Virus record (IMG/VR): IMGVR_UViG_638341086_000012
Location: 1-18,720 of that record
Reading direction: 5' to 3' (one strand)
DNA: 18,720 bases
Source of the DNA: a virus
Lineage: Duplodnaviria > Heunggongvirae > Uroviricota > Caudoviricetes
Part shown: positions 1 through 18,720 of the stretch, piece after piece
How positions within the stretch are numbered: position 1 is the stretch's first letter
How the letters are laid out: the number at the start of each line of letters is the position of its first letter
Program-made: the position numbers and the translations under genes
Notes under the pieces: generated by a model
The model's database searches: none
What the model saw: only the letters and a program-made list of their open reading frames with translations
Told to the model about the DNA's origin: nothing

Positions 1-141
1 TTACTGCTTACACTGTAAGAACGCCGCAAACTCCGCTCCCCAGAAGCTCATCCGTATTTCACACAGCGAACCGTGCAACATCCAGATGATGAGGATTGCC
101 GTCACGCAGAACGTGATGGCCGTAAGCGATTTTTGCGACAT
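1..141 (-). CDS. hok: Hok/Gef-family type I toxin (small membrane peptide), 46 aa, not in the ORF track because it is under 60 aa
   Basis: Minus-strand ORF from ATG at 141 to TAA at 3-1 translates to MSQKSLTAITFCVTAILIIWMLHGSLCEIRMSFWGAEFAAFLQCKQ. One N-terminal hydrophobic helix plus the SLCE(I/L) and AAF(L/M)xC signature recalled from HokA/Hok/Gef. Match is from memory, not a search. Confidence 0.7.
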   Translation of the reverse strand: MSQKSLTAITFCVTAILIIWMLHGSLCEIRMSFWGAEFAAFLQCKQ

Positions 142-331
142 AGCACTTGCTCCTTTTCCGGAGAGGCGCTAACCTTTCACTTGTCAAGGTAATGCGGTTA
201 GGGCCTCGGTTAAACAGAGATGTTTTCCGGGGCCTTTCCACATCTGGCCTTCGGGTATTCCCTCCGACCATCAGCCGAAAGGCACCCGCGCGTAATCTAT
301 CGCTTTTTTGTTGCTCCGGCAATTCTGCCTG

Positions 332-592
332 TTAATCCTGAGGTAAAGGCAAACTCATCTGATTGTTTCCCCTGTGTGAAGCTGGCAGCTCATGCCACGG
401 GATACCTTCTGAAGAGTGAACGCCGGAGGCGTGTTTCGATGTGAATTTATGGAAAGCTTCCAGTGTTGAGAAGCATACACCGCATTCCAGGTTGTTACAC
501 TGGTAATACTTTTGCCGCACGGTATTTGAATCATTTTCCGGACGACTGGTACGGATGCGGGCAGATGCGCCACAAAGCGGGCAACGGAACAT
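332..592 (-). CDS. ogr: Ogr/Delta-family zinc-finger late-gene transcriptional activator
   Basis: N-terminus MFRCPLCGASARIRTSR...YYQCNNLECGVCF parallels P2 Ogr (MFHCPLCQHAAHARTSR...CQNVNC) with the same four-Cys spacing. Lies downstream of gpD on the same strand, as in P2. Confidence 0.88.
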   Translation of the reverse strand: MFRCPLCGASARIRTSRPENDSNTVRQKYYQCNNLECGVCFSTLEAFHKFTSKHASGVHSSEGIPWHELPASHRGNNQMSLPLPQD

Positions 593-786
593 AGCGACCT
601 CCCTTAACGCAGTGCTGATGTTATTCTAGGTCGTGCTGGCTATAATTCCAACTAACACTTCGTTTTAAGCGAATAGCAGATAGTCGAGTTATCATGTTAT
701 TAGCCAATAAATATACGTGGTAAAAGCTCTTTCTTCGATTTAAAATGTATCTGGATAGTAAATATCTTACGTTAAAGGAAATTGTT

Positions 787-1107
787 ATGGATTTTTTATC
801 TTCGGCGATACTTTCTGGCATAGTTTATGACATGCTTAAACATCATGTTTCGATTACTGCAACTTCAATAAAAGAAAAGTTAAAAAATTGGGTTATTGAT
901 GAGGCTGTAGCCCCTGCTTTAGCTAAAGAGCTTGAAAAACTGTCTTTGAACGATGAAATGAGTGAAATAGCAATTGAAAGAAAACTATTGGATAGTAGTG
1001 AAATTCAAAAAATACTCTCGTCTATAAAACCTCATGCAGCAACTGTCATTATTCAAAACCATAGTGGCACTGGTGATAATATTGGTGGAAATAAAATTAC
1101 GAGGTAG
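787..1107 (+). CDS. Hypothetical small protein (about 106 aa), first gene of the AT-rich cargo operon; no recognisable family
   Basis: ORF-track frame 745..1107. ATG at 787 is preferred because AAGGA at 775-779 sits 7 nt upstream; ATG at 745 has no SD. Very AT-rich relative to flanking phage genes. C-terminal motif IQNHSGTGDNIGGNKI recurs at the N-terminus of the next gene. Confidence 0.5.
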   Translation: MDFLSSAILSGIVYDMLKHHVSITATSIKEKLKNWVIDEAVAPALAKELEKLSLNDEMSEIAIERKLLDSSEIQKILSSIKPHAATVIIQNHSGTGDNIGGNKITR

Positions 1108-1112
1108 TGTCT

Positions 1113-3905
1113 ATGGATAACATTCATAGCTGCAGTTCAATTAGTCAAAATCATACCGGAACAGGCCATAATGTTGCTGGTAACTTAATTATATACAATA
1201 GTGATAATGTTGATTATGCGACTGAGTTAGCGATTGCTGTTTTAGTCGGTTGCTGGGATGAAAAAAATAATGGTGATATTGATATAATTACAAGCCTTAT
1301 TGGCGAGTCATATGACAGTTGGATTCGAAAATTAAGAATAATTGAAGGGATGCAAGATAGTCCTTTGATTCATGAGAGAGGTTCTTGGAGTTTTAAAGAT
1401 AGAATACAATCATTTCAAACGGTATCGTCAAGATTATTCGATGATCATTTGGATTTGTTTCGGACGACTGTTGTATCCGTTTTTAAAACTATCGACCCAC
1501 AATTTGAACTGGCACCTGAAGAGCGTTATGCAGCAGTAATTTATGGGAAGGTTTTACCACACAGCCGATTAATAAGGAAAGGACTATCCGAAGGGTTGGC
1601 ATTAGTTGCAACAAAGCAAGAGTTACTTACTAATTGCTCAAAATATAAAGGGCAATATTGCGCCTCAAGTGTGGTTAAAGAGGTTTTTTCGGCTTCTAGC
1701 TGGCAATTATGGGCTAGTACGCAAGATATTCAAGTTATGCTTGCGGAAAGTGCTCCTGACTGTTTTATCGACGAAGTGGAAAATGCTGCATCTCACCAAG
1801 ACAAGCCATTTGATTCACTTTTTGCACAGGAAGGTATCGGTGGTATTTCAGGTCGGAATTATATGACAGGACTGCTATGGGCTATTGAAGGATTAGCTTG
1901 GGCGCCTAACTATTTATCTCGCTCTTTAGTAATATTAGGGGAGCTGGATAGCCATGATCCTGGTGGCAATTGGGCTAACAGGCCACTTAACTCGATAATC
2001 AACATATTGTTACCATGGCTTCCTCATACTACAGCTGATATAGATAGACGTATTGCTGCTTTCAACGCATTGGCAAGGGAGTGGCCCGATACAGCATGGC
2101 GTGTTTTAGTTCAGTTGCTACCCAACAACACGCAAGTAACATCTGGCACACATATTCCAACTTTTAGAAACTTTATTCCTAACGGTTTTAATAAAAGGCC
2201 ATCGGGTGATGAGTACCGTACTCAGATTGAAATATACACTCAATTAACAATTGAATTGGCAAGTAAATCATCATTAAGACTTGTTGATTTAGTTGAAAAT
2301 ATTGGTAGATTAGCGCCATTTAAATTCGATGATGCAATTAAACTATTGTATGATTTTTCTAAAAAAACAGATAGTGCTGAATTGAAGTTAGCGGTGTGGG
2401 AAAAATGTTTAGAAGTTTATAACAAAAACAAAAGATTCTCAGGTGCTTATTGGGCAATGCAACCAGAACAAAATGAAAAAATCAAAGATGTTTCTACAGT
2501 CTTGAAGCCCGAAAATCCTATGCTTTATAGCAAGCGACTTTTTGCACAAAACAATTACTTCCTATTTGATGAAAATGGAAACTGGCGGGACCAAGAAGAA
2601 AGGTTGACAAAAGAACGAGGGCAATCAATATACGAAATATATGCTATTAATGGTATTGATGGAGTCTTAGAATTCTCTCTATCTATTGAAAGGCCTGAGT
2701 TTGTTGGTAGTAGCCTGGTCGCAGAAGATCTAGAAATTCCTTTAGATATACTGAAAAAACTTATTGTTAGTGATATTAAAAAGGAAAATTCTCTTGCTTC
2801 TGGTTATGTACAGGCTAAAAACTACAGAGAAGGAAAATCATGGGTGTTGACAGTTATTAATGACTGGAGTGCTCAAGAAAAGATTGCTTTTTTTCTTTTG
2901 TTACCGTTTAAAAAAGAAACATGGGATGCATTAAACGCTTCATTTGATGATTTTCCTTTCGAGTATTGGAAAAATACTCTTGTTAATGCATACAGCTGTG
3001 ATTCAACGGAAGAAATTTATTTTGCTATAGACTGCTTGATTAAAGTAGACCGTCCCTTGATGGCAATAGATTGTTTATCTAAAATTTTGCATATCGATAA
3101 TTCAGTTGATAGCAGTAAGGTTGTGCTTGCTCTATTGCAATCAATTAGAACCACAGAAAATATTGAGCGATTTGATATTCACTCATTTAATGAACTTGTG
3201 AATTATATTCAAAATGATAACACTGTTTCAGATGACGACTTAGTAAAGATTGAATGGGCATACCTACCTGTAATTAACAGGGGGGCTAATGATTCGTTGC
3301 ATCCTCAAGTATTAGAGAAAAAACTTGCAAGTGAACCCAGTTTTTTTTGTGAAGTCATTCAATATGCGTATCGATCAGAATTTCAAAAAGCAAGTAAAGA
3401 ACTATCTGAAAGTGAAATAAATATTGCCAAAAACTCACTCTATTTACTTGATGATTGGAAAAAGATTCCGGGTGTTGATGCTGAAGGCAAGTTTGATGTC
3501 AATGCGTTTAATAACTGGTTTGATTTTGTCCAAACAGAATGCGAAAAGTCAGGCCATTTAGATTTTGCTTATCATAGAATTGGAAGCATATTAATTTTTA
3601 GCCCTGCAAATGACGAGCATTGGATACTTCCAGAACTGGCCGAGTTTTTGAATAGACGTGAACTTGATAAAGTGCGTACTGGTTATAAGAATGCGATAAT
3701 AAATTCGCGTGGTGTCTACATTGTTGACCCAGAAGGTAAACCGGAATTGGAGTTGGCCCAACAATATCACACTAAGTCTGATGCAATGGAACTTCTAGGC
3801 TTTCATCGATTTGCCCGAATTCTTCGAGAGTTAGCTCATGAATACCAAGCGGAAGCTGAGTTGATAATAGAACAGCACAGTAAAAAAAAGATTGCTGAGA
3901 TTTAG
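1113..3905 (+). CDS. Large hypothetical protein (about 930 aa), AT-rich cargo; candidate accessory or defence protein of unknown family
   Basis: Uninterrupted 2.8-kb ORF (track 1107..3905; ATG at 1113 preceded by GAGG at 1101-1104). No Walker A, no obvious nuclease motif seen by eye. Sits between gpD and ogr, which are normally adjacent in P2, and on the opposite strand. Confidence 0.75.
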   Translation: MDNIHSCSSISQNHTGTGHNVAGNLIIYNSDNVDYATELAIAVLVGCWDEKNNGDIDIITSLIGESYDSWIRKLRIIEGMQDSPLIHERGSWSFKDRIQSFQTVSSRLFDDHLDLFRTTVVSVFKTIDPQFELAPEERYAAVIYGKVLPHSRLIRKGLSEGLALVATKQELLTNCSKYKGQYCASSVVKEVFSASSWQLWASTQDIQVMLAESAPDCFIDEVENAASHQDKPFDSLFAQEGIGGISGRNYMTGLLWAIEGLAWAPNYLSRSLVILGELDSHDPGGNWANRPLNSIINILLPWLPHTTADIDRRIAAFNALAREWPDTAWRVLVQLLPNNTQVTSGTHIPTFRNFIPNGFNKRPSGDEYRTQIEIYTQLTIELASKSSLRLVDLVENIGRLAPFKFDDAIKLLYDFSKKTDSAELKLAVWEKCLEVYNKNKRFSGAYWAMQPEQNEKIKDVSTVLKPENPMLYSKRLFAQNNYFLFDENGNWRDQEERLTKERGQSIYEIYAINGIDGVLEFSLSIERPEFVGSSLVAEDLEIPLDILKKLIVSDIKKENSLASGYVQAKNYREGKSWVLTVINDWSAQEKIAFFLLLPFKKETWDALNASFDDFPFEYWKNTLVNAYSCDSTEEIYFAIDCLIKVDRPLMAIDCLSKILHIDNSVDSSKVVLALLQSIRTTENIERFDIHSFNELVNYIQNDNTVSDDDLVKIEWAYLPVINRGANDSLHPQVLEKKLASEPSFFCEVIQYAYRSEFQKASKELSESEINIAKNSLYLLDDWKKIPGVDAEGKFDVNAFNNWFDFVQTECEKSGHLDFAYHRIGSILIFSPANDEHWILPELAEFLNRRELDKVRTGYKNAIINSRGVYIVDPEGKPELELAQQYHTKSDAMELLGFHRFARILRELAHEYQAEAELIIEQHSKKKIAEI

Positions 3906-4029
3906 TGTAGTGCTTGTAGTTTCGGAGAAATAAATCTTTGTTTATAAACATTTATAGTAACTACTGACATTGTTGCCGATTATAATTCGTCTTGGTGTAA
4001 GGCGGGTTACACTTGGCCAATCGGTGAAA

Positions 4030-4068
4030 GGCACAGAGCAAAACTCCAATTAGGTTTGCTTCTGTGCC
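4030..4068. terminator. Hairpin in the convergent intergenic region between the cargo operon and gpD; possible bidirectional terminator
   Basis: Inverted repeat GGCACAGAGCAAA (4030-4042) and TTTGCTTCTGTGCC (4055-4068), 13-bp stem with a one-base bulge and 12-nt loop. No strong T-tract on either side. Confidence 0.3.
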
Positions 4069-4115
4069 GTACGTAAGCATGCTAGCCCGTGTCTGAACTA
4101 ATGCATCCCAGTTGC

Positions 4116-5225
4116 TCACTCTGTTTCCGCTATCCATTCCGGGATTTTTGCCTCAAGCTCAAGCTGCGTGGTAAAACCGCTGTTATCAATGGTGTGCTCG
4201 GCTTTTGCAATAATCCAGTCCTGATTATCAATCTCGCTTTTAAATCCTGTTACCGTGCCATGCATTTCGGGGTAGAGTTCTGCACGTCCACGCGCCAGCG
4301 TGATGGAGAATGATGTGGCTCCGCGTTGTAGCTGCTGCCACTTTGCCGCCGCAGCGCGTCTTGCTGCCTGCTCGTTCTGATAAGTCTTGCGTAACACAAA
4401 CACATTTCCTTCCGCGCCTTCCATATAATCACCTTCACGGCTGCTGCTTTTCTCCTTTTTGGGTTTTGGCGGTTTGCGGCGTTTCACGCTGACTTTTTTC
4501 TTTTTCCCGTAATTAAGATCAAGCCAGTAGGCGCGTACCCCCGTATACGCCTCGCGGTCAGCAATACGGAACTGATGGCGATCGCCGCTGCTGCGTGTAA
4601 TGGCGAACGAGGGCAACGGCTGGCCCTGTGCGTTCACGCCACCACCTGGCATGATGAATAACAGATTGCCGCTTTTTACGGTGGTGATTGCGCCCAGCAT
4701 TTCCGCCATGCGCGTAAGAAAGGACATGTCGCTTTCTTCGGTCTGGTCGGCGTGGTCGATTTCGATATCCATCAGCATTTCGCTGATTTGCGGTTTCAGA
4801 CCATACCGATGAGCGATGGCGGATACCACACGCTCAACGGTCACATCATGCCAGGACACCTCACGTTTAACGTTAAATTCATCCCGAAAATCTGCGCTTC
4901 TGGCTGAAACAGTCAGCCTGTCCGGCGGTCCTTCGTGAGCGATTTCATCAACAATGTAAGTGCCTTTTTCTGTCAGCGGTTCTCCTTTCCAGCCAATGAG
5001 AACCGTCAGGCGCGCGCCCCGTGGCGGTAGCTGCAACTGACCATCTGCATCATCCAGCGTGATGGTGAGCTGGTCTGCTTCAAATCCCCGGTTGTCGGTC
5101 AGTGACAGGCTCATCAGGCGCTCTGCCACGCCTGACAGCGTTTTACCCTCCGCGAGAATATCAAAATCCGGCATTTTCACGGGGTCTGTGCCCTGACTGA
5201 GCAATTGCATGGTGGTGTCGGTCAT
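4116..5225 (-). CDS. D: P2 gpD-like late control / tail protein
   Basis: Translation (MPDFDILAEGKTLSGVAERLMSLSLTDNRGFEADQLTITLDDADGQ..., RLTVSARSADFR) matches P2 gpD as recalled. Start placed at ATG 5225 (MTDTTMQ...) because GGGAGGG lies 5-6 nt upstream; the ORF-track start at 5357 is an upstream extension. Confidence 0.88.
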   Translation of the reverse strand: MTDTTMQLLSQGTDPVKMPDFDILAEGKTLSGVAERLMSLSLTDNRGFEADQLTITLDDADGQLQLPPRGARLTVLIGWKGEPLTEKGTYIVDEIAHEGPPDRLTVSARSADFRDEFNVKREVSWHDVTVERVVSAIAHRYGLKPQISEMLMDIEIDHADQTEESDMSFLTRMAEMLGAITTVKSGNLLFIMPGGGVNAQGQPLPSFAITRSSGDRHQFRIADREAYTGVRAYWLDLNYGKKKKVSVKRRKPPKPKKEKSSSREGDYMEGAEGNVFVLRKTYQNEQAARRAAAAKWQQLQRGATSFSITLARGRAELYPEMHGTVTGFKSEIDNQDWIIAKAEHTIDNSGFTTQLELEAKIPEWIAETE

Positions 5226-5382
5226 CTGTTCCCTCCCTGTGCGGCATGGTCGCATGTGCGTGCAGAGGGGGGTACTGCTTTTTGTTGTCGCCGTGGCGGG
5301 AGAATGGCGCAGGAGTGAGATTACACGCGTGGTGGGTGATGATTGTTGCCGAATCATTTAACGGATACAAGGGGCTGAAGCT

Positions 5383-6567
5383 ATGAGTGAAACTCGTTTT
5401 CATGGTGCCCGTGTTACGGAAAATACCGACCTGGTAACAGCGATTAACGATGTTGATTCCAGCGTTATCGGTATCGTGGCAACGGCGGATGATGCGGACG
5501 CGAAGCTGTTCCCGCTGAACAAGCCCACACTGCTGACCCGCGTCAATGACGTGCTGGGAAAATGCGGGACAACGGGGACGCTTTATCGTGCGCTTAAGGC
5601 CATCGCAGACCAGGTGAGCACAAAGGTGATCGTCGTTCGCGTGGCTGAACACAAAGAAGAAGACGGAAAGACGCAGGATCAACTGGTTATCGGTGGTTCT
5701 GAGGATGACGGCAGCTATACGGGGATGTATGCGCTGCTTGTTGCAGAGCAGGATGAAAGCATCGGATACCGTCCGCGTATTCTGGCCGCGCCGGAGCTGG
5801 ACACGGAGGCTGTAACAAAATCCCTGTGCGTGATTGCAGGTAAACTGCGCGCGTTTGTGTATGCCTCATGTCACGGCTGTAACACGATGGCTGAGGCGAG
5901 TACCTACCGCCAGAAATTCAACGAACGTGAGGTGATGCTCTTATGGCCGGACTTCATCGCCTACAACCCAAAAAGTGGCAAAAACGAAACGTTCCCCGCG
6001 CCTGCCTATGCGTGCGGCCTTCGTGCGTACATTGACCATGAGCAGGGCTGGCACAAATCACTGTCCAACGTTCCGGTTAAAAATGTGCTGGGGATGTCGA
6101 GGCATGTGTTCTGGTCGTTGCAGGCCGAAGACAGCGATGCCAACAGCCTCAACAACAAAGAAATCACGACCATTATTCGTCGCAACGGGTTCCGCTTCTG
6201 GGGCAACCGCACACCGGAAACGAACGCCTACATCTTTGAGGTGTATACCCGAACCGCACAGGTGCTGGCTGATTCAATTGCGGAAGCGCAGTTTGAAACC
6301 ATCGACAGTCCACTGACGCCTGCGAACGTGAAGGATGTTATCAGTGCCATCAGGGCAAAACTGGATTCACTGGTTACTGCCGGGAAACTGATTGGCGCGG
6401 AGTGCTGGTATGACGTGGTGGATAACAGCACCACGAATTTATGTCAGGGGCGTGTGCGTATTCGCTACAAATATACGCCTGTTCCCCCGCTGGAAGATAT
6501 GGAGCTTTACCAGACGTTTACTGATGAATACTTTGAACCCGCATTTGCGGTGCTGGGAGGTGCCTGA
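5383..6567 (+). CDS. FI: Contractile tail sheath protein (P2 FI-like)
   Basis: 394-aa product with P2 FI-like blocks (FPLNKP, LRAF, YRQ, WPDF, DQEQGWHKSLSNV, IRRNGFRFWGNRT, YTPVPPLE). AAGGGG SD 8 nt before the ATG. Confidence 0.95.
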   Translation: MSETRFHGARVTENTDLVTAINDVDSSVIGIVATADDADAKLFPLNKPTLLTRVNDVLGKCGTTGTLYRALKAIADQVSTKVIVVRVAEHKEEDGKTQDQLVIGGSEDDGSYTGMYALLVAEQDESIGYRPRILAAPELDTEAVTKSLCVIAGKLRAFVYASCHGCNTMAEASTYRQKFNEREVMLLWPDFIAYNPKSGKNETFPAPAYACGLRAYIDHEQGWHKSLSNVPVKNVLGMSRHVFWSLQAEDSDANSLNNKEITTIIRRNGFRFWGNRTPETNAYIFEVYTRTAQVLADSIAEAQFETIDSPLTPANVKDVISAIRAKLDSLVTAGKLIGAECWYDVVDNSTTNLCQGRVRIRYKYTPVPPLEDMELYQTFTDEYFEPAFAVLGGA

Positions 6568-7079
6568 TGGCTGTGCCAAAACATCTTCGCTTTTTTACGC
6601 TGTTTGTGGATGGTGAAAACGAAGTGGGTAAGGTGACGTCCGTCACTCTGCCTAAGCTGACGCGCAAAACCGACAGCTACCGGGGTGGTGGCATGATGGG
6701 GGCGGTAAGTATTGATCTCGGTCTGGACGACTCCGCGCTTGATGCGAGTTTTGTTATGGGGGGAGCTGTTCGTGCGCTGTTCCTTAAATATGGCGGCACG
6801 ATTGACGGCACGCTGCTGCGTTTTGCGGGTGAATACTACACCGATGCAGAAAGCGATCTGTATGAAATCGAGATGCGCGGACGTGTGACGGAAATTGATA
6901 TGGGGGAAGCCAAACAGGGCGAAGCCACATCACACACTTACGCTGTCAAAAACACCTACTACAAGCTGAGCGTTAACGATCGCCCGCTGTGGGAAATCGA
7001 CCTGTTGAACCACATCTACCGGAAGGACGGCAAGGACATTGTGCCTGACCGTATCCGTTCCGCGCTTGGGCTTGGCTGA
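6567..7079 (+). CDS. FII: Tail tube protein (P2 FII-like)
   Basis: 170 aa; TLPKLTRKTDSYRGGGMMGAVSIDLG matches the P2 FII N-terminus. Start overlaps the FI stop (TGATG), and GGGAGG lies 8 nt upstream. Confidence 0.95.
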   Translation: MAVPKHLRFFTLFVDGENEVGKVTSVTLPKLTRKTDSYRGGGMMGAVSIDLGLDDSALDASFVMGGAVRALFLKYGGTIDGTLLRFAGEYYTDAESDLYEIEMRGRVTEIDMGEAKQGEATSHTYAVKNTYYKLSVNDRPLWEIDLLNHIYRKDGKDIVPDRIRSALGLG

Positions 7080-7134
7080 TAAGTAATATGCAGGCGGCGC
7101 AGTGCGTCGCCTCTGACTGAAAAGGAGACAACTG

Positions 7135-7509
7135 ATGAAAGACATCGATACTGAAACCCGGAATAACACCGTGGCGGATGATGTGACGGCAGGTGAGGAT
7201 ATGGCTGTCGAACGTGGCGTAAAACTGACCCGACCAATTGAGCGTGGTGGCGAAAAAATCACGTATGTGGAGATCACCGGGGCTATTGAACAGGCTGGAT
7301 CCCTGCGTGGTCTGTCGCTGTCTGATGTGCTGAATCTGAAAGCGGATACCATGTTCATGCTGTTGCCTCGCGTGACCTCGCCACGACTGGATGAAGTGAT
7401 GATTAAAAAAATGTCGTCACGCGATTTTATTCAGTTGTGCGCTGTGGCTGTAAATTTTATGAGCGAGCCAGACTCTGGCGCGAAGAGCGTGCAGGAGACG
7501 GCAGCGTAA
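7135..7509 (+). CDS. E: Tail assembly chaperone gpE-like (upstream frame of the E/E' pair)
   Basis: Position between tube and tape-measure genes; AAGGAG SD 7 nt upstream of ATG 7135; a -1 frame ORF overlaps its 3' end, as in P2 E/E' and lambda G/GT. Confidence 0.8.
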   Translation: MKDIDTETRNNTVADDVTAGEDMAVERGVKLTRPIERGGEKITYVEITGAIEQAGSLRGLSLSDVLNLKADTMFMLLPRVTSPRLDEVMIKKMSSRDFIQLCAVAVNFMSEPDSGAKSVQETAA

Positions 7510-7673
7510 TCACCCTAGTGTGCTTTGAGCACATCGAAGATCTGGTGGCAGATATCGCCGCCATTTTTAACTGGTCGCCCGCCGAAATCTTCATGATGAC
7601 GCCCGGCGAAGTGGTTAGCTGGCGTGAGCGGGCGGCACTTCGCAGCGGGAATGCAGACAATGAAGACTCTTGA
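7135..7673 (+). CDS. E+E': gpE+E' fusion made by programmed -1 ribosomal frameshift (coordinates span both frames)
   Basis: The -1 frame is open from 7407 to the stop at 7671-7673 and encodes ...HIEDLVADIAAIFNWSPAEIFMMTPGEVVSWRERAALRSG. Candidate slippery sites in the overlap are the A7 run at 7405-7411 and A AAT TTT at 7452-7458. Confidence 0.65.
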
Positions 7674-10467
7674 TATCCGGGTCGCTTTCAGCGCCGTTGA
7701 CAGGCTGACCCGGCCTGCCGAAAACGCCCGCCGCCTGATGGGGCAGTTTGGTGACTCCATCCAGCGAACGCAGGGGGCGATCAAAAATCTCGAGCGTCAG
7801 GCGCGTTCATTTGAGCGCGCCCGTGACGCTGTCAGTAAAGCGGATGCGGGCATCGTGAAAGCACGACGCCAGCTTAACGCCCTTAATCAGTTACAACGCA
7901 CGGGTACAGTGCTCAGCGAAAAACAACAAAAGCTGATGCAGCAGTTAAGCACCCGGCTTGAACGCCTGAATGAATCGCGCACACGGGAAATTCAGAAAAT
8001 GCGGGAGCTTGGCGGAGAACTGAAACGCCACGGCATTTCCCTGACAGGCAGCGATAACACCATTCAGCAGGCCATCAGACGCACCGAACAATACAACAAC
8101 CAGCTTGAACGCGAACGGCAGGCGCTTGCGCGTGTAACGCAGGCGCGTGAGCGGTATTCGCGCGCGCAGGAAACAGCGGGAAAACTGAAAACAGGTGGTG
8201 CGCTGGCAATTGGTGCGGCAGCGGCGGGCGGCTATGCTGCCGGGCGTTTTTTGCAGCCTGCGATCGGGTTCGGCAAAGAGATGTCCCGCGTTCAGGCACT
8301 GACGCGAATCGACAAAAACAGCCCGCAGTTTAAGGCGCTGCGTGAGCAGGCGTTAAAACTTGGCTCTGAAACACAGTTTACTGCGAGTGATGCCGCCAGT
8401 GGGCAGAGCTTTCTGGCAATGGCTGGTTTTACTCCGCAGGCCATTCAGGCCGCATTGCCCGGTGTTCTTAATATGGCGCTGGCAGGCGGCGTCGAACTCG
8501 GCGAGACGGCTGATATAGGCTCCAATATCCTCACACAGTTCAACCTGACAGCCGATCAAATGGACCGGGTGGGCGATACGCTGACAGCAGCATTTACCCG
8601 GACCAATACTGATTTACGCGCGCTGGGCGAAACCATGAAGTATACCGGTCCGGTTGCCGCAAAACTTGGTATCAGTCTTGAAGAAGCGGCGGCCATGGCC
8701 GGGATGCTTGCCAATAATGGTCTTCGCGGAAGCGATGCTGGCACGGCCATGCGCGCAAGTCTGTCCCGCCTTGCATCACCGCCAAAAGCTGCGGCTGATG
8801 CACTGAAAGAGCTGGGGGTGTCAGTTGCTGACGCCAGAGGCAAAATGCGCCCGATGGAGGATGTGCTGCTTGATCTCTATAAGGCGACACAAAAATACGG
8901 ACAGGTGGACCAGGTCTCCTTCTTCAAGGACATCGCCGGAGAAGAGGCGTTCGTTGGTTTGCAGACGCTTGTTGCGGCGGCTGGTTCAGGAGAGCTGCAA
9001 AAACTGACCAGAGAATTGCAGGGGGCAAGGGGAGAGGCCGATCGCGTTGCAAAAGTAATGGCCGATAATCTTGATGGGGACCTGAAAAATCTCGACAGCG
9101 CATGGGAAGGTCTTCGTATTCGCATCAGTGATCTGGTTGACGGTCCGCTGCGTTCTGTCACGCAGTGGCTCACGCGGATGCTTGAAAAAATCACCTCGCT
9201 GGCGCAGGCCCATCCGGTACTGACGCGCCAGCTACTGATAGCAGGCGGTGCGTTGCTGGCAATGACTGCAACGATTGGCTCGTTGTCGCTGGTTATTGGG
9301 GTGCTTTACGGGAAGCTGGCCACCTTGCGTATTGGTTTTGACATTCTTACCCGGTCAATGAATGTCGTCAGGGTGTTGCCTGCGCTATGGGGAATGGTGA
9401 CGGGTTCCGTTTCTTTACTGGGAGGCGCTATCGGGGCGTTGTTCAGTCCGGTTGGTCTTGTCGTTGCTGCGCTTGCCGGAGCTGCCGTTCTTATCTGGAA
9501 ATACTGGGATCCCATCAGGGCATTTTTTGCCGGGGTGTTCAGCGGGATTATGGAAAGGCTGACCCCGTTGCGCGAAACCTTTGAACGGTTTGGTCCTGTT
9601 TTTGACGCAATCGGAAGCGGGATCAGCCAGGTGTTTAACTGGTTTAAATCGCTGCTGTCACCGATGGAGTCCAGCAAGGAAACGCTGGATAAATGTACCA
9701 GTGCTGGCGAGATATTCGGTAACGTTCTTGGTGGAGCGTTACAGCTTGTTCTGACGCCTGCAAAAATGTTGCTGGATACGCTGGCGTGGATACTTGAAAA
9801 ACTCGGTGTGCTTCCGGATGAAGCGGAAAGGGCGCGCAAGAAAATCGAAGACGCACAGCGTGCGGCCATTCTTCAGGACAAGGTTGCTCTGTTTCAGGGA
9901 GACATTGCGAAAATCAATCCGCCAAAGCCTGTAGAAAATGGCAATGGCACCGGAGGTGATAAACCCAAAGACAATAAACCGCTCACAGACAGCAATATCG
10001 GTACGCTGCGCAGACTAAGCAAAATTGCTGATAACACAGGTAAGCTGGTTGATGAGACGAAAAAACGCATTGGCCCCGGCGATATTGTCTTTAAGAACCT
10101 GCCCCGCGCACTTGCTGTTCGTGGGGAGTGGCAGGAGCGGAAGATTGCGCAGGTCAGTAAGCCTGCCCCCGCAATTAATATCACCCCCGTGGTTCCGGCT
10201 CCGCTGCCTCCGGCGCTGGTCCCTGTTGTTGCGGCCAGCACCCGCCCGGTGGCGGAGGCCATACGATCACCAGTAGCATCAGTGCCTGCAACTTCCCGTA
10301 ACCGGGAGCCTGTTGCCTCCGGATTTGGTGGTGAAATTCATGTTCATCTGCATAACGTTGTTACGCAGAATCCCCACGAACTGGCGAAACTGGTCGGTGA
10401 AATGGTCAGGGCAGAAATGGAACGGCGCGCCCGTGCCGGGCGTGGCAGTTTTTACGATAAAGATTGA
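7660..10467 (+). CDS. T: Tail tape measure protein (P2 gpT-like)
   Basis: About 935 aa, coiled-coil-rich N-terminal part, central hydrophobic glycine-rich segments, Pro/Ala-rich C-terminal part; immediately follows E/E'. Start uncertain: ATG 7651 or 7660 (ORF-track frame opens at 7624). Confidence 0.9.
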   Translation: MKTLDIRVAFSAVDRLTRPAENARRLMGQFGDSIQRTQGAIKNLERQARSFERARDAVSKADAGIVKARRQLNALNQLQRTGTVLSEKQQKLMQQLSTRLERLNESRTREIQKMRELGGELKRHGISLTGSDNTIQQAIRRTEQYNNQLERERQALARVTQARERYSRAQETAGKLKTGGALAIGAAAAGGYAAGRFLQPAIGFGKEMSRVQALTRIDKNSPQFKALREQALKLGSETQFTASDAASGQSFLAMAGFTPQAIQAALPGVLNMALAGGVELGETADIGSNILTQFNLTADQMDRVGDTLTAAFTRTNTDLRALGETMKYTGPVAAKLGISLEEAAAMAGMLANNGLRGSDAGTAMRASLSRLASPPKAAADALKELGVSVADARGKMRPMEDVLLDLYKATQKYGQVDQVSFFKDIAGEEAFVGLQTLVAAAGSGELQKLTRELQGARGEADRVAKVMADNLDGDLKNLDSAWEGLRIRISDLVDGPLRSVTQWLTRMLEKITSLAQAHPVLTRQLLIAGGALLAMTATIGSLSLVIGVLYGKLATLRIGFDILTRSMNVVRVLPALWGMVTGSVSLLGGAIGALFSPVGLVVAALAGAAVLIWKYWDPIRAFFAGVFSGIMERLTPLRETFERFGPVFDAIGSGISQVFNWFKSLLSPMESSKETLDKCTSAGEIFGNVLGGALQLVLTPAKMLLDTLAWILEKLGVLPDEAERARKKIEDAQRAAILQDKVALFQGDIAKINPPKPVENGNGTGGDKPKDNKPLTDSNIGTLRRLSKIADNTGKLVDETKKRIGPGDIVFKNLPRALAVRGEWQERKIAQVSKPAPAINITPVVPAPLPPALVPVVAASTRPVAEAIRSPVASVPATSRNREPVASGFGGEIHVHLHNVVTQNPHELAKLVGEMVRAEMERRARAGRGSFYDKD

Positions 10468-10479
10468 GGAGTCATGGCC

Positions 10480-10968
10480 ATGATGATGATCTACGGCATG
10501 TTTGTTTTTGAGCTGCGTACGTTGCCGCATCAGCAGTTACAGCAAAACAAAAGCTGGCGGCATGTGAAAAATGAACGCGTTAACCGTTCAGCAAGCTGGC
10601 AGTATATCGGTGCAGGTGATGATCGCATCGTTCTTTCTGGTGTGCTTTATCCTGAAATTACAGGTGGTGAAGTGTCGCTGTCGCTGCTGACCACGCAGGC
10701 GTATACAGGACGCCCCTGGCCTCTGATTGATGGCGTCGGGCAGATTTACGGCATGTATGTCCTGACCGGAACGAATACGACCCGTTCCGAGTTTGATCGC
10801 TACGGTAAGGCGAAAAAGATAGAATTTTCACTGACTCTTGAACGCTGTGATGAGGATTTGCGGGAGCGCCTGCAATCCTCATCGTTCAGCGATATGTTGT
10901 CCGGCTTCAAAGATAAGGTGACATCATCCCTTAATAGTGCGGCCAGCTCAGTTAAGGGGCTGCTCTGA
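10480..10968 (+). CDS. U: Tail protein gpU-like
   Basis: MMMIYGMFVFELRTLPHQQLQQ...WRHVKNERVNR parallels P2 gpU (MMMVLGLFVFMLRT...). GAGGAG at 10466-10471 favours ATG 10480 over the ORF-track ATG 10474. Confidence 0.9.
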   Translation: MMMIYGMFVFELRTLPHQQLQQNKSWRHVKNERVNRSASWQYIGAGDDRIVLSGVLYPEITGGEVSLSLLTTQAYTGRPWPLIDGVGQIYGMYVLTGTNTTRSEFDRYGKAKKIEFSLTLERCDEDLRERLQSSSFSDMLSGFKDKVTSSLNSAASSVKGLL

Positions 10969-11044
10969 TTTAACGTATGTCGCCAATTTCCTGATGAAGG
11001 TGACTGGCGACTTGCTGTTGTATGTCCTTCTCAGAAAATTGTTT

Positions 11045-11073
11045 TTGAATAACAAATAACAGGATTTTATAAT
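11045..11073 (+). promoter_or_regulatory. Near-consensus sigma70-type promoter for the acetyltransferase cargo gene
   Basis: TTGAAT (11045-11050), 17-bp spacer, TATAAT (11068-11073); then AAGGAG (11113-11118) and GTG start at 11125. Confidence 0.5.
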
Positions 11074-11124
11074 CTCTTAACCTTATAACATGTGTGGTCT
11101 GAAATAATAATTAAGGAGATTTTC

Positions 11125-11697
11125 GTGCTGTCTTACTTAATGGCAATTCACTTTGTTTTATTTGGGAAGTCTACTAATTTAAAAAACTTCTGGAAACATG
11201 AAGTAATTCGGCGAAAACGTATGGATATCTGGAGGCTTTTAAGAGAGAAAAAGCAGCGTAACCGGAATTTCCTTTTCTGGTGGCGGTTGGCTAACGAAAT
11301 GTATATTAATGGTAATAAATTACATAAGAAAGCAGCCAAAAAGTTAAACAGTAAAATAATTAACAAATTTGGTTGTGAAATAGGATTGGGAGCAAATATT
11401 GGAAAAGGGTTAACAATTCCCCATCATGCTGGAATTGTTGTTCATTTTGCTGTTGATGCGGGTGAAAATCTGGTATTACGACAGAATACTACCATTGGAC
11501 AGATAGATGGTGACATGCCTGGTTCAAGAGTGAAAATTGGTAGTAACGTTGATATCGGAGCTAATTGTTGCATCATTGGATTGTCACGTAAAATTGGGGA
11601 TAATGTAAAAATAGGTGCAATGTCTTTTATAAATAAAGATATACCATCAAACTGCACATATATAACTAAAAAGAGTGGTGTTGTATTGTATAAATAG
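11125..11697 (+). CDS. Hexapeptide-repeat (left-handed beta-helix) acyl/acetyltransferase, CysE/WcaB/LacA-like; AT-rich cargo gene
   Basis: Repeated [LIV]-G-x-x-x-x hexapeptide pattern (IGLGANIGKGLTIPHHAGIVV, KIGSNVDIGANCCIIG, KIGDNVKIGAMSFI). Strongly AT-rich versus neighbours. ORF-track frame opens at 11092; GTG 11125 is chosen for its SD. Confidence 0.75.
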   Translation: MLSYLMAIHFVLFGKSTNLKNFWKHEVIRRKRMDIWRLLREKKQRNRNFLFWWRLANEMYINGNKLHKKAAKKLNSKIINKFGCEIGLGANIGKGLTIPHHAGIVVHFAVDAGENLVLRQNTTIGQIDGDMPGSRVKIGSNVDIGANCCIIGLSRKIGDNVKIGAMSFINKDIPSNCTYITKKSGVVLYK

Positions 11698-11704
11698 AGT
11701 ACAT

Positions 11705-11745
11705 AAAGCCATCGATATTTCTGTCGATGGCTTTTTCTTTTTATT
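11705..11745 (+). terminator. Rho-independent terminator after the acetyltransferase gene; the same hairpin lies just past the stop of gene G on the other strand
   Basis: Perfect 11-bp stem AAAGCCATCGA (11705-11715) / TCGATGGCTTT (11724-11734), 8-nt loop, followed by TTTTTCTTTTTATT on the plus strand. Confidence 0.65.
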
Positions 11746-12325
11746 GTGGGGCGACTGGCCACTCAACATCCGCTGCTACTGTTGTATCAACACGATTCAA
11801 CAATACCCGATATGTCTTCCATGCAGCCAGTAACGATGCCTCTTCCTCCGTCGCAATATCCAAATCTACGGCATCCTGAAGTGGCGCAATATGCTCACTG
11901 GCTACCTGCATCAGGCTGTTTTTTGTTTCTTCTGCCTCCTGTACCCGAAACAGTTTTTCTGCTTCTGCATCTTTCACCCAGGATGTGCCGTTCCACTTCT
12001 GACACTCTCCATCCGGCGACAACCAGGTAACATTTTCCGGTAACGGACCGAGTTCAGAAATAAATAACGCGTCCCCTGATGCCACGTCATAAACAGTTTT
12101 ACCCCGATGGTCTTCAACGAGATGCCACGATGCCTCATCACTGTTGAAAACAGCCACGAAGCCAGCCGGAATATCTGGTGGTGCAATATCGGTACTGTTT
12201 GCAGGCAGACCTGTATGAGGTGGAATGTATGCATCACCTTCCCCAATAAATTCATTAGTTCCGGTCAGCAGGTTATAAATTTTTATGGTCCGTGATTGTT
12301 CACTCATTCTGAAATCCATGTTCAC
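11741..12325 (-). CDS. G: Tail fibre assembly protein / chaperone (gpG/Tfa family)
   Basis: C-terminus ...[34 protein letters not shown] is the conserved Tfa C-terminal signature as recalled; about 190 aa. GTG at 12325 or ATG at 12319. Confidence 0.85.
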
Positions 12326-12327
12326 CT

Positions 12328-13230
12328 CTACTTAATATCAGAGACAGAATATTGTTTATTGAGCGTATGGGTAGGAGTACCAATAACGATGCTACTTCCG
12401 TGGCTATGTGCGCCAGAGGTGACATTACCTACGGGATTTTCTGGATTAATCCGGTGTATATGCGAACCAGGGCGAAAACGGTTATTAGCCTGATGTTGTA
12501 TCAGTACATCATCAGCCTGATGTTCAGGGTTAATACAGATTTGCCCGGAACGAGAGCAACACGTCCGATAATCGCCGCATCCAATATATTTAGTATCCGC
12601 ATAACGGCAAACGGAATTACCCGGACAGTATGCATATGTGCCAAATACTGCCGACTGGCGAGATTGTGCGTATTCCCAGTTAATTGATTCTGTTTTTTTA
12701 TTAAAGTTATCCCATGCCTGCTTCATCTGTCGGGCAACACTTTCAAACGGCACCTGACCACATCCGGCCCCCATTGCAGGGAATACCACTGTTTTTATTT
12801 TCATGTCTGTCGTTGCGTTTTTATTGTGCTGAAAGATGGCAAGCAGAGCGGCCCAGGTTGCGTTATATACAGCGTCTGTTCCGTCAATTGTCAACGGAAC
12901 ACGCATTGTTGGCGCATGTACCAGCCAGGGGTGATGATTATGCCCCGTTTCAATGACAAATGCAGAACCTACAGGCTGTTCGCCGAGATATTCACGAAGA
13001 ATATGATTCTGAACGCGGGACTGTAACTGAGTACCGAAGAATGCGGTAATGGCGGCATCAACGCCACCATCCATCAGGCCGAAACTATTTGCCGCACTTA
13101 CCATGCAGTCAAATTCTCTGATTGTTTCAAATGGCTTTCCGACAATATTCACACTATCTGCATTTGCAAATACCTGCTTAAATGCTTCAGCCATTTCTGT
13201 TACTGGTGCAGAAAGAATGAGCGTAATCAT
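12328..13230 (-). CDS. Macro-domain (ADP-ribose-binding / hydrolase fold) protein with a Cys/His-rich C-terminal extension, inserted between H and G
   Basis: Macro-domain motif blocks seen by eye: [60 protein letters not shown]-terminal 120 aa contain CPGNSVC...[16 protein letters not shown] and His-rich [11 protein letters not shown] overlaps the H stop (ATGA at 13227-13230); GAGG SD 5 nt upstream; stop 3 nt before the G start. Confidence 0.8.
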
Positions 13231-15053
13231 GCAAGCCTCACAATATAGTTAAATGCGATGTTTTTTACGGTGTTTTCTGCGTTACCCGTAGCGTTAACGG
13301 TGATGGTATGCCCGTGTGAACCTATCGCAACGGAGTGTGTGTGTGCGCCAATTCCTACCGTATGAGTGTGTGCGCCAATATTTACTGTGTGAGAGTGCCC
13401 CCCTGCGTTACTTGTTTTTCCAGTGCCAAGTCCTGAGTTATAACCAGCCGAAACACCATTACCTGCGCCAGTGTTGCCAACAGGAATATTGTGTGAATGA
13501 TCCCCGGCGCTATTCGTGGTTTTAGTGCCATGGTTAAATGAACTGGACGTCTTGGTGCCGTAGTCAAATGATGATGTGGTTTTTGTCCCCAAGTCCGTAC
13601 TGGACGCGCTGGCACTGTGGGAGTGTGATTTAATGCCGTCCTGTTCCTGAGATAATACGGCCCGACCACTGGCGGGTTTGCCCTTAATCGTCCAGCCACG
13701 CATATCAGGGATCACACCAGACGGATAAGCGACTGCAAGCAGGGGATAGACTGTTTTATCAAAAGTCTGCCCCTGCATAACGGTATAGCCTGTAGGCACT
13801 GAATCAGAAGGCCACGGTATCGCCGCACCTACCGGAAATGAATCTTGTGGCGTCCATGGTGTCCAGTCACCCGTTGAGTACTGGCTGCGGGTATAGCTTC
13901 TGGATGTGTCATACACATAGTAAATCTGTGTTATCCCGGCATTTTTAAGCACAACCAGTGTACCCGCAAAATTCTCCGGGTATTTCAGCGCTGCGCTTGT
14001 ATTGGCATTCAATGGCTGATGGTACAGCCCCGGTGTTTTGTAATTATCCAGATTCTGATTTGCACCAATCTCAATACTCTGGTCGTTAAAAATATCCTGC
14101 GATGTAACATTGACATCATTGGCTAGTGATTTGCCATTAACCTTACGTCCAGAGGGCACACGCCCGTTTGCATTGTCATTAGCGGCTTTCACCGCTTTCG
14201 GAGTCGCGGCAAGCGTTTCAGAATCACTGTTAGTGACGCTACTGAGCTGGACTATTCCTTTTCGTGCCGTCGTGGCGTCCTGTGCGGTATATTTCCCGTT
14301 AGCAAGGTCATAGGCTGCCTTTACCGCCTTTGGTGTTGCCGCCAGCGTTTCTGAATCGCTGTTGGTGGCGCTACTGAGCTGGGCTATTCCTTTTTGTGCC
14401 GTCGTGGCATCCTGAGCGGTATATTTCCCGTTAGCAAGGTCATAGGCTGTCTTGACCGCTTTCGGCGTTGCGGCCAGTGCTTCAGACGTGCTGTTAGTGG
14501 CGCTACTGAGTTGAACAAAGCCTTTTGCGGTCAGCGAGGCGTCCGGGTGACGTCGTGACTGTTCATGTTCTTTCAGTTTGTCATTCACGTAATCCACTGT
14601 GGCCATCACCATGGTGTTATCCACGGTAAGCGCCACGGTGGCAGTGCTGGATACGGTCAGAATGGTGCGAAATGTTTGTGCACGTCCGGACCCCTCGGCA
14701 ACGGTTGGTTTGTAACTTTCGGCAGTATTGCCCACCGCGATTAAATCGCCGTGCTCATCAAATACACCAATTTCCCGGATCCAGAATCCACCCGTTTCAG
14801 GAGGAATAACCAGCTCCGCAATAATGCGGTTCTGATGTGTTGCGTCCAGGATGACGCGATTAACAGTATGTCGCCACACCTCATGCACCAGACGGGTCTG
14901 CTTACTGTCTGGTGTGGGCAACGTGCCGCCACCGTCGCCCACGGCCATGTGAGTCAGGCGGACAGGATTACCATCTGGCGCGGCTGCCTGAGCTAATTTT
15001 TTGGCACCAGTATCAGTGATAATGGTTTTAAATTTACGTGTTGTGGTACTCAT
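13227..15053 (-). CDS. H: Tail fibre protein (P2 gpH-like)
   Basis: N-terminus [26 protein letters not shown]...MAVGDGGG...HEVWRH...[10 protein letters not shown] matches P2 gpH; internal [36 protein letters not shown] repeats; C-terminal HxH-rich tip ([33 protein letters not shown]) ending [11 protein letters not shown]. Confidence 0.95.
14160..14528 (-). repeat. About 2.8 tandem copies of a 132-bp (44-aa) coding repeat inside tail fibre gene H
   Basis: DNA segment containing ...ggtatatttcccgttagcaaggtcataggctg... recurs with a 132-bp offset (14286 vs 14418). Encodes KG(F/I)[40 protein letters not shown](Q/R). Confidence 0.85.
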
Positions 15054-15055
15054 GC

Positions 15056-15586
15056 TTAATCGTCCGGATAAATGGTAATGACTTCACCGTCGTAAGTTGC
15101 TGCCGCCGCGAAAATATCCCCCGGGATCTCCTGAATGATATTCAGCCCTGTCATGTGGCGGCTGACCGGGCGGGCATCAGCAATCAACCGCTCCATTTCC
15201 AGATACATTTCCTCCGTCACGCCACTGTCCAGCGTGCCGACTTCAACGGTAAATGTTCCCGGTTCTCCGCCGAACTCCCACCACTCAGACACACGAATGA
15301 GGTATCCCAGCGGCTCAATGGCCCGGCGCAGTGCGCTGATGGTCCCTTTGTGTCGGTGTATCAGCCATGCATCACGAATCACCTGTCGCTTTGTCTCTTC
15401 CGGCCAGTTGCGATCCCAGCGGTCAACGGAAAATGCCCAGGCGAGATAAGGCAGCAGATGCACCGGGCAGGTGTCCGGCGACCACAGCGTGTTGAGGTCT
15501 ACCGGAATGTCTGTAATGCGCGTTCCGACAGCTTCGGCACAACGCATGAAATTGCTGGCTGATGGCGGTAACAGTGAATTACTCAT
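15056..15586 (-). CDS. I: Baseplate assembly protein gpI-like
   Basis: [20 protein letters not shown]...[14 protein letters not shown]...[19 protein letters not shown] matches P2 gpI. ATG 15586 (176 aa, overlapping the J 3' end) fits the P2 gpI N-terminus; ORF-track start 15619 is an extension. Confidence 0.9.
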
Positions 15587-16475
15587 TACGCCCACCTTCG
15601 CTGATGGTGAATGACTCACAGCGCGCCGCCTGTATGTCGCTGATGGCCATATTTTGTGTGGGTTCGATTATCTCCACGCGTTGCACACCGTGCACATGCA
15701 GTGCGGCAGCAATGGCTGACAACGCCACGTCCTGACCGATAAGCCCCTGCTCAGACAGCCACTTCCTGAACGACGATTCCGCCGCGGCCAGAATAGGTTC
15801 GGATTCCGGGCCGGGGTAAAAGTACAGTTTTGCATTCAGCCGCCATGTCACGATTCTGGCACTCTGTACGGTCAAGCGGTCGGCCACCGGGCGGGTATCC
15901 TCTGCATTCAGAACGGCGCGAACGGTATTAAGCAACGCCTCCGTTGCCGTGCCGTCGCCCTCAGTGGACAGGATGGAAACCGTCACGTTGGCCGGAGACG
16001 GGCTGATGGCCCGCGCATCGCGTACCAGACCGCTGGCGCTGCGGGCAAAATACTCGTATGCACCTGACGGGCCAGCAACACTCAGACCGTCATATGCCCG
16101 TTGCGCCCGTAGTCTCAGCGAGGTGTCACTTTCCATCACTGCGTCGGTGGTATCCGTTGCCGGAGTGATAACCAGGCGCTTTGTGTTCATATTGCCCGCG
16201 AGGTTGTCCAGGTCTGTCCCGGCGCTGTGGCTTAGCATGCAGGCGCGTGCACCCTCATTGACCCGCTGGCGTAACAGCATTTCACGAAAAGACATGGTTT
16301 GAGCGATAACGTTCAGGGGTTCCGATTCCAGCTCCAGCGCGGCGGAGACGGCTTCACGCTGTTCGGCAGGATAGGACGCAATCATCATGGCCTTTGTGTC
16401 AGCCAGAATTGCCTCAAAATCAGGCTCCGCGATGATGGCGGGTTCCGGTAACTGGGAAAGGTCAACAGCAGGCAT
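15579..16475 (-). CDS. J: Baseplate assembly protein gpJ-like
   Basis: 298-aa product in the conserved position between W and I, with gpJ-like sequence; SD-like GAGAGAG upstream of ATG 16475. Confidence 0.9.
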   Translation of the reverse strand: MPAVDLSQLPEPAIIAEPDFEAILADTKAMMIASYPAEQREAVSAALELESEPLNVIAQTMSFREMLLRQRVNEGARACMLSHSAGTDLDNLAGNMNTKRLVITPATDTTDAVMESDTSLRLRAQRAYDGLSVAGPSGAYEYFARSASGLVRDARAISPSPANVTVSILSTEGDGTATEALLNTVRAVLNAEDTRPVADRLTVQSARIVTWRLNAKLYFYPGPESEPILAAAESSFRKWLSEQGLIGQDVALSAIAAALHVHGVQRVEIIEPTQNMAISDIQAARCESFTISEGGRNE

Positions 16476-16478
16476 GAT

Positions 16479-17900
<1,422 letters not shown>

Positions 17901-17950
17901 CCACTACAAGGTGCTTAAGAGTGAAGTTTCATTTAGATGAACTTAAAAGA

Positions 17951-18283
17951 ATGGCAACGCTCGATAATTTTGCGCGTTTTCTCAATGAGTCGTCTACGAA
18001 TGAAAAATGTTTGTCGTGTGGCGATACGGATATGTACATGTATTTGACGAATATTGTTGAGGTGGGGCCTGAGCCGAAAACTGCTGAGGAGTGTGATTTA
18101 GGCACTTTTGTTATGCTTGATTACATCGGTCCATTTACTGGGTATCCGGGATATGAGGGACATGATCGGGAAAATATCCATAACTATGAATTCCGACTTA
18201 CCTGTAACAGATGTGGGTTTGTTCATCGTTACTCGGCCCGGGCCTTTATGAACTGGGTAGGCAAGCTGGGTGATGAGAAGTGA
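17951..18283 (+). CDS. Hypothetical small Cys-pair (possible zinc-ribbon) protein; start uncertain
   Basis: ORF-track 17897..18283 begins inside the IS right end; first plausible start is ATG 17951 (MATLDNFARFL...). Two CxxC pairs (CLSCGD, CNRCG). No recognised family. Confidence 0.45.
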   Translation: MATLDNFARFLNESSTNEKCLSCGDTDMYMYLTNIVEVGPEPKTAEECDLGTFVMLDYIGPFTGYPGYEGHDRENIHNYEFRLTCNRCGFVHRYSARAFMNWVGKLGDEK

Positions 18284-18720
18284 TGGCAGAGAATGTTGCA
18301 CATATTTCGCGGTTCAGAAAAAAGAAAGAGAATGCCTATAATGTATCCAACAACCAAGTAACAGGAAGTGGTAATGATGGAGGTGATGGCATGAATGACG
18401 ACCTTGAACGGCGGGTCAGTTGCCTGGAAAGTGATGTGACTGAAATCAAAAACAACCTGATTACTCTCACCACAAGAAGCGAATCCTTTGCTACCAAATC
18501 TGATGTACTGGAGATTCGCGAAGGGTTGAGGCTTGAGATGGCAGAATCGCGCCAATCCCTGAAGTCTGAGATGGCTGATTTACGCCAGTCTCTGAAAGTT
18601 GAGATGGCTGAGCATCGTACTGAACTTCAGAAATCATTTGCAAATCAGACTTGGTTACTCACAGGTATTGTCCTGTCTGCGATGGCCGTGCTTGTGGCTG
18701 TGGTTACTGTTATTAAGTAA
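18283..18720 (+). CDS. Coiled-coil protein with a C-terminal transmembrane anchor; tentatively XhlA-like lysis-associated architecture
   Basis: ATG 18283 overlaps the upstream stop (TGATG). Three tandem 11-residue repeats (EMAESRQSLKS / EMADLRQSLKV / EMAEHRTELQK) precede the hydrophobic tail WLLTGIVLSAMAVLVAVVTVIK. Stop at 18718-18720. Confidence 0.55.
   Translation: MAENVAHISRFRKKKENAYNVSNNQVTGSGNDGGDGMNDDLERRVSCLESDVTEIKNNLITLTTRSESFATKSDVLEIREGLRLEMAESRQSLKSEMADLRQSLKVEMAEHRTELQKSFANQTWLLTGIVLSAMAVLVAVVTVIK

Follow-up and report, generated by a model that had tools for sequence, protein, structure and literature searches.

The first 331 nucleotides of an 18,720-nt stretch of tailed-phage DNA (IMG/VR record IMGVR_UViG_638341086_000012; the whole stretch is referred to below as the window) are best explained as an intact type I toxin-antitoxin module of the hok/sok kind, from a 46-aa Hok subfamily. 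The module is predicted to work like R1 hok/sok. It is cargo of a P88-like (P2-like) prophage, at whose ogr/att end it sits and of which an 18-kb remnant is left here. We put the probability of this joint reading at about 0.9.

The toxin gene and its prophage setting

The toxin gene lies on the minus strand at 141..1 and encodes 46 aa (MSQKSLTAITFCVTAILIIWMLHGSLCEIRMSFWGAEFAAFLQCKQ) with an N-terminal hydrophobic helix, an LCE motif, and a C-terminal Cys. Its TAA stop codon occupies window bases 3..1, and the ORF thus ends at the window edge, as the preliminary description had observed. That description had also assigned the ORF to the Hok/Gef toxins, and a profile comparison bears this out: Pfam PF01848 (HOK_GEF) is matched with 29.9 bits (E value of 4.1e-7; profile positions 5 to 42 of 42) against a gathering score of 22 bits. 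Residues M1, C12, T14, L26, C27, E28, and E37 line up with their counterparts in R1 Hok, HokC, and HokW. A 2026 catalogue (preprint 10.1101/2025.08.07.668861) lists seven residues kept in >80% of Hok peptides (M1, C16, T18, L30, C31, E32, and E41 in catalogue numbering), and all seven are present in this ORF, as are the typical size (~45 to 55 aa) and the one N-terminal hydrophobic helix. Across 37 relatives, variation at codon positions 1, 2, and 3 of the hok coding sequence is 0.116, 0.058, and 0.200, as expected of coding sequence. On these sequence grounds, we regard 141..1 (minus) as confirmed to be a real Hok/Gef-family type I toxin gene, with signals far beyond chance. Its product would be toxic through membrane depolarization, judging by homology; overexpressed Hok representatives of diverse kinds are toxic (preprint 10.1101/2025.08.07.668861). 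A predicted Shine-Dalgarno sequence (SD), AAGGAG, at 150..155 (minus) is situated 8 nt upstream of the ATG; its GGAG is kept at −12/−13 in relatives and stands opposite an anti-SD CUCC in a small hairpin of the predicted folds. We considered orthology with HokA and rejected it: NCBIfam NF007290 is the best NCBIfam match, yet it scores 34 bits against a cutoff of 89.

The first 700 window bases are 100% identical to the chromosome of Escherichia coli O39:NM F8704-2 (NZ_CP050998.1), hereafter the source genome. The gene is indeed missing from the list of ORFs that accompanied the window, as had been pointed out, but it is not unannotated: RefSeq places a "Hok/Gef family protein" (WP_000078916.1) in NZ_CP050998.1 beside an "Ogr/Delta-like zinc finger protein." The hok gene call itself is therefore already known and ordinary. 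The position of hok directly downstream of ogr, also claimed earlier, is upheld by a match to Pfam Ogr_Delta (52.4 bits) at 592..332 (minus) and by the RefSeq annotation. This neighboring gene (332..592) is context and lies outside the module, its stop codon directly adjoining hok's −35 hexamer.

Two genes that are neighbors in K-12, ihfA and btuC, lie on either side of the element in the source genome. The 18-kb insert is bounded by a direct repeat of 25 bp (GGCCGCTCTGCGGCCTTTTTTCTTT), whose sequence is that of the ihfA terminator. One copy of this att repeat is at window positions 17717 to 17741, and the left copy lies 261 to 285 nt before window base 1 (positions 19715 to 19739 of the source-genome stretch); both copies are still present though the integrase is gone. 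The hok locus ends ~140 bp inside the left repeat and is therefore part of the element. According to the RefSeq annotation, the 18-kb insert holds tail and baseplate genes only, some of them pseudogenes, with no integrase, capsid, lysis, replication, or excision genes; this gene content marks it as a prophage remnant. Further contents of the remnant were recorded in their own right. A two-gene GAPS6 antiphage cassette (named in bioRxiv 10.1101/2023.03.28.534373) occupies window positions 745 to 3905 (plus), between ogr and gpD; its GapS6a matches NCBIfam NF047935 (136 bits) and Pfam HetE-N, and its 932-aa partner has no NCBIfam match. With a GC content of 33 to 42% against 52 to 55% in the flanks, the cassette looks like inserted cargo. 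Genes for a serine acetyltransferase and a macro-domain protein are annotated among the tail fiber genes (11125 to 13230) and may be further cargo. At the Rfam gathering threshold, the remnant also contains IS009 (RF02111, 194 bits) at 11778 to 11976 (minus) and the Hfq-binding sRNA isrC (RF01387, 150 bits) at 16719 to 16841 (plus).

The locus is widespread. Among the complete genomes of E. coli (5,426), 1,552 contain a match, and at least 1,157 contain no less than 80% of the ogr-plus-hok stretch; the locus is thus carried by about one-fifth of complete E. coli genomes and is a common passenger of P2-like prophages in this species. The 331-bp region shares 95 to 98% identity with P88 and other Xuanwuvirus (P2-like) phages, whose ORF is labeled "MokW-like host killing" in RefSeq, and ~83% with 933W, Sp5, and a large number of further Stx phages. 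A protein search retrieved 67 relatives, spread over E. coli, Shigella, Salmonella, and Klebsiella; those named by their sources are called Hok/Gef family, apart from one that is called HokA. Other settings of the 46-aa subfamily are lambdoid tail fiber regions, a plasmid site close to a relaxase gene, and, in Klebsiella, the neighborhood of a Fic/Phd pair. The gene order gpD-ogr-hok-att recurs next to ihfA in Salmonella, with a Hok there that is only 61% identical. Other Salmonella P2-like prophages carry one, two, or three tandem hok loci directly 3' of ogr, spaced ~498 bp apart (505 to 645, 1003 to 1143, and 1501 to 1641 in one locus); these copies belong to the same 46-aa subfamily and differ from one another in their Sok-tail regions. 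Enrichment of hok in prophages has been reported in recent catalogues.

The predicted mRNA fold-back and Sok antisense RNA

The hok stop codon is where the window breaks off, but the locus continues past this edge, a point that the preliminary description had overlooked. The 3' parts of the module were located in the flanking source genome, with fbi and the terminator ~50 to 120 nt outside. There, a G+C-rich stem-loop immediately follows the stop codon, the fbi sequence AAGGCACCC lies 56 to 64 nt past the window edge (source-genome stretch 19937 to 19950), where it is complementary to the 5' end of the transcript (GGGUGCCUU, 287..279), and an intrinsic terminator (AAACCCGCAG...CUGCGGGUUUUCUUUUU) is found 86 to 120 nt past the edge. 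Many IMG/VR prophage contigs, ~40 or more loci, end at this same base of the hok stop codon. When a boundary is trimmed at the stop on the basis of genes, the hok 3' untranslated region (UTR) is lost, and fbi and the terminator go with it. Analysis confined to the shortened sequence would miss the regulatory fold-back, which is a practical point for the way prophage boundaries are cut.

At the other end of the gene, a hok promoter is predicted at 294..322 (minus), with a −35 hexamer TTGCCG (322..317), a 17-nt spacer, and a −10 hexamer TAGATT (299..294), from which the probable transcription start at G287 lies 7 nt downstream. A −10 of TAGATT, TAGAAT, or TAAATT is found at equal distance from GGGTGCC in the P88, 933W, Escherichia albertii, Klebsiella, and Salmonella loci. 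This promoter and the sok promoter described below each match 8 of 12 consensus positions, and both were missed by a consensus scan that needs 9 of 12; they were placed by homology and conservation instead. The mRNA leader would accordingly extend from G287 to the start codon (142..287, minus). A covariance-model search, as suggested in the preliminary description, aligned this region (287..128, minus) with the full length of Rfam RF01794 ("sok"; model positions 1 to 157) at an E value of 1e-9, yet its 48.4 bits fall below the gathering score of 59, and reference loci score 87 to 118 bits; the inner stem of the 5' domain differs from that of R1, hence the subthreshold score. The model, named "sok antitoxin (CssrC)," matches the hok-sense strand from mRNA start to ATG in hokC, hokW, and R1-like hok. 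Since the annotated sokC and sokW lie on the opposite strand, the match marks the hok mRNA leader.

The predicted mRNA folds were assessed in an alignment of 37 distinct loci of the 46-aa subfamily (<97% mutual identity). The full-length fold is 97.4% paired in this alignment, against ~40% when the partners are slid by 1 to 3 columns, and it contains 16 pairs with compensatory change, long-range ones included. The full-length mRNA of the window allele folds end to end (−160.3 kcal/mol, z score of −7.05), with 15 end-to-end pairs in the single-sequence fold. The tac element (GGGUGCCUUUCGG; 275..287, minus) pairs either with fbi in the 3' UTR or with ucb (GAAAGGCCCC; 229..238, minus), its predicted alternative partner in the 3'-processed mRNA. 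For tac/fbi, helices 1 and 2 are paired in 96.8% and 93.9% of alignment cells; helix 2 is compensatory in four of four pairs, and three consecutive pairs change from UA to CG, CG to GC, and GC to AU. The tac/ucb helix is paired in 92.4% of cells and has two pairs with compensatory change. Alignment columns 33 and 34 covary both with fbi columns 395 and 394 (UA/CG, CG/GC) and with ucb columns 76 and 75; that the same 5' columns covary with both partners is the signature of the alternative tac/ucb pairing.

Further helices of the full-length fold would close the translation start and the antisense target. The 5' arm of the start codon helix (126..140, minus) pairs with 36..22 in the coding sequence; this 3' arm (GCGGAGUUUGCGGCG; 22..36, minus) comprises the codons for AEFAA. 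The helix, which buries the start against codons 36 to 40, has 13 pairs and is paired in 99.8% of cells, with wobble-compatible changes only (e.g., UG/CG), and the columns of its 3' arm are nearly invariant in nucleotides. The target of the Sok 5' tail (179..185, minus) is predicted to pair in the full-length mRNA with the 3' UTR outside the window, a helix with compensatory AU/GC changes at two pairs and one that matches the competition of Sok with the hok 3' end, as that work (Thisted 1994) is cited in PMC1635323. The post-stop stem-loop is also among the helices supported by the alignment. Accessibility of the SD and AUG was modeled for full-length, 3'-truncated, and Sok-blocked RNA: in the window allele, 933W, and some Salmonella loci, the AUG opens on truncation and closes with Sok, a pattern that the same models did not reproduce in P88 or the plasmid copy.

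A Sok-like RNA on the plus strand within 142 to 331 had been anticipated, with its promoter left unplaced. We found a conserved candidate promoter there at 147 to 175 (plus; −35 TTGCTC at 147 to 152, 17-nt spacer, −10 TAACCT at 170 to 175) and a hairpin at 202 to 234, sited as in sokC and sokW. Among the 37 loci, the −10 reads TAACCT in 32 and TATCCT in 3, the −35 reads TTGCTC in 28 and TTTACT in 8, and the 17-nt spacer is kept in 35; the sok promoter of the R1-like locus has the same layout (TTGCGC, 17 nt, TATCCT). Transfer of the sokC coordinates by homology predicts a Sok RNA of ~60 nt at ~183 to 244 (plus; 5' end at 183 or 186, ends accurate to about ±3 nt), composed of a single-stranded 5' tail (183 to 201), the hairpin, and a short U-rich tail. 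Its position matches the annotated sokC and sokW, and it is complementary to the leader throughout. The hairpin has 14 conserved pairs, 4 of them compensatory in the 37 loci, and folding of a 64-nt Sok RNA gives −26.4 kcal/mol (z score of −4.02). A U·G pair of the hairpin, present in 35 of 37 loci, corresponds to a C·A mismatch on the hok strand, and this strand specificity indicates that it is the antisense RNA that is under selection. A 19-nt segment just upstream of the hairpin is hypervariable, which fits a recognition tail.

Relation to known hok systems and the likely role of the module

The module shares with R1 hok/sok (parB) a small membrane toxin with a C..T...LCE...E..AAF pattern; a long structured mRNA with tac/fbi end pairing, a tac/ucb alternative, and a conserved GAGG; a cis-antisense Sok of ~60 nt with a 5' tail and a hairpin bearing a U·G pair; and, overlapping the hok SD, a sok promoter with a 17-nt spacer. 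It differs in protein sequence, with ~30% identity (39% over 31 residues), and in size, with 46 aa against 52 aa in R1 Hok; further, R1 has a mok start codon and is on a plasmid, whereas the present locus is without a mok start and in a prophage. The geometry of K-12 hokC/mokC/sokC, one of the chromosomal hokA-E/sokA-E set of that strain, is likewise shared, with Sok offsets of 43 to 101 from the hok start against 44 to 105 here and the hok ATG at +150 from the transcript start against +146; mokC is present in K-12, and mok is absent here. The closest counterparts are the "MokW-like" genes of P88 and other xuanwuviruses, which belong to the same subfamily as WP_000078916.1 and occupy the same site after gpD/ogr at the att end. 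With 95 to 98% nucleotide identity over 331 nt and no or one residue of difference in the protein, they differ in nothing substantive; in the window, a GAPS6 cassette lies between ogr and gpD, and only a remnant of the prophage is left.

The "MokW-like" label in RefSeq phage records raises the identification of this locus with the published hokW-sokW, which sequence, length, and map position rule out. The hokW-mokW-sokW system of 933W and Sp5 (Takada 2021), for which toxicity and Sok antitoxin activity have been shown experimentally (PMC8621323), is also a prophage-borne hok/sok module. However, HokW has 51 aa and is 30% identical, and its locus, at 58.5 to 58.7 kb of 933W, has an annotated mokW with an ATG at −57. 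The 933W relative of the present locus (83% nucleotide identity) is instead at 45.5 to 45.8 kb, where lom and L0129 flank it, and AF125520 carries no annotation for it; the published hokW 5' sequence is absent from this relative and maps 13 kb away. The phages 933W and those of the Sp5 type carry two hok loci, and only hokW/mokW/sokW has been annotated and studied.

Sequence and comparison point to a minus-strand transcript that begins at about G287, carries hok, runs past the window edge through fbi, and ends at the terminator ~120 nt out. In the supported fold of this full-length RNA, tac pairs with fbi, and the Sok-target region and start codon are buried. On the analogy of R1, the following course of events can be envisaged. 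The stable full-length mRNA would be inert until slow trimming of its 3' end removed fbi, whereupon tac could re-pair with ucb. The refolded RNA would then be either bound by the unstable Sok and destroyed or, once Sok was no longer made, translated, and the resulting Hok would insert into the inner membrane and kill or arrest the cell. The likely outcome would be addiction to the DNA segment and/or death on the shutoff of transcription by an infecting phage. Stabilization of the remnant or abortive infection by hok/sok, as put forward in the preliminary description, is plausible, and with nothing left to release from the remnant, addiction and abortive infection are the roles that might still operate here.

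Two other views of the locus bear on this outcome. The prophage around it is degraded, with tail genes only, several pseudogenes, and no integrase, and the K-12 chromosomal hok loci are reported to be mostly inactive (preprint 10.1101/2025.08.07.668861 and work that it cites), so the locus could be a decaying, nonfunctional relic hitchhiking in the remnant. We think this improbable, given the intact state of the ORF, the two promoters, tac/fbi, ucb, the Sok hairpin, and the terminator, the identity of leader and ORF across 15 fetched loci (among them prophages of 33 to 38 kb that are apparently complete), and the compensatory changes across the subfamily, which point to continuing selection on the RNA folds. 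An intact module might instead have a phage-directed role, serving lysis and release on induction or abortive infection, and be a mere leftover in the remnant. The hokW-sokW system doubles the release of Sp5 (PMC8621323), R1 hok/sok is cited in the same work as lowering the plating of T4, and the locus is found in intact P88-like and Stx phages and here stands beside a GAPS6 defense cassette. The remnant, however, is without lysis, capsid, or excision genes and has nothing to release, and hok is not enriched near defense systems in the catalogue (preprint 10.1101/2025.08.07.668861). We consider a phage-directed role a real but tentative possibility, with the odds leaning somewhat against it.

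The leader frame

In the canonical hok/mok/sok arrangement, a leader ORF opens hok and Sok acts by blocking that ORF. The preliminary description had proposed such a mok-like coupling frame at 59..322 (minus; 87 aa, TTG start), and this proposal is not borne out by the comparison of relatives. The TTG at 322 is part of hok's −35 hexamer and precedes the putative transcript start. The sole start within the transcript that could serve the frame, TTG 187..185, is specific to this allele; in P88 and 933W, stop codons occupy its position, and the frame as a whole is closed by stops in the P88, 933W, Salmonella, and Klebsiella relatives. It appears to be open by chance in the window allele. More broadly, among 48 leader variants, 21 lack any ORF that overlaps the start of hok, and in 27 of the 37 relatives no frame offers an ATG, GTG, or TTG downstream of GAGG from which reading continues to the hok SD, the ten exceptions using four different start positions. 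Near-cognate starts (CTG, ATT, ATC, and ATA) are scattered and unconserved, the hok frame has a conserved UAG upstream at −30 or −9, and variation in the leaders of the 37 relatives is without codon periodicity, unlike that in the hok coding sequence. In the control loci hokC, hokW, and R1-like hok, by contrast, the same script finds an ATG at −57, 8 nt after GAGG.

A mok-dependent module can nonetheless be argued for in this locus, with the leader ORF translated in the 59..322 frame from TTG 187..185 or from ATG 271..269. In the window allele, no stop codon interrupts this frame between the leader and position 59, and the Sok 5' tail covers TTG 187..185. Moreover, the GAGG that is the mok SD in R1 (PMC9841398) is conserved, here at 204..207 (minus) with no start codon after it, and translation of mok is described as required in R1 (PMC9841398, PMC4147584). 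Against the scattered starts, recurrent stops, and absent codon periodicity among the relatives, we consider this arrangement unlikely. Full-text literature searches turned up nothing relevant on hok loci without mok or on hok adjoining ogr in P2-like phages, and mok was not analyzed in the Hok catalogue (10.1101/2025.08.07.668861).

On present sequence comparisons, then, the 46-aa subfamily appears to lack mok, and this is its sole departure from the family. The wider proposition is that this subfamily, found in P2-like and Stx prophages and on some Salmonella plasmids, retains the whole mRNA switch (tac/fbi, tac/ucb, GAGG, and Sok) and has no mok, with translation and repression of Hok proceeding without translational coupling; we hold the case for it to be about evenly balanced. 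Sok would then probably act through RNase III cleavage or through effects on structure or a standby site, not by blocking a leader ORF. Possible mok-less routes are RNase III cleavage triggered by Sok, release of the anti-SD, or a blocked standby site at GAGG. If the absence of mok is confirmed, the subfamily would offer a natural test case for the control of hok by Sok without a leader peptide.

Follow-up and report, generated by a model that had tools for sequence, protein, structure and literature searches.

What function is served by an AT-rich pair of genes lodged between gpD and ogr of a P2-like prophage? The window (the whole 18,720-nucleotide stretch of viral record IMGVR_UViG_638341086_000012 analysed here) contains such a pair, which a sequence-only reading had put forward as an undescribed accessory or anti-phage system. 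The comparisons described below suggest that the cassette is probably an anti-phage abortive-infection system, in which amyloid signalling, by analogy with a characterized pair, would connect an effector to a novel sensor.

A cargo segment in the ogr-D spacer

The insertion and the features that border it are:

332–592, minus strand: ogr, late transcription activator, left flank of the insertion (Pfam Ogr_Delta, 5.1e-14)
623–651, minus strand: promoter-like site TTGGAA-17-TAGAAT, facing ogr across the left insertion boundary (consensus scan only)
629–4109, no strand: inserted AT-rich cargo segment in the ogr-D spacer (BLAST against an empty junction; GC values)
4116–5357, minus strand: gpD, tail/baseplate hub, right flank of the insertion (Pfam Phage_GPD, 4.8e-17)

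Comparison by BLAST with the empty junction of L010, in which flanks 1–394 and 395–700 correspond to window positions 235–628 and 4110–4415, shows that 629–4109 was inserted precisely within the 42-bp spacer between ogr and D, in the remnant of a P2-like prophage. The insert is 3,481 bp long and has a GC content of 36.5%, against 51.0% and 51.6% for the remaining window, bearing out the AT-rich block that had been noted between gpD and ogr; GC values are 33–42% over approximately 600–4000 and 51–56% in the flanks. Two coupled plus-strand reading frames (106 and 930 aa) are arranged as the sequence-only reading had described, the first stopping at 1105–1107 and the next ATG lying at 1113. The small gene starts at ATG 787, with AAGGA 7 nt upstream, and ends in TAG, the mechanically called open reading frame running from 745. 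The large gene starts at ATG 1113, or at an alternative GTG (1107) that overlaps the upstream stop, and the two genes are tightly coupled. In RefSeq, gpD starts at about 5225 (369 aa), inside the 4116–5357 reading frame.

The cassette is present in seven of 5,426 complete E. coli genomes, about 1,400 of which have the same D gene and 720 of which have contiguous ogr and D. Elsewhere in E. coli the ogr-D site carries a PIN-domain, DUF3800, YecA-family or hypothetical protein, and a boundary comparison places the −35 element of the 623–651 site within a motif, TCCAACTRAC (plus strand), common to unrelated cargos at this position. The synteny comparison did not find the cassette at the ogr-D junction of most P2-like phages, as a core function would entail, and a core P2-type role is rejected on the few carriers, the contiguous junctions and the unrelated cargo at others. 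As had been suspected, a P2-like prophage here carries foreign and rare cargo at a variable site, and the evidence all favours an anti-phage function. The ogr-D junction of a widespread E. coli prophage lineage is now documented as a cargo site. The cassette DNA had no match in the INPHARED phage collection.

The carrier is a defective, tail-only E. coli prophage broken by IS3. Its tail genes, FI to U, are encoded on the plus strand, opposite to D and ogr, an arrangement that, set against the P2 gene map, makes the element not colinear with P2. The seven E. coli copies of the cassette occupy one locus and are at least 99.4% identical, which leaves little scope to see selection, and a consensus scan for promoters and terminators upstream of the small gene gave nothing convincing, with fewer sites than in shuffled sequences. 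Such a setting would suit a non-functional relic, in which intact-looking reading frames in a dead prophage are not expressed or no longer work. We regard this as improbable, however, given that both reading frames are intact in all seven genomes and that the pair is kept in Proteus, Citrobacter, Pectobacterium, Vibrio, Photobacterium and Pseudoalteromonas at 45–83% identity, with invariant motifs.

The small protein and the shared motif

Within the insertion, the following coding features are discussed:

787–1107, plus strand: small gene, 106 aa, Bab/GapS6a-family effector by sequence, with a HetE-N or 'Babybell' helical domain and a C-terminal motif (Pfam, NCBIfam and PDB profile matches)
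787–843, plus strand: N-terminal hydrophobic helix 1 (MDFLSSAILSGIVYDMLKH), a predicted membrane-targeting or pore-lining element (conserved Bab positions; hydrophobicity)
1039–1104, plus strand: C-terminal BASS11-type motif of the small protein (ATVIIQNHSGTGDNIGGNKITR; invariant residues in homologues; Bab mutants)
1113–3905, plus strand: large gene, 930 aa, candidate sensor (open reading frame; 568 homologues; PHROG 18693)
1137–1193, plus strand: N-terminal BASS11-type motif of the large protein (SISQNHTGTGHNVAGNLII), in a predicted disordered tail (motif HMM; AF2 pLDDT)
1197–3902, plus strand: all-alpha solenoid core of ~900 aa, the conserved body of the family

As judged from its sequence, the small protein is a Bab/GapS6a-family effector that keeps all functionally tested Bab residues. 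Bab/Agp from E. coli ECOR25 is an abortive-infection system with BASS11 amyloid signalling (Ibarlosa et al., bioRxiv 10.1101/2024.11.07.622273), and GAPS6 (GapS6a/GapS6b) has anti-phage activity (Mahata et al., bioRxiv 10.1101/2023.03.28.534373). The small protein contradicts the reading that both proteins fall outside recognisable families: it matches Pfam HetE-N (PF20701) at 6.8e-39 over positions 1–102 of 102 (full length), scores 136.6 bits against NCBIfam antiphage_GapS6a (NF047935; cut-off 90) and is 50% identical to Bab (Bab residues 1–83). A profile of its family matches the solved Bab structure (PDB 9H9V, E 5.9e-24), and the gene is already named gapS6a in RefSeq.

Conservation is concentrated at both ends of the protein. 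Residues D2, G11, Y14, and D15 are conserved at the same numbering as the positions at which mutation inactivates Bab, S10, G11, and Y14 are invariant in the small-protein alignment (A3), and helix 1 is the most hydrophobic stretch. At the C-terminus, Q90, H92, G94, G96, D97, N98, and G100 are invariant across 20 homologues. Three of these (Q90, D97, and N98) correspond to Bab Q92, D99, and N100, mutation of which abolishes amyloid formation and defence (bioRxiv 10.1101/2024.11.07.622273). The BASS11 motifs of both Bab and Agp have been shown to form amyloid or prion-like aggregates.

A motif of ~20 residues, missed in the sequence-only reading, occurs in both proteins, C-terminal in the small and N-terminal in the large. 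An HMM built from small-protein C-termini alone matches residues 9–27 of the large protein (E 1.9e-4 among 121 family proteins); searched against the six-frame window, it finds the large-protein N-terminus at E 5e-4, with the next best match at 2.8. An HMM of the last 22 residues of the small proteins finds residues 5–27 in 39 short-form sensors and has no match in the ~1,180-aa forms. AF2 pLDDT is below 50 over residues 1–24 of the large protein, which are predicted to be disordered. The effector motif keeps the conserved Q, D and N positions of BASS11, and the sensor motif keeps its conserved N. Effector and sensor motifs differ consistently (GDN vs GHN); in L006, both partners have GVGDNIGRDK. 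Four sensors have another N-terminal motif, QNVGNNSxAxQFGDNAQ, and each is preceded by a 64–68-aa single-TM protein ending in QKVGNNSSANQFGDNANVTI, such that motif class and small partner switch together in all four variant loci. By analogy with Bab/Agp, the motif pair is BASS11-type, and is predicted to be amyloid-forming in the present variant.

The effector family is also found paired with true GapS6b (879 bits) carrying the same GHNV-type N-terminal motif, and the N-terminal motif of the window protein resembles the N-terminus of true GapS6b, LINQVHSGVGHNVGGDQ. Together with the gapS6a annotation of the small gene, this resemblance might suggest that the cassette is canonical GAPS6 and its large protein GapS6b/Agp. 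That assignment is scarcely credible, as NF047936 (GapS6b), which gives the 879-bit score on the true partner, does not match the window protein at E up to 1, and neither do Pfam PIN-TPR-GreABC (PF20698), TPR or PIN at the same threshold. In addition, neither an alpha/beta PIN fold nor an FKBP-like GreA/B-C fold is seen in the AF2 model, and the protein has 930 aa as opposed to 1,094–1,114 aa. Membership of canonical GAPS6 is rejected on the missing GapS6b, PIN, TPR, and GreA/B-C matches.

The large protein and its relatives

Profile searches, proposed earlier along with PADLOC as a check on the pair, place the small protein in GapS6a/HetE-N, and the large protein has no Pfam or PADLOC family at E up to 1. 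In NCBIfam its sole match is to GapS6a, below threshold (E 0.59) and confined to the N-terminal motif, and a PDB sequence profile search has no matches. PHROG 18693 (unknown function) matches the large protein at 2.6e-104, 568 homologues were found, and the RefSeq label is 'hypothetical protein'; literature searches by protein accessions and PHROG identifier returned nothing. Description of the cassette as an undescribed system fails for the small protein (GapS6a/Bab, gapS6a in RefSeq) and stands for its partner: the novelty lies in the large protein, which is not GapS6b/Agp but a member of a large unannotated family.

Except for two short beta hairpins, the AF2 model of the large protein is all-alpha. 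The solenoid core has no specific solved homologue and its fold is generic; neither a Walker A or B motif nor a Pfam match to NACHT or NB-ARC was found in the protein. The solenoid family comprises 6,065 clusters at 50% identity and ranges over bacteria, at least one archaeal MAG, and prophages. The window protein is 38–45% identical to long forms from distant bacteria and the archaeal MAG, and a loop in the core, HDPGGNWANRP, is near-invariant. Such conservation is more than would be usual in a receptor for phage proteins, which evolve fast; a conserved binding partner or an activity of the solenoid itself may be involved instead.

In relatives of the large protein, the same body bears immune effector domains at its N-terminus in place of the motif. 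These include a Cap4/LmuA/Avs3-like nuclease (Foldseek E 1.9e-5, TM 0.48), a SIR2 domain of the pAgo-associated type (6.4e-122), an LmuA-like domain (2.9e-32), and TIR/bSEFIR, GT4-conflict, Metallophos, and DUF4062 domains. A weak colinear match to PADLOC PD-Lambda-4_A (Avs8) is seen in 5 of 41 family members (best E 5e-4, one model stretch). The Proteus locus lies in an integrase island beside type IV restriction enzymes, and other loci of the family lie within phage tail modules, after hsdM-hsdS, or among toxin-antitoxin genes. A scan of species-representative genomes gave four loci only, and no direct HetE-N-solenoid fusion ('Rosetta stone') was found among the representatives. The domain arrangements suggest that the sensor body behaves as an immune scaffold with exchangeable N-terminal effectors.

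A generic fold and a highly conserved core, with a loop resembling a ligand or active site, would also be expected if the large protein had a structural or metabolic role and the shared motif were a chance low-complexity resemblance. This is very unlikely, since matches of the motif HMM are confined to the extreme N-terminus of the short forms, with no other match in the window, all four variant loci switch motif class together with partner, 720 otherwise near-identical junctions lack the gene, and in relatives the same N-terminal position is taken by immune effector domains.

Another reading makes the cassette an addiction or toxin-control module, in which the large protein would restrain a small membrane toxin, or trigger it on loss, and so stabilise the prophage remnant with no response to infection. 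The cassette adjoins a hok/gef toxin gene in a decayed yet retained prophage (Rfam identifies no hok/sok-type or other RNA within or beside the cassette), and Bab alone is toxic if strongly over-expressed, while Bab/Agp on a plasmid is lethal (bioRxiv 10.1101/2024.11.07.622273). However, the large protein of Bab/Agp activates its effector and does not inhibit it (bioRxiv 10.1101/2024.11.07.622273), and an antitoxin of 930 aa would be unprecedented. In paralogues, nucleases, SIR2, and TIR are joined directly to the same body, a sensor-effector immune architecture, and the neighbourhoods are defence islands. An addiction module is thus an unlikely account of the pair.

Proposed mechanism and comparison with known systems

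The reading that we favour, and consider likely, is that of a two-gene abortive-infection anti-phage system working like Bab/Agp with a different sensor. Its sensing and oligomerisation steps, templating by amyloid, killing through the membrane, and any resistance to phage are all inferred. The 106-aa protein would be the executioner, a 'Babybell' helical domain hiding the hydrophobic N-terminal helix and followed by a BASS11 amyloid-forming tail of ~20 residues, and the 930-aa protein would be the receptor, with a disordered N-terminal BASS11 tail on the ~900-aa alpha-solenoid. Recognition of an infection cue by the solenoid, most likely a phage protein, would lead to its self-association, bringing the N-terminal tails together into a cross-beta fold. 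This fold would in turn template the tail of the small protein, freeing helix 1 to damage the inner membrane and causing cell death before the phage cycle is completed. The large protein lacks an NTPase and any domain recognisable as enzymatic or as serving oligomerisation, so the way in which sensing leads to nucleation of the motif is proposed purely by analogy.

It is an evenly balanced question whether the solenoid family as a whole is a very large, hitherto undescribed group of NTPase-free immune receptors that sense infection and signal by self-association through exchangeable N-terminal modules, and that, as NLRs and TGP proteins did, came independently to prion-like templating as a means of triggering a separate effector that forms pores. 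If so, amyloid signalling would be a general plug-in output of bacterial immunity and not a peculiarity of one system. A second, unrelated sensor with the same effector and motif would show the ~20-residue motif to be a portable connector, and the same effector with different receptors would provide a natural swap experiment on how sensing is converted to templating. The cassette would also offer a first way into the function of a family of thousands of large proteins that lack annotation, carry nuclease, SIR2, TIR, and glycosyltransferase effector domains, and so probably make up an unrecognised defence family.

Among known systems, Avs/STAND proteins, DSR2-type SIR2 proteins with helical-repeat sensors, and LmuA/Cap4 nucleases are single chains with exchangeable N-terminal effectors, as are the relatives of the large protein. 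The large protein differs in having no NTPase module, and the effector in the window is a separate protein that would be recruited via the motif. Avs8 (PD-Lambda-4_A) is a capsid-protein sensor, and the marginal similarity of a few family members to it is a lead only; membership of Avs or PD-Lambda-4 (Avs8) is rejected for the window protein, which has no PADLOC DSR or Avs match.

The NLR/Bell BASS pairs of filamentous bacteria and fungal NWD2/HET-S follow the same logic as the cassette, with adjacent receptor and effector genes. NLR/Bell pairs and the cassette alike combine a receptor bearing a short N-terminal amyloid motif with a small helical membrane-targeting effector bearing a matching C-terminal motif. 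However, the receptor in the window lacks a NACHT or NB-ARC NTPase and Walker motifs, the host is a unicellular enterobacterium, and the carrier is a prophage.

The closest comparison is with Bab/Agp, which is GAPS6. The large protein of the window differs from Agp in having no GapS6b, PIN, TPR or GreA/B-C match and an all-alpha solenoid fold, so that the RNA-polymerase-based sensing proposed for Agp cannot apply. Shared with Bab/Agp are an adjacent, co-oriented, tightly coupled gene pair carried on prophages, a small protein from the same family with the same critical residues, and BASS11 motifs at the effector C-terminus and large-protein N-terminus, including the asymmetry of D in the effector and H in the sensor.

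Insertion at the ogr-D junction

An AT-rich block (approximately 600–4000; GC 33–42% vs 51–56% in both flanks) separates ogr from the gpD gene (D). Alignment of the empty ogr-D junction of E. coli FDAARGOS_1077 (locus L010) places its left flank at window positions 235–628 and its right flank at 4110–4415, so that 629–4109 is a precise insertion in the 42-bp ogr-D spacer. GC content of the insert is 36.5%, compared with approximately 51% in the remainder of the window.

Inserted segment and flanking genes
332–592, minus strand: ogr, left flanking gene
629–4109, no strand: inserted segment, 3,481 bp, from alignment of the empty L010 junction
787–1107, plus strand: small gene, 106 aa from ATG 787, AAGGA Shine-Dalgarno 7 nt upstream
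1113–3905, plus strand: large gene, 930 aa
4116–5357, minus strand: gpD, right flanking gene

The mechanical ORF of the small gene begins at 745 and ends with a TAG stop, which is overlapped by an alternative GTG start of the large gene at 1107; the MSMDN start of some large-protein homologues fits this GTG. GC profile, junction alignment, and ORFs bear out the sequence-only reading of an AT-rich block dividing D from ogr and carrying two coupled genes on the opposite strand. Tail genes FI to U are likewise on the strand opposite to D and ogr, which breaks colinearity with the P2 gene map.

The cassette is present in seven of 5,426 complete E. coli genomes (99.4–100% identity) and the same element was found in IMG/VR; no occurrence was detected in the phage genome collection searched. 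Within the E. coli set, the adjoining D gene occurs in approximately 1,400 genomes, and an empty-junction probe is contiguous in 720 and split in the remainder. Split junctions hold unrelated single genes, encoding a PIN-domain, DUF3800, YecA-family, or 340-aa hypothetical protein. The ogr-D junction is therefore a variable cargo site of this prophage lineage with the cassette as one rare occupant, a synteny that agrees with the earlier view of it as accessory. Despite being unrelated, the cargos in loci L013–L017 and the window (610–700, 4040–4125) have short boundary motifs in common. Close to the left cargo end is TCCAACTRAC, within which lies the −35 element (TTGGAA) of a promoter-like site directed towards ogr; TCTGARYTAATAC occurs close to the right end, and TCTAAGTTG is found on both sides of the cargo in L013–L015. 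These motifs suggest cassette exchange at a defined site with ogr expression retained.

Five inspected copies of the seven are located downstream of ihfA. In the two copies examined in full, the cassette is carried by a P2-like remnant with tail genes only, truncated by IS3 in E110019. An IS3-family element (window approximately 16690–17900) interrupts the baseplate gene W region, so that only a tail remnant of the prophage is left between ihfA and btuC; an Rfam isrC match (16719–16841, plus strand, 150 bits) coincides with its start. The system adjoins the pheS-pheT(-ihfA) operon both in E. coli and in a Vibrio cyclitrophicus locus (L002), which may be coincidence or a common integration hotspot.

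Immediately past ogr, the prophage end encodes a 46-aa Hok/Gef-family membrane toxin (1–141, minus strand; Pfam HOK_GEF, 4.1e-7) that is kept in all related prophages examined; no hok/sok-type RNA was found near it by Rfam at the gathering threshold. A second variable region, between hok and host genes and outside the window (L010–L012, L015), contains TagO and a zinc-ribbon protein, a RES-family NAD+ phosphorylase, a DNA methyltransferase with Com, or a TM2-domain protein. A 300-aa protein, named "macro domain-containing protein" in RefSeq (12328–13230, minus strand), is encoded between the tail-fibre gene (13227–15053) and the tail-fibre assembly gene (11741–12325), an unusual place for a macro domain. 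The latter gene contains an Rfam IS009 match (11778–11976, minus strand, 194 bits). Between it and gpU, a "serine acetyltransferase" gene (11092–11697, plus strand) occupies the position of Z/fun cargo in P2, and is probably another moron.

Small effector and large candidate receptor

The Bab/Agp pair of E. coli ECOR25 has been characterized experimentally as an abortive-infection system. Bab (109 aa) buries a hydrophobic helix 1 inside its helical "Babybell" domain and has an amyloid motif, BASS11, at the C-terminus; in Agp (1,094 aa; TPR, GreA/B-C, PIN) BASS11 is N-terminal. T5 infection leads to Agp-dependent motif assembly, movement of Bab to the cell periphery, and membrane damage; mutations of Bab D2, G11, Y14, D15, Q92, D99, and N100 and of Agp N12 (for example, Bab G11K and N100P, Agp N12P) abolish defence, aggregation of the motif, or killing of the cell, singly or in combination (Ibarlosa et al., bioRxiv 10.1101/2024.11.07.622273). 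GAPS6, discovered independently in Vibrio mobile islands and protective in E. coli, is a pair of the same kind, formed by GapS6a and the TPR/PINc protein GapS6b (Mahata et al., bioRxiv 10.1101/2023.03.28.534373). Kaur et al. 2021 present HetE-N solely as one of the effectors in TGP systems, whose large subunits are of the Agp/GapS6b type. Literature text searches for protein accessions found nothing.

The small protein had been thought to belong to no recognizable family, a view that no longer holds. It matches Pfam HetE-N along its entire length (6.8e-39), scores 136.6 bits against NCBIfam antiphage_GapS6a (cut-off 90), and is 50% identical to Bab residues 1–83; its gene is already named gapS6a in RefSeq. 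A profile of 20 homologues matches PDB entry 9H9V ("Babybass"; E 5.9e-24). Bab residues D2, G11, Y14, and D15 are kept with identical numbering, and Q90, D97, and N98 align with Bab Q92, D99, and N100. By homology, the small protein belongs to an effector family already described.

Assignment of the large protein as a TGP protein is ruled out by the absence of TPR, PIN, and PIN-TPR-GreABC matches in Pfam and of a match to NCBIfam GapS6b (NF047936), which scores 879 bits on a genuine HetE-N partner (locus L007). From sequence, it looks as though the effector and motif unit has been joined to a different receptor body. The earlier verdict of no recognizable family stands for Pfam, NCBIfam, and PADLOC v2, where the large protein has no match, but not beyond: its sole family match is PHROG 18693 (function unknown), and a profile searched against 1.84 billion cluster representatives yielded 6,065 matches at E ≤1e-3 and 3,233 at E ≤1e-30, from Gammaproteobacteria, Deltaproteobacteria, Nitrospirae, Nitrosospira, and a Methanoperedens MAG. 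AlphaFold2, using an 83-sequence alignment, yields a confident all-α solenoid (pLDDT 88, pTM 0.63). Foldseek searches of the PDB highlight only generic HEAT/ARM proteins (exportins, CAND1; TM approximately 0.2), a PDB sequence profile search gave zero matches, and no Walker A/B motif was found. Conservation peaks at residues 200–350, where an HDPGGNWANRP loop is nearly invariant, and at 800–900, and is lowest at 350–700. The solenoid body shows more conservation than is usual in receptors of phage proteins and may therefore recognize a ligand that is itself conserved, or else guard some component of the host.

Shared motif and modular relatives

The two proteins share a motif, located in the first approximately 28 residues of the large protein (MDNIHSCSSISQNHTGTGHNVAGNLIIY) and the tail of the small protein (ATVIIQNHSGTGDNIGGNKITR). 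An HMM restricted to the final 22 columns of the small-protein alignment was searched against 121 large-family members; it matches residues 5–27 of 39 short forms (approximately 930 aa), among them the window protein and the representative of its cluster, and no form of approximately 1,180 aa. Against 332 six-frame window segments, its sole match is the large-protein N-terminus (E 5e-4; next best 2.8). In the AlphaFold2 model residues 1–24 are disordered and the rest is confidently modelled. The "GHNV" form of the motif is common to the window protein and the true GapS6b N-terminus (LINQVHSGVGHNVGGDQ), "GDN" is present in all effectors, and both partners in locus L006 have a GVGDNIGRDK variant.

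Four solenoid proteins (P0034, P0036, P0038, P0041; Vibrio, Moritella, metagenomes) display an entirely different N-terminal motif, TQSQNVGNNSxAxQFGDNAQ, and upstream of each is a 64–68-aa single-transmembrane protein that ends in QTQKVGNNSSANQFGDNANVTI and is not HetE-N. Motif class and effector type thus co-switch in 4/4 cases, covariation that clinches the predicted pairing of small and large proteins. These loci (L002, L038, L039, L040) hold a variant form of the system, in which the single-transmembrane partner is a second, minimal effector type lacking family annotation.

Most family members are approximately 1,180 aa, with an extra N-terminal domain of approximately 285 aa. Its AlphaFold2 model (pLDDT 80) resembles the nucleases LmuA (Lamassu) and Cap4 (CBASS) and the Avs3 nuclease domain (Foldseek E 1.9e-5 to 1.4e-4, TM 0.42–0.48).

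N-terminal alternatives in the large-protein family
SIR2, pAgo-associated type: PADLOC 6.4e-122
LmuA-like domain: 2.9e-32
TIR/bSEFIR
"GT4-conflict" glycosyltransferase: 4.7e-80
Calcineurin-like phosphoesterase
DUF4062
DUF4145-like module: Pfam E 0.0063, 17 bits, below the curated cut-off

Several such effector types are activated by oligomerization in other systems. As predicted from its domains, the family has an immune-sensor architecture. Genes for the long forms stand alone, either amid toxin-antitoxin pairs or immediately downstream of hsdM-hsdS, and short forms have the small partner upstream in every case. The Proteus pair, within an integrase island, has two type IV restriction enzymes as neighbours, and in two viral/metagenomic contigs the pair is inside or beside phage modules. 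In a Nitrosospira MAG (L020), a 1,248-aa SIR2-solenoid fusion directly follows type I restriction-modification hsdM and hsdS, with a DUF4238 protein upstream. Weak colinear PADLOC matches to PD-Lambda-4_A (Avs8, a capsid sensor) in 5 of 41 relatives (best E 5e-4) offer only a lead to possible similarity.

Proposed mechanism and known systems

We consider it likely that the cassette acts through the following chain. An infection cue would be sensed by the solenoid, which would self-associate; its N-terminal BASS11 tails would then nucleate a cross-β fold that templates the tail of the Bab-like small protein, freeing helix 1 to attack the membrane and abort infection. What the computations show is the homology, the shared motif with its covariation, the modularity, and the genomic context; all dynamic steps are drawn from Bab/Agp and the behavior of related effector domains.

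The effector and the BASS-type signalling logic are already known, and the larger novelty is the uncharacterized receptor family. With the cassette, amyloid signalling would gain a second natural sensor, and the cassette may provide a functional entry point to thousands of unannotated proteins, probably of defence. It presumably works in a similar way to Bab/Agp (GAPS6), but lacks the TGP large subunit by which that system is in part defined. The logic of the cassette is also that of the NLR/Bell BASS pairs; however, in contrast to these, it is without their NTPase.

Follow-up and report, generated by a model that had tools for sequence, protein, structure and literature searches.

The closest described relative of the locus analysed here is Bab/Agp of E. 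coli ECOR25, the same system as GAPS6a/GAPS6b of Vibrio GMT islands. A preprint established it experimentally as an abortive-infection (Abi) system in which Bab is a Bell-type membrane effector and the BASS11 motif shared by Bab and Agp forms amyloid fibrils and acts by homotypic templating; beta-breaker mutations on either Bab or Agp abolish defence, each protein is non-toxic alone and the two are toxic when co-expressed, and in the same work both motifs were replaced together by the heterologous pair HET-S/R0 (bioRxiv 10.1101/2024.11.07.622273). A similar architecture is found in Bell/NLR pairs with BASS1-10 (Dyrka et al. 2020), in fungal HET-S/NWD2 and in other HeLo/Hell-NLR pairs, where a helical membrane-targeting effector with a C-terminal amyloid motif of ~20-25 aa adjoins a receptor carrying an N-terminal copy. 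These receptors belong to the STAND NTPases, with an NB-ARC or NACHT domain and TPR or WD repeats, and oligomerise when ligand binds. A comparable modular logic is described in Kaur et al. 2021 (eLife 10:e70394) for TGP (TPR-GreA/B-C-PIN) conflict systems, in which a constant, fast-evolving C-terminal sensor is preceded by an N-terminal slot holding SIR2, TIR, PNPase, nucleases, HetE-N or an adaptor. In animals, RHIM necroptosis signalling (RIPK1/RIPK3) also couples a sensor or adaptor to a death effector pathway through a short common amyloid motif, but its core is G-phi-Q-phi-G, the partners are kinases, the motif-bearing protein is not a direct membrane effector, and there is no homology to the proteins considered here.

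The present locus resembles Bab/Agp in its small protein, which is homologous and alike in length, N-terminal helix and critical residues, in the placement of BASS11-type motifs at the C-terminus of the effector and the N-terminus of its large neighbour, and in its gene order, tight coupling and carriage as prophage or mobile-element cargo. It differs in its large protein, which lacks the TPR-GreA/B-C-PIN region and is unrelated to Agp/GapS6b, and in the sensor-side motif, which reads GHN here and GDN there. In contrast to the Bell/NLR pairs, the receptor here is an alpha-solenoid that lacks an NTPase domain (Pfam search, AF2 model), and the host is a unicellular enterobacterium rather than a filamentous bacterium or fungus. 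The locus probably represents a known type of mechanism on a new sensor scaffold.

The two-gene cassette and its predicted Bab-type effector

The window, the whole 18,720-nt stretch of DNA that was analysed, contains a low-GC (34-43%) cargo island (620..4000, unstranded), delimited by composition profile and annotation, in a degraded P2-like prophage, where it is flanked by ogr and gpD. The flanks of the island have 51-59% GC in the same profile, and the ogr-gpD placement comes from the annotation of E. coli F8704-2, which has an identical locus. Of 5426 complete E. coli genomes, 6 carry the island. Its two ORFs (787-1107 and 1113-3905) are out of frame with each other and are separated by a stop and 5 nt, the spacer (1108-1112) following the TAG of the small gene. 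The GAGG Shine-Dalgarno of the sensor gene, as read from the sequence (1101..1104, plus strand), falls within the final codons of the small gene and probably couples translation of the sensor gene to that of the small gene. Promoter and terminator scans of positions 560-4200 returned sites no more numerous than in shuffles, and Rfam gave no match within or near the two-gene locus.

A neighbourhood comparison of 12 loci, taking in prophage, phage-like and chromosomal settings, identified the two-gene cassette as the sole unit conserved across genomic contexts; no additional gene is conserved next to the pair in the 12, several of which have short flanks. Neither the small nor the large protein is present in GenBank phage records.

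The small gene (787..1107, plus strand; ATG 787, TAG 1105-1107) is preceded by an AAGGAA Shine-Dalgarno 7 nt upstream of its ATG and encodes a 106-aa protein of the Bab/GapS6a-like type (HetE-N, Bell-type). It matches Pfam PF20701 HetE-N over its full length (E 7e-39, 132.7 bits, cut-off 25) and NCBIfam NF047935 GapS6a (E 3e-40, 136.6 bits, cut-off 90), its residues 1-83 match PDB 9H9V 'Babybass' (E 9e-18), and its RefSeq name is gapS6a. On these matches it is a Bab homologue, and its length is that of stand-alone Bab. A nucleotide search with the small gene for Bab paralogues in E. coli genomes recovered the same 6 loci only, because Bab paralogues are too diverged. The N-terminal hydrophobic helix (MDFLSSAILSGIVYDMLKHH; 787..846, plus strand) is a predicted pore-lining or membrane-inserting segment. 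The residues D2, G11, Y14 and D15, mutation of which inactivates Bab (bioRxiv 10.1101/2024.11.07.622273), are kept at the same four positions, and L9, S10, G11 and Y14 are invariant among 41 homologues. The protein is predicted to be a cell-death effector that targets the membrane. PADLOC (2023) contains no model for either the small or the large protein.

The large gene and its predicted sensor family

The large gene (1113..3905, plus strand) encodes a 930-aa protein that homologue and profile searches assign to an all-alpha family and that is predicted to be a phage sensor. No Pfam, PADLOC or NCBIfam family matched it. Close homologues number at least 568, with alignments that cover 95-100% of the query, a profile search with the family retrieved 6070 cluster-50 representatives at E<=1e-3 (3241 at E <= 1e-30), and the protein matches phrog_18693 (function unassigned) with an E of 3e-104. 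Members have in common a conserved, homologous all-alpha core of ~890 aa, which in this protein spans about residues 35-930 (1215..3902, plus strand) and forms a HEAT/ARM-like alpha-solenoid. The AF2 model is helical nearly throughout and contains no P-loop alpha/beta core; the model and the Pfam search together gave no NTPase family match and no recognisable oligomerisation engine.

A reading of the large protein as a divergent Agp/GapS6b was rejected, as BLASTP against an Agp-like protein aligns the 15-aa motif only. The Agp/GapS6b models NF047936 and PF20698 give no match to the 930-aa protein at E <= 1, whereas genuine partners score 270-1185 bits (NF047936). The protein being unrelated to Agp, the RNA-polymerase-sensing logic proposed for Agp is not transferable to it. 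Unlike the TGP systems with which it shares a modular logic, the family has a constant region without sequence or domain similarity to theirs, and no description of the family was found in Kaur et al. 2021 (eLife 10:e70394), as far as that paper is searchable. Later literature on BASS11, HetE-N or the 930-aa sensor family yielded only the 2024 preprint.

The N-terminal slot of the sensor relatives is variable, with at least 15 module types among ~270 members, including SIR2 (PADLOC pAgo-SIR2, E 6e-122), an LmuA-like nuclease (E 3e-32), TIR_2, SLFN_AlbA_2, PNP_UDP_1, GT4-conflict, Metallophos, FRG, SMEK_N and DUF4062. In the 930-aa protein this slot is occupied by a 25-aa motif, and since the same position in relatives holds known suicide or defence effectors, the motif sits at the expected effector position. 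The effector repertoire and the mobile-element context suggest an anti-phage role for the family, whose members are probably defence sensors that the defence and family libraries consulted do not cover.

Among sensor relatives, the N-terminal domain most often found fused is one of ~290 aa containing 'STGGGGxHFE'. This domain found no match in Pfam, PADLOC, NCBIfam or the PDB, nor did hhalign relate it to the LmuA-like N-terminus; its AF2 model, with the topology alpha-beta-beta-beta-alpha-beta, hints at a possible PD-(D/E)xK nuclease.

The shared motif and its pairing across loci

The small ORF carries QNHSGTGDNIGGNKI at its terminus and the large ORF carries QNHTGTGHNVAGNLI near its start, in the context of a large-ORF N-terminus (ATG 1113 to 3905) that begins MDNIHSCSSISQNHTGTGHNVAGNLIIY. 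The effector copy occupies residues 86-106, up to the stop (TVIIQNHSGTGDNIGGNKITR; 1042..1104, plus strand), and was delimited by conservation, Bab residue spacing and the match to the sensor N-terminus. The sensor copy occupies residues 8-28 (SSISQNHTGTGHNVAGNLIIY; 1134..1196, plus strand), where disorder in the model and similarity to Agp-like and NACHT partners coincide. The first-pass annotation had reported a 15-residue motif common to both proteins, and its sequences are confirmed, with cores (nt 1054-1098 and 1146-1190) that fall within the interval it gave (1045-1200). Between the C-terminal 30 aa of the small protein and the N-terminal 40 aa of the large protein, the best ungapped BLOSUM62 score is 69, against 19.9 +/- 3.9 (maximum 43) in composition-preserving shuffles, 0 of 3000 of which reach 69 (z = 12.4).

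The cores are identical at 10 of 15 residues and 32 of 45 bases (71% DNA identity), with different codons at 6 of the 10 conserved residues and third-position identity at 8 of 15. Because the DNA has diverged while all homologous pairs examined, at sensor identities as low as 42%, retain the motif in both partners, selection acts on the motif at the protein level, as had been proposed at first reading in preference to a recent slip. The motif is also the best-conserved part of the effector, with a mean pairwise identity of 0.78 against 0.59 for residues 21-85. Effector residues Q90, H92, G94, D97, N98 and G100 are invariant among 41 homologues, and 30 sensor homologues all keep G18 and N20. 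The spacing of effector Q90, D97 and N98 is that of Bab Q92, D99 and N100, mutation of which leads to loss of foci or of defence (bioRxiv 10.1101/2024.11.07.622273). The sensor copy has His in place of the effector Asp (GHN vs GDN) and one glycine fewer, weakly matches GapS6a profile positions 86-103, and is disordered in the AF2 monomer (pLDDT < 50, residues 1-25). In composition the motif is N/Q/G/I/V-rich and without Pro, as in the N/Q/G/V/I-rich, Pro-free BASS motifs that adjacent genes share between effector C-terminus and receptor N-terminus (Dyrka et al. 2020). Judged by its sequence, the motif in both proteins is of the BASS11 type, with the functionally critical residues kept.

Both copies are present in 11 of 11 distinct BASS11-type pairs of the sensor family (42-100% sensor identity), so that the absence of the motif from one partner, which the first reading had considered would count against a functional link, was not observed. 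The motif does occur in otherwise unrelated proteins, which that reading had likewise set against a functional link in the case of a generic Gly-rich stretch: it heads three unrelated types of partner of Bab-like genes (GapS6b/TGP proteins, a NACHT protein and the 930-aa family) and is the sole region common to the sensor and the Agp-like and NACHT partners. Each TPR-GreA/B-C-PIN or NACHT protein examined that is headed by the motif adjoins a Bab-like gene with a matching motif, and the occurrence supports function rather than a generic stretch. In one such locus (L121) the partner matches NACHT, unlike the 930-aa sensor. The two copies of a pair also vary together: in plasmid GAPS6 pairs, NITANGGGDAFYGDK stands with NITSNGSGDAFNGDK, and TGHNVY with KGHNVF.

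In three Vibrio/Moritella-type loci the sensor instead carries QNVGDNSTALQVGDNAQITL and the adjoining gene encodes a different, 64-68-aa transmembrane protein carrying QKVGNNSSANQFGDNANVTI; in this subclade the motif has been exchanged together with the effector (a 64-aa transmembrane protein). The consensus of this second motif is about Q-x-V/I-G-D/N-N-S-x-A-x-Q-x-G-D-N-A-x-I/V, and it is apparently unclassified. Across 13 pairs, 10 from the sensor family and 3 TGP/NACHT pairs, motifs score higher with their own partner (55.7) than with non-partners (48.4; permutation p = 5e-5), a modest excess counted as weak evidence because related loci share ancestry and are not independent.

Proposed amyloid templating and the alternatives

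The two genes probably constitute a two-component abortive-infection cassette, carried as cargo of a P2-like prophage, in which the sensor signals to the effector by amyloid templating. In this scheme the 930-aa alpha-solenoid would recognise an infection cue, with its disordered N-terminal motif of ~21 residues as the signalling end, and the 106-aa executioner would be a Bab-type helical bundle hiding its N-terminal hydrophobic helix and bearing the motif at its C-terminus. On infection, a trigger would bring sensor molecules together, presumably as oligomers, and their motifs would seed a cross-beta (amyloid) fold, onto which the counterpart motif of the small protein is templated. Once converted, this tail would free the N-terminal helix, which would then damage the membrane and kill the cell before the phage cycle is completed, giving the cassette its putative anti-phage activity. 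By this scheme the repeated motif serves sensor and effector for homotypic recognition and templating, and its two copies very likely fit together as the "plug and socket" of a switch in phage defence. Amyloid formation by these two peptides would be expected by analogy with Bab/Agp, as would membrane attack by the small protein. Against the scheme speak the lack of a recognisable oligomerisation engine in the sensor and the His-for-Asp difference, with one glycine fewer, in its motif copy, which may bear on the efficiency of cross-templating.

The motif could alternatively be a non-amyloid docking tag, for example one acting by beta-strand augmentation, holding the two proteins in a soluble constitutive complex that restrains a toxic small protein until infection, much as in toxin-antitoxin systems. 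Paired conservation and replacement suit any homotypic interaction, amyloid or not, a 5-nt spacer with the Shine-Dalgarno inside the upstream gene suits a stoichiometric complex, and the sensor has no obvious oligomerisation domain. Against this, the BASS11 motif to which it is homologous is a templating element that assembles into fibrils and transmissible foci, the N/Q/G/I/V-rich, Pro-free composition fits BASS motifs, and the toxicity of Bab and Agp when co-expressed but not alone is the reverse of what would be seen if the large protein were an antitoxin. Docking without amyloid is on this balance unlikely.

It had also been suggested that both proteins bind a common partner, and a third molecule, a host or phage factor, might be recognised by a short conserved peptide that acts as a common ligand-binding site, with the invariant Q, H, G and D/H-N positions as contacts. 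The lack of any third gene conserved in the 12 loci of varied setting (several with short flanks) weighs against it. Unrelated motifs have moreover been swapped into both partners together, for which a third partner would have to change in step in each host, and the Bab/Agp experiments demonstrate direct motif-to-motif conversion. The evidence thus points to two motifs that recognise each other, and makes a common third partner very improbable.

Slightly less credible again is an origin of the pair from one gene by recent splitting or recoding, whether as a frameshifted pseudogene or as a programmed frameshift or read-through product with two tandem repeats. The HET-s prion domain consists of two repeats in tandem, and a fusion of the two ORFs, which lie only 5 nt apart in different frames, would give a similar arrangement. 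However, no fused Bab-like domain occurs in the ~380 family members examined, which speaks against descent from one longer repeat-containing gene as first proposed, and the separation is kept from 100% down to 42% sensor identity. The intergenic spacers of homologous pairs range from -38 to +100 nt with all three relative frames represented, and no recoding geometry, that is no constant spacer or frame, is conserved; together with a separate Shine-Dalgarno and ATG for each ORF and a small protein equal to stand-alone Bab in length and fold, this gives no support to the read-through or frameshift that had been envisaged.

Chance likeness of low-complexity Gly/Asn-rich stretches, for which G, N and T richness does raise the number of random matches, or a recent local duplication, is hardly conceivable and is already refuted by the shuffles, the paired conservation, the codon differences at 71% DNA identity and the retention of the motif on both genes in dozens of homologues.

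Amyloid templating between sensor and effector has been demonstrated in bacterial immunity once so far, in Bab/Agp, and here the same effector and connector are joined to an unrelated, NTPase-free sensor. The combination therefore poses a testable question, namely how an amyloid nucleus is triggered without a STAND-type oligomerisation engine, and the natural motif swap in Vibrio/Moritella offers a ready specificity contrast between matched and mismatched connectors. For annotation, the name 'gapS6a' does not imply a GAPS6 system, and the neighbouring gene needs checking.

More tentatively, and with the odds slightly against it, the ~890-aa core may define phage sensors that work without an NTPase, a large family (~6,000 cluster representatives) not described before, which act on many effectors by induced proximity, with amyloid motifs as interchangeable connectors acquired at least twice, once as BASS11 with a Bab-type effector and once as the second motif, whose partner is a minimal single-pass membrane protein of 64 aa. 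If so, this minimal effector would be the smallest known amyloid-gated killer, bacterial amyloid signalling would not be tied to NLRs or TGP proteins, and amyloid motifs would be a general, portable means of splitting effector from sensor.

The two-gene cassette and its effector

The low-GC island at about 620-4000 (34-43% GC, against 51-59% in its flanks) contains two co-directional genes on the + strand: a small gene, from ATG 787 to TAG 1105-1107, encoding a 106-aa protein that ends ...TVIIQNHSGTGDNIGGNKITR, and a large gene, from ATG 1113 to 3905, encoding a 930-aa protein that starts MDNIHSCSSISQNHTGTGHNVAGNLIIY. The large gene is read in a different frame from the small gene and begins 5 nt after it; its GAGG Shine-Dalgarno sits within the 3' end of the small gene. 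The 15-residue motif that the first-pass annotation described at these facing termini has its cores at nt 1054-1098 and 1146-1190 (+), which are identical at 10 of 15 residues and 32 of 45 bases, with different codons at six of the ten conserved residues. The resemblance is real and exceeds chance, as the ungapped alignment of the two ends scores 69, against 19.9 +/- 3.9 for composition-preserving shuffles (0 of 3000 reaching 69). This test, together with the codon divergence, refutes low complexity or recent duplication as the origin of the match.

The motif is accounted for by a recently established mechanism, that of the Bab/Agp system of E. coli ECOR25 (2024 preprint, 10.1101/2024.11.07.622273). 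The Bell-type effector Bab, 109 aa long, has a hydrophobic helix at its N-terminus and the amyloid-signalling motif BASS11 at its C-terminus; Bab and Agp motif peptides each form amyloid fibrils, and defence is abolished by the beta-breakers Bab N100P and Agp N12P and by the helix mutation G11K (same preprint). The GAPS6 system of Vibrio GMT islands, a pair of the same kind, protected E. coli against phages, and its second component carries TPR and PINc domains (10.1101/2023.03.28.534373).

The small protein (effector) matches the Pfam HetE-N model over its full length (PF20701, E 7e-39) and the NCBIfam model 'antiphage GapS6a' (NF047935, E 3e-40), and its residues 1-83 match PDB 9H9V, a crystal structure of Bab's globular domain known as 'Babybass' (E 9e-18). 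The critical Bab helix residues D2, G11, Y14 and D15 are all present, and the critical motif residues Q92, D99 and N100 correspond to Q90, D97 and N98 with identical spacing. Conservation in the effector peaks at the motif, with a mean identity of 0.78 among 41 homologues vs 0.59 in residues 21-85. The HetE-N and GapS6a models reach over the amyloid motif, and genomes are therefore labelled 'gapS6a' even where the neighbour is not GapS6b; in RefSeq NZ_CP050998.1 the small gene bears this label although its neighbour lacks GapS6b identity. The gapS6a annotation is by itself insufficient to call a GAPS6 system.

Motif pairing across loci

Eleven distinct BASS11-type loci with a short-N-terminus sensor and readable upstream DNA (sensor identity 42-100%) were compared, and in every one a Bab-like gene with a matching C-terminal motif lies directly upstream of the sensor. 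Variants track between partners: a phage-like contig has GVGDNIGRDK on both genes, at some loci effector GRDK pairs with sensor ARDM, and the two motifs of plasmid GAPS6 pairs change together (NITANGGGDAFYGDK with NITSNGSGDAFNGDK; TGHNVY with KGHNVF). Motif scores, 55.7 for own partners against 48.4 for non-partners, count as supporting evidence only (permutation p = 5e-5; 13 pairs, 10 from the sensor family and three TGP or NACHT pairs, the related loci being non-independent).

The strongest evidence for pairing is wholesale replacement of the motif. The sensors of Vibrio cyclitrophicus, Moritella viscosa and a metagenomic relative carry ...QSQNVGDNSTALQVGDNAQITL... at the N-terminus, and the upstream gene encodes a different protein of 64-68 aa with one transmembrane helix and the tail ...QKVGNNSSANQFGDNANVTI, which matches the N-terminus of its sensor. 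These second connector-effector genes (L025:3835-4029, L122:915-1109 and L123:1233-1439, upstream of the sensor homologues P0034, P0036 and P0041) overlap the sensor gene by 29-38 nt, and their product has no family in Pfam, PADLOC, NCBIfam or PHROG. The sensor motif has G-H-N where the effector has G-D-N in nearly all examined pairs of the sensor family, as well as in a single Agp-like pair; the remaining GAPS6 and NACHT pairs have G-D-N in both partners. This asymmetry might favour hetero- over self-templating.

Two explanations had been proposed for the motif, a common binding partner or the splitting of one longer gene. An effector-sensor fusion may have split in the distant past, because HetE-N is fused directly to some TGP (TPR-GreA/B-C-PIN) proteins (Kaur et al. 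2021, PMC8195603). A common third partner is disfavoured by the paired replacement of the motif and by the absence of a conserved third gene: no flanking gene family was common to any two of 12 loci compared, several with short flanks, and as far as these flanks reach the pair seems to stand alone as a unit. A recent split, frameshift or read-through is unlikely, since a phmmer search with effector residues 1-85 found no fused Bab-like globular domain in about 380 large proteins, and the spacers of homologous pairs range from -38 to +100 nt in all three relative frames.

The sensor family

The large protein (sensor) has no family match in Pfam, PADLOC or NCBIfam; there is a weak match (E 0.59) between its residues 7-24 and the end of the GapS6a profile, which evidently takes in the motif. 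Identity with Agp/GapS6b was rejected, as BLASTP against a genuine partner of a Bab-like gene aligns the 15-residue motif only. Genuine partners of Bab-like genes in metagenomes and on plasmids score 270-1185 bits with NF047936 and also match PF20698. The gene after a further Bab-like gene encodes a NACHT protein, which likewise has only the motif in common with the sensor.

A word-indexed search found at least 568 sensor homologues, and an exhaustive profile search 6070 cluster-50 representatives at E <= 1e-3 (3241 at E <= 1e-30). The family is phrog_18693 in PHROGs, function unknown, and no account of it was found in literature searches. Its core of ~890 aa is constant and the preceding region variable, with at least 15 module types in about 270 of the roughly 6,000 representatives, including SIR2 (PADLOC pAgo-associated SIR2, E 6e-122), an LmuA-like Cap4 nuclease (E 3e-32), TIR_2, SLFN_AlbA_2, PNP_UDP_1, GT4-conflict, Metallophos, FRG, SMEK_N, DUF4062, DUF4145 and an HTH-containing module. 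The commonest architecture carries an unnamed domain of ~290 aa (P0045-P0119, L005, L009, L010, L024 and others) with an invariant STGGGGxxFE...TDD...QIKH pattern; it has no library match supporting PD-(D/E)xK identity, and its AF2 topology, alpha-beta-beta-beta-alpha-beta, suggests a PD-(D/E)xK nuclease. In the gammaproteobacterial subclade of the present sensor (41-100% identity) the N-terminal slot contains nothing but an N/G/Q-rich motif of ~25 residues, found in 45 of 48 short-N-terminus members. One subclade has a separate ORF of 212 aa upstream (L008:638-1276, L013:282-920, L019:3361-4002) whose end encodes the opening ~30 residues of the sensor core (…LFIASILGGWDDNSQGDNEII…), and the core therefore appears split over two overlapping ORFs; recurrence in at least three taxa suggests that the split is real or that a frameshift has been conserved. 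TGP proteins likewise combine a constant region with a swappable N-terminal effector (Kaur et al. 2021, PMC8195603), but are unrelated to this family.

Genomic setting and proposed mechanism

An identical locus is present in 6 of 5426 complete E. coli genomes, where RefSeq annotates the small gene as gapS6a and the large gene as hypothetical. The locus is flanked by ogr and gpD in the remnant of a P2-like prophage; this remnant is inserted between ihfA and btuC and keeps only tail and late-control genes, without head, lysis, replication or integrase genes; the defence cassette is intact. The same cassette occurs on IMG/VR contigs and was not found in GenBank phage records, and close relatives are carried by Buttiauxella and Photobacterium plasmids. 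The Vibrio cyclitrophicus cassette directly adjoins pheT/pheS and the E. coli element is inserted just past pheS-pheT-ihfA (L025:7031-10420 compared with L001:4409-8098), which may reflect a common integration neighbourhood or coincidence.

The window also holds a Hok/Gef toxin gene at its left edge (1-141, -), adjoining ogr; a second low-GC (34%) cargo gene, for a hexapeptide-repeat (serine) acetyltransferase (11092-11697, +), between gpU and the tail-fibre assembly gene; and, inside the latter, IS009 (11778-11976, -; Rfam 194 bits). A gene between those for tail-fibre assembly and the tail fibre, overlapping the latter, encodes a 300-aa Macro-domain protein (12328-13230, -; PF01661, E 1e-18); an ADP-ribose-binding or hydrolase domain is unusual there. 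IS3-family orfA/orfB (16687-17900, +) lies near the right end, and isrC, an Hfq-binding sRNA (16719-16841, +; Rfam 150 bits), near the prophage end; both Rfam hits are above the gathering score.

Functional assignments for the cassette all draw on homology and architecture. The sensor solenoid would detect an infection cue, after which several sensor molecules would come together and a cross-beta fold would nucleate from the disordered motifs at their N-termini; we infer these steps, from cue to nucleation, for a sensor without an NTPase domain. The nucleated fold would template the tail of the Bab-like protein, whose conversion would free the N-terminal helix for membrane attack, with cell death preceding phage release.

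The pair shares its motif, effector and signalling logic with Bab/Agp (GAPS6), and these resemble Bell/NLR BASS pairs and fungal HET-S/NWD2, but the pair lies outside the Bell/NLR class because it has no STAND NTPase. What is new here is the sensor scaffold, together with the other connector-effector pair that this sensor family uses.

Follow-up and report, generated by a model that had tools for sequence, protein, structure and literature searches.

A flipped F operon as the normal layout of P88-like phages: a tail-gene remnant in Escherichia coli with a predicted divergent late promoter

In phage P2 (NC_001895) the late genes follow the order V W J I H G fun(Z) FI FII E E' T U D ogr; every one of them save fun(Z) lies on the same strand, and D closes the F operon. 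At the P2 promoters P_P and P_O, one activator site (3057–3087) serves two divergent starts (3016 and 3127), which lie ~55 nt to either side of it. Four Ogr-dependent operons and the site consensus TGT-N12-ACA have been stated for this system (PMC3931495), and the Ogr/Delta late-promoter features used here are a TGT-N12-ACA dyad ~55 nt upstream of the start, a −10 element, the lack of a good −35 element and a requirement for an Ogr/Delta zinc-finger activator. Two P2-like phages of the genus Xuanwuvirus are known to be functional: P88 is inducible by mitomycin C and forms plaques with a burst size of ~65 (PMC5285337), and Citrobacter phage ΦSM is released spontaneously and lysogenises K-12 (PMC6456863). 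The genome organisation of these phages is already known; our literature search turned up no explicit discussion of the flipped F operon in P88-like phages.

The window, by which we mean the whole stretch of 18,720 nucleotides from IMG/VR record IMGVR_UViG_638341086_000012, represents the half of a decayed P88-like prophage (Peduoviridae, genus Xuanwuvirus) that carries the tail genes, flanked in E. coli by ihfA and btuC. The prophage end that adjoins ihfA carries a hok/gef-family toxin gene (1–141, minus strand; Pfam HOK_GEF and the RefSeq annotation of an identical sequence). It is followed by ogr (332–592, minus strand; Pfam Ogr_Delta, 52.4 bits), whose translation is an ogr/delta-type zinc-finger late activator with its four cysteines at C4, C7, C32 and C37. 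The tail/baseplate hub protein gpD (late control D; Pfam Phage_GPD) is encoded at 4116–5225 on the minus strand and is 52% identical to P2 gpD. The open reading frame of 413 aa delimited by the program (4116–5357) is over-long as D, since alignment with P2 gpD from M1 and the RefSeq annotation both put the start at 5225. Beyond the 157-bp D/FI spacer (5226–5382), the plus strand carries the genes for the sheath, FI (5383–6567; Pfam sheath domains), the tube, FII (6567–7079; Phage_tube), the chaperones E (7135–7509) and E' (7518–7673; both Phage_P2_GpE, with E' in the −1 frame relative to E), the tape measure, T (7660–10467; Pfam), and U (10480–10968; Phage_P2_GpU). The minus strand resumes with tfa/G (11741–12319), a macro-domain open reading frame (12328–13230; Pfam and RefSeq annotation), fibre gene H (13227–15053), I (15056–15586), J (15579–16475) and a remnant of W, W', all within 11741–16751; tfa/G, H, I and J were assigned with Pfam. 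The window thus holds a P2-type contractile tail module comprising gpD, FI, FII, E/E', the tape measure, gpU, gpI, gpJ and tail-collar fibre domains, and all its proteins score above the Pfam gathering threshold with the sole exception of E (20.9 bits against 25).

These assignments bear out the original prediction that the block FI-FII-E/E'-T-U (5383–10968) is flipped relative to P2, with D, ogr and G-H-I-J-W' on the opposite strand, and the P2 order on which it relied agrees with the P2 record. The strand arrangement is identical in P88 and the other Xuanwuvirus members compared (P884B11, 500465-2, 520873, 503458, PhiR44_2, Chuche and ΦSM). P88 and its relatives share 93–95% nucleotide identity with the window over 1–631, 4110–10974 and 14177–16649, stretches that correspond to hok-ogr, D-FI-FII-E-T-U and H (N-terminal part)-I-J-W. 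Over 4110–10974, P88 and ΦSM are 93–94% identical to the window in the same orientation, and the D/FI spacer is 99% identical between the window and P88/Xuanwuvirus. Over the shared genes the identity is that expected within Xuanwuvirus, a comparison that applies to those genes and not genome-wide, the element being a remnant. The Xuanwuvirus order of hok-ogr-D, FI-FII-E-T-U and G-H-I-J-W-V-S-R is likewise present, with V, S and R missing.

A search of other genomes, which the original prediction had suggested, showed that the arrangement is widespread. At a coverage of at least 80%, the divergent D/FI junction is found in 1,357 of the 5,426 complete E. coli genomes and, among phages, in 13 records, besides Serratia phage KSP20 at 70% identity; a full prophage of O169:H41 also has the flipped arrangement. 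All 54 sampled loci whose sheath is at least 58% identical to that of the window carry the divergent junction, and their hosts belong to over 20 genera of Enterobacterales, with one Aeromonas MAG in addition. A scan of genome contigs gave a consistent picture: D lies on the minus strand ~1.28 kb upstream in each of the 52 loci that reach 58% identity in FI, and I/J, where detectable, are on the minus strand downstream of U. In most relatives ogr directly adjoins D. The 28 scanned loci with FI no more than 52% identical, from hosts including Acinetobacter, Burkholderia, Pseudomonas, Dyella and Moraxella, all have the P2 order except for one (L068), whose sequence stops before U/D and which has J and I upstream on the same strand. 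A neighbour-joining tree of FI separates the flipped and the P2-order types into reciprocally monophyletic groups. We considered whether the Xenorhabdus and Photorhabdus loci might be those of the xenorhabdicin (xnp1) tailocin but make no such claim: the published layout of the latter, with a variable fibre region beside the sheath gene (PMC13280938), shows no obvious match to the one seen here.

The flip is almost certainly the normal, working layout of P88-like phages (Xuanwuvirus and its kin), neither damage nor a novelty. Of the two readings originally offered, a distinct lineage organisation has proved right. The other, a rearrangement that inactivated the prophage, is refuted because intact and inducible phages of the P2 type (P88, ΦSM, 500465-2, 520873, PhiR44_2 and Chuche) form a family with the same arrangement, the finding that had been named in advance as speaking against it. 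An inactivating inversion private to this genome would fit the fact that the prophage is indeed defective, but it is left with next to no probability now that one complete E. coli genome in four, and plaque-forming phages too, show an identical arrangement. Moreover, the defect has its own explanation: the prophage was disabled by a deletion whose end lies in W, next to an IS3 element, and not by the flip. In blastn comparisons P88 homology stops inside W at 16649, at which point lies an IS3-family element (16650–17900, plus strand; NCBIfam transpos_IS3, 268 bits); next come two hypothetical genes and, outside the window, btuC, as seen in a genome that is 100% identical over 14400–18720. In contrast to P88, nothing past W is retained: V, S, R and the lysis, head, replication and integrase genes are gone, and with them the capsid, terminase, lysis, replication and integrase functions of a complete, inducible genome. 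Thus, the element is the remnant of a Xuanwuvirus member and not a functional phage. A switchable segment of the Mu G or P1 C kind, caught in one of its orientations, is also highly improbable. Such a reading might draw on the DNA (serine) invertase that P88, ΦSM and the O169:H41 prophage encode directly after U; this invertase, however, is positioned to invert the neighbouring alternative fibre/tfa cassette, and neither the window nor most distant relatives have it, yet they keep the arrangement all the same. Only a single orientation occurs in the 54 P88-type loci and in every phage record, and the search for inverted repeats at the ends of the block that was originally suggested gave nothing relevant: among the 25 longest of 30 pairs, none joins 5226–5382 with 10969–11124.

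Cargo genes had originally been placed at or near both junctions of the flipped block. This holds for the right-hand junction (10969–11740), where P88 homology ends at 10974 and gives way to a region of 34% GC in place of the P88 invertase and alternative fibre cassette. It carries a hexapeptide (serine-type) acetyltransferase gene (11125–11697, plus strand) with its own sigma70-like promoter (11045–11073) and a bidirectional terminator after it (11705–11734). The left cargo (787–3905, plus strand), by contrast, lies away from the junction: its two genes, of ~35% GC, appear from their composition to have been inserted between D and ogr. The first (787–1107) encodes GapS6a (NCBIfam NF047935, 136.6 bits against a cutoff of 90) and the second (1113–3905) its 930-aa partner, with the Pfam domain HetE-N in the pair; they are predicted to be a GAPS6-like anti-phage system. 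GapS6a was recognised through NCBIfam, and PADLOC returned no match for any cargo protein. The D/ogr gap and the U/G junction are therefore cargo insertion spots, occupied here by the putative defence pair and the acetyltransferase gene.

In P2, D comes at the end of the F operon; with FI-U flipped, it needs a promoter of its own. The original prediction placed this promoter in the short D/FI spacer, a proposal that comparative footprinting supports, and pointed to a strong GGGAGGG Shine–Dalgarno sequence for D, which is indeed present on the minus strand (5232–5238), 6 nt before the D ATG. The spacer contains a candidate activator box, TGT-N12-AGA (5286–5303, centre 5294.5), with one mismatch to the P2-type TGT-N12-ACA. 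Conserved −10-like hexamers stand 46 nt to either side of it: GATGAT (5338–5343) in the FI direction and, read on the minus strand, GACCAT (5246–5251) in the D direction, which would place the starts of transcription at ~5350 (plus) and ~5239 (minus). We aligned 52 unique spacers with MAFFT (53 were entered; that of L052 was too short to align) and complemented the alignment with a box-anchored profile. All 52 have a box at the homologous position, with 28 exact TGT-N12-ACA, 21 with one mismatch and three with two. The distance from box centre to FI ATG is 76.5–89.5 nt (median 83.5), whereas box-to-D-ATG distances are unreliable in distant relatives, where the D start codons were extrapolated. 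Hexamers of the form nAnnnT at exactly ±46 nt occur on the D side in 45 and on the FI side in 47 of the 52 spacers.

The box of the window itself is degenerate, with AGA in place of ACA and with AGAAT against the AGAAC of close relatives in E. coli, and it was detected only through comparison of the P88 D/FI and P/O spacers. GTTGT-N12-AGAAC also occurs in the P88 terminase/scaffold (P/O) spacer in a similar layout, and the CGCGCGCG run of the conserved D-side block recurs there before one of the −10 elements. An exact TGT-N12-ACA is found once in the window, at 12407 inside the macro-domain frame, which is below chance expectation. The consensus scan for sigma70 promoters and terminators gave no more sites than shuffled sequence and was of use only for the acetyltransferase promoter, the terminator at 11705–11734 and a minus-strand sigma70-like promoter for ogr (first hexamer starting at 651, second ending at 623). 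We also considered whether the D-side block might be a coding part of a longer D and rejected this, as P2 D aligns from 5225; in 42 of the 52 loci, in-frame stops appear at widely differing distances (3 to 183 nt), a rough test given the extrapolated start codons.

Throughout the lineage FI-FII-E/E'-T-U diverges from D-ogr and converges with R-S-V-W-J-I-H-G, and we propose that, relative to P2, this goes back to a single old, fixed inversion of the F operon minus D. The flip would be workable because a dyad activator site (TGT-N12-ACA) can serve promoters on both sides, as at P_P/P_O of P2. Ogr, we infer, would bind ~55 nt upstream of each start and turn both promoters on: P_F would drive FI to U, ending after U, and the second promoter would drive D, in most relatives reading on into ogr. 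Taken as a whole, the combination of a P88-like tail-half remnant, an old, fixed inversion of the F operon without D and a promoter pair sharing one box appears likely to be correct. We lean, if only slightly, towards a more specific scenario in which the inversion itself moved the dyad P_F box beside D and so turned a one-way into a two-way promoter; the flip would then have been tolerated and later fixed across a wide enterobacterial clade, with one Ogr box co-regulating FI-U and D-ogr, and D-ogr acting as a positive feedback unit. The literature search returned no description of a bidirectional P_F/P_D promoter in P88-like phages.

The lineage arrangement could be real and D still lack a divergent Ogr-dependent promoter, being served by a separate constitutive or early promoter or forming an ogr-type early-late unit with ogr, with the D-side block having some other purpose. 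We regard this as rather doubtful but deserving of attention, in that ogr of P2 owns a sigma70 promoter (NC_001895) and ogr of the window has a similar site, GACCAT is a poor −10, and the predicted start at ~5239 would give a leader of only 14 nt, opening at the Shine–Dalgarno sequence. Against it, the D-side hexamer keeps its fixed 46 nt from the dyad centre, like that on the FI side, in spacers that otherwise diverge; the P88 P/O spacer shares the design, the run before one −10 included; and D, a late structural protein, is required at the same time as FI-U. A divergent Ogr-dependent promoter thus most likely drives D. As for the direction of change, we consider it unlikely that the P88 arrangement is ancestral and the collinear P2 order derived. 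The midpoint-rooted sheath tree, which shows just two reciprocally monophyletic groups, gives no polarity by itself, but the P2 order is common to the far more distant hosts and lineages of the contig scan. It is also the order of HP1, phiCTX and R-pyocins, and in Mu-like phages the sheath, tube, tape measure, U-like and D-like genes are collinear. The polarity adopted here, with the P2 order as the probable ancestor, is based on such outgroup gene orders (phage Mu among them) together with the midpoint-rooted tree.

For annotation and prophage calling, departure from the P2 order is no evidence of damage, because a prophage family present in about one-quarter of complete E. coli genomes is normally flipped. 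The proposed mechanism makes a testable prediction, namely that D, and in most relatives also ogr, is expressed from a divergent promoter sharing one Ogr box with P_F. The more specific scenario, in which the inversion itself made the promoter two-way, would if true illustrate how operon inversions can become nearly neutral through symmetric activator sites.

Beyond the loss of the genes past W, the window differs from P88 in its GAPS6-like insert between D and ogr and in having the acetyltransferase gene, the macro-domain frame and a fibre tip/tfa of lambdoid type at the site of the P88 invertase and alternative fibre cassette. With P2 it shares the genes of the F operon, their internal order FI FII E E' T U, and D followed by ogr; FI is 45% identical, and the box-to-FI-ATG distance is similar, at 89.5 nt against 82.5 nt at P2 P_F. 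Whereas FI-U-D-ogr of P2 are collinear with V-G, FI-U of the window are flipped. By sequence, the D/FI spacer has the same layout as P_P/P_O of P2, although for D/FI this is a prediction from conservation. Another P2 relative, Stenotrophomonas phage Smp131, has members of its V and F operons redistributed, with TGT-N12-ACA-like boxes proposed for each unit, P_P' and P_O' having a single palindromic site in common (PMC3931495). In Smp131, however, members were exchanged between operons with no flip of FI-U (PMC3931495), whereas in the P88-like phages the FI-U block is inverted as a unit.

The ORF listing and profile searches used to call genes in the window bore out the gene identities of the original prediction. 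On the minus strand, the left end carries hok/gef (1–141), ogr (332–592) and gpD (4116–5225), followed on the plus strand by FI (5383–6567), FII (6567–7079), E (7135–7509), E' (7518–7673), T (7660–10467) and U (10480–10968). The right part, again on the minus strand, contains the tail-fibre assembly gene tfa (11741–12319), a 300-aa macro-domain ORF (12328–13230), the fibre gene H (13227–15053), I (15056–15586), J (15579–16475) and, to the right of J, a stump of W. The annotated P2 record has the order V W J I H G, fun(Z), FI FII E E' T U D ogr, with fun(Z) on the other strand and V–G and FI–ogr collinear. As the P2 record is collinear and the strands of the window are mixed, the FI-to-U block is indeed flipped relative to P2.

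Of the two readings originally offered for this flip, a distinct lineage organization is the correct one: it is the ordinary gene order of a known, very common phage genus and of the wider clade around it. In a megablast search against phage genomes, the window was 93–95% identical to members of the genus Xuanwuvirus (P88, P884B11, 500465-2, 520873, 503458, PhiR44_2 and Citrobacter ΦSM), whose annotations show the same strand pattern, with the sheath-to-U genes opposite in strand to D before them and to the fibre and baseplate genes after them. A full prophage of Escherichia coli O169:H41, located at the ihfA–btuC site like the element in the window, has this arrangement too: its head and lysis genes and R, S, V, W, J, I and H are collinear with D and ogr. 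Among complete E. coli genomes, 1,357 of 5,426 matched an 801-bp probe spanning the D|FI junction at 80% coverage or more, nearly all of them at 95–99% identity; 13 phage records matched it as well. P88 is induced by mitomycin C and forms plaques, with a burst of ∼65 (PMC5285337), and ΦSM is released spontaneously and lysogenizes K-12 strains (PMC6456863). Since these phages share the order, the alternative reading, an inactivating rearrangement, does not hold.

The defect of this particular prophage lies in the truncation of W and the loss of V, S, R, X and the lysis, head, replication and integrase genes, all absent from the element, and is therefore unrelated to the flip. Positions 1–14526 are 100% identical to E. 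coli O39:NM F8704-2 and 14400–18720 to strain Z1323HEC0393; in both strains the element, flanked by ihfA and btuC, breaks off within W. Homology of the window to P88 stops at 16649, inside W, where an IS3-family element (16687–17900 by ORFs; orfA 16687–17034, orfB 17154–17900) is followed by two hypothetical genes and then, beyond the window, btuC. F8704-2 has the same W truncation without this IS, and its fibre gene is disrupted.

Cargo genes had been placed at or near both junctions of the flipped block, which is true of only one of the two low-GC inserts (787–3905 and about 10975–11740; ∼35% GC versus ∼55% in the phage genes). The left insert separates D from ogr, genes that abut in most relatives (tblastn of the loci from the sheath scan described below), and thus marks an insertion hotspot in the D–ogr unit rather than an inversion junction. 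It carries, on the plus strand, a gene of the GapS6a family (NCBIfam score 136.6 bits, cutoff 90; also Pfam HetE-N) and a 930-aa partner with no match in Pfam, NCBIfam or PADLOC. GAPS6 is an anti-phage system of two genes (bioRxiv 10.1101/2023.03.28.534373), and the insert looks like a system of this type.

The right insert does occupy the U|G junction, taking the place of the invertase and alternative fibre cassette of P88. It consists of a plus-strand gene (11125–11697; 34% GC) for a hexapeptide acetyltransferase of the serine/colanic-acid type, with the best sigma70-like match of the window (a promoter-like site at 11045–11073) and a strong bidirectional terminator at 11705–11734; it may be a lysogenic-conversion gene. 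The region 11133–13836, spanning fibre tip, tfa and acetyltransferase, is 88% identical (megablast) to side-tail-fibre modules of lambdoid/Stx-type phages, including JL22, Ro157c2YLVW and mEp460, which indicates that a receptor-binding cassette has been exchanged between P2-like and lambdoid phages. Those matches do not include the macro gene, which lies between H and tfa, its start overlapping the H stop, and has homologues beside fibre genes in Chuche (83%) and in Gifsy-1 and Salmonella phages SEN4/SEN5 (68–69%); a fibre accessory function and reversal of ADP-ribosylation are candidate roles.

A sheath-alignment scan with one genome per species returned 80 loci, in each of which D, FII, T, U, I, J and ogr were located by tblastn. 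In all 52 loci with a sheath at least 58% identical to that of the window, D is encoded on the opposite strand, ∼1.28 kb upstream, and just past D comes ogr wherever detected (50 of 52); I and J, where detected, are downstream of U on the opposite strand, except in one rearranged locus. These P88-type loci come from Salmonella, Citrobacter, Edwardsiella, Enterobacter, Kosakonia, Pantoea, Erwinia, Mixta, Symbiopectobacterium, Brenneria, Pectobacterium, Serratia, Klebsiella, Raoultella, Kluyvera, Yokenella, Trabulsiella, Rouxiella, Photorhabdus and Xenorhabdus, and from an Aeromonas MAG. Two contigs labelled Vagococcus sp. WN89Y (L009 and L079) carry enterobacterial P88-type and P2-type tail genes, the P88-type one being 96% identical to E. 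coli sequence, and are probably from a contaminated or mixed assembly. All 28 loci with a sheath at most 52% identical have the P2 order (one, L068, seen only in part): Acinetobacter, Burkholderia, Paraburkholderia, Pseudomonas, Dyella, Moraxella, Celerinatantimonas and three enterobacterial loci close to P2.

The two arrangements form reciprocally monophyletic groups (54 versus 29 tips) in a neighbour-joining tree of the sheath. A switchable segment was considered and rejected: among the 25 longest of the window's 30 inverted-repeat pairs, none joined the two junctions, and the block had a single orientation among the loci scanned. Together with the monophyly, this identifies the flip as an ancient feature that is fixed in one clade. 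The collinear order is found in far more remote lineages, and also in HP1, phiCTX and R-pyocins and, for sheath-to-D, in Mu-like phages; we therefore take the P88 order to be derived.

The flip leaves D and FI divergent across a 157-bp spacer (5226–5382), from which D had been predicted to be expressed with a strong Shine–Dalgarno sequence; GGGAGGG does lie 6 nt before the D ATG, and comparison of spacers supports a late promoter there. Expression of the P2 late operons requires Ogr, whose site of action is a TGT-N12-ACA element (PMC3931495). Of 53 unique D|FI spacers from P88-type loci, one (L052) was too short; the other 52, when aligned, have a homologous box, exact in 28, deviating at one position in 21 and at two in three, and many of these boxes extend to a longer dyad, GTTGTC-N10-GACAAC. 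The distance from box centre to FI ATG is 76.5–89.5 nt (median 83.5, compared with 82.5 in P2 P_F). A gap-free, box-anchored profile revealed two more conserved elements, mirrored exactly 46 nt from the dyad centre: towards FI, a GAttAT-type element whose second and sixth positions are A and T in 47/52 and, on the D strand, an AAtCAT-type element (45/52) preceded by a conserved CGCGCGCG run. This run is directly upstream of the putative D −10 in most relatives and is degenerate in the window (GCATGTGCGTGC, 5252–5262 region). In the window, the box (5286–5303) is itself degenerate, TGT...AGA rather than TGT...ACA, and is flanked by putative −10 elements towards FI (5338–5343) and D (5246–5251), with predicted starts at ∼5350 (+) and ∼5239 (−) and a D leader of only 14 nt. 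Judging from these alignments, the spacer is probably a two-way Ogr-dependent late promoter, its P_F side serving FI–U and the second promoter serving D and, in most relatives, reading on into ogr. Had one inversion breakpoint lain ahead of the P_F box and the other in the U–D interval, the box would have come to sit directly beside D, a possible reason for tolerance of the flip. A close match to the D|FI box, spacer included (GTGGTCGCTGGGCCGGGAGAAC), occurs within a DUF2570 lysis-region gene ∼460 nt upstream of R in full P88-type prophages (18642–18663 in L006, 31903–31924 in L005); it could represent a late promoter internal to the gene or simply be coincidental.

The arrangement itself was already known, and the gpD-like and gpFI-like genes of Serratia phage KSP20 are also divergent, at only 70% identity; the two-way late promoter, a comparative prediction, is the sole new element. 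Its proposed design has parallels in both P88 and P2. The P88 terminase|scaffold spacer shares GTTGT-N12-AGAAC with the P88 D|FI spacer and has the same layout, with CGCGCGCG ahead of one −10, on the terminase side (about 14185–14192 in L006). In the P2 record, a single activator site (3057–3087) serves the divergent P_P and P_O starts (3016 and 3127), 55–56 nt to either side; −10 elements at 46 nt from the dyad centre would give start sites ∼55.5 nt away, in line with the P2 geometry.

Follow-up and report, generated by a model that had tools for sequence, protein, structure and literature searches.

The E/E' locus of the window (the whole stretch of 18,720 nucleotides that was analysed) very probably contains a programmed -1 frameshift, and the heptamer A_AAT_TTT at 7452-7458 is probably the site at which the reading frame is changed. 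The assignment of the site rests on four independent lines of evidence, namely the phase of the heptamer, the open frame in relatives, the position of a switch in selective constraint and the logic of the encoded protein, all of which favour 7452-7458 over a run of seven A residues (A7) at 7405-7411. Both sequences had been named as candidates in the original prediction and both are present where it placed them, but they are not equivalent, as the A7 run is out of phase and is excluded by the relatives. The accompanying view that the site cannot be assigned from sequence alone was not upheld: comparison with relatives brackets the switch to 7450-7465, and A_AAT_TTT is the only slippery sequence inside this interval. 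Sequence comparison establishes how the genes are laid out, their homology, where constraint passes from frame 0 to frame -1, and that A7 is excluded.

The window is a piece of a prophage that is P2-like and belongs to the P88 group (Xuanwuvirus, Peduoviridae). Across 621 bases surrounding E/E', identity is 98-99% with Escherichia virus P88_4B11, Citrobacter phage Shae_phiSM (PhiSM; OR565851) and Escherichia phages 520873 and 503458, and 83-85% with P88, Chuche and 500465-2; the chromosome of E. coli O39:NM F8704-2 matches the E/E' stretch 7135-7673 (539 bp) with 100% identity. The genes follow in the order tube, E, E', tape measure and gpU (Table 1), so that E/E' occupies the location between tube and tape measure that is found in contractile-tail phages of the P2 type. 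A GGAG motif lies 7 nt 5' of the E ATG, and the tape measure ATG overlaps the end of E' by 14 nt. The -1 frame was confirmed to open directly after a TAA and to overlap the end of E, as had been predicted, by 103 nt; any shift has to fall inside this overlap, at 7407-7509. A GC-rich inverted repeat (AGGCGGCG CAGTG CGTCGCCT, 7090-7112) was noticed by eye in the 55 nt that separate the tube gene from E; no T-tract follows it.

Table 1. Coordinates of the E/E' locus and neighbouring features in the window.
Feature	Position	Strand	Remarks
Sheath gene	5383-6567		
Tail tube gene (FII-like), upstream neighbour of E	6567-7079	+	PF04985, 8e-46
Gene E, frame 0, 124-aa tail assembly chaperone (standard decoding)	7135-7509	+	ATG 7135, TAA 7507-7509
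TAA in -1 frame, upstream limit of the open -1 frame in the window	7404-7406	+	
A7 run, rejected slip candidate	7405-7411	+	Codes for Lys-Lys and the A of ATG
Open -1 frame	7407 to TGA 7671-7673	+	Overlap with E 103 nt, within 7407-7509
Proposed slippery heptamer A_AAT_TTT	7452-7458	+	X_XXY_YYZ phase of the E frame
E' segment, -1 frame after the proposed shift	7458-7673	+	71 codons plus TGA
GTG, RefSeq/PGAP start of a separate 51-aa 'GpE family phage tail protein'	7518-7520	+	
Conserved GpE (E') domain PF06528, -1 frame	7545-7652	+	Residues 47-82 of the ORF from 7407
Tape measure gene (T-like), downstream neighbour	7660-10467	+	PF10145, 1.6e-56; annotated start in relatives
gpU	10474-10968		

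The -1 ORF matched Pfam family PF06528 (Phage_P2_GpE) with an E value of 2.9e-12 and 46.3 bits (cut-off 23 bits). E itself matched the tail protein family phrog_103 at 4e-36, and its match to PF10109 (Phage_TAC_7; E 3.7e-4, 20.9 bits) was under the cut-off of 25 bits. Predicted fusions were built for the window, P88, a Reipivirus, a Novemvirus, an Elveevirus and P2 and were then aligned; as a check on the construction, the P2 construct reproduced the annotated 142 aa. All six aligned fusions match PF06528 and five of the six aligned homologues match PF10109 (best E 1.8e-18). A search of NCBIfam with E, E' and the fusion gave no match, and a search of the PDB sequences with the fusion gave nothing meaningful. 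The predicted E+E' fusion of the window has 179 aa and is composed of E residues 1-108 followed by 71 residues from frame -1 (junction ...AVAVNF|YERARLW...). It aligned with P2 E+E' end to end over both parts (BLASTP 2e-28, 33% identity) with the junctions aligned (AVAVNF|Y in the window, GKVVGF|L in P2), which bears out the identification of the locus as the E/E' -1 frameshift of P2-like phages. Although the PF10109 score of E is under the cut-off, homology to gpE is supported by this alignment, by the phrog_103 match and by the PF10109 matches of the homologues. The Phe at the slip site is invariant in 6/6 aligned fusions; it is Phe108 of the window (codon 7456-7458) and aligns with the Phe of the annotated P2 site T_TTT_TTG.

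Within the overlap of E and the -1 frame, A_AAT_TTT is the sole in-phase heptamer of the form X_XXY_YYZ, and the 21-mer around it is invariant in 80/80 near-identical IMG/VR contigs (45 haplotypes). In the long ORFs of the window canonical heptamers occur in phase 12 times per 2906 codon positions, corresponding to 0.14 expected per 34-codon overlap; an in-phase heptamer alone is not beyond chance. The region is beyond chance because of the PF06528 match, the tube/tape-measure context and the purifying selection on the -1 frame 3' of the E stop.

Two samples were used for the comparative work. Polymorphism was taken from a first IMG/VR scan, which contained only copies of 98-100% identity and is suited to the polymorphism phase and not to diversity, and diversity was assessed in a species-dereplicated genome scan (79 loci from different bacterial species). 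Between the window and P88, the ratio of synonymous to non-synonymous differences over 7405-7451 was 7:2 in frame 0 and 0:10, including a stop, in frame -1. Over 7459-7506 the corresponding ratios were 1:8 and 6:4, and over 7510-7659 they were 0:7 and 4:3. Differences silent in frame 0 alone end at 7449, and those silent in frame -1 alone begin at 7466; the frame switch therefore falls within 7450-7465. Polymorphism within the lineage of the window itself (45 haplotypes) followed the same pattern, with 5:1 in frame 0 and 1:5 in frame -1 over 7405-7451, and 1:16 and 13:4, respectively, over 7510-7659, which shows purifying selection on the -1 frame 3' of the E stop. The possibility that E' is a decaying remnant in this lineage was ruled out by the same 13:4 ratio.

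The slippery sequence of the window is not the one usual in the family. Lambda G_GGA_AAG had been taken as the yardstick for the candidate sites, but the family reference is T_TTT_TTG of P2, which has been lost here by a T>A change at 7459. P2 is annotated (NC_001895) with an E of 91 aa and a joined E+E' of 142 aa, the shift being placed at GGT TTT TTG; a published comparison of P2-like phages (PMC3091744) likewise gives TTTTTTG as the site and cites Christie et al. (2002) for the P2 E/E+E' -1 frameshift. At the homologous position T_TTT_TT(G/A/C) was found in at least 70 of the 79 loci from different bacterial species. At this conserved Gly/x-Phe-Leu position the window reads AAT TTT ATG, and no run of six T residues (T6) was found when one was sought in 7135-7673. 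That the lineage lacks the motif seemingly preferred by the family counts against the A_AAT_TTT model. The P88 group carries the decamer A_AAT_TTT_TTG, which holds both overlapping heptamers, so that the T>A change (TTG to ATG; TTTTTTG to TTTTATG) destroyed the P2-type heptamer and left only A_AAT_TTT.

The E/E' locus was found in 1373 of the 5426 complete E. coli genomes (about a quarter) and the exact site variant, defined by the surrounding 70-mer, in 598 of these 5426. An identical site sequence is present in PhiSM, which according to the paper describing it forms plaques and lysogenises E. coli K-12. Because the 21-mer recurs in 80 contigs representing 45 haplotypes, PhiSM is viable and 598 E. 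coli genomes carry the variant, the loss of T6 is neither an error nor the sign of a dying gene. A mosaic E gene was observed in E. coli C11 (NZ_CP182408.1; bases 360-500 of the extracted locus L329), the 5' part resembling the window lineage and the 3' part being of the P88 type with TTTTTTG and a -1 frame TGA; recombination within E between the two site variants can be deduced from it. As a separate observation, the PhiSM paper describes long non-contractile tails (Siphoviridae) by electron microscopy, whereas record OR565851 is classed as Peduoviridae/Xuanwuvirus and a 1-kb stretch of it contains the same tail tube, E and tape-measure genes as the window, so that morphology and genome assignment disagree.

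A second lineage without T6 is formed by Reipivirus-like Klebsiella phages (NC_049450; K. michiganensis locus L104), which were represented by ~60 IMG/VR contigs and one Klebsiella michiganensis genome. They read C_CCT_TTC_TTG, and their relatives carry C_CCT_TTT_TTG. As in the window, only the upstream canonical heptamer is left and the Phe position is the same; the heptamer is C_CCT_TTC (Pro-Phe), however, and what interrupts the T-run is a C within the Phe codon, not an A in the codon after it. The fusion of these phages shares about 50% protein identity with that of the window. Among the loci examined, loss of T6 was not seen in any that lacks a canonical upstream heptamer, bar one contig (L238; IMGVR_UViG_2822731401_000001) with T5 in place of T6 at the slip site (ACGCCTTTTTAGC); this T5 is probably a sequencing error and otherwise marks a frame-disrupted copy. 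The pattern of T6 loss suggests that the upstream heptamer is functional and sufficient. On balance, we lean towards the more general reading that the slip site of P2-like phages is not fixed: the decamer X_XXT_TTT_TTG would hold two heptamers, of which the upstream one (A_AAU_UUU or C_CCU_UUY) would be functional and sufficient, and T6 could be lost and would have been lost at least twice (in the window and Reipivirus lineages). If this is true, the slip site has in effect moved one codon along, with a different residue at the junction (F|Y here, F-L|V in P2), and the lineage of the window would be a natural experiment in which the T6 run is dispensable given a canonical heptamer one codon upstream.

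Published efficiencies in an E. coli reporter (PMC4066793 Table S3) allow the heptamers to be compared. For A_AAU_UUU the value without a stimulator was 0.07%; it rose to 0.36% when the IS911 stimulators were present and to 11.4% with the IS3 pseudoknot. The corresponding values were 0.19%, 1.4% and 23% for C_CCU_UUC and 0.12%, 0.25% and 0.77% for U_UUU_UUG (the P2 type). Motifs of the form H_HH.U_UU.Y are among the most efficient in E. coli (PMC4066793). The upstream heptamer A_AAU_UUU is thus at least as competent as the site of P2 itself. Without a stimulator it is near background (0.070% versus 0.055% for the control without a motif; PMC4066793). A stimulator of the kind that belongs to a canonical -1 PRF signal, either a 3' element 5-9 nt downstream or an upstream Shine-Dalgarno-like element, was not found in the window. 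Single-sequence folds, restricted to pseudoknot-free structures, gave downstream structures no better than shuffles (z -0.97 for the window, z -0.49 for P88), RNAalifold returned no consensus structure near the slip site for 19 distinct relatives and no Shine-Dalgarno-like stimulator is visible in the sequence 5' of the heptamer. A hairpin at 7518-7534 was considered as a stimulator and rejected, being 60 nt 3' of the heptamer and hence too far away. Given this lack of a stimulator and the near-background activity of unstimulated A_AAU_UUU, the expected efficiency is uncertain. The same objection applies equally to the site of P2, for which the published comparison (PMC3091744) likewise reports no stimulatory structure.

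Tandem -1 slippage on A_AAU_UUU, yielding E and E+E' as a pair of tail assembly chaperones, is a likely account of these observations. Most ribosomes translating E would terminate at its TAA and release the 124-aa chaperone. A minority would slip back by one base with AAU (Asn107) in the P site and UUU (Phe108) in the A site, tRNA-Asn moving from AAU to AAA and tRNA-Phe from UUU to UUU, and would then read UAU GAG CGA... in the -1 frame as far as TGA 7671-7673. The fusion so formed would keep the whole E chaperone domain and add the conserved GpE domain. Purifying selection on the -1 frame and the viability of PhiSM, with its identical site, would be indirect support for production of the fusion and a need for it. 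If E and E+E' act as P2 E/E+E' and lambda G/GT do, their ratio would be fixed; the pair would cover the tape-measure protein and bring in tube subunits while the tail is being built, and both would be absent from the finished virion. We infer the ribosomal nature of the slippage, the involvement of both tRNAs, the efficiency and the downstream role in assembly. The mechanism is no departure from known tail-chaperone frameshifting; the system is of the usual kind, with a slip sequence that is a little out of the ordinary. The products can be told apart by their predicted peptides: a shift at 7452-7458 would give the tryptic junction peptide DFIQLCAVAVNFYER (the unshifted counterpart in E is DFIQLCAVAVNFMSEPDSGAK), a shift at A7 would give NVVTR and FYSVVR and a start at GTG 7518 would give the N-terminus (M)VCFEHIEDLVADIAAIFNWSPAEIFMMTPGEVVSWR.

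An identical protein would be produced if a single tRNA slipped at the same position, with tRNA-Phe moving on U_UUU (7455-7458) and tRNA-Asn not re-pairing; the constraint data bracket the switch to 16 nt and fit either mode of slippage. U_UUU is among the few shift-prone tetramers in E. coli (0.8% with a pseudoknot; PMC4066793), and one-tRNA slippage would explain why the wider family conserves only the T-run. In the reporter the heptamer nevertheless stands far above the tetramer (11.4% versus 0.8%; PMC4066793), and both lineages that lack T6 have a canonical X_XX upstream, which is completed by a Val codon (GTA before AAT, GTC before CCT). Slippage of tRNA-Phe alone is accordingly regarded as unlikely compared with the tandem slippage set out above.

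A lower probability still is given to E' being a free small protein made from its own start, either GTG 7518, possibly by re-initiation after the E TAA, or GTG 7437. Both the window lineage and the P88 lineage keep GTG 7518, which lies 8 nt after the E stop and is the position from which databases annotate the 51-aa 'GpE family' CDS, and at 7437 a start codon (GTG or ATG) is present in both lineages. No Shine-Dalgarno sequence is visible before either GTG, however, and none within 20 nt of 7518. For 7437, which had been offered as the start that would remove the need for a frameshift, the comparison with P88 is unfavourable: over 7437-7451, up to the heptamer, 5/5 codons of the -1 frame carry non-synonymous differences, whereas frame 0 has three synonymous and one non-synonymous. 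For 7518, the -1 frame is already constrained further 5' (7:6 synonymous to non-synonymous across 7458-7517 versus 2:9 in frame 0), the motif W..ER.GDG..(V/I)T upstream of it is common to relatives at about 50% identity, and the equivalent position holds no start codon in Reipivirus-like and Novemvirus-like relatives. For P2, the annotation and the literature alike describe E' as an extension made by frameshifting.

The 51-aa 'GpE family' CDS is best read as a gene-caller artefact, because it lacks a Shine-Dalgarno sequence, constraint extends upstream of 7518 and distant relatives have no start there. The frameshift is unannotated in every record examined, including those of the P88 group and of the window lineage: RefSeq/PGAP and the phage GenBank records either give a free 51-aa gene from GTG 7518 or leave E' out, and the PhiSM record omits it entirely. 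Many annotations would be put right by a joined E+E' CDS in which the shift is set at 7458. The hairpin at 7518-7534 is a perfect 7-bp stem (GTGTGCT-TTG-AGCACAT) that starts at the GTG chosen by PGAP; it is identical in the P88 group and so shows no covariation.

A shift at A7 itself, whether by ribosomal slippage on T_AAA_AAA or A_AAA or by RNA-polymerase slippage adding one A, is hardly credible; it would swap the last 34 residues of E for -1 frame sequence. The -1 frame of the window is open from 7407, runs of A are slippery (in-phase A_AAA_AAA gave 0.4-25% in the reporter; PMC4066793 Table S3) and the run is kept across the P88 group. Read in the E codons (ATT AAA AAA ATG), however, it has the phase T_AAA_AAA, so that it is no canonical heptamer and does not suit tandem slippage; the A_AAA tetramer reached no more than 0.13% without a stimulator and 0.26% with the IS3 pseudoknot (PMC4066793 Table S3, in which the IS911 value is unlisted). 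The conservation of A7 follows from that of the residues I-K-K-M. A -1 frame TGA (CGT GAC) stands between A7 and the heptamer in all P88-type sequences examined (P88, Chuche, 500465-2 and a Salmonella locus), so that in these relatives a shift at A7 could never reach E'. Among the 80 near-identical contigs, which are 98-100% identical to the window at the level of the E protein, three (L024, L027 and L029) have a TGA at 7422-7424 through a C>T change at 7422 that is silent in E. Frame -1 is also unconstrained between A7 and the heptamer, as the P88 comparison over 7405-7451 gave no synonymous and ten non-synonymous differences, and the resulting fusion would lack SRDFIQLCAVAVNF, a segment that can be aligned with P2 E and that P2 E+E' retains. 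Transcriptional slippage at A7 was ruled out on the same grounds as ribosomal slippage there.

The preferred site at 7452-7458 can be set against known systems. In P2, as in the window, E/E' lies between FII (tube) and T (tape measure), the shift is in the -1 direction and the end of E' overlaps the start of T; both combine a gpE-type E (PF10109, under the cut-off in the window) with a PF06528 E', the Phe codon at the slip site is homologous and no stimulatory RNA structure is known. P2 slips on T_TTT_TTG, with Phe in the P site and Leu in the A site, whereas the proposed heptamer of the window lies one codon upstream (A_AAT_TTT, with Asn in the P site and Phe in the A site). The E protein of the window is longer (124 aa with an N-terminal extension, compared with 91 aa), the overlap after the site comprises 17 codons instead of six and the linker before the GpE domain is ~10 residues longer. 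P88 and its relatives (Xuanwuvirus/Gemsvirus; NC_026014, Chuche and 500465-2) have the same architecture and the same A_AAT_TTT at 83-85% DNA identity over E/E'; they differ from the window in the intact decamer, in the upstream -1 frame TGA, which the window lacks, and in an overlap of 85 nt. Lambda G/GT resembles the window in having a -1 shift near the end of the gene preceding the tape measure (Levin et al., 1993; Xu et al., 2004, 2013, 2014, as reviewed in PMC5009743), and the fixed ratio of short to long product and the presumed chaperone role described there (PMC5009743) are the same as those proposed here. Lambda differs in using G_GGA_AAG in place of A_AAT_TTT and in being a siphovirus without a sheath.

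Several further features of the window were recorded. A terminator-like hairpin followed by T5 (TGGTGGCAGATATCGCCGCCA TTTTT) lies at 7543-7568 inside the E' coding region; its stem is weaker in P88, and the hairpin probably just follows from the conserved LVADIAAIF codons. A 34-nt stretch in a CRISPR array of E. coli GmM066 (NZ_CM183652.1, 4375146-4375179) is a 100% match to E' coding sequence 7595-7628, from which it appears that a host spacer targets the prophage family of the window. Near the start of the window, 745-1107 encodes a HetE-N domain protein (PF20701, 1e-38); behind it comes an ORF of 932 aa (1107-3905) without a Pfam match, which adjoins gpD (4116-5357, minus strand); the module 745-3905 may be phage cargo or a defence module. 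This ORF contains T8 at 3341-3348, A8 at 3882-3889 and an in-phase A_AAA_AAG 20 nt before its stop. Non-structural ORFs follow gpU (11092-13230), among them a hexapeptide-repeat-like protein and a macro-domain protein (12328-13230, minus strand), and an IS-type transposase (rve; 17154-17900) lies near the baseplate J and tail-fibre genes.

Follow-up and report, generated by a model that had tools for sequence, protein, structure and literature searches.

Several temperate phages encode integral-membrane O-antigen acetyltransferases, among them Oac of Sf6, the O157-modifying enzyme of PhiV10 and members of the OafA/GtrC family. These are multi-pass acyltransferase-3 proteins that act on the O antigen from the periplasmic side. 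Through such a gene the lysogen comes to carry acetylated LPS, to which the same phage and its relatives can no longer adsorb, an outcome that we propose also for the locus described here, whose product has an unrelated fold. NeuO, the polysialic-acid O-acetyltransferase of E. coli K1, is carried by the prophage CUS-3. It is the closest functional precedent for the present gene, being likewise soluble, phage-borne and built of hexapeptide repeats, and it modifies a surface glycan of the lysogen (PMC7387560). A positional precedent is found in P2, where the slot and orientation of our gene are those of fun(Z), a lysogenic-conversion gene that is dispensable and separately transcribed. The two proteins are unrelated; Fun(Z) is a 528-aa protein that blocks T5 and confers FUdR sensitivity. 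Finally, the curated families that score best against our protein are those of the CysE/WcaB/EpsC subgroup, from which it differs in several respects considered below.

The stretch of DNA analysed (the window, 18,720 nt) is 100% identical to sequence of E. coli O39:NM F8704-2, in which it is a P2-like prophage remnant flanked by ihfA and btuC. The prophage begins with hok, ogr (minus strand), an AT-rich gapS6a pair (plus), D (minus) and the block FI-FII-E-E'-T-U (plus), and continues with the acetyltransferase gene (plus), G (minus), a macro-domain gene (minus) and H, I, J and a truncated W (minus); coordinates are collected in Table 1. The order in P2 is G(+), fun(Z)(-), FI…U, D, ogr(+), and comparison of the two orders indicates that the FI–U tail block, which adjoins the slot, has been inverted in the lineage of this prophage. 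By gene order, the acetyltransferase gene occupies the slot of fun(Z) in the orientation of fun(Z), immediately following G and reading towards it. The original prediction had located the gene between U and G, reading against G-H-I-J, as cargo of foreign origin that converges on the fibre operon. The flanking gpU and gpG domains bear out the orientation and the cargo status; the location between U and G is correct as a position but is a by-product of the FI–U inversion, the true slot being that of fun(Z) beside G. The same layout recurs in a fuller P2-like prophage of O157:H7 beside a tRNA-Leu gene, probably CP-933T of EDL933, and in further E. coli. Cargo in the slot differs among relatives, and one of them (L086) has an extra methyltransferase cassette. 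The window also holds a second AT-rich cargo island, annotated as GapS6a, between ogr and D.

Table 1 Coordinates of the acetyltransferase cassette and of the genes around it in the window
Feature	Position	Strand	Details
gpU	10474-10968		Upstream neighbour; PF06995 Phage_P2_GpU
Sigma70 promoter-like site	11045-11073	+	TTGAAT-17-TATAAT; 10/12 positions match
Shine-Dalgarno	11113-11118	+	AAGGAG, 6 nt upstream of GTG 11125; read from sequence
Acetyltransferase CDS	11125-11697	+	190 aa, 573 nt, GTG start; RefSeq WP_000954197, same CDS; PHROG 2154
Intrinsic terminator	11705-11744	+	Hairpin 11705-11734, then T tract
gpG / tail fibre assembly (Tfa)	11741-12325	-	PF02413 Caudo_TAP, E = 1.2e-40
Macro-domain ORF	12328-13230	-	Between G and H
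Distal (C-terminal) part of tail fibre gene H	13227-13836	-	Part of exchanged module

The gene carries the elements expected of a self-contained transcription unit. It had been predicted to possess its own sigma70 promoter, a strong Shine-Dalgarno sequence and a terminator with an 11-bp stem in AT-rich surroundings, and each of these is present. The terminator lies between the stop codons of the convergent acetyltransferase gene and G; its stem (11705-11715 paired with 11724-11734) is perfect over 11 bp and extendable to 13 pairs, and the T run 3' of the hairpin reaches approximately position 11744. With a folding energy of -18.8 kcal/mol (z = -4.8), the hairpin was equalled in none of 200 shuffled sequences. 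The promoter calls for more care. Five promoter-like matches were found in 2 kb, of which TTGAAT-17-TATAAT is the best, and 4.4 are expected by chance in such AT-rich DNA, so that the match taken by itself is weak evidence. More weight comes from conservation: across the 47 P2-type copies for which upstream sequence exists, neither hexamer changes and the substitutions fall in the spacer and downstream. In L086, whose protein is only 70% identical, the stretch of promoter, 5'UTR and terminator hardly differs, the promoter-like site and the terminator being identical, and AAGGAG is retained. We infer that the site probably acts as a promoter. The G+C fraction of the coding sequence is 0.344 and that of positions 11030-11745 is 0.330; the flanking genes have higher values, at 0.503 (U), 0.475 (G) and 0.558 (T). 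With a promoter-like site and a terminator of its own, deviant composition and insertion between conserved phage genes, the acetyltransferase gene is best explained as a moron, that is, as cargo that forms a transcription unit of its own at the fun(Z) position of a P2-like prophage, and the autonomous cassette originally proposed stands. An Rfam scan found no RNA element within 11045-11745; the sole Rfam matches in the window are IS009, within tfa, and isrC at 16719-16841. Among the entries listed in an O157:H7 proteome supplement the acetyltransferase is absent and only CysE appears.

The distribution of the gene shows that it is not tied to one prophage. Of 5,426 complete E. coli genomes, no fewer than 509, O157:H7 included, contain 80% or more of the segment 10900-11800, and the gene is intact. 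P1-like phage-plasmids carry the same gene at 88-91% protein identity. In one of these, JL22, it lies between U and tfa, adjoining cin, and sits between two alternative sets of fibre-tip and assembly genes. Alignment of the window with JL22 yields one block of 91.8% DNA identity (window 11133-12313) comprising acetyltransferase, terminator and tfa; the homology continues, skipping the macro-domain ORF, into the 3' end of stf at 81% identity (window 13223-13836). DNA homology begins approximately at the acetyltransferase start codon, which is ATG in the P1-like copy where GTG is found here, and the region upstream differs and has its own TTGACA-18-TAAAAT. The association with tfa extends to more distant relatives. 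Phage records, IMG/VR and genomes yielded 117 family ORFs, which form 37 clusters at 90% identity. Tfa is convergent within 100 bp in 12 of these clusters and lies 0.6-3.5 kb away in three more; relatives only 35-70% identical share this convergent arrangement, and those at 35-47% include Citrobacter phiNP, Hafnia yong2 and IMG/VR loci L182-184. A Buttiauxella copy directly faces a tail-fibre gene. The identity between two acetyltransferases rises with that between their Tfa partners (rho 0.86 over 1,378 pairs, which are not independent), as is expected for any co-inherited neighbouring genes. Taken together, these comparisons indicate that the gene moves with tfa and the fibre tip among P2-like, P1-like and other phages.

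This linkage is not obligatory from the side of the fibre genes. A query spanning acetyltransferase, tfa and macro-domain gene matches 4,681 of the 5,426 E. coli genomes, mostly through its tfa part, compared with approximately 509 that have the acetyltransferase; the enzyme is thus an optional addition to the fibre module. That asymmetry bears on a role in the virion itself, in which the enzyme would modify or mature the tail fibre or Tfa, or be needed for fibre assembly. Such a role would account for the constant adjacency to tfa across phage types and for the position in JL22 beside cin and between alternative fibre-tip sets, but we regard it as very improbable: the gene is missing from most tfa/fibre modules, it is convergent with the late fibre operon and has its own sigma70-type promoter and terminator, it is kept under purifying selection in remnants devoid of heads and lysis genes, and copies are known from waa operons and from plasmids that are not phages. 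The macro-domain ORF was considered as a deacetylase partner and rejected, as acetyltransferase, tfa and macro-domain gene occur together in 24 genomes compared with approximately 509 for the acetyltransferase, and JL22 lacks the macro-domain gene. Further copies of the family lie at the ends of prophages or islets beside integrases, hok or hicAB, and IncI-gamma/K plasmids as well as the bfp-type IncF plasmids of EPEC carry paralogues approximately 50-56% identical, one of them in the same strain, F8704-2. A scan of species-representative genomes returned mostly distant polysaccharide-cluster enzymes from other phyla and orphans, approximately the first 13 loci being informative.

The product belongs to the hexapeptide-repeat (left-handed beta-helix) superfamily, as had been proposed from its sequence. 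The Pfam Hexapep score, 24 bits, falls slightly under the cut-off of 27, and the assignment is carried by many NCBIfam left-handed beta-helix matches and by the predicted fold: an AF2 monomer model (pLDDT 79.9) has five N-terminal helices followed by a beta-helix, and its fold neighbours are serine acetyltransferases. The protein matches PHROG 2154 (E = 2.5e-87), a family whose function is given as unknown. Its best NCBIfam family is the EpsC-type NF041874, at 75.8 bits against a cut-off of 150; the match spans residues 48-180 and so takes in N-terminal helix as well as beta-helix. WcaB profiles give 53.6-54.4 bits against cut-offs of 194.65-196, and the gene resides in a prophage and not in wca. 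CysE profiles give 61.7 bits against 210.65 (TIGR01172) and 36.8 against 397 (PRK11132/NF008349), and the match to E. coli CysE itself reaches only 30.7 bits. The search for a subclass suggested in the original prediction therefore arrives at the serine-acetyltransferase fold group, but every curated CysE, WcaB and EpsC cut-off is missed.

Residue-level comparison leads in the same direction. In HMMER alignments E85 and H100 correspond to the catalytic residues D143 and H158 of CysE; H100 is conserved in at least 90% of the family, and the position of E85 is D in most relatives. The residues of E. coli CysE that we take to bind L-serine are D157, R192 and H193. Of these, D157 falls opposite P99, a position that varies, R192 is matched by R135, an arginine that the family does not conserve, and nothing corresponds to H193. 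Approximately 82 residues precede the beta-helix, compared with approximately 140 in CysE chains of 267-293 aa, which makes the N-domain about 60 residues shorter, and the C-terminus (…GVVLYK), which differs among family members in both length and sequence, has no tail for binding CysK. The family has invariant residues of its own, R54 in a FLFWWRLA helix and Q120 and N121 in RQNTTIG. The protein has a pI of 10.2 and no predicted transmembrane segment. Against four diverged copies and the O157 copy, dN/dS is 0.06-0.18, indicating purifying selection. Profile scores, alignments, residues and dN/dS together support a functional enzyme with a serine-acetyltransferase fold that is none of CysE, WcaB, EpsC or NeuO, and that is further set apart from the CysE/WcaB/EpsC subgroup by its location on mobile elements and not in cys or wca operons. 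Neither close similarity to NeuO in structure or sequence nor 5' heptanucleotide repeats were found, and tandem repeats, looked for in view of NeuO-like phase variation, were likewise absent.

Two metabolic readings can be judged on this evidence. The database name implies a genuine serine O-acetyltransferase, which in a prophage would be an auxiliary metabolic gene boosting cysteine synthesis; with CysE scores this far below the cut-offs, unconserved counterparts of the serine-binding residues, a shortened N-domain and no CysK-binding tail, we consider this extremely unlikely. A fragment of a housekeeping cysE, which had been named beforehand as the outcome that would overturn the prediction, is rejected on the same CysE scores and residues together with the purifying selection. 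Acetylation of a xenobiotic or antibiotic, by an enzyme of the Vat or CatB type, had also been entertained, and those enzymes are indeed hexapeptide-repeat trimers found on mobile elements. We consider it barely conceivable here: the 28 NCBIfam matches at E <= 1 include no Vat or CatB family, the structures nearest in fold are serine acetyltransferases and not xenobiotic acetyltransferases, and no resistance gene arrays were seen at the loci examined.

The most informative clues to the substrate come from the neighbours of relatives. In Leminorella grimontii a relative of 48% identity is part of a core-LPS operon (GT4, WaaP, GT4, GT8, WaaY, a MptE/Maf-like gene and the acetyltransferase) with WaaL convergent. 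A Xenorhabdus prophage has a 50% relative followed by a GT25 LPS glycosyltransferase gene, both facing a fibre gene; a Morganella prophage has hicAB, a 47% relative and a GT9 heptosyltransferase-family gene, again facing a fibre gene; and viral contig L170 has a 62% relative followed by HtrL_YibB, which lies between it and Tfa, then DUF1353, Tfa and the fibre gene on the opposite strand. Since four independent lineages thus bring four different LPS-type neighbours, we propose LPS, and probably its core, as the acceptor. In the Salmonella Def4 remnant a 54% relative comes after fibre and Tfa genes and has gtr O-antigen glucosylation genes on its other side. A screen of S. Typhimurium deletion mutants recorded 'reduced swarming only' for STM4197 and likewise for STM4204 (PMC4219756). 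STM4197 is taken to be the 54% homologue from consecutive locus numbering only, and STM4204, a membrane protein encoded in the same islet directly after a bactoprenol glucosyltransferase (gtrB-like) gene, is probably gtrC. The original suggestion of surface-glycan modification is supported by this context of relatives placed beside GT25, GT9 and HtrL genes, within a waa operon and, in Def4, with gtr. Against the LPS reading, these LPS-enzyme neighbours belong to relatives of 47-62% identity and not to the gene of the window, and many relatives are orphans or plasmid-borne with no LPS gene near. Furthermore, we know of no O-acetylated core described for E. coli, and the receptor of this fibre type could be a porin instead of LPS.

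The main alternative keeps the chemistry and the purpose and changes the acceptor to another envelope polysaccharide: colanic acid, ECA, a K capsule or a serotype-specific O-unit sugar. WcaB, a colanic acid enzyme, and EpsC are among the best-scoring families (54 and 76 bits), relatives in Pseudomonas (43%) and Halomonas (51%) lie in polysaccharide clusters where GT2 or UDP-sugar dehydrogenase genes adjoin, as in O-antigen and EPS clusters, and NeuO of E. coli K1 is a known phage-borne beta-helix O-acetyltransferase of a capsule (PMC7387560). Such an acceptor seems to us unlikely.

Defence provides a different frame for the same location. In that case the enzyme would act inside the cell against phages or plasmids, or as a counter-defence, with a small molecule, a nucleotide-sugar or a component of the invader as its target. 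It shares its slot, a cargo hotspot in P2-like phages, with fun(Z), which blocks T5; the window has the GapS6a cargo island as well; hicAB, hok or Abi genes often adjoin relatives; and the gene is widespread on conjugative plasmids. Set against this, a search of PADLOC-DB 2.0 gave 0 families at E <= 1 for the acetyltransferase (the GapS6a pair was also without a match), and neither a sensor nor an effector accompanies this one small enzyme. Tight linkage and co-divergence tie the gene to tfa and not to the hotspot as such, homologues are embedded in LPS and polysaccharide biosynthesis operons, and the enzyme family lends the reading no support either. We therefore assign intracellular defence a low probability.

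The explanation that we favour, with about even confidence, is an LPS-directed O-acetyltransferase, carried as a lysogenic-conversion moron in the fun(Z) slot, whose exclusion effect is matched to the co-inherited fibre tip and Tfa. In the lysogen, the gene would be expressed from its own sigma70 promoter, even where the prophage is defective, and transcription would end at the hairpin shared with G. The product would be a soluble, basic and probably trimeric O-acetyltransferase dependent on acetyl-CoA, with a short helical N-domain and a left-handed beta-helix, a fold shared by serine acetyltransferase and WcaB, and with E85 and H100 as the presumed general-base pair. Lacking a transmembrane segment, it would have to act in the cytoplasm, in which it would differ from the Oac-type enzymes. 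It would add an O-acetyl group to a sugar of LPS while the latter is being assembled on the cytoplasmic side of the inner membrane, the likeliest acceptor being the core oligosaccharide or a lipid-linked LPS precursor. Export of the altered LPS would change the surface presented to LPS-binding tail fibres and to other adhesins, and since fibres of the co-inherited type, like other phages that depend on LPS, would bind less well, conversion and superinfection exclusion would result.

A broader version of this proposal, which we hold to be rather doubtful, is a "bind-and-mask" arrangement in which acetyltransferase, fibre tip and Tfa constitute one exchangeable cassette, so that a phage acquiring a new receptor specificity would gain, by one and the same recombination event, an enzyme that O-acetylates this receptor, the LPS core, in its lysogen. 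The paralogues on IncI-complex and bfp plasmids would then act against LPS-binding pilus adhesins, and core O-acetylation would be a widespread means of exclusion used by mobile elements in Enterobacterales. If this is true, core O-acetylation would have been overlooked because standard core analysis strips O-acyl groups.

A moron that encodes a glycan acetyltransferase is a known kind of gene. Not described in the literature searched are this family, its fixed pairing with Tfa on P2-like, P1-like and other myovirus backbones, and the lead towards the LPS core. According to the JL22 paper, it is unknown why the acetyltransferase gene is there (PMC9603915), and the phiNP paper lists the gene merely as a 'fitness' gene (PMC6456863). 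The same searches returned no experimental study of the gene, and nothing relevant on P2 hotspots or defence in combination with an acetyltransferase or on IncI1 with serine acetyltransferase.

The gene is a common one, intact in approximately one in eleven complete E. coli genomes and with paralogues on hundreds of conjugative and virulence plasmids, and it circulates under the database name "serine acetyltransferase" despite its mismatch with CysE. Its fixed linkage to tfa offers a simple genomic marker for the exchange of receptor modules between unrelated phage families. Should the enzyme acetylate LPS, phage susceptibility and surface antigenicity would commonly depend on it, as possibly would susceptibility as a conjugation recipient, and it would bear on host range in phage therapy, on phage typing and on the use of engineered tail fibres.

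Compared with P2, the block of genes running from FI to U (FI-FII-E-E'-T-U) has been inverted. D and ogr, unlike this block, still read in the same direction as the fibre operon, and the divergent genes D and FI are now separated by a gap of 25 bp (5357/5383). Because the same inverted arrangement is found both in L186, the O157:H7 P2-like prophage that adjoins a tRNA-Leu gene, and in L086, the E. coli relative with an acetyltransferase in the same slot, the inversion is a trait of the lineage rather than an artefact of assembly.

Features of the window and of two plasmid loci in addition to the acetyltransferase gene
Feature	Location	Strand	Details
Second AT-rich cargo island	window 745-3905	+	GC 0.36; flanked by ogr and D
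FI-FII-E-E'-T-U block	window 4116-10968 (region including D)		inverted relative to P2
IS009 (RF02111)	window 11778-11976	-	Rfam, 194 bits (gathering score 117)
Macro-domain protein, 300 aa	window 12328-13230	-	PF01661, E = 9.5e-19; PHROG 2613
isrC, Hfq-binding sRNA (RF01387)	window 16719-16841	+	Rfam, 150 bits (gathering score 39)
Acetyltransferase paralogue	L104 6983-7570		plasmid pF8704-2_3, bfp-type IncF
Acetyltransferase paralogue	L105 5983-6570		IncI-gamma/K1 plasmid

The smaller product of the AT-rich island (120 aa) has a HetE-N domain and is annotated in RefSeq as GapS6a; its 932-aa product has no match in Pfam or PADLOC. Together the two genes probably form a GAPS6-type anti-phage system that occupies a further P2 cargo slot. 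The Macro-domain gene interrupts the junction between tail fibre gene H and assembly gene G, and is absent from the otherwise homologous module of the P1-like phage-plasmid JL22. Only 24 complete E. coli genomes, O157:H7 among them, carry both this gene and the acetyltransferase.

Two RNA families also match the window. The IS009 match falls within the 3' portion of the G/tfa coding sequence, and this tfa is ~90% identical to tfaQ and tfaR of K-12. The isrC match is located where the remnant ends in the truncated W, and it overlaps ORFs 16479-16751 (-) and 16687-17034 (+).

Paralogues of the acetyltransferase are carried by plasmids, with matches in 491 plasmid records in total. Those tabulated are 51-53% identical to the window protein; the L104 plasmid resides in the same strain that matches the window, and the L105 copy belongs to the accessory region repA-yacAB…yagA that is found on conjugative plasmids of the IncI complex.

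In relatives the slot holds additional cargo. In L086 (5617-6605) the acetyltransferase is followed by an 87-aa Tfa fragment, then by a cassette encoding a class I SAM methyltransferase, and last by the full Tfa, a layout that suggests insertion, more than once, through recombination inside tfa. Between the window and L086 the promoter, 5'UTR and terminator (window 11020-11124 and 11700-11745) are nearly identical, as are the first 14 and last 14 codons of the acetyltransferase, and the middle of the coding sequence has a protein identity of only ~70%. Such a mosaic of conserved and divergent sequence suggests that alleles have been swapped within a constant regulatory shell.

Follow-up and report, generated by a model that had tools for sequence, protein, structure and literature searches.

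The window that we analysed, a stretch of 18,720 nucleotides from the IMG/VR virus record IMGVR_UViG_638341086_000012, contains a decayed, tail-only P2-like prophage located between ihfA and btuC, and is nearly identical to a locus found in E. coli O39:NM F8704-2. Its minus strand carries successively the genes J, I and H, an ORF encoding a macrodomain protein, and the tail fibre assembly gene G (tfa). The genes FI-FII-E-T-U lie on the strand opposite to J-I-H-G; we rejected an inversion artefact as the cause of this arrangement, which is typical of the lineage since phage SEN5 shows an identical layout. The tail fibre gene H (13227..15053, minus strand, 608 aa) matched the Pfam families Phage_tail_fib, Phage_fiber_2 and Collar as well as PHROG tail fibre families, and its translation consists of a P2-type N-terminal domain, fibre repeats, a Collar domain, four 9-residue GxHxH repeats and the C-terminus.

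The macrodomain gene (12328..13230 in the ORF list, 300 aa plus stop, ATG start; phrog_2613, E 4.5e-146) is encoded on the minus strand, which corrects an earlier observation. Direct reading of the upstream junction showed that H ends in ...N-Y-I-V-R-L-A-TGA and that this stop codon overlaps the macro ATG in the sequence ATGA (13227..13230, minus strand), with a GAGG motif 7–10 nt upstream. A reading of the sequence alone had proposed a 300-aa ORF inserted between H and G with precisely this overlap, and the junction bore it out. At the other end, also read directly, the gene finishes in S-V-S-D-I-K-TAG followed by AG-GTG-AAC-ATG, so that the distance to G depends on the start codon of the latter: 2 nt if it is the GTG at 12325 (194 aa) and 8 nt if it is the ATG at 12319 (192 aa). 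The ATG, which is the RefSeq start and is preceded by the Shine-Dalgarno sequence AGAGGT, is the likelier of the two; the spacing of 3 nt previously given was thus close, although inexact. The G/Tfa chaperone gene itself (11741..12319 from the RefSeq start, minus strand) was recognised by Pfam Caudo_TAP (1.2e-40) and phrog_105. Between the convergent tfa and acetyltransferase genes, a scan for terminator-like structures found a hairpin with a 13-bp stem (11705..11734), which likely marks the end of the late fibre operon.

A consensus scan, which is a weak test, revealed no promoter-like sites above chance inside or before the macro ORF, and the gene has no terminator of its own, the operon ending at the hairpin after G. 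These two observations support its co-expression with the late tail-fibre genes, as the sequence-only reading had anticipated. The macro protein would then be made only within a late J-I-H-macro-G message, translationally coupled to H.

The macro-domain motifs noticed in the translation proved to be real. The protein matched the Pfam Macro family (PF01661) with 67.9 bits against a cut-off of 22 (E 9.6e-19), with residues 44–169 covering the whole 118-position model. A first AlphaFold2 (AF2) model built with close family members only had a pLDDT of 48 and was unusable, whereas a second one, based on 114 diverse sequences with 27–94% identity, defined three zones: residues 1–190 with pLDDT >90, residues 190–240 with 52–74 and a single beta-hairpin, and residues 240–300 with <50. 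In this model the first zone (12661..13230, minus strand) adopts the three-layer alpha/beta/alpha macro fold, so the predicted structure agrees with the earlier assignment. Both loops of the ADP-ribose pocket are present: the first, ADP-ribose-binding/catalytic loop (residues 48–58; 13057..13089, minus strand) reads N48-x6-G55-G56-V57-D58, and the second, glycine-rich phosphate-binding loop (residues 154–158, G-A-G-C-G; 12757..12771, minus strand) has the form G154-x-G156-x-G158 and aligns with GTGVGG of TTHA0132. Across the 114 sequences, which represent both clades of the subfamily (see below), N48, D54, G55, D58, E84, P107-T-M-R110, G154 and G158 are invariant and G156 nearly so. The macro domain is also under strong purifying selection (dN/dS = 0.12). 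We therefore assign the protein with high confidence to the PF01661 macrodomain superfamily, with an intact ADP-ribose pocket, and what the protein is constitutes the part of our explanation that we hold with equally high confidence.

Its position within this superfamily could be narrowed down. The protein is covered by phrog_2613, annotated as function unknown, and a protein cluster 100% identical to it is named 'macro domain-containing protein'. The closest structural class is Ymx7/Poa1p-like (Pfam Macro_2, PF14519), with Ymx7 as the nearest fold, although the PF14519 match itself (23.3 bits) stayed under the cut-off of 27 and involved residues 42–112 only. MacroD-type proteins are characterized by the motifs Nx6GG[V/L/I]D and G[V/I/A][Y/F]G. 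The window protein has the former, starting at N48, but its second loop, G-A-G-C-G, contains no aromatic residue and does not conform to the latter. Membership of the YmdB/O-acetyl-ADP-ribose deacetylase models was not supported either, with NCBIfam deacetylase and ADP-ribose-binding models giving 20–53 bits against cut-offs of 200–315. DarG-type macrodomains reverse DNA ADP-ribosylation. Membership of the DarG/AdfM group was contradicted by three results: the NCBIfam DarG model matched T4 Tk.4 but not the window protein, an hhalign comparison with Tk.4 gave a probability of 0.7%, and the PADLOC DarG model reached E 0.0072 over 39 residues only. Of the subfamilies initially envisaged, the Poa1p-like one thus stands, whereas the DarG-like one falls on the DarG model and the Tk.4 profile comparison. 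More generally, the macro protein had no match among the PADLOC defence-system models.

The Cys- and His-rich character ascribed to the C-terminus was confirmed. Residues 200–238 (12517..12633, minus strand) contain four cysteines conserved in the family alignments, C202, C225 and C232 being invariant and C208 nearly so. AF2 predicts here a beta-hairpin with strands at residues 211–217 and 220–225 (pLDDT 52–74), and the region evolves under purifying selection (dN/dS about 0.3). This four-cysteine knuckle is probably a metal site.

The remaining residues, 239–300 (12331..12516, minus strand), form a tail with the motifs GSHIH (255–259), GAHSH (273–277) and a degenerate GTPTHT (284–289), this third unit being GAHTHT in sister alleles. 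In the family, tails span 31–62 residues, and 36 of the 37 distinct ones contain one to three GxHxH units spaced by 9, 11 or 18 residues; the adjoining fibre in the window has, as mentioned, four such units with a 9-residue period. We counted 62 GxHxH motifs in the 37 distinct tails, compared with 2.0 ± 1.4 in composition-preserving shuffles. Using phmmer, family tails aligned with the last needle repeats of real fibres with E-values down to ~1e-6 (for example, the tail DIYIGAHTHTTDIGAHNHAIHTGAYAYPHAVSPDTHSH with the fibre needle NVYIGAHSHIVGIGAHAHSVYIGAHSHGVTVSPSGHAE, E about 1e-6), reversed-sequence controls gave no matches in this search, and up to 44 tail residues could be aligned with the distal needle of neighbouring fibres in family members. 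The resemblance to the HxH repeats of the fibre tip that had been noticed in the window therefore holds at the family level, but the window allele alone provides a weak case: its two HxH motifs were reached by 7% of the shuffles and its phmmer match to fibres was not significant (E 3.6). Judged by these sequence comparisons, the tail appears at the family level to share an origin with the distal fibre needle, homology being detectable in several members, which strengthens the idea of an association with the fibre. It does not include the terminal segment (last ~15 residues) of the fibre.

Searches with known domains and proteins retrieved little else for this part of the molecule. In Pfam, the C-terminus had no match, Phage_fiber (PF03335) appearing with E 0.76 in one member only, which did not reach the threshold. 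When the last 125 residues were searched against 1.8 billion representative proteins, everything retrieved was a family member, a fragment or repeat-protein noise (P0125-P0127). The Cys/HxH module thus occurs in no other architecture in this set and appears lineage-specific; it is also absent from all the standalone relatives examined. Purifying selection is graded along the protein, from the macro domain (0.12) through the Cys region (about 0.3) to the tail, with a dN/dS of about 0.47 its least constrained part. The Cys4/HxH module is kept in nearly all of the 53 distinct alleles; two variants, L146 and L089, both end at residue 203 and have neither the Cys nor the HxH portion.

We surveyed the family in 80 IMG/VR loci, 76 of them with a scorable upstream ORF and 78 scored downstream. 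The upstream ORF had an H-like C-terminal tip in 74 of the 76, attached to N-terminal shafts that differ greatly and measure 139 to 1,172 aa; the downstream ORF was a Tfa homologue in 75 of the 78; and the 4-nt ATGA overlap was lacking in only two of the loci scored upstream. The same H-macro-Tfa triad can be recognised in the annotations of the P2-like phages Chuche and SEN4/5 and of the lambdoid Gifsy-1 (gene STM2588.1n). The backbones that host family loci hence include P2-like and lambdoid (Gifsy-1) phages and, probably, P1-like phage-plasmids. Prophages of E. coli and Salmonella commonly carry members of the family.

Fibre tip and Tfa also exist without the macro gene. The lambdoid phage ev099 and the P1-like phage JL22 have the same tip and Tfa (81–94% nucleotide identity) and lack the gene; their match to the window ends at 13226/13223 and restarts at 12319/12313, exactly at the gene borders. 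Among 5426 complete E. coli genomes, we found the macro gene at 131 places in 128 genomes (about 2%), including 22 places on plasmids, whereas the Tfa type of the window occurs at 10,517 places in 4,678 genomes. The macro gene is consequently present in about 1% of such E. coli cassettes and missing from about 99% of them. The view of this gene as an extra insertion between H and G, and not a universal component, was in this way upheld, and we rejected its identification as a Tfa/gpG-type or otherwise essential fibre component, as it is not required in ev099, JL22 and others that have tip and Tfa alone. In base composition the macro gene resembles the H tip and Tfa (GC 0.44–0.49) and not the P2 backbone (0.55–0.62), unlike the acetyltransferase gene adjoining tfa, which is AT-rich. 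From its distribution and composition, we conclude that the macro gene is an optional, gene-sized cargo of a horizontally mobile fibre-tip/Tfa host-range cassette. We also considered that the macro gene and the adjacent serine-acetyltransferase-like gene might form an acetylation/deacetylation pair. However, the acetyltransferase lies beside about 13 of the 80 macro cassettes and also beside one that is macro-less; the two genes do not co-vary. The esterase idea is thereby weakened, and we rejected the pair.

In a neighbour-joining tree, the subfamily splits into two clades. One contains the enterobacterial proteins together with chromosomal macro genes of ~205 aa (45–58% identity) from Chloroflexota, cyanobacteria, Acidobacteria, Planctomycetota and Bacteroidota. 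The neighbours of the closest cellular relatives (about 50% identity) were heterogeneous, and their genomic context showed no conserved partner pointing to a substrate. The second clade comprises standalone phage proteins of 170–240 aa and about 35% identity, whose genes follow those for portal, head-closure, MuF-like, capsid or primase proteins or are surrounded by small ORFs. One macro gene of this phage clade, in a Devosia prophage, is flanked by a Collar/HxH fibre (tip ...AENRLRNRAFLACIKY) and a protein whose N-terminus is Tfa-like, and a low-GC contig (L148) has another macro gene after an HxH-rich fibre. Since the Devosia macro belongs to the other clade, macro genes of at least two clades have come to occupy the fibre-to-chaperone junction. 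Neither of these two fibre-linked macros has a Cys/HxH tail, and docking by a tail is therefore no general requirement. The same fold is encountered in jumbo phages (Noxifer; PhiPA3 protein 271) and giant viruses.

According to the reading that we tentatively favour, and to which we would give somewhat less than an even chance, the protein is a late-expressed enzyme that hydrolyses an ADP-ribose derivative and, docked on the fibre/Tfa machinery, probably serves counter-defence. Produced together with the fibre, it would use its fibre-like tail to oligomerise or to dock on the fibre/Tfa assembly complex via the same metal-histidine chemistry and the same chaperone as the fibre. Its accessory job may be to remove, late in infection, ADP-ribose-type adducts or signals from NAD+-based host immunity, and it would not be needed for building the fibre. 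We infer activity, substrate, docking and role from the fold, the conserved pocket residues, the optionality of the gene, its operon position, the family-level tail homology and the purifying selection. Several observations count against parts of this scheme. The subfamily is not of the DarG type, which weighs against counter-defence; an enzyme bound to the fibre would be extracellular at infection, which is hard to reconcile with counter-defence inside the cell, and to our knowledge fibres offer no injection route. A more specific version, in which the tail seats the enzyme on the fibre-tip/Tfa complex as a trigger-tethered antidote that destroys ADP-ribose-derived immune signals or adducts where they are made, seems to us quite improbable; in a sister version, the enzyme may stay on the finished fibre and be the first macrodomain displayed on a virion surface.

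Docking itself is questioned by the degenerate third repeat of the window allele, by the weak constraint on the tail and its variable length (31–62 residues), and by the persistence of the tail-less L146 and L089. These last features of the tail also speak for a free cytoplasmic late-phase enzyme, having a soluble counter-defence or NAD-metabolite role, in which the HxH tail would be a recombination by-product without docking function. The position beside fibre and Tfa would then go back only to a single ancestral insertion into the late cassette that recombines most, and all enterobacterial copies could indeed descend from one insertion hitch-hiking in it. Such an enzyme, which we regard as rather unlikely, would agree with the many other contexts, late or early, in which standalone members of the subfamily are encoded, with a cassette that works without the macro gene and with the GC that the gene shares with tip and Tfa. 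It does not readily explain why the Cys4/HxH module, with its four conserved cysteines, is kept in nearly all of 53 alleles under a dN/dS <1, nor why a macro of the second clade independently reached the same junction in Devosia; moreover, as the tail does not include the last ~15 residues of the fibre, it is no simple remnant of a disrupted fibre gene.

A different use of the tail would be to build, through its needle-like part, a trimer placed on the fibre tip directly or through Tfa, so that the macrodomain is displayed on the virion and acts at the cell surface, its pocket binding or hydrolysing a surface ester or phosphate on a ribose- or ribitol-phosphate glycan and thereby widening or conditioning the host range. 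Macrodomains include esterases and phosphatases acting on ADP-ribose derivatives, and this activity range and the Ymx7-like fold, the homology between tail and needle, the lack of structure of the tail as an AF2 monomer, the 4-nt overlap that couples the gene to the receptor-binding gene, and its travelling with the host-range cassette across phage types would all suit such an accessory. Yet we know of no extracellular macrodomain substrate, the full set of nucleotide-binding residues is kept as in cytoplasmic cellular homologues with about 50% identity, macro gene and adjacent acetyltransferase do not co-vary, and a search of the full-text literature found no virion proteomics and no experiment or proteomic record of the macro protein in a complex or in virions; we consider this virion-borne role unlikely. 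A factor of fibre maturation or assembly, either a second chaperone or an enzyme that demodifies H or Tfa before the fibre can work, is very improbable. The location between fibre and chaperone, the stoichiometric coupling implied by ATGA and the name 'phage tail protein' given by NCBI to many members would favour it, but this name apparently derives from position only, and the isolated phages ev099 and JL22, together with about 99% of the E. coli cassettes of the same type, have tip and Tfa without the gene. Equally improbable is a lysogenic-conversion moron expressed by the prophage to the benefit of its host, for example in ADP-ribose-based defence or as an antitoxin. Although the macro gene has stayed intact in a decayed, tail-only prophage and has moron-type cargo (GapS6, acetyltransferase) as neighbours, it has neither a promoter-like site above chance nor its own terminator, is embedded in the late operon by overlapping codons, shares the GC of the fibre cassette, unlike the AT-rich acetyltransferase moron, and matches no defence-system model.

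Part of this was already known: the family annotations, the Gifsy-1 copy, whose GenBank record already pointed to a macro protein, and the existence of phage macrodomain accessory enzymes, whose role in counter-defence has been shown only recently for AdfM against DarTG2 (PMC13309987; bioRxiv 10.1101/2025.11.20.689424). In our full-text literature search, fibre-linked macro genes were the subject of no functional or proteomic study, and we found neither the fibre-like tail nor the repeated placement between fibre and Tfa described. What is new is that the subfamily, the architecture and the genomic address all differ from those of known phage macrodomain enzymes: an enzyme fused to a piece of tail-fibre needle, encoded in the host-range cassette, which is the most freely exchanged among phages. 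Should the tail tether the enzyme to fibre or Tfa, ADP-ribose chemistry would be linked to the receptor-binding machinery, and host-range cassettes would be shown to be able to carry immune-evasion cargo in addition to receptor specificity; if the tail does nothing, the family would still offer a clean example of a late-operon accessory gene spread by cassette exchange. As members occur in Gifsy-1 of Salmonella LT2, Chuche, SEN4/5 and about 2% of E. coli genomes, the question is genetically easy to address.

The nearest known counterparts are direct family members, Gifsy-1 STM2588.1n and gp19 of SEN4/SEN5, which show 68–69% identity and occupy the same Stf/H-to-Tfa position; their tail is shorter, with 36 residues and a single HxH motif or two. 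Their annotations go no further than 'contains Macro domain' or 'macro domain-containing protein', and the full-text search retrieved no functional data on them. The standalone phage proteins of phrog_2613 (the 'Appr-1-p processing protein' of Microcystis phage Mae-JY35, those of Sinorhizobium phages phiM7/M12, Noxifer gp281) belong to the same subfamily, have its invariant residues and are often translationally coupled in structural-gene operons; they differ by forming a separate clade in the neighbour-joining tree, by having no Cys4/HxH module and by being mostly encoded away from fibres. Among the closest known systems are also the yeast ADP-ribose-1''-phosphate phosphatases of the Pfam Macro_2 class, Ymx7/YMR087W and Poa1p. 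The AdfM macrodomains (T4 Tk.4, PhiKZ gp104) are anti-DarT2 proteins that counter DarTG2 by removing ADP-ribose (PMC13309987; bioRxiv 10.1101/2025.11.20.689424). Like the window protein they are phage macrodomains, and PhiKZ AdfM, which is expressed late (PMC13309987; bioRxiv 10.1101/2025.11.20.689424), provides a functional precedent for the counter-defence reading; however, AdfM belongs to another subfamily, lacks a fibre-like tail and is encoded outside fibre cassettes. In PhiPA3, AdfM is listed as gp108 (PMC13309987), a protein separate from the PhiPA3 protein 271 mentioned above. On the fibre side, a 2026 preprint reports that a complex of the kind on which the putative trigger-tethered antidote would sit determines the sensitivity of Pseudomonas N4-like phages to TIR-based (type II Thoeris) immunity. 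Finally, the macro tail resembles the HxH needle of T4 gp37-type and P2 H/lambda Stf-type fibres in its one to three GxHxH units with 9- or 11-residue spacing, and the macro gene is encoded, like such fibres with their Tfa chaperones, immediately upstream of Tfa, but its 31–62 tail residues are attached to an enzyme instead of a fibre shaft.

The element in the window is a tail-only prophage remnant. It carries ogr, D, FI, FII, E, E', T, U, G, H, I, J and a truncated W, and lacks head genes (positions 1-18,720). The FI-to-U block lies on the strand opposite to both J-I-H-G and D, an arrangement for which a local inversion could be considered as the cause. This explanation was ruled out, as Salmonella phage SEN5 (locus L003) has the same layout, so that the orientation is typical of the lineage; locus L006 provides a second case for comparison. 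Relative to the nearly identical locus of the E. coli O39:NM strain F8704-2, the window contains an inserted IS3-family element (16653-17908) in the truncated W/baseplate end, with an HTH_Tnp_1 ORF (16687-17034) and an rve integrase-core ORF (17154-17900); the remainder of the locus is 98-100% identical. Inside the tail fibre gene H, the tandem Phage_fiber_2 repeats (14163-14526) also differ in copy number from those of F8704-2, where ~132 bp more are present. The RefSeq annotation of F8704-2 splits H into two pseudogene fragments, and in the window H is a single intact ORF of 608 aa.

The remnant also carries cargo genes. Between ogr and D, on the plus strand (745-3905), a 120-aa gene of the GapS6a family (NCBIfam antiphage_GapS6a, 5.2e-40) is followed directly, with a start/stop overlap, by a 932-aa ORF. 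The latter had no match in Pfam, NCBIfam or PADLOC; its product is presumably the partner in a defence system of the GAPS6 type. Beside the assembly chaperone gene tfa, and convergent with it, lies a plus-strand hexapeptide acetyltransferase gene (11125-11697) resembling EpsC, CysE and WcaB. This gene is AT-rich (GC 0.32-0.37), has a sigma-70-like promoter-like site (11045-11073; 10/12) and shares a hairpin (11705-11734) with tfa. The same gene ('sacF') adjoins tfa in the P1-like phage JL22, and it occurs in only ~13 of the 80 macro cassettes examined. It has the appearance of a moron with its own transcription, and its product may modify a surface polysaccharide.

Two natural alleles of the enterobacterial macro gene, L146 (IMG/VR 3300045988_166783) and L089, stop at residue 203 and lack the C-terminal Cys4/HxH module, and still lie between an HxH fibre and tfa; they could be used as natural tail-deletion controls. 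In the 463-aa predicted protein P0004, which comes from a Logan assembly, a macro domain 100% identical to that of the window is fused to actin-like/StbA plasmid-partition domains; this protein is probably a chimera of assembly or gene calling.

The enterobacterial phage macro gene is nearer to chromosomal macro genes of ~205 aa (45-58% identity; genome-contig loci L179-L251) than to any standalone phage macro gene. The chromosomal genes occur in Chloroflexota, cyanobacteria (including Acaryochloris marina), Acidobacteria, Planctomycetota and Bacteroidota. The genes around them vary from locus to locus, and no partner is conserved. In unrelated phages, the standalone macro genes of this subfamily are repeatedly coupled by 1-4 nt overlaps to genes for the portal (loci L095, L098 and L091), head closure (L100 and L111) or a MuF-like protein (L108). 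Head proteins that are internal or ejected are typically encoded in such a place, beside portal or head-completion genes.

Follow-up and report, generated by a model that had tools for sequence, protein, structure and literature searches.

The window that we analyzed, an 18,720-nucleotide stretch of viral DNA, ends on its right side in two small forward-strand genes, ORF1 and ORF2, which lie beyond an insertion sequence (IS) and bear no kinship to the window's tail genes (Table 1). ORF1 opens with a GTG at 17921 (its earliest ATG is at 17951) and encodes a protein with two CxxC pairs, C30/C33 and C95/C98. Its TGA stop codon overlaps the ATG of ORF2 by one base, producing the junction TGATG, and ORF2 encodes a protein with a predicted long helix and a C-terminal hydrophobic segment. 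Both genes have a lower GC content (43% for ORF1 and 45% for ORF2) than the tail genes (51–54%) or the IS (52%). In these respects the initial annotation was accurate; it had described a tightly coupled, AT-rich pair beyond the IS, a Cys-pair protein and a coiled-coil membrane-anchored protein, both unrelated to the tail genes.

Table 1. Features at the right end of the 18,720-nucleotide window
Feature	Position	Strand	Description or basis
gpW remnant (baseplate gene)	16479..16649	-	Left deletion junction; SE11 homology stops at 16649, inside gpW
IS3-family IS, orfA/orfB with programmed frameshift	16651..17908	+	Terminal repeats; annotated IS3 family transposase
Final 10 nt of P2-type integrase gene	17909..17918	+	TAA stop at 17916-17918; SE11 int alignment picks up at AGGTGCTTAAG
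ORF1	17921..18283	+	120 aa, four-cysteine zinc-ribbon protein, predicted cytoplasmic
ORF1 Cys codons	18008-18010, 18017-18019, 18203-18205, 18212-18214	+	
ORF2	18283..18720	+	145 aa, predicted tail-anchored coiled-coil protein
Candidate internal start of ORF2	18379..18393	+	GGAGG at 18379-18383, 7 nt, ATG of Met37 at 18391-18393; would give a 109-aa form
Beta-layer motif FATKSD of ORF2	18487..18504	+	Residues 69-74, within the coiled coil
33-bp tandem repeat in ORF2	18533..18611	+	2.4 copies, 11-residue EMAxxRQSLKx units; Tandem Repeats Finder
C-terminal transmembrane anchor of ORF2	18652..18714	+	Residues 124-144, with one residue beyond; Kyte-Doolittle

How the pair came to lie beside tail genes is suggested by a comparison with Escherichia coli SE11, which carries an intact P2-like prophage between ihfA and btuC. 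The IS in the window is bounded by imperfect terminal inverted repeats of 26 nt, TGTAGTGG...TTGGCCAC, and position 17909 is the base immediately 3′ of the right-hand repeat. Relative to SE11, the IS stands in place of ∼18 kb that begins within gpW and reaches to 10 nt 5′ of the int stop. The missing segment comprises the remaining baseplate genes along with the genes for lysis, capsid, replication, repressor, and integrase; both ORFs are intact despite this truncation. In the scenario that we favor, an IS3-family element would have deleted the stretch from gpW to int and fused the tail genes to ORF1 and ORF2, likely either by an IS-mediated adjacent deletion or by recombination between two IS copies. 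The window is nearly identical to the corresponding region of strain Z1323HEC0393 (NZ_CP148357.1; the window corresponds to positions 788–20820 of the locus, L001, that we extracted from it), where the gpW remnant is annotated as a partial baseplate assembly protein. That strain carries a second IS3 copy, which the window does not have. Among the 5426 complete E. coli genomes, a single one has the W–IS–ORF1 junction. Expression of the pair in the window itself is uncertain, as the operon promoter has been deleted along with int and the repressor gene. The one consensus promoter-like site lies at 18313–18342, and shuffled sequence contains such sites at least as often.

The order of genes in the SE11 prophage is ...J W V S R, lysis, capsid, P Q, cargo, A, ..., C (an HTH repressor), int, ORF1, ORF2, followed by btuC. 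The SE11 int gene occupies positions 19041–20018 of its locus (L002), and ORF1 begins at 20021, leaving a gap of 2 nt after the int stop. The boundary of the element can be placed as well. In Z1323HEC0393, a 25-bp direct repeat, GGCCGCTCTGCGGCCTTTTTTCTTT, is found at L001 502–526 and again at 20946–20970, with ORF2 ending between them at 20820. The repeat is the ihfA terminator hairpin; one copy lies right after ihfA and the other 125 bp 3′ of ORF2. We rebuilt the empty site (attB) by fusing both outer flanks over one copy of the repeat and searched for it in the 5426 E. coli genomes, 5120 of which contain it contiguously at 100% identity. Because the rebuilt site is contiguous in so many genomes, the repeat is the att core, and the pair lies inside the prophage. 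In a circular P2-like genome from Klebsiella (CP052639.1), apparently excised or episomal, the order is HTH–int–pair–D/tail genes, and the pair therefore moves with the phage. We are thus highly confident that ORF1 and ORF2 belong to the same P2-like prophage as the tail genes of the window, of which they are the surviving integrase-side end. The att repeat and the contiguous empty site rule out the separate small island, or different element, that the initial annotation had considered, since in intact prophages the pair sits within the att repeats and directly 3′ of a P2-type int. An apparent anomaly is thereby removed; the right flank is the integrase end of one IS-truncated, immobilized P2-like prophage, and no second element needs to be invoked.

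Within E. coli, the 820 bases 3′ of the IS are present in 85 of the 5426 complete genomes, in single copy and on the chromosome in every case, and a phage integrase is annotated at the initial bases of the match in 24 of 25 carrier records among the matches listed. Such limited carriage rules out a housekeeping or core-gene reading of the pair, which is accessory. Low GC content and patchy spread, the latter amounting to 85 of the ∼300 genomes in which the att site is occupied, are together the signature of cargo.

It had also been proposed that the two genes could be left over from a lysis cassette, and ORF2 had been likened, in architecture only, to XhlA. The likeness is real at that level. 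XhlA proteins (PF10779), which are associated with lysis in PBSX/SPP1-type phages, are short and combine a coiled coil with a C-terminal transmembrane segment, as ORF2 does. The Pfam profile does not match the ORF2 of the window at E ≤ 1; one distant member of the ORF2 family, from Rahnella, does match, over profile positions 2–58 of 67, at 24.3 bits (E 3.6e-5) versus a gathering score of 34.7. The neighbors of the pair are not those of a lysis gene, however, but int, the repressor, att, and btuC. In intact relatives, the actual P2 lysis genes lie ∼16 kb away, between X and R; in SE11, the genes for holin, endolysin, and LysB/C occupy L002 2439–3706, on the opposite strand and on the other side of the genome from the repressor operon in which the pair resides, and in the window they have been deleted. 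A search for holin or endolysin genes beyond 18720 likewise found none, the sequence in NZ_CP148357.1 continuing for only 125 bp before the att core and then btuC. A spanin-like PHROG match is insignificant (E 0.035). Position, strand, and neighbors, together with the absence of an XhlA or spanin match for the protein of the window, thus rule out a lysis-cassette remnant. Although the coiled coil with its C-terminal anchor and the GC content below that of the tail genes would both suit a lysis remnant or an island fused to a truncated prophage, we regard this joint alternative as hardly credible.

What, then, travels with the pair? In all of the loci that we read (12 distinct contexts and a 13th), an ORF2-like gene comes after an ORF1-like one, and the two overlap by 0–29 nt in 10 of the 10 loci that were aligned. 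Eleven of the 12 contexts are P2-like repressor–integrase operons. The pair lies downstream of int in seven of these, in the order HTH repressor–int–pair (SE11, the episomal Klebsiella genome, L005, L006, L034, L035, and L036/L037), and upstream of int in four, in the order repressor–Flk_N–(extra genes)–pair–int–pgsA (L003/L004, L008/L009, L032, and L033). The remaining context is a lambdoid Rahnella prophage (L007), in which a CI-like HTH_3 repressor ends at position 6001, where the pair starts, divergent from a P22_Cro gene; 3′ of the pair come a gap and then the RecE/RecT early-left operon. In lambda, rexA and rexB occupy exactly this position. The factor common to the contexts is the repressor operon, neither the integrase nor the lysis genes; in the 13th context, a Klebsiella siphophage, the pair sits elsewhere and has no adjoining co-directional repressor. 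The pair is, in short, mobile cargo of the lysogeny operons of temperate phages, P2-like and lambdoid, and is also found in a Klebsiella siphophage. Because the cassette rides in repressor-led operons, the lysogen presumably expresses it. In the intact phage it closes the lysogeny operon, whose order is repressor C, integrase, ORF1, ORF2, and lies between int and att; its constant company with the repressor suggests that it is active in the lysogen. No strong terminator-like site other than the att hairpin, which has a T-run, follows the pair in SE11.

ORF1 differs from WP_000668483.1 by a single substitution, Q116L. Six residues, C30, C33, C95, C98, G99, and W112, do not vary across 15 aligned family members with identities down to 21%, and because both CxxC pairs are among them, the protein is probably a four-cysteine zinc ribbon. 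The AlphaFold2 model (pLDDT 77.6, pTM 0.69) has two N-terminal helices, a beta-ribbon core, and a C-terminal helix. Homology and structure searches, which the initial annotation had suggested for the two proteins, were productive in part. ORF1 matches phrog_4293 (E 8e-28) and ORF2 matches phrog_9415 (E 1e-42), both families of unknown function; neither protein has a Pfam match above threshold, and no significant fold was found. For ORF1, nothing significant appeared in Pfam, NCBIfam, PADLOC, or the sequences of the PDB, and Foldseek with the ORF1 model returned no significant fold from the PDB (none at E < 0.1) or BFVD. The best BFVD match is an unnamed 87-aa protein (E 0.01), and the other Foldseek matches are mostly weak resemblances to TFIIS/Rpb9-type ribbons together with unrelated folds. 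The second-ranked match, to Rip1, is meaningless (E 1.2, TM 0.15); Rip1 is a single pore-forming protein encoded between terminase genes. Relatives of ORF1 are few, with 13 at E ≤ 0.001 in an exhaustive HMMER scan of 1.84 billion cluster representatives and 23 proteins in a profile search, in which all of the matches that name an organism are from Enterobacterales.

The zinc-binding motif of ORF1 raises the possibility that the pair is an accessory of integration, excision, or the lysogeny decision, with ORF1 acting as a zinc-finger DNA-binding regulator. Regulators of this kind exist in P2 and P4, where Ogr and Delta are zinc-finger DNA-binding proteins, and the pair adjoins int in most of its P2-like contexts. 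But the lambdoid pair follows a repressor rather than an integrase, and among P2-like phages the pair occurs on either side of int and is absent from most of them. Moreover, an Ogr/Delta-type zinc finger is ruled out, as ORF1 does not resemble the Ogr of the prophage itself (E 7.9) and has no Pfam match, and a membrane-anchored partner fits a recombination factor poorly. An accessory role in integration, excision, or the lysogeny decision therefore seems very improbable to us.

ORF2 is identical to WP_000829983.1, and its 45 relatives come from E. coli, Shigella, Salmonella, and Citrobacter. Residues 1–36 vary between members and are predicted by AlphaFold2 to be disordered. From residue 37 to residue 144 the model, computed as a monomer, is a single continuous helix that ends in the transmembrane segment. 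The latter, at the extreme C terminus, is the sole hydrophobic segment of the protein, with a Kyte-Doolittle peak of 2.65 (19-residue window, from residue 126), and a C-terminal hydrophobic tail is present in 10 of the 10 homologous loci that were aligned. The number of 11-residue repeat units differs between alleles, some having fewer and others more. A Gly-rich tract followed by Met37 is invariant in the family, and a GGAG(G) motif lies 4–8 nt 5′ of the Met37 codon in five of seven divergent loci. The 109-aa form that would start there is the one called in many database entries. Long and short isoforms of ORF2 are accordingly possible, but only weakly indicated, since runs of glycine codons readily make GGAG(G) motifs.

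The stalk of ORF2 provides a clue to its relationships. Hartmann et al. (PMC4786415) defined a beta-layer consensus, [aliphatic]-A-T-K-[polar]-[DE], which is found at the start of the stalk in DUF1640 membrane proteins. The FATKSD motif of ORF2 fits this consensus except at its first residue, where an aromatic Phe replaces the aliphatic one, and K72 and D74 are invariant in the family. The ORF2 family profile aligns in register with trimeric GCN4-(M)ATKDD-GCN4 constructs (E 2e-4 to 1e-2) and with 6h9l. Because all of the beta-layer constructs in PMC4786415 are trimeric, ORF2 is probably a trimer too. Its architecture, with a near-consensus beta-layer motif opening the stalk and an anchor at the C terminus, is that of the DUF1640/CCDC90-like proteins (PF07798; the MCUR1–CCDC90B family). 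In sequence the resemblance is remote; the ORF2 of the window scores 10.9 bits against PF07798 versus a cutoff of 33.5, and 5 of 14 family members match below threshold, the best at E 4.2e-4. There are also differences of substance. No head domain was detected in ORF2, whose N terminus consists of ∼36 disordered residues, and ORF2 has an obligate zinc-ribbon partner and resides in the lysogeny operon of a phage. Thus, ORF2 is best described as a DUF1640-like, tail-anchored alpha/beta coiled coil, probably trimeric, that lies outside both the DUF1640 and the XhlA Pfam families. In the arrangement that we envisage, the C terminus would be embedded in the inner membrane, and the stalk and the disordered N-terminal tail would face the cytoplasm, where soluble ORF1 may dock on ORF2.

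Both genes evolve as protein-coding sequences. Between the E. coli and Salmonella alleles found at the common btuC site, the dN/dS ratios of ORF1, ORF2, and the adjoining integrase are 0.13, 0.16, and 0.06, respectively. ORF1 and ORF2 are therefore under purifying selection and are no chance ORFs. Because dN/dS over the initial 36 codons of ORF2 is 0.22, the variable N-terminal extension is translated as well. A mirror-tree comparison of ORF1 and ORF2 for co-evolution gave a Pearson coefficient of 0.66 and a Spearman coefficient of −0.12.

The features of the pair could be accommodated by a toxin–antitoxin-like addiction module, in which ORF2 would be a membrane-damaging toxin of XhlA/holin-like character that ORF1 restrains, stabilizing the prophage. 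Both genes are small and tightly coupled, and they are intact in a prophage that has been stripped of its integrase and most other genes. The sub-threshold XhlA match of the Rahnella protein points in the same direction, and the possible dual start at Met37 recalls holin/antiholin pairs. Neither protein, however, has homology to known toxin–antitoxin families, and a hok/gef gene is already present at the other end of the prophage. We consider an addiction module quite unlikely.

A different role is suggested by where the pair resides. Because neither protein has a PADLOC match, an above-threshold Pfam match, or a structure match, the argument for an anti-phage role is one of position and analogy, and several known systems bear on it. 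First, the pair resembles lambda RexA/RexB in being a two-gene cassette downstream of and co-directional with a repressor, directly so in the lambdoid Rahnella prophage and within the C–int operon in the P2-like phages. In both cases, one partner is soluble and the other membrane-bound, and the cassette is non-essential and patchy. The proteins themselves are dissimilar. RexB is a polytopic membrane protein of four helices and RexA is ∼279 aa, in contrast to the single-pass, tail-anchored coiled coil and the 120-aa zinc ribbon of the pair, and no significant homology to RexA or RexB was detected for either protein in Pfam, NCBIfam, PADLOC, or PDB sequences, or by Foldseek, the last with the ORF1 model only. 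Second, the pair resembles the lysogenic-conversion and defense cargo of P2 (old, tin, fun/Z) in being non-essential, low in GC, and variable. It lies in the int–att interval, and a 2026 survey (PMC13586616) reports the int–att and int–primase intervals of P2-like phages as minor defense hotspots, where 3% and 8% of P2 systems, respectively, are located. Unlike the classical cargo, the pair is away from the GpA–GpQ and tail-gene hotspots, and it matched no known defense-system model; in PADLOC-DB v2, the best E values for the two proteins were 0.041 and 0.0075, both to unrelated models.

From these analogies, we tentatively suggest that the role of the pair is to exclude or abort infection by other phages, a reading to which we give somewhat less than even weight. 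ORF1 and ORF2 would be co-produced by translational coupling, with ORF2 serving as anchor or effector and ORF1 as its soluble partner, and the two would work in a RexAB-like manner with no kinship to RexAB. The broader statement that the pair belongs as cargo (a "moron") to the P2-like prophage of the tail genes and forms a membrane-tethered exclusion module seems to us evenly balanced, in a judgment that blends membership with function. In its most elaborate form, the proposal is of a novel two-component anti-phage system, made up of a trimeric, tail-anchored ORF2, in long and short forms owing to the conserved internal start, and a soluble zinc-ribbon sensor, ORF1. The system would transfer among lysogeny operons in unrelated temperate phages and would block or abort superinfection on the cytoplasmic side of the inner membrane. 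This version is a possibility that we advance with clear reservation.

A lysogeny operon could also house cargo of another kind, that is, lysogenic-conversion or host-modulating genes unrelated to exclusion, for example a scaffold in the membrane that changes the physiology or the envelope function of the host or helps to keep lysogeny stable. DUF1640/MCUR1-type proteins act as scaffolds in organelles, and the beta-layer motif, stalk, and anchor of ORF2 are like those of DUF1640-type scaffolds. The pair also contains no nuclease, NTPase, or other domain typical of defense. On the other hand, no particular host target can be named, and the pair occupies positions that are classical for exclusion genes, the rexAB slot and the int–att hotspot of P2. 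Host modulation thus seems an unlikely role, although it deserves consideration.

With exclusion as the favored reading, the pair is an uncharacterized and ordinary-looking cassette of prophage cargo that is a candidate exclusion system. It is compact and falls outside Pfam, NCBIfam, PADLOC, and structural resources, although it is matched by the two PHROG families. Were it to act in exclusion, it would represent a new sensor/effector architecture for prophage-encoded immunity and would provide a function for a bacterial DUF1640-like membrane stalk. Our literature searches (on the accessions, on DUF1640 or XhlA in prophage defense, and on P2 hotspots) found no study of these proteins. Beyond the complete genomes, a search of GTDB species representatives with the close alignment returned no related loci, and a collection of isolated phages yielded no DNA match and no tblastn match to ORF2. 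ORF1 has four weak matches in that collection, all from Klebsiella, and the pair is found on 20 IMG/VR viral contigs.

In this prophage family, the rho-independent terminator of ihfA serves as the att core. Integration restores the terminator of the host gene and, at the same time, adds an identical copy 3′ of the phage operon int–ORF1–ORF2, whose last two genes encode a zinc-ribbon protein and a tail-anchored coiled coil. At the other end of the prophage, a hok/gef family toxin gene also lies inside the att bounds, and thus cargo is present at both att-proximal ends.

Features discussed here, with coordinates in the window or in related loci (L001, strain NZ_CP148357.1; L003, L008 and L032, P2-like prophages)
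Feature	Sequence	Coordinates	Strand	Remarks
hok/gef family toxin gene	window	1-141	-	between att core and ogr
HetE-N protein gene	window	787-1104	+	106 aa; Pfam PF20701, E 7e-39
930-aa protein gene	window	1113-3902	+	next after HetE-N gene
FI-FII-E-E'-T-U tail block	window	~5383-10968	+	
Serine acetyltransferase gene	window	~11125-11697	+	low GC; at Z/fun position
G-H-I-J-W' block	window	11741-16649	-	
Macro-domain protein gene	window	~12328-13230	-	between H (tail fibre) and G (assembly)
AGG at IS ends	window	16648-16650; 17909-17911		
Promoter-like site	window	18313-18342	+	TTCAGA-18 nt-TATAAT; 10/12 consensus matches
att core copies	L001	502-526; 20946-20970		outside window
Additional IS3 copy	L001	11855-13163		
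Flk_N (PF27202) protein gene	L003	7002-7631		209 aa
Flk_N (PF27202) protein gene	L008	5350-5979		209 aa
Flk_N (PF27202) protein gene	L032	3348-3977		209 aa

In P2-like prophages of the Citrobacter/Hafnia type, the Flk_N gene separates the repressor gene from the ORF1/ORF2-like pair. Its product, which had no match in PADLOC, carries a hydrophobic C-terminal tail of its own and is therefore a second tail-anchored protein of that operon. Within the window, a promoter-like site lies in the 5′ region of ORF2 and precedes the codon for the invariant Met37 by 49 nt. It is recognised by consensus match only, and sites of this kind are no commoner than in shuffled sequence; it could give rise to a short form of ORF2 independently of the deleted lysogeny-operon promoter, Pc.

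The HetE-N gene and the 930-aa gene, both of about 35% GC, form an insertion with ogr on one side and a truncated gpD/VgrG-like gene on the other. The 930-aa protein had no match in Pfam or PADLOC, and these two genes may be a further cargo or defence candidate. The window also holds a serine acetyltransferase gene and a macro-domain protein gene among its tail genes. The FI–FII–E–E'–T–U block lies on the strand opposite both to G–H–I–J–W' and to D/ogr, and is thus inverted with respect to the canonical P2 late-gene order; in the related strain NZ_CP148357.1, an additional IS3 copy is found at one edge of this block.

Finally, the IS of the window is bordered by AGG at both ends. Despite this common triplet, the flanks differ in origin, one deriving from gpW and the other from the end of int, where the intact P2-like prophage of E. 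coli SE11 reads ...CTAGGAGGTGC. The shared AGG may reflect chance (1 in 64) or may be left over from the site where the IS first inserted.
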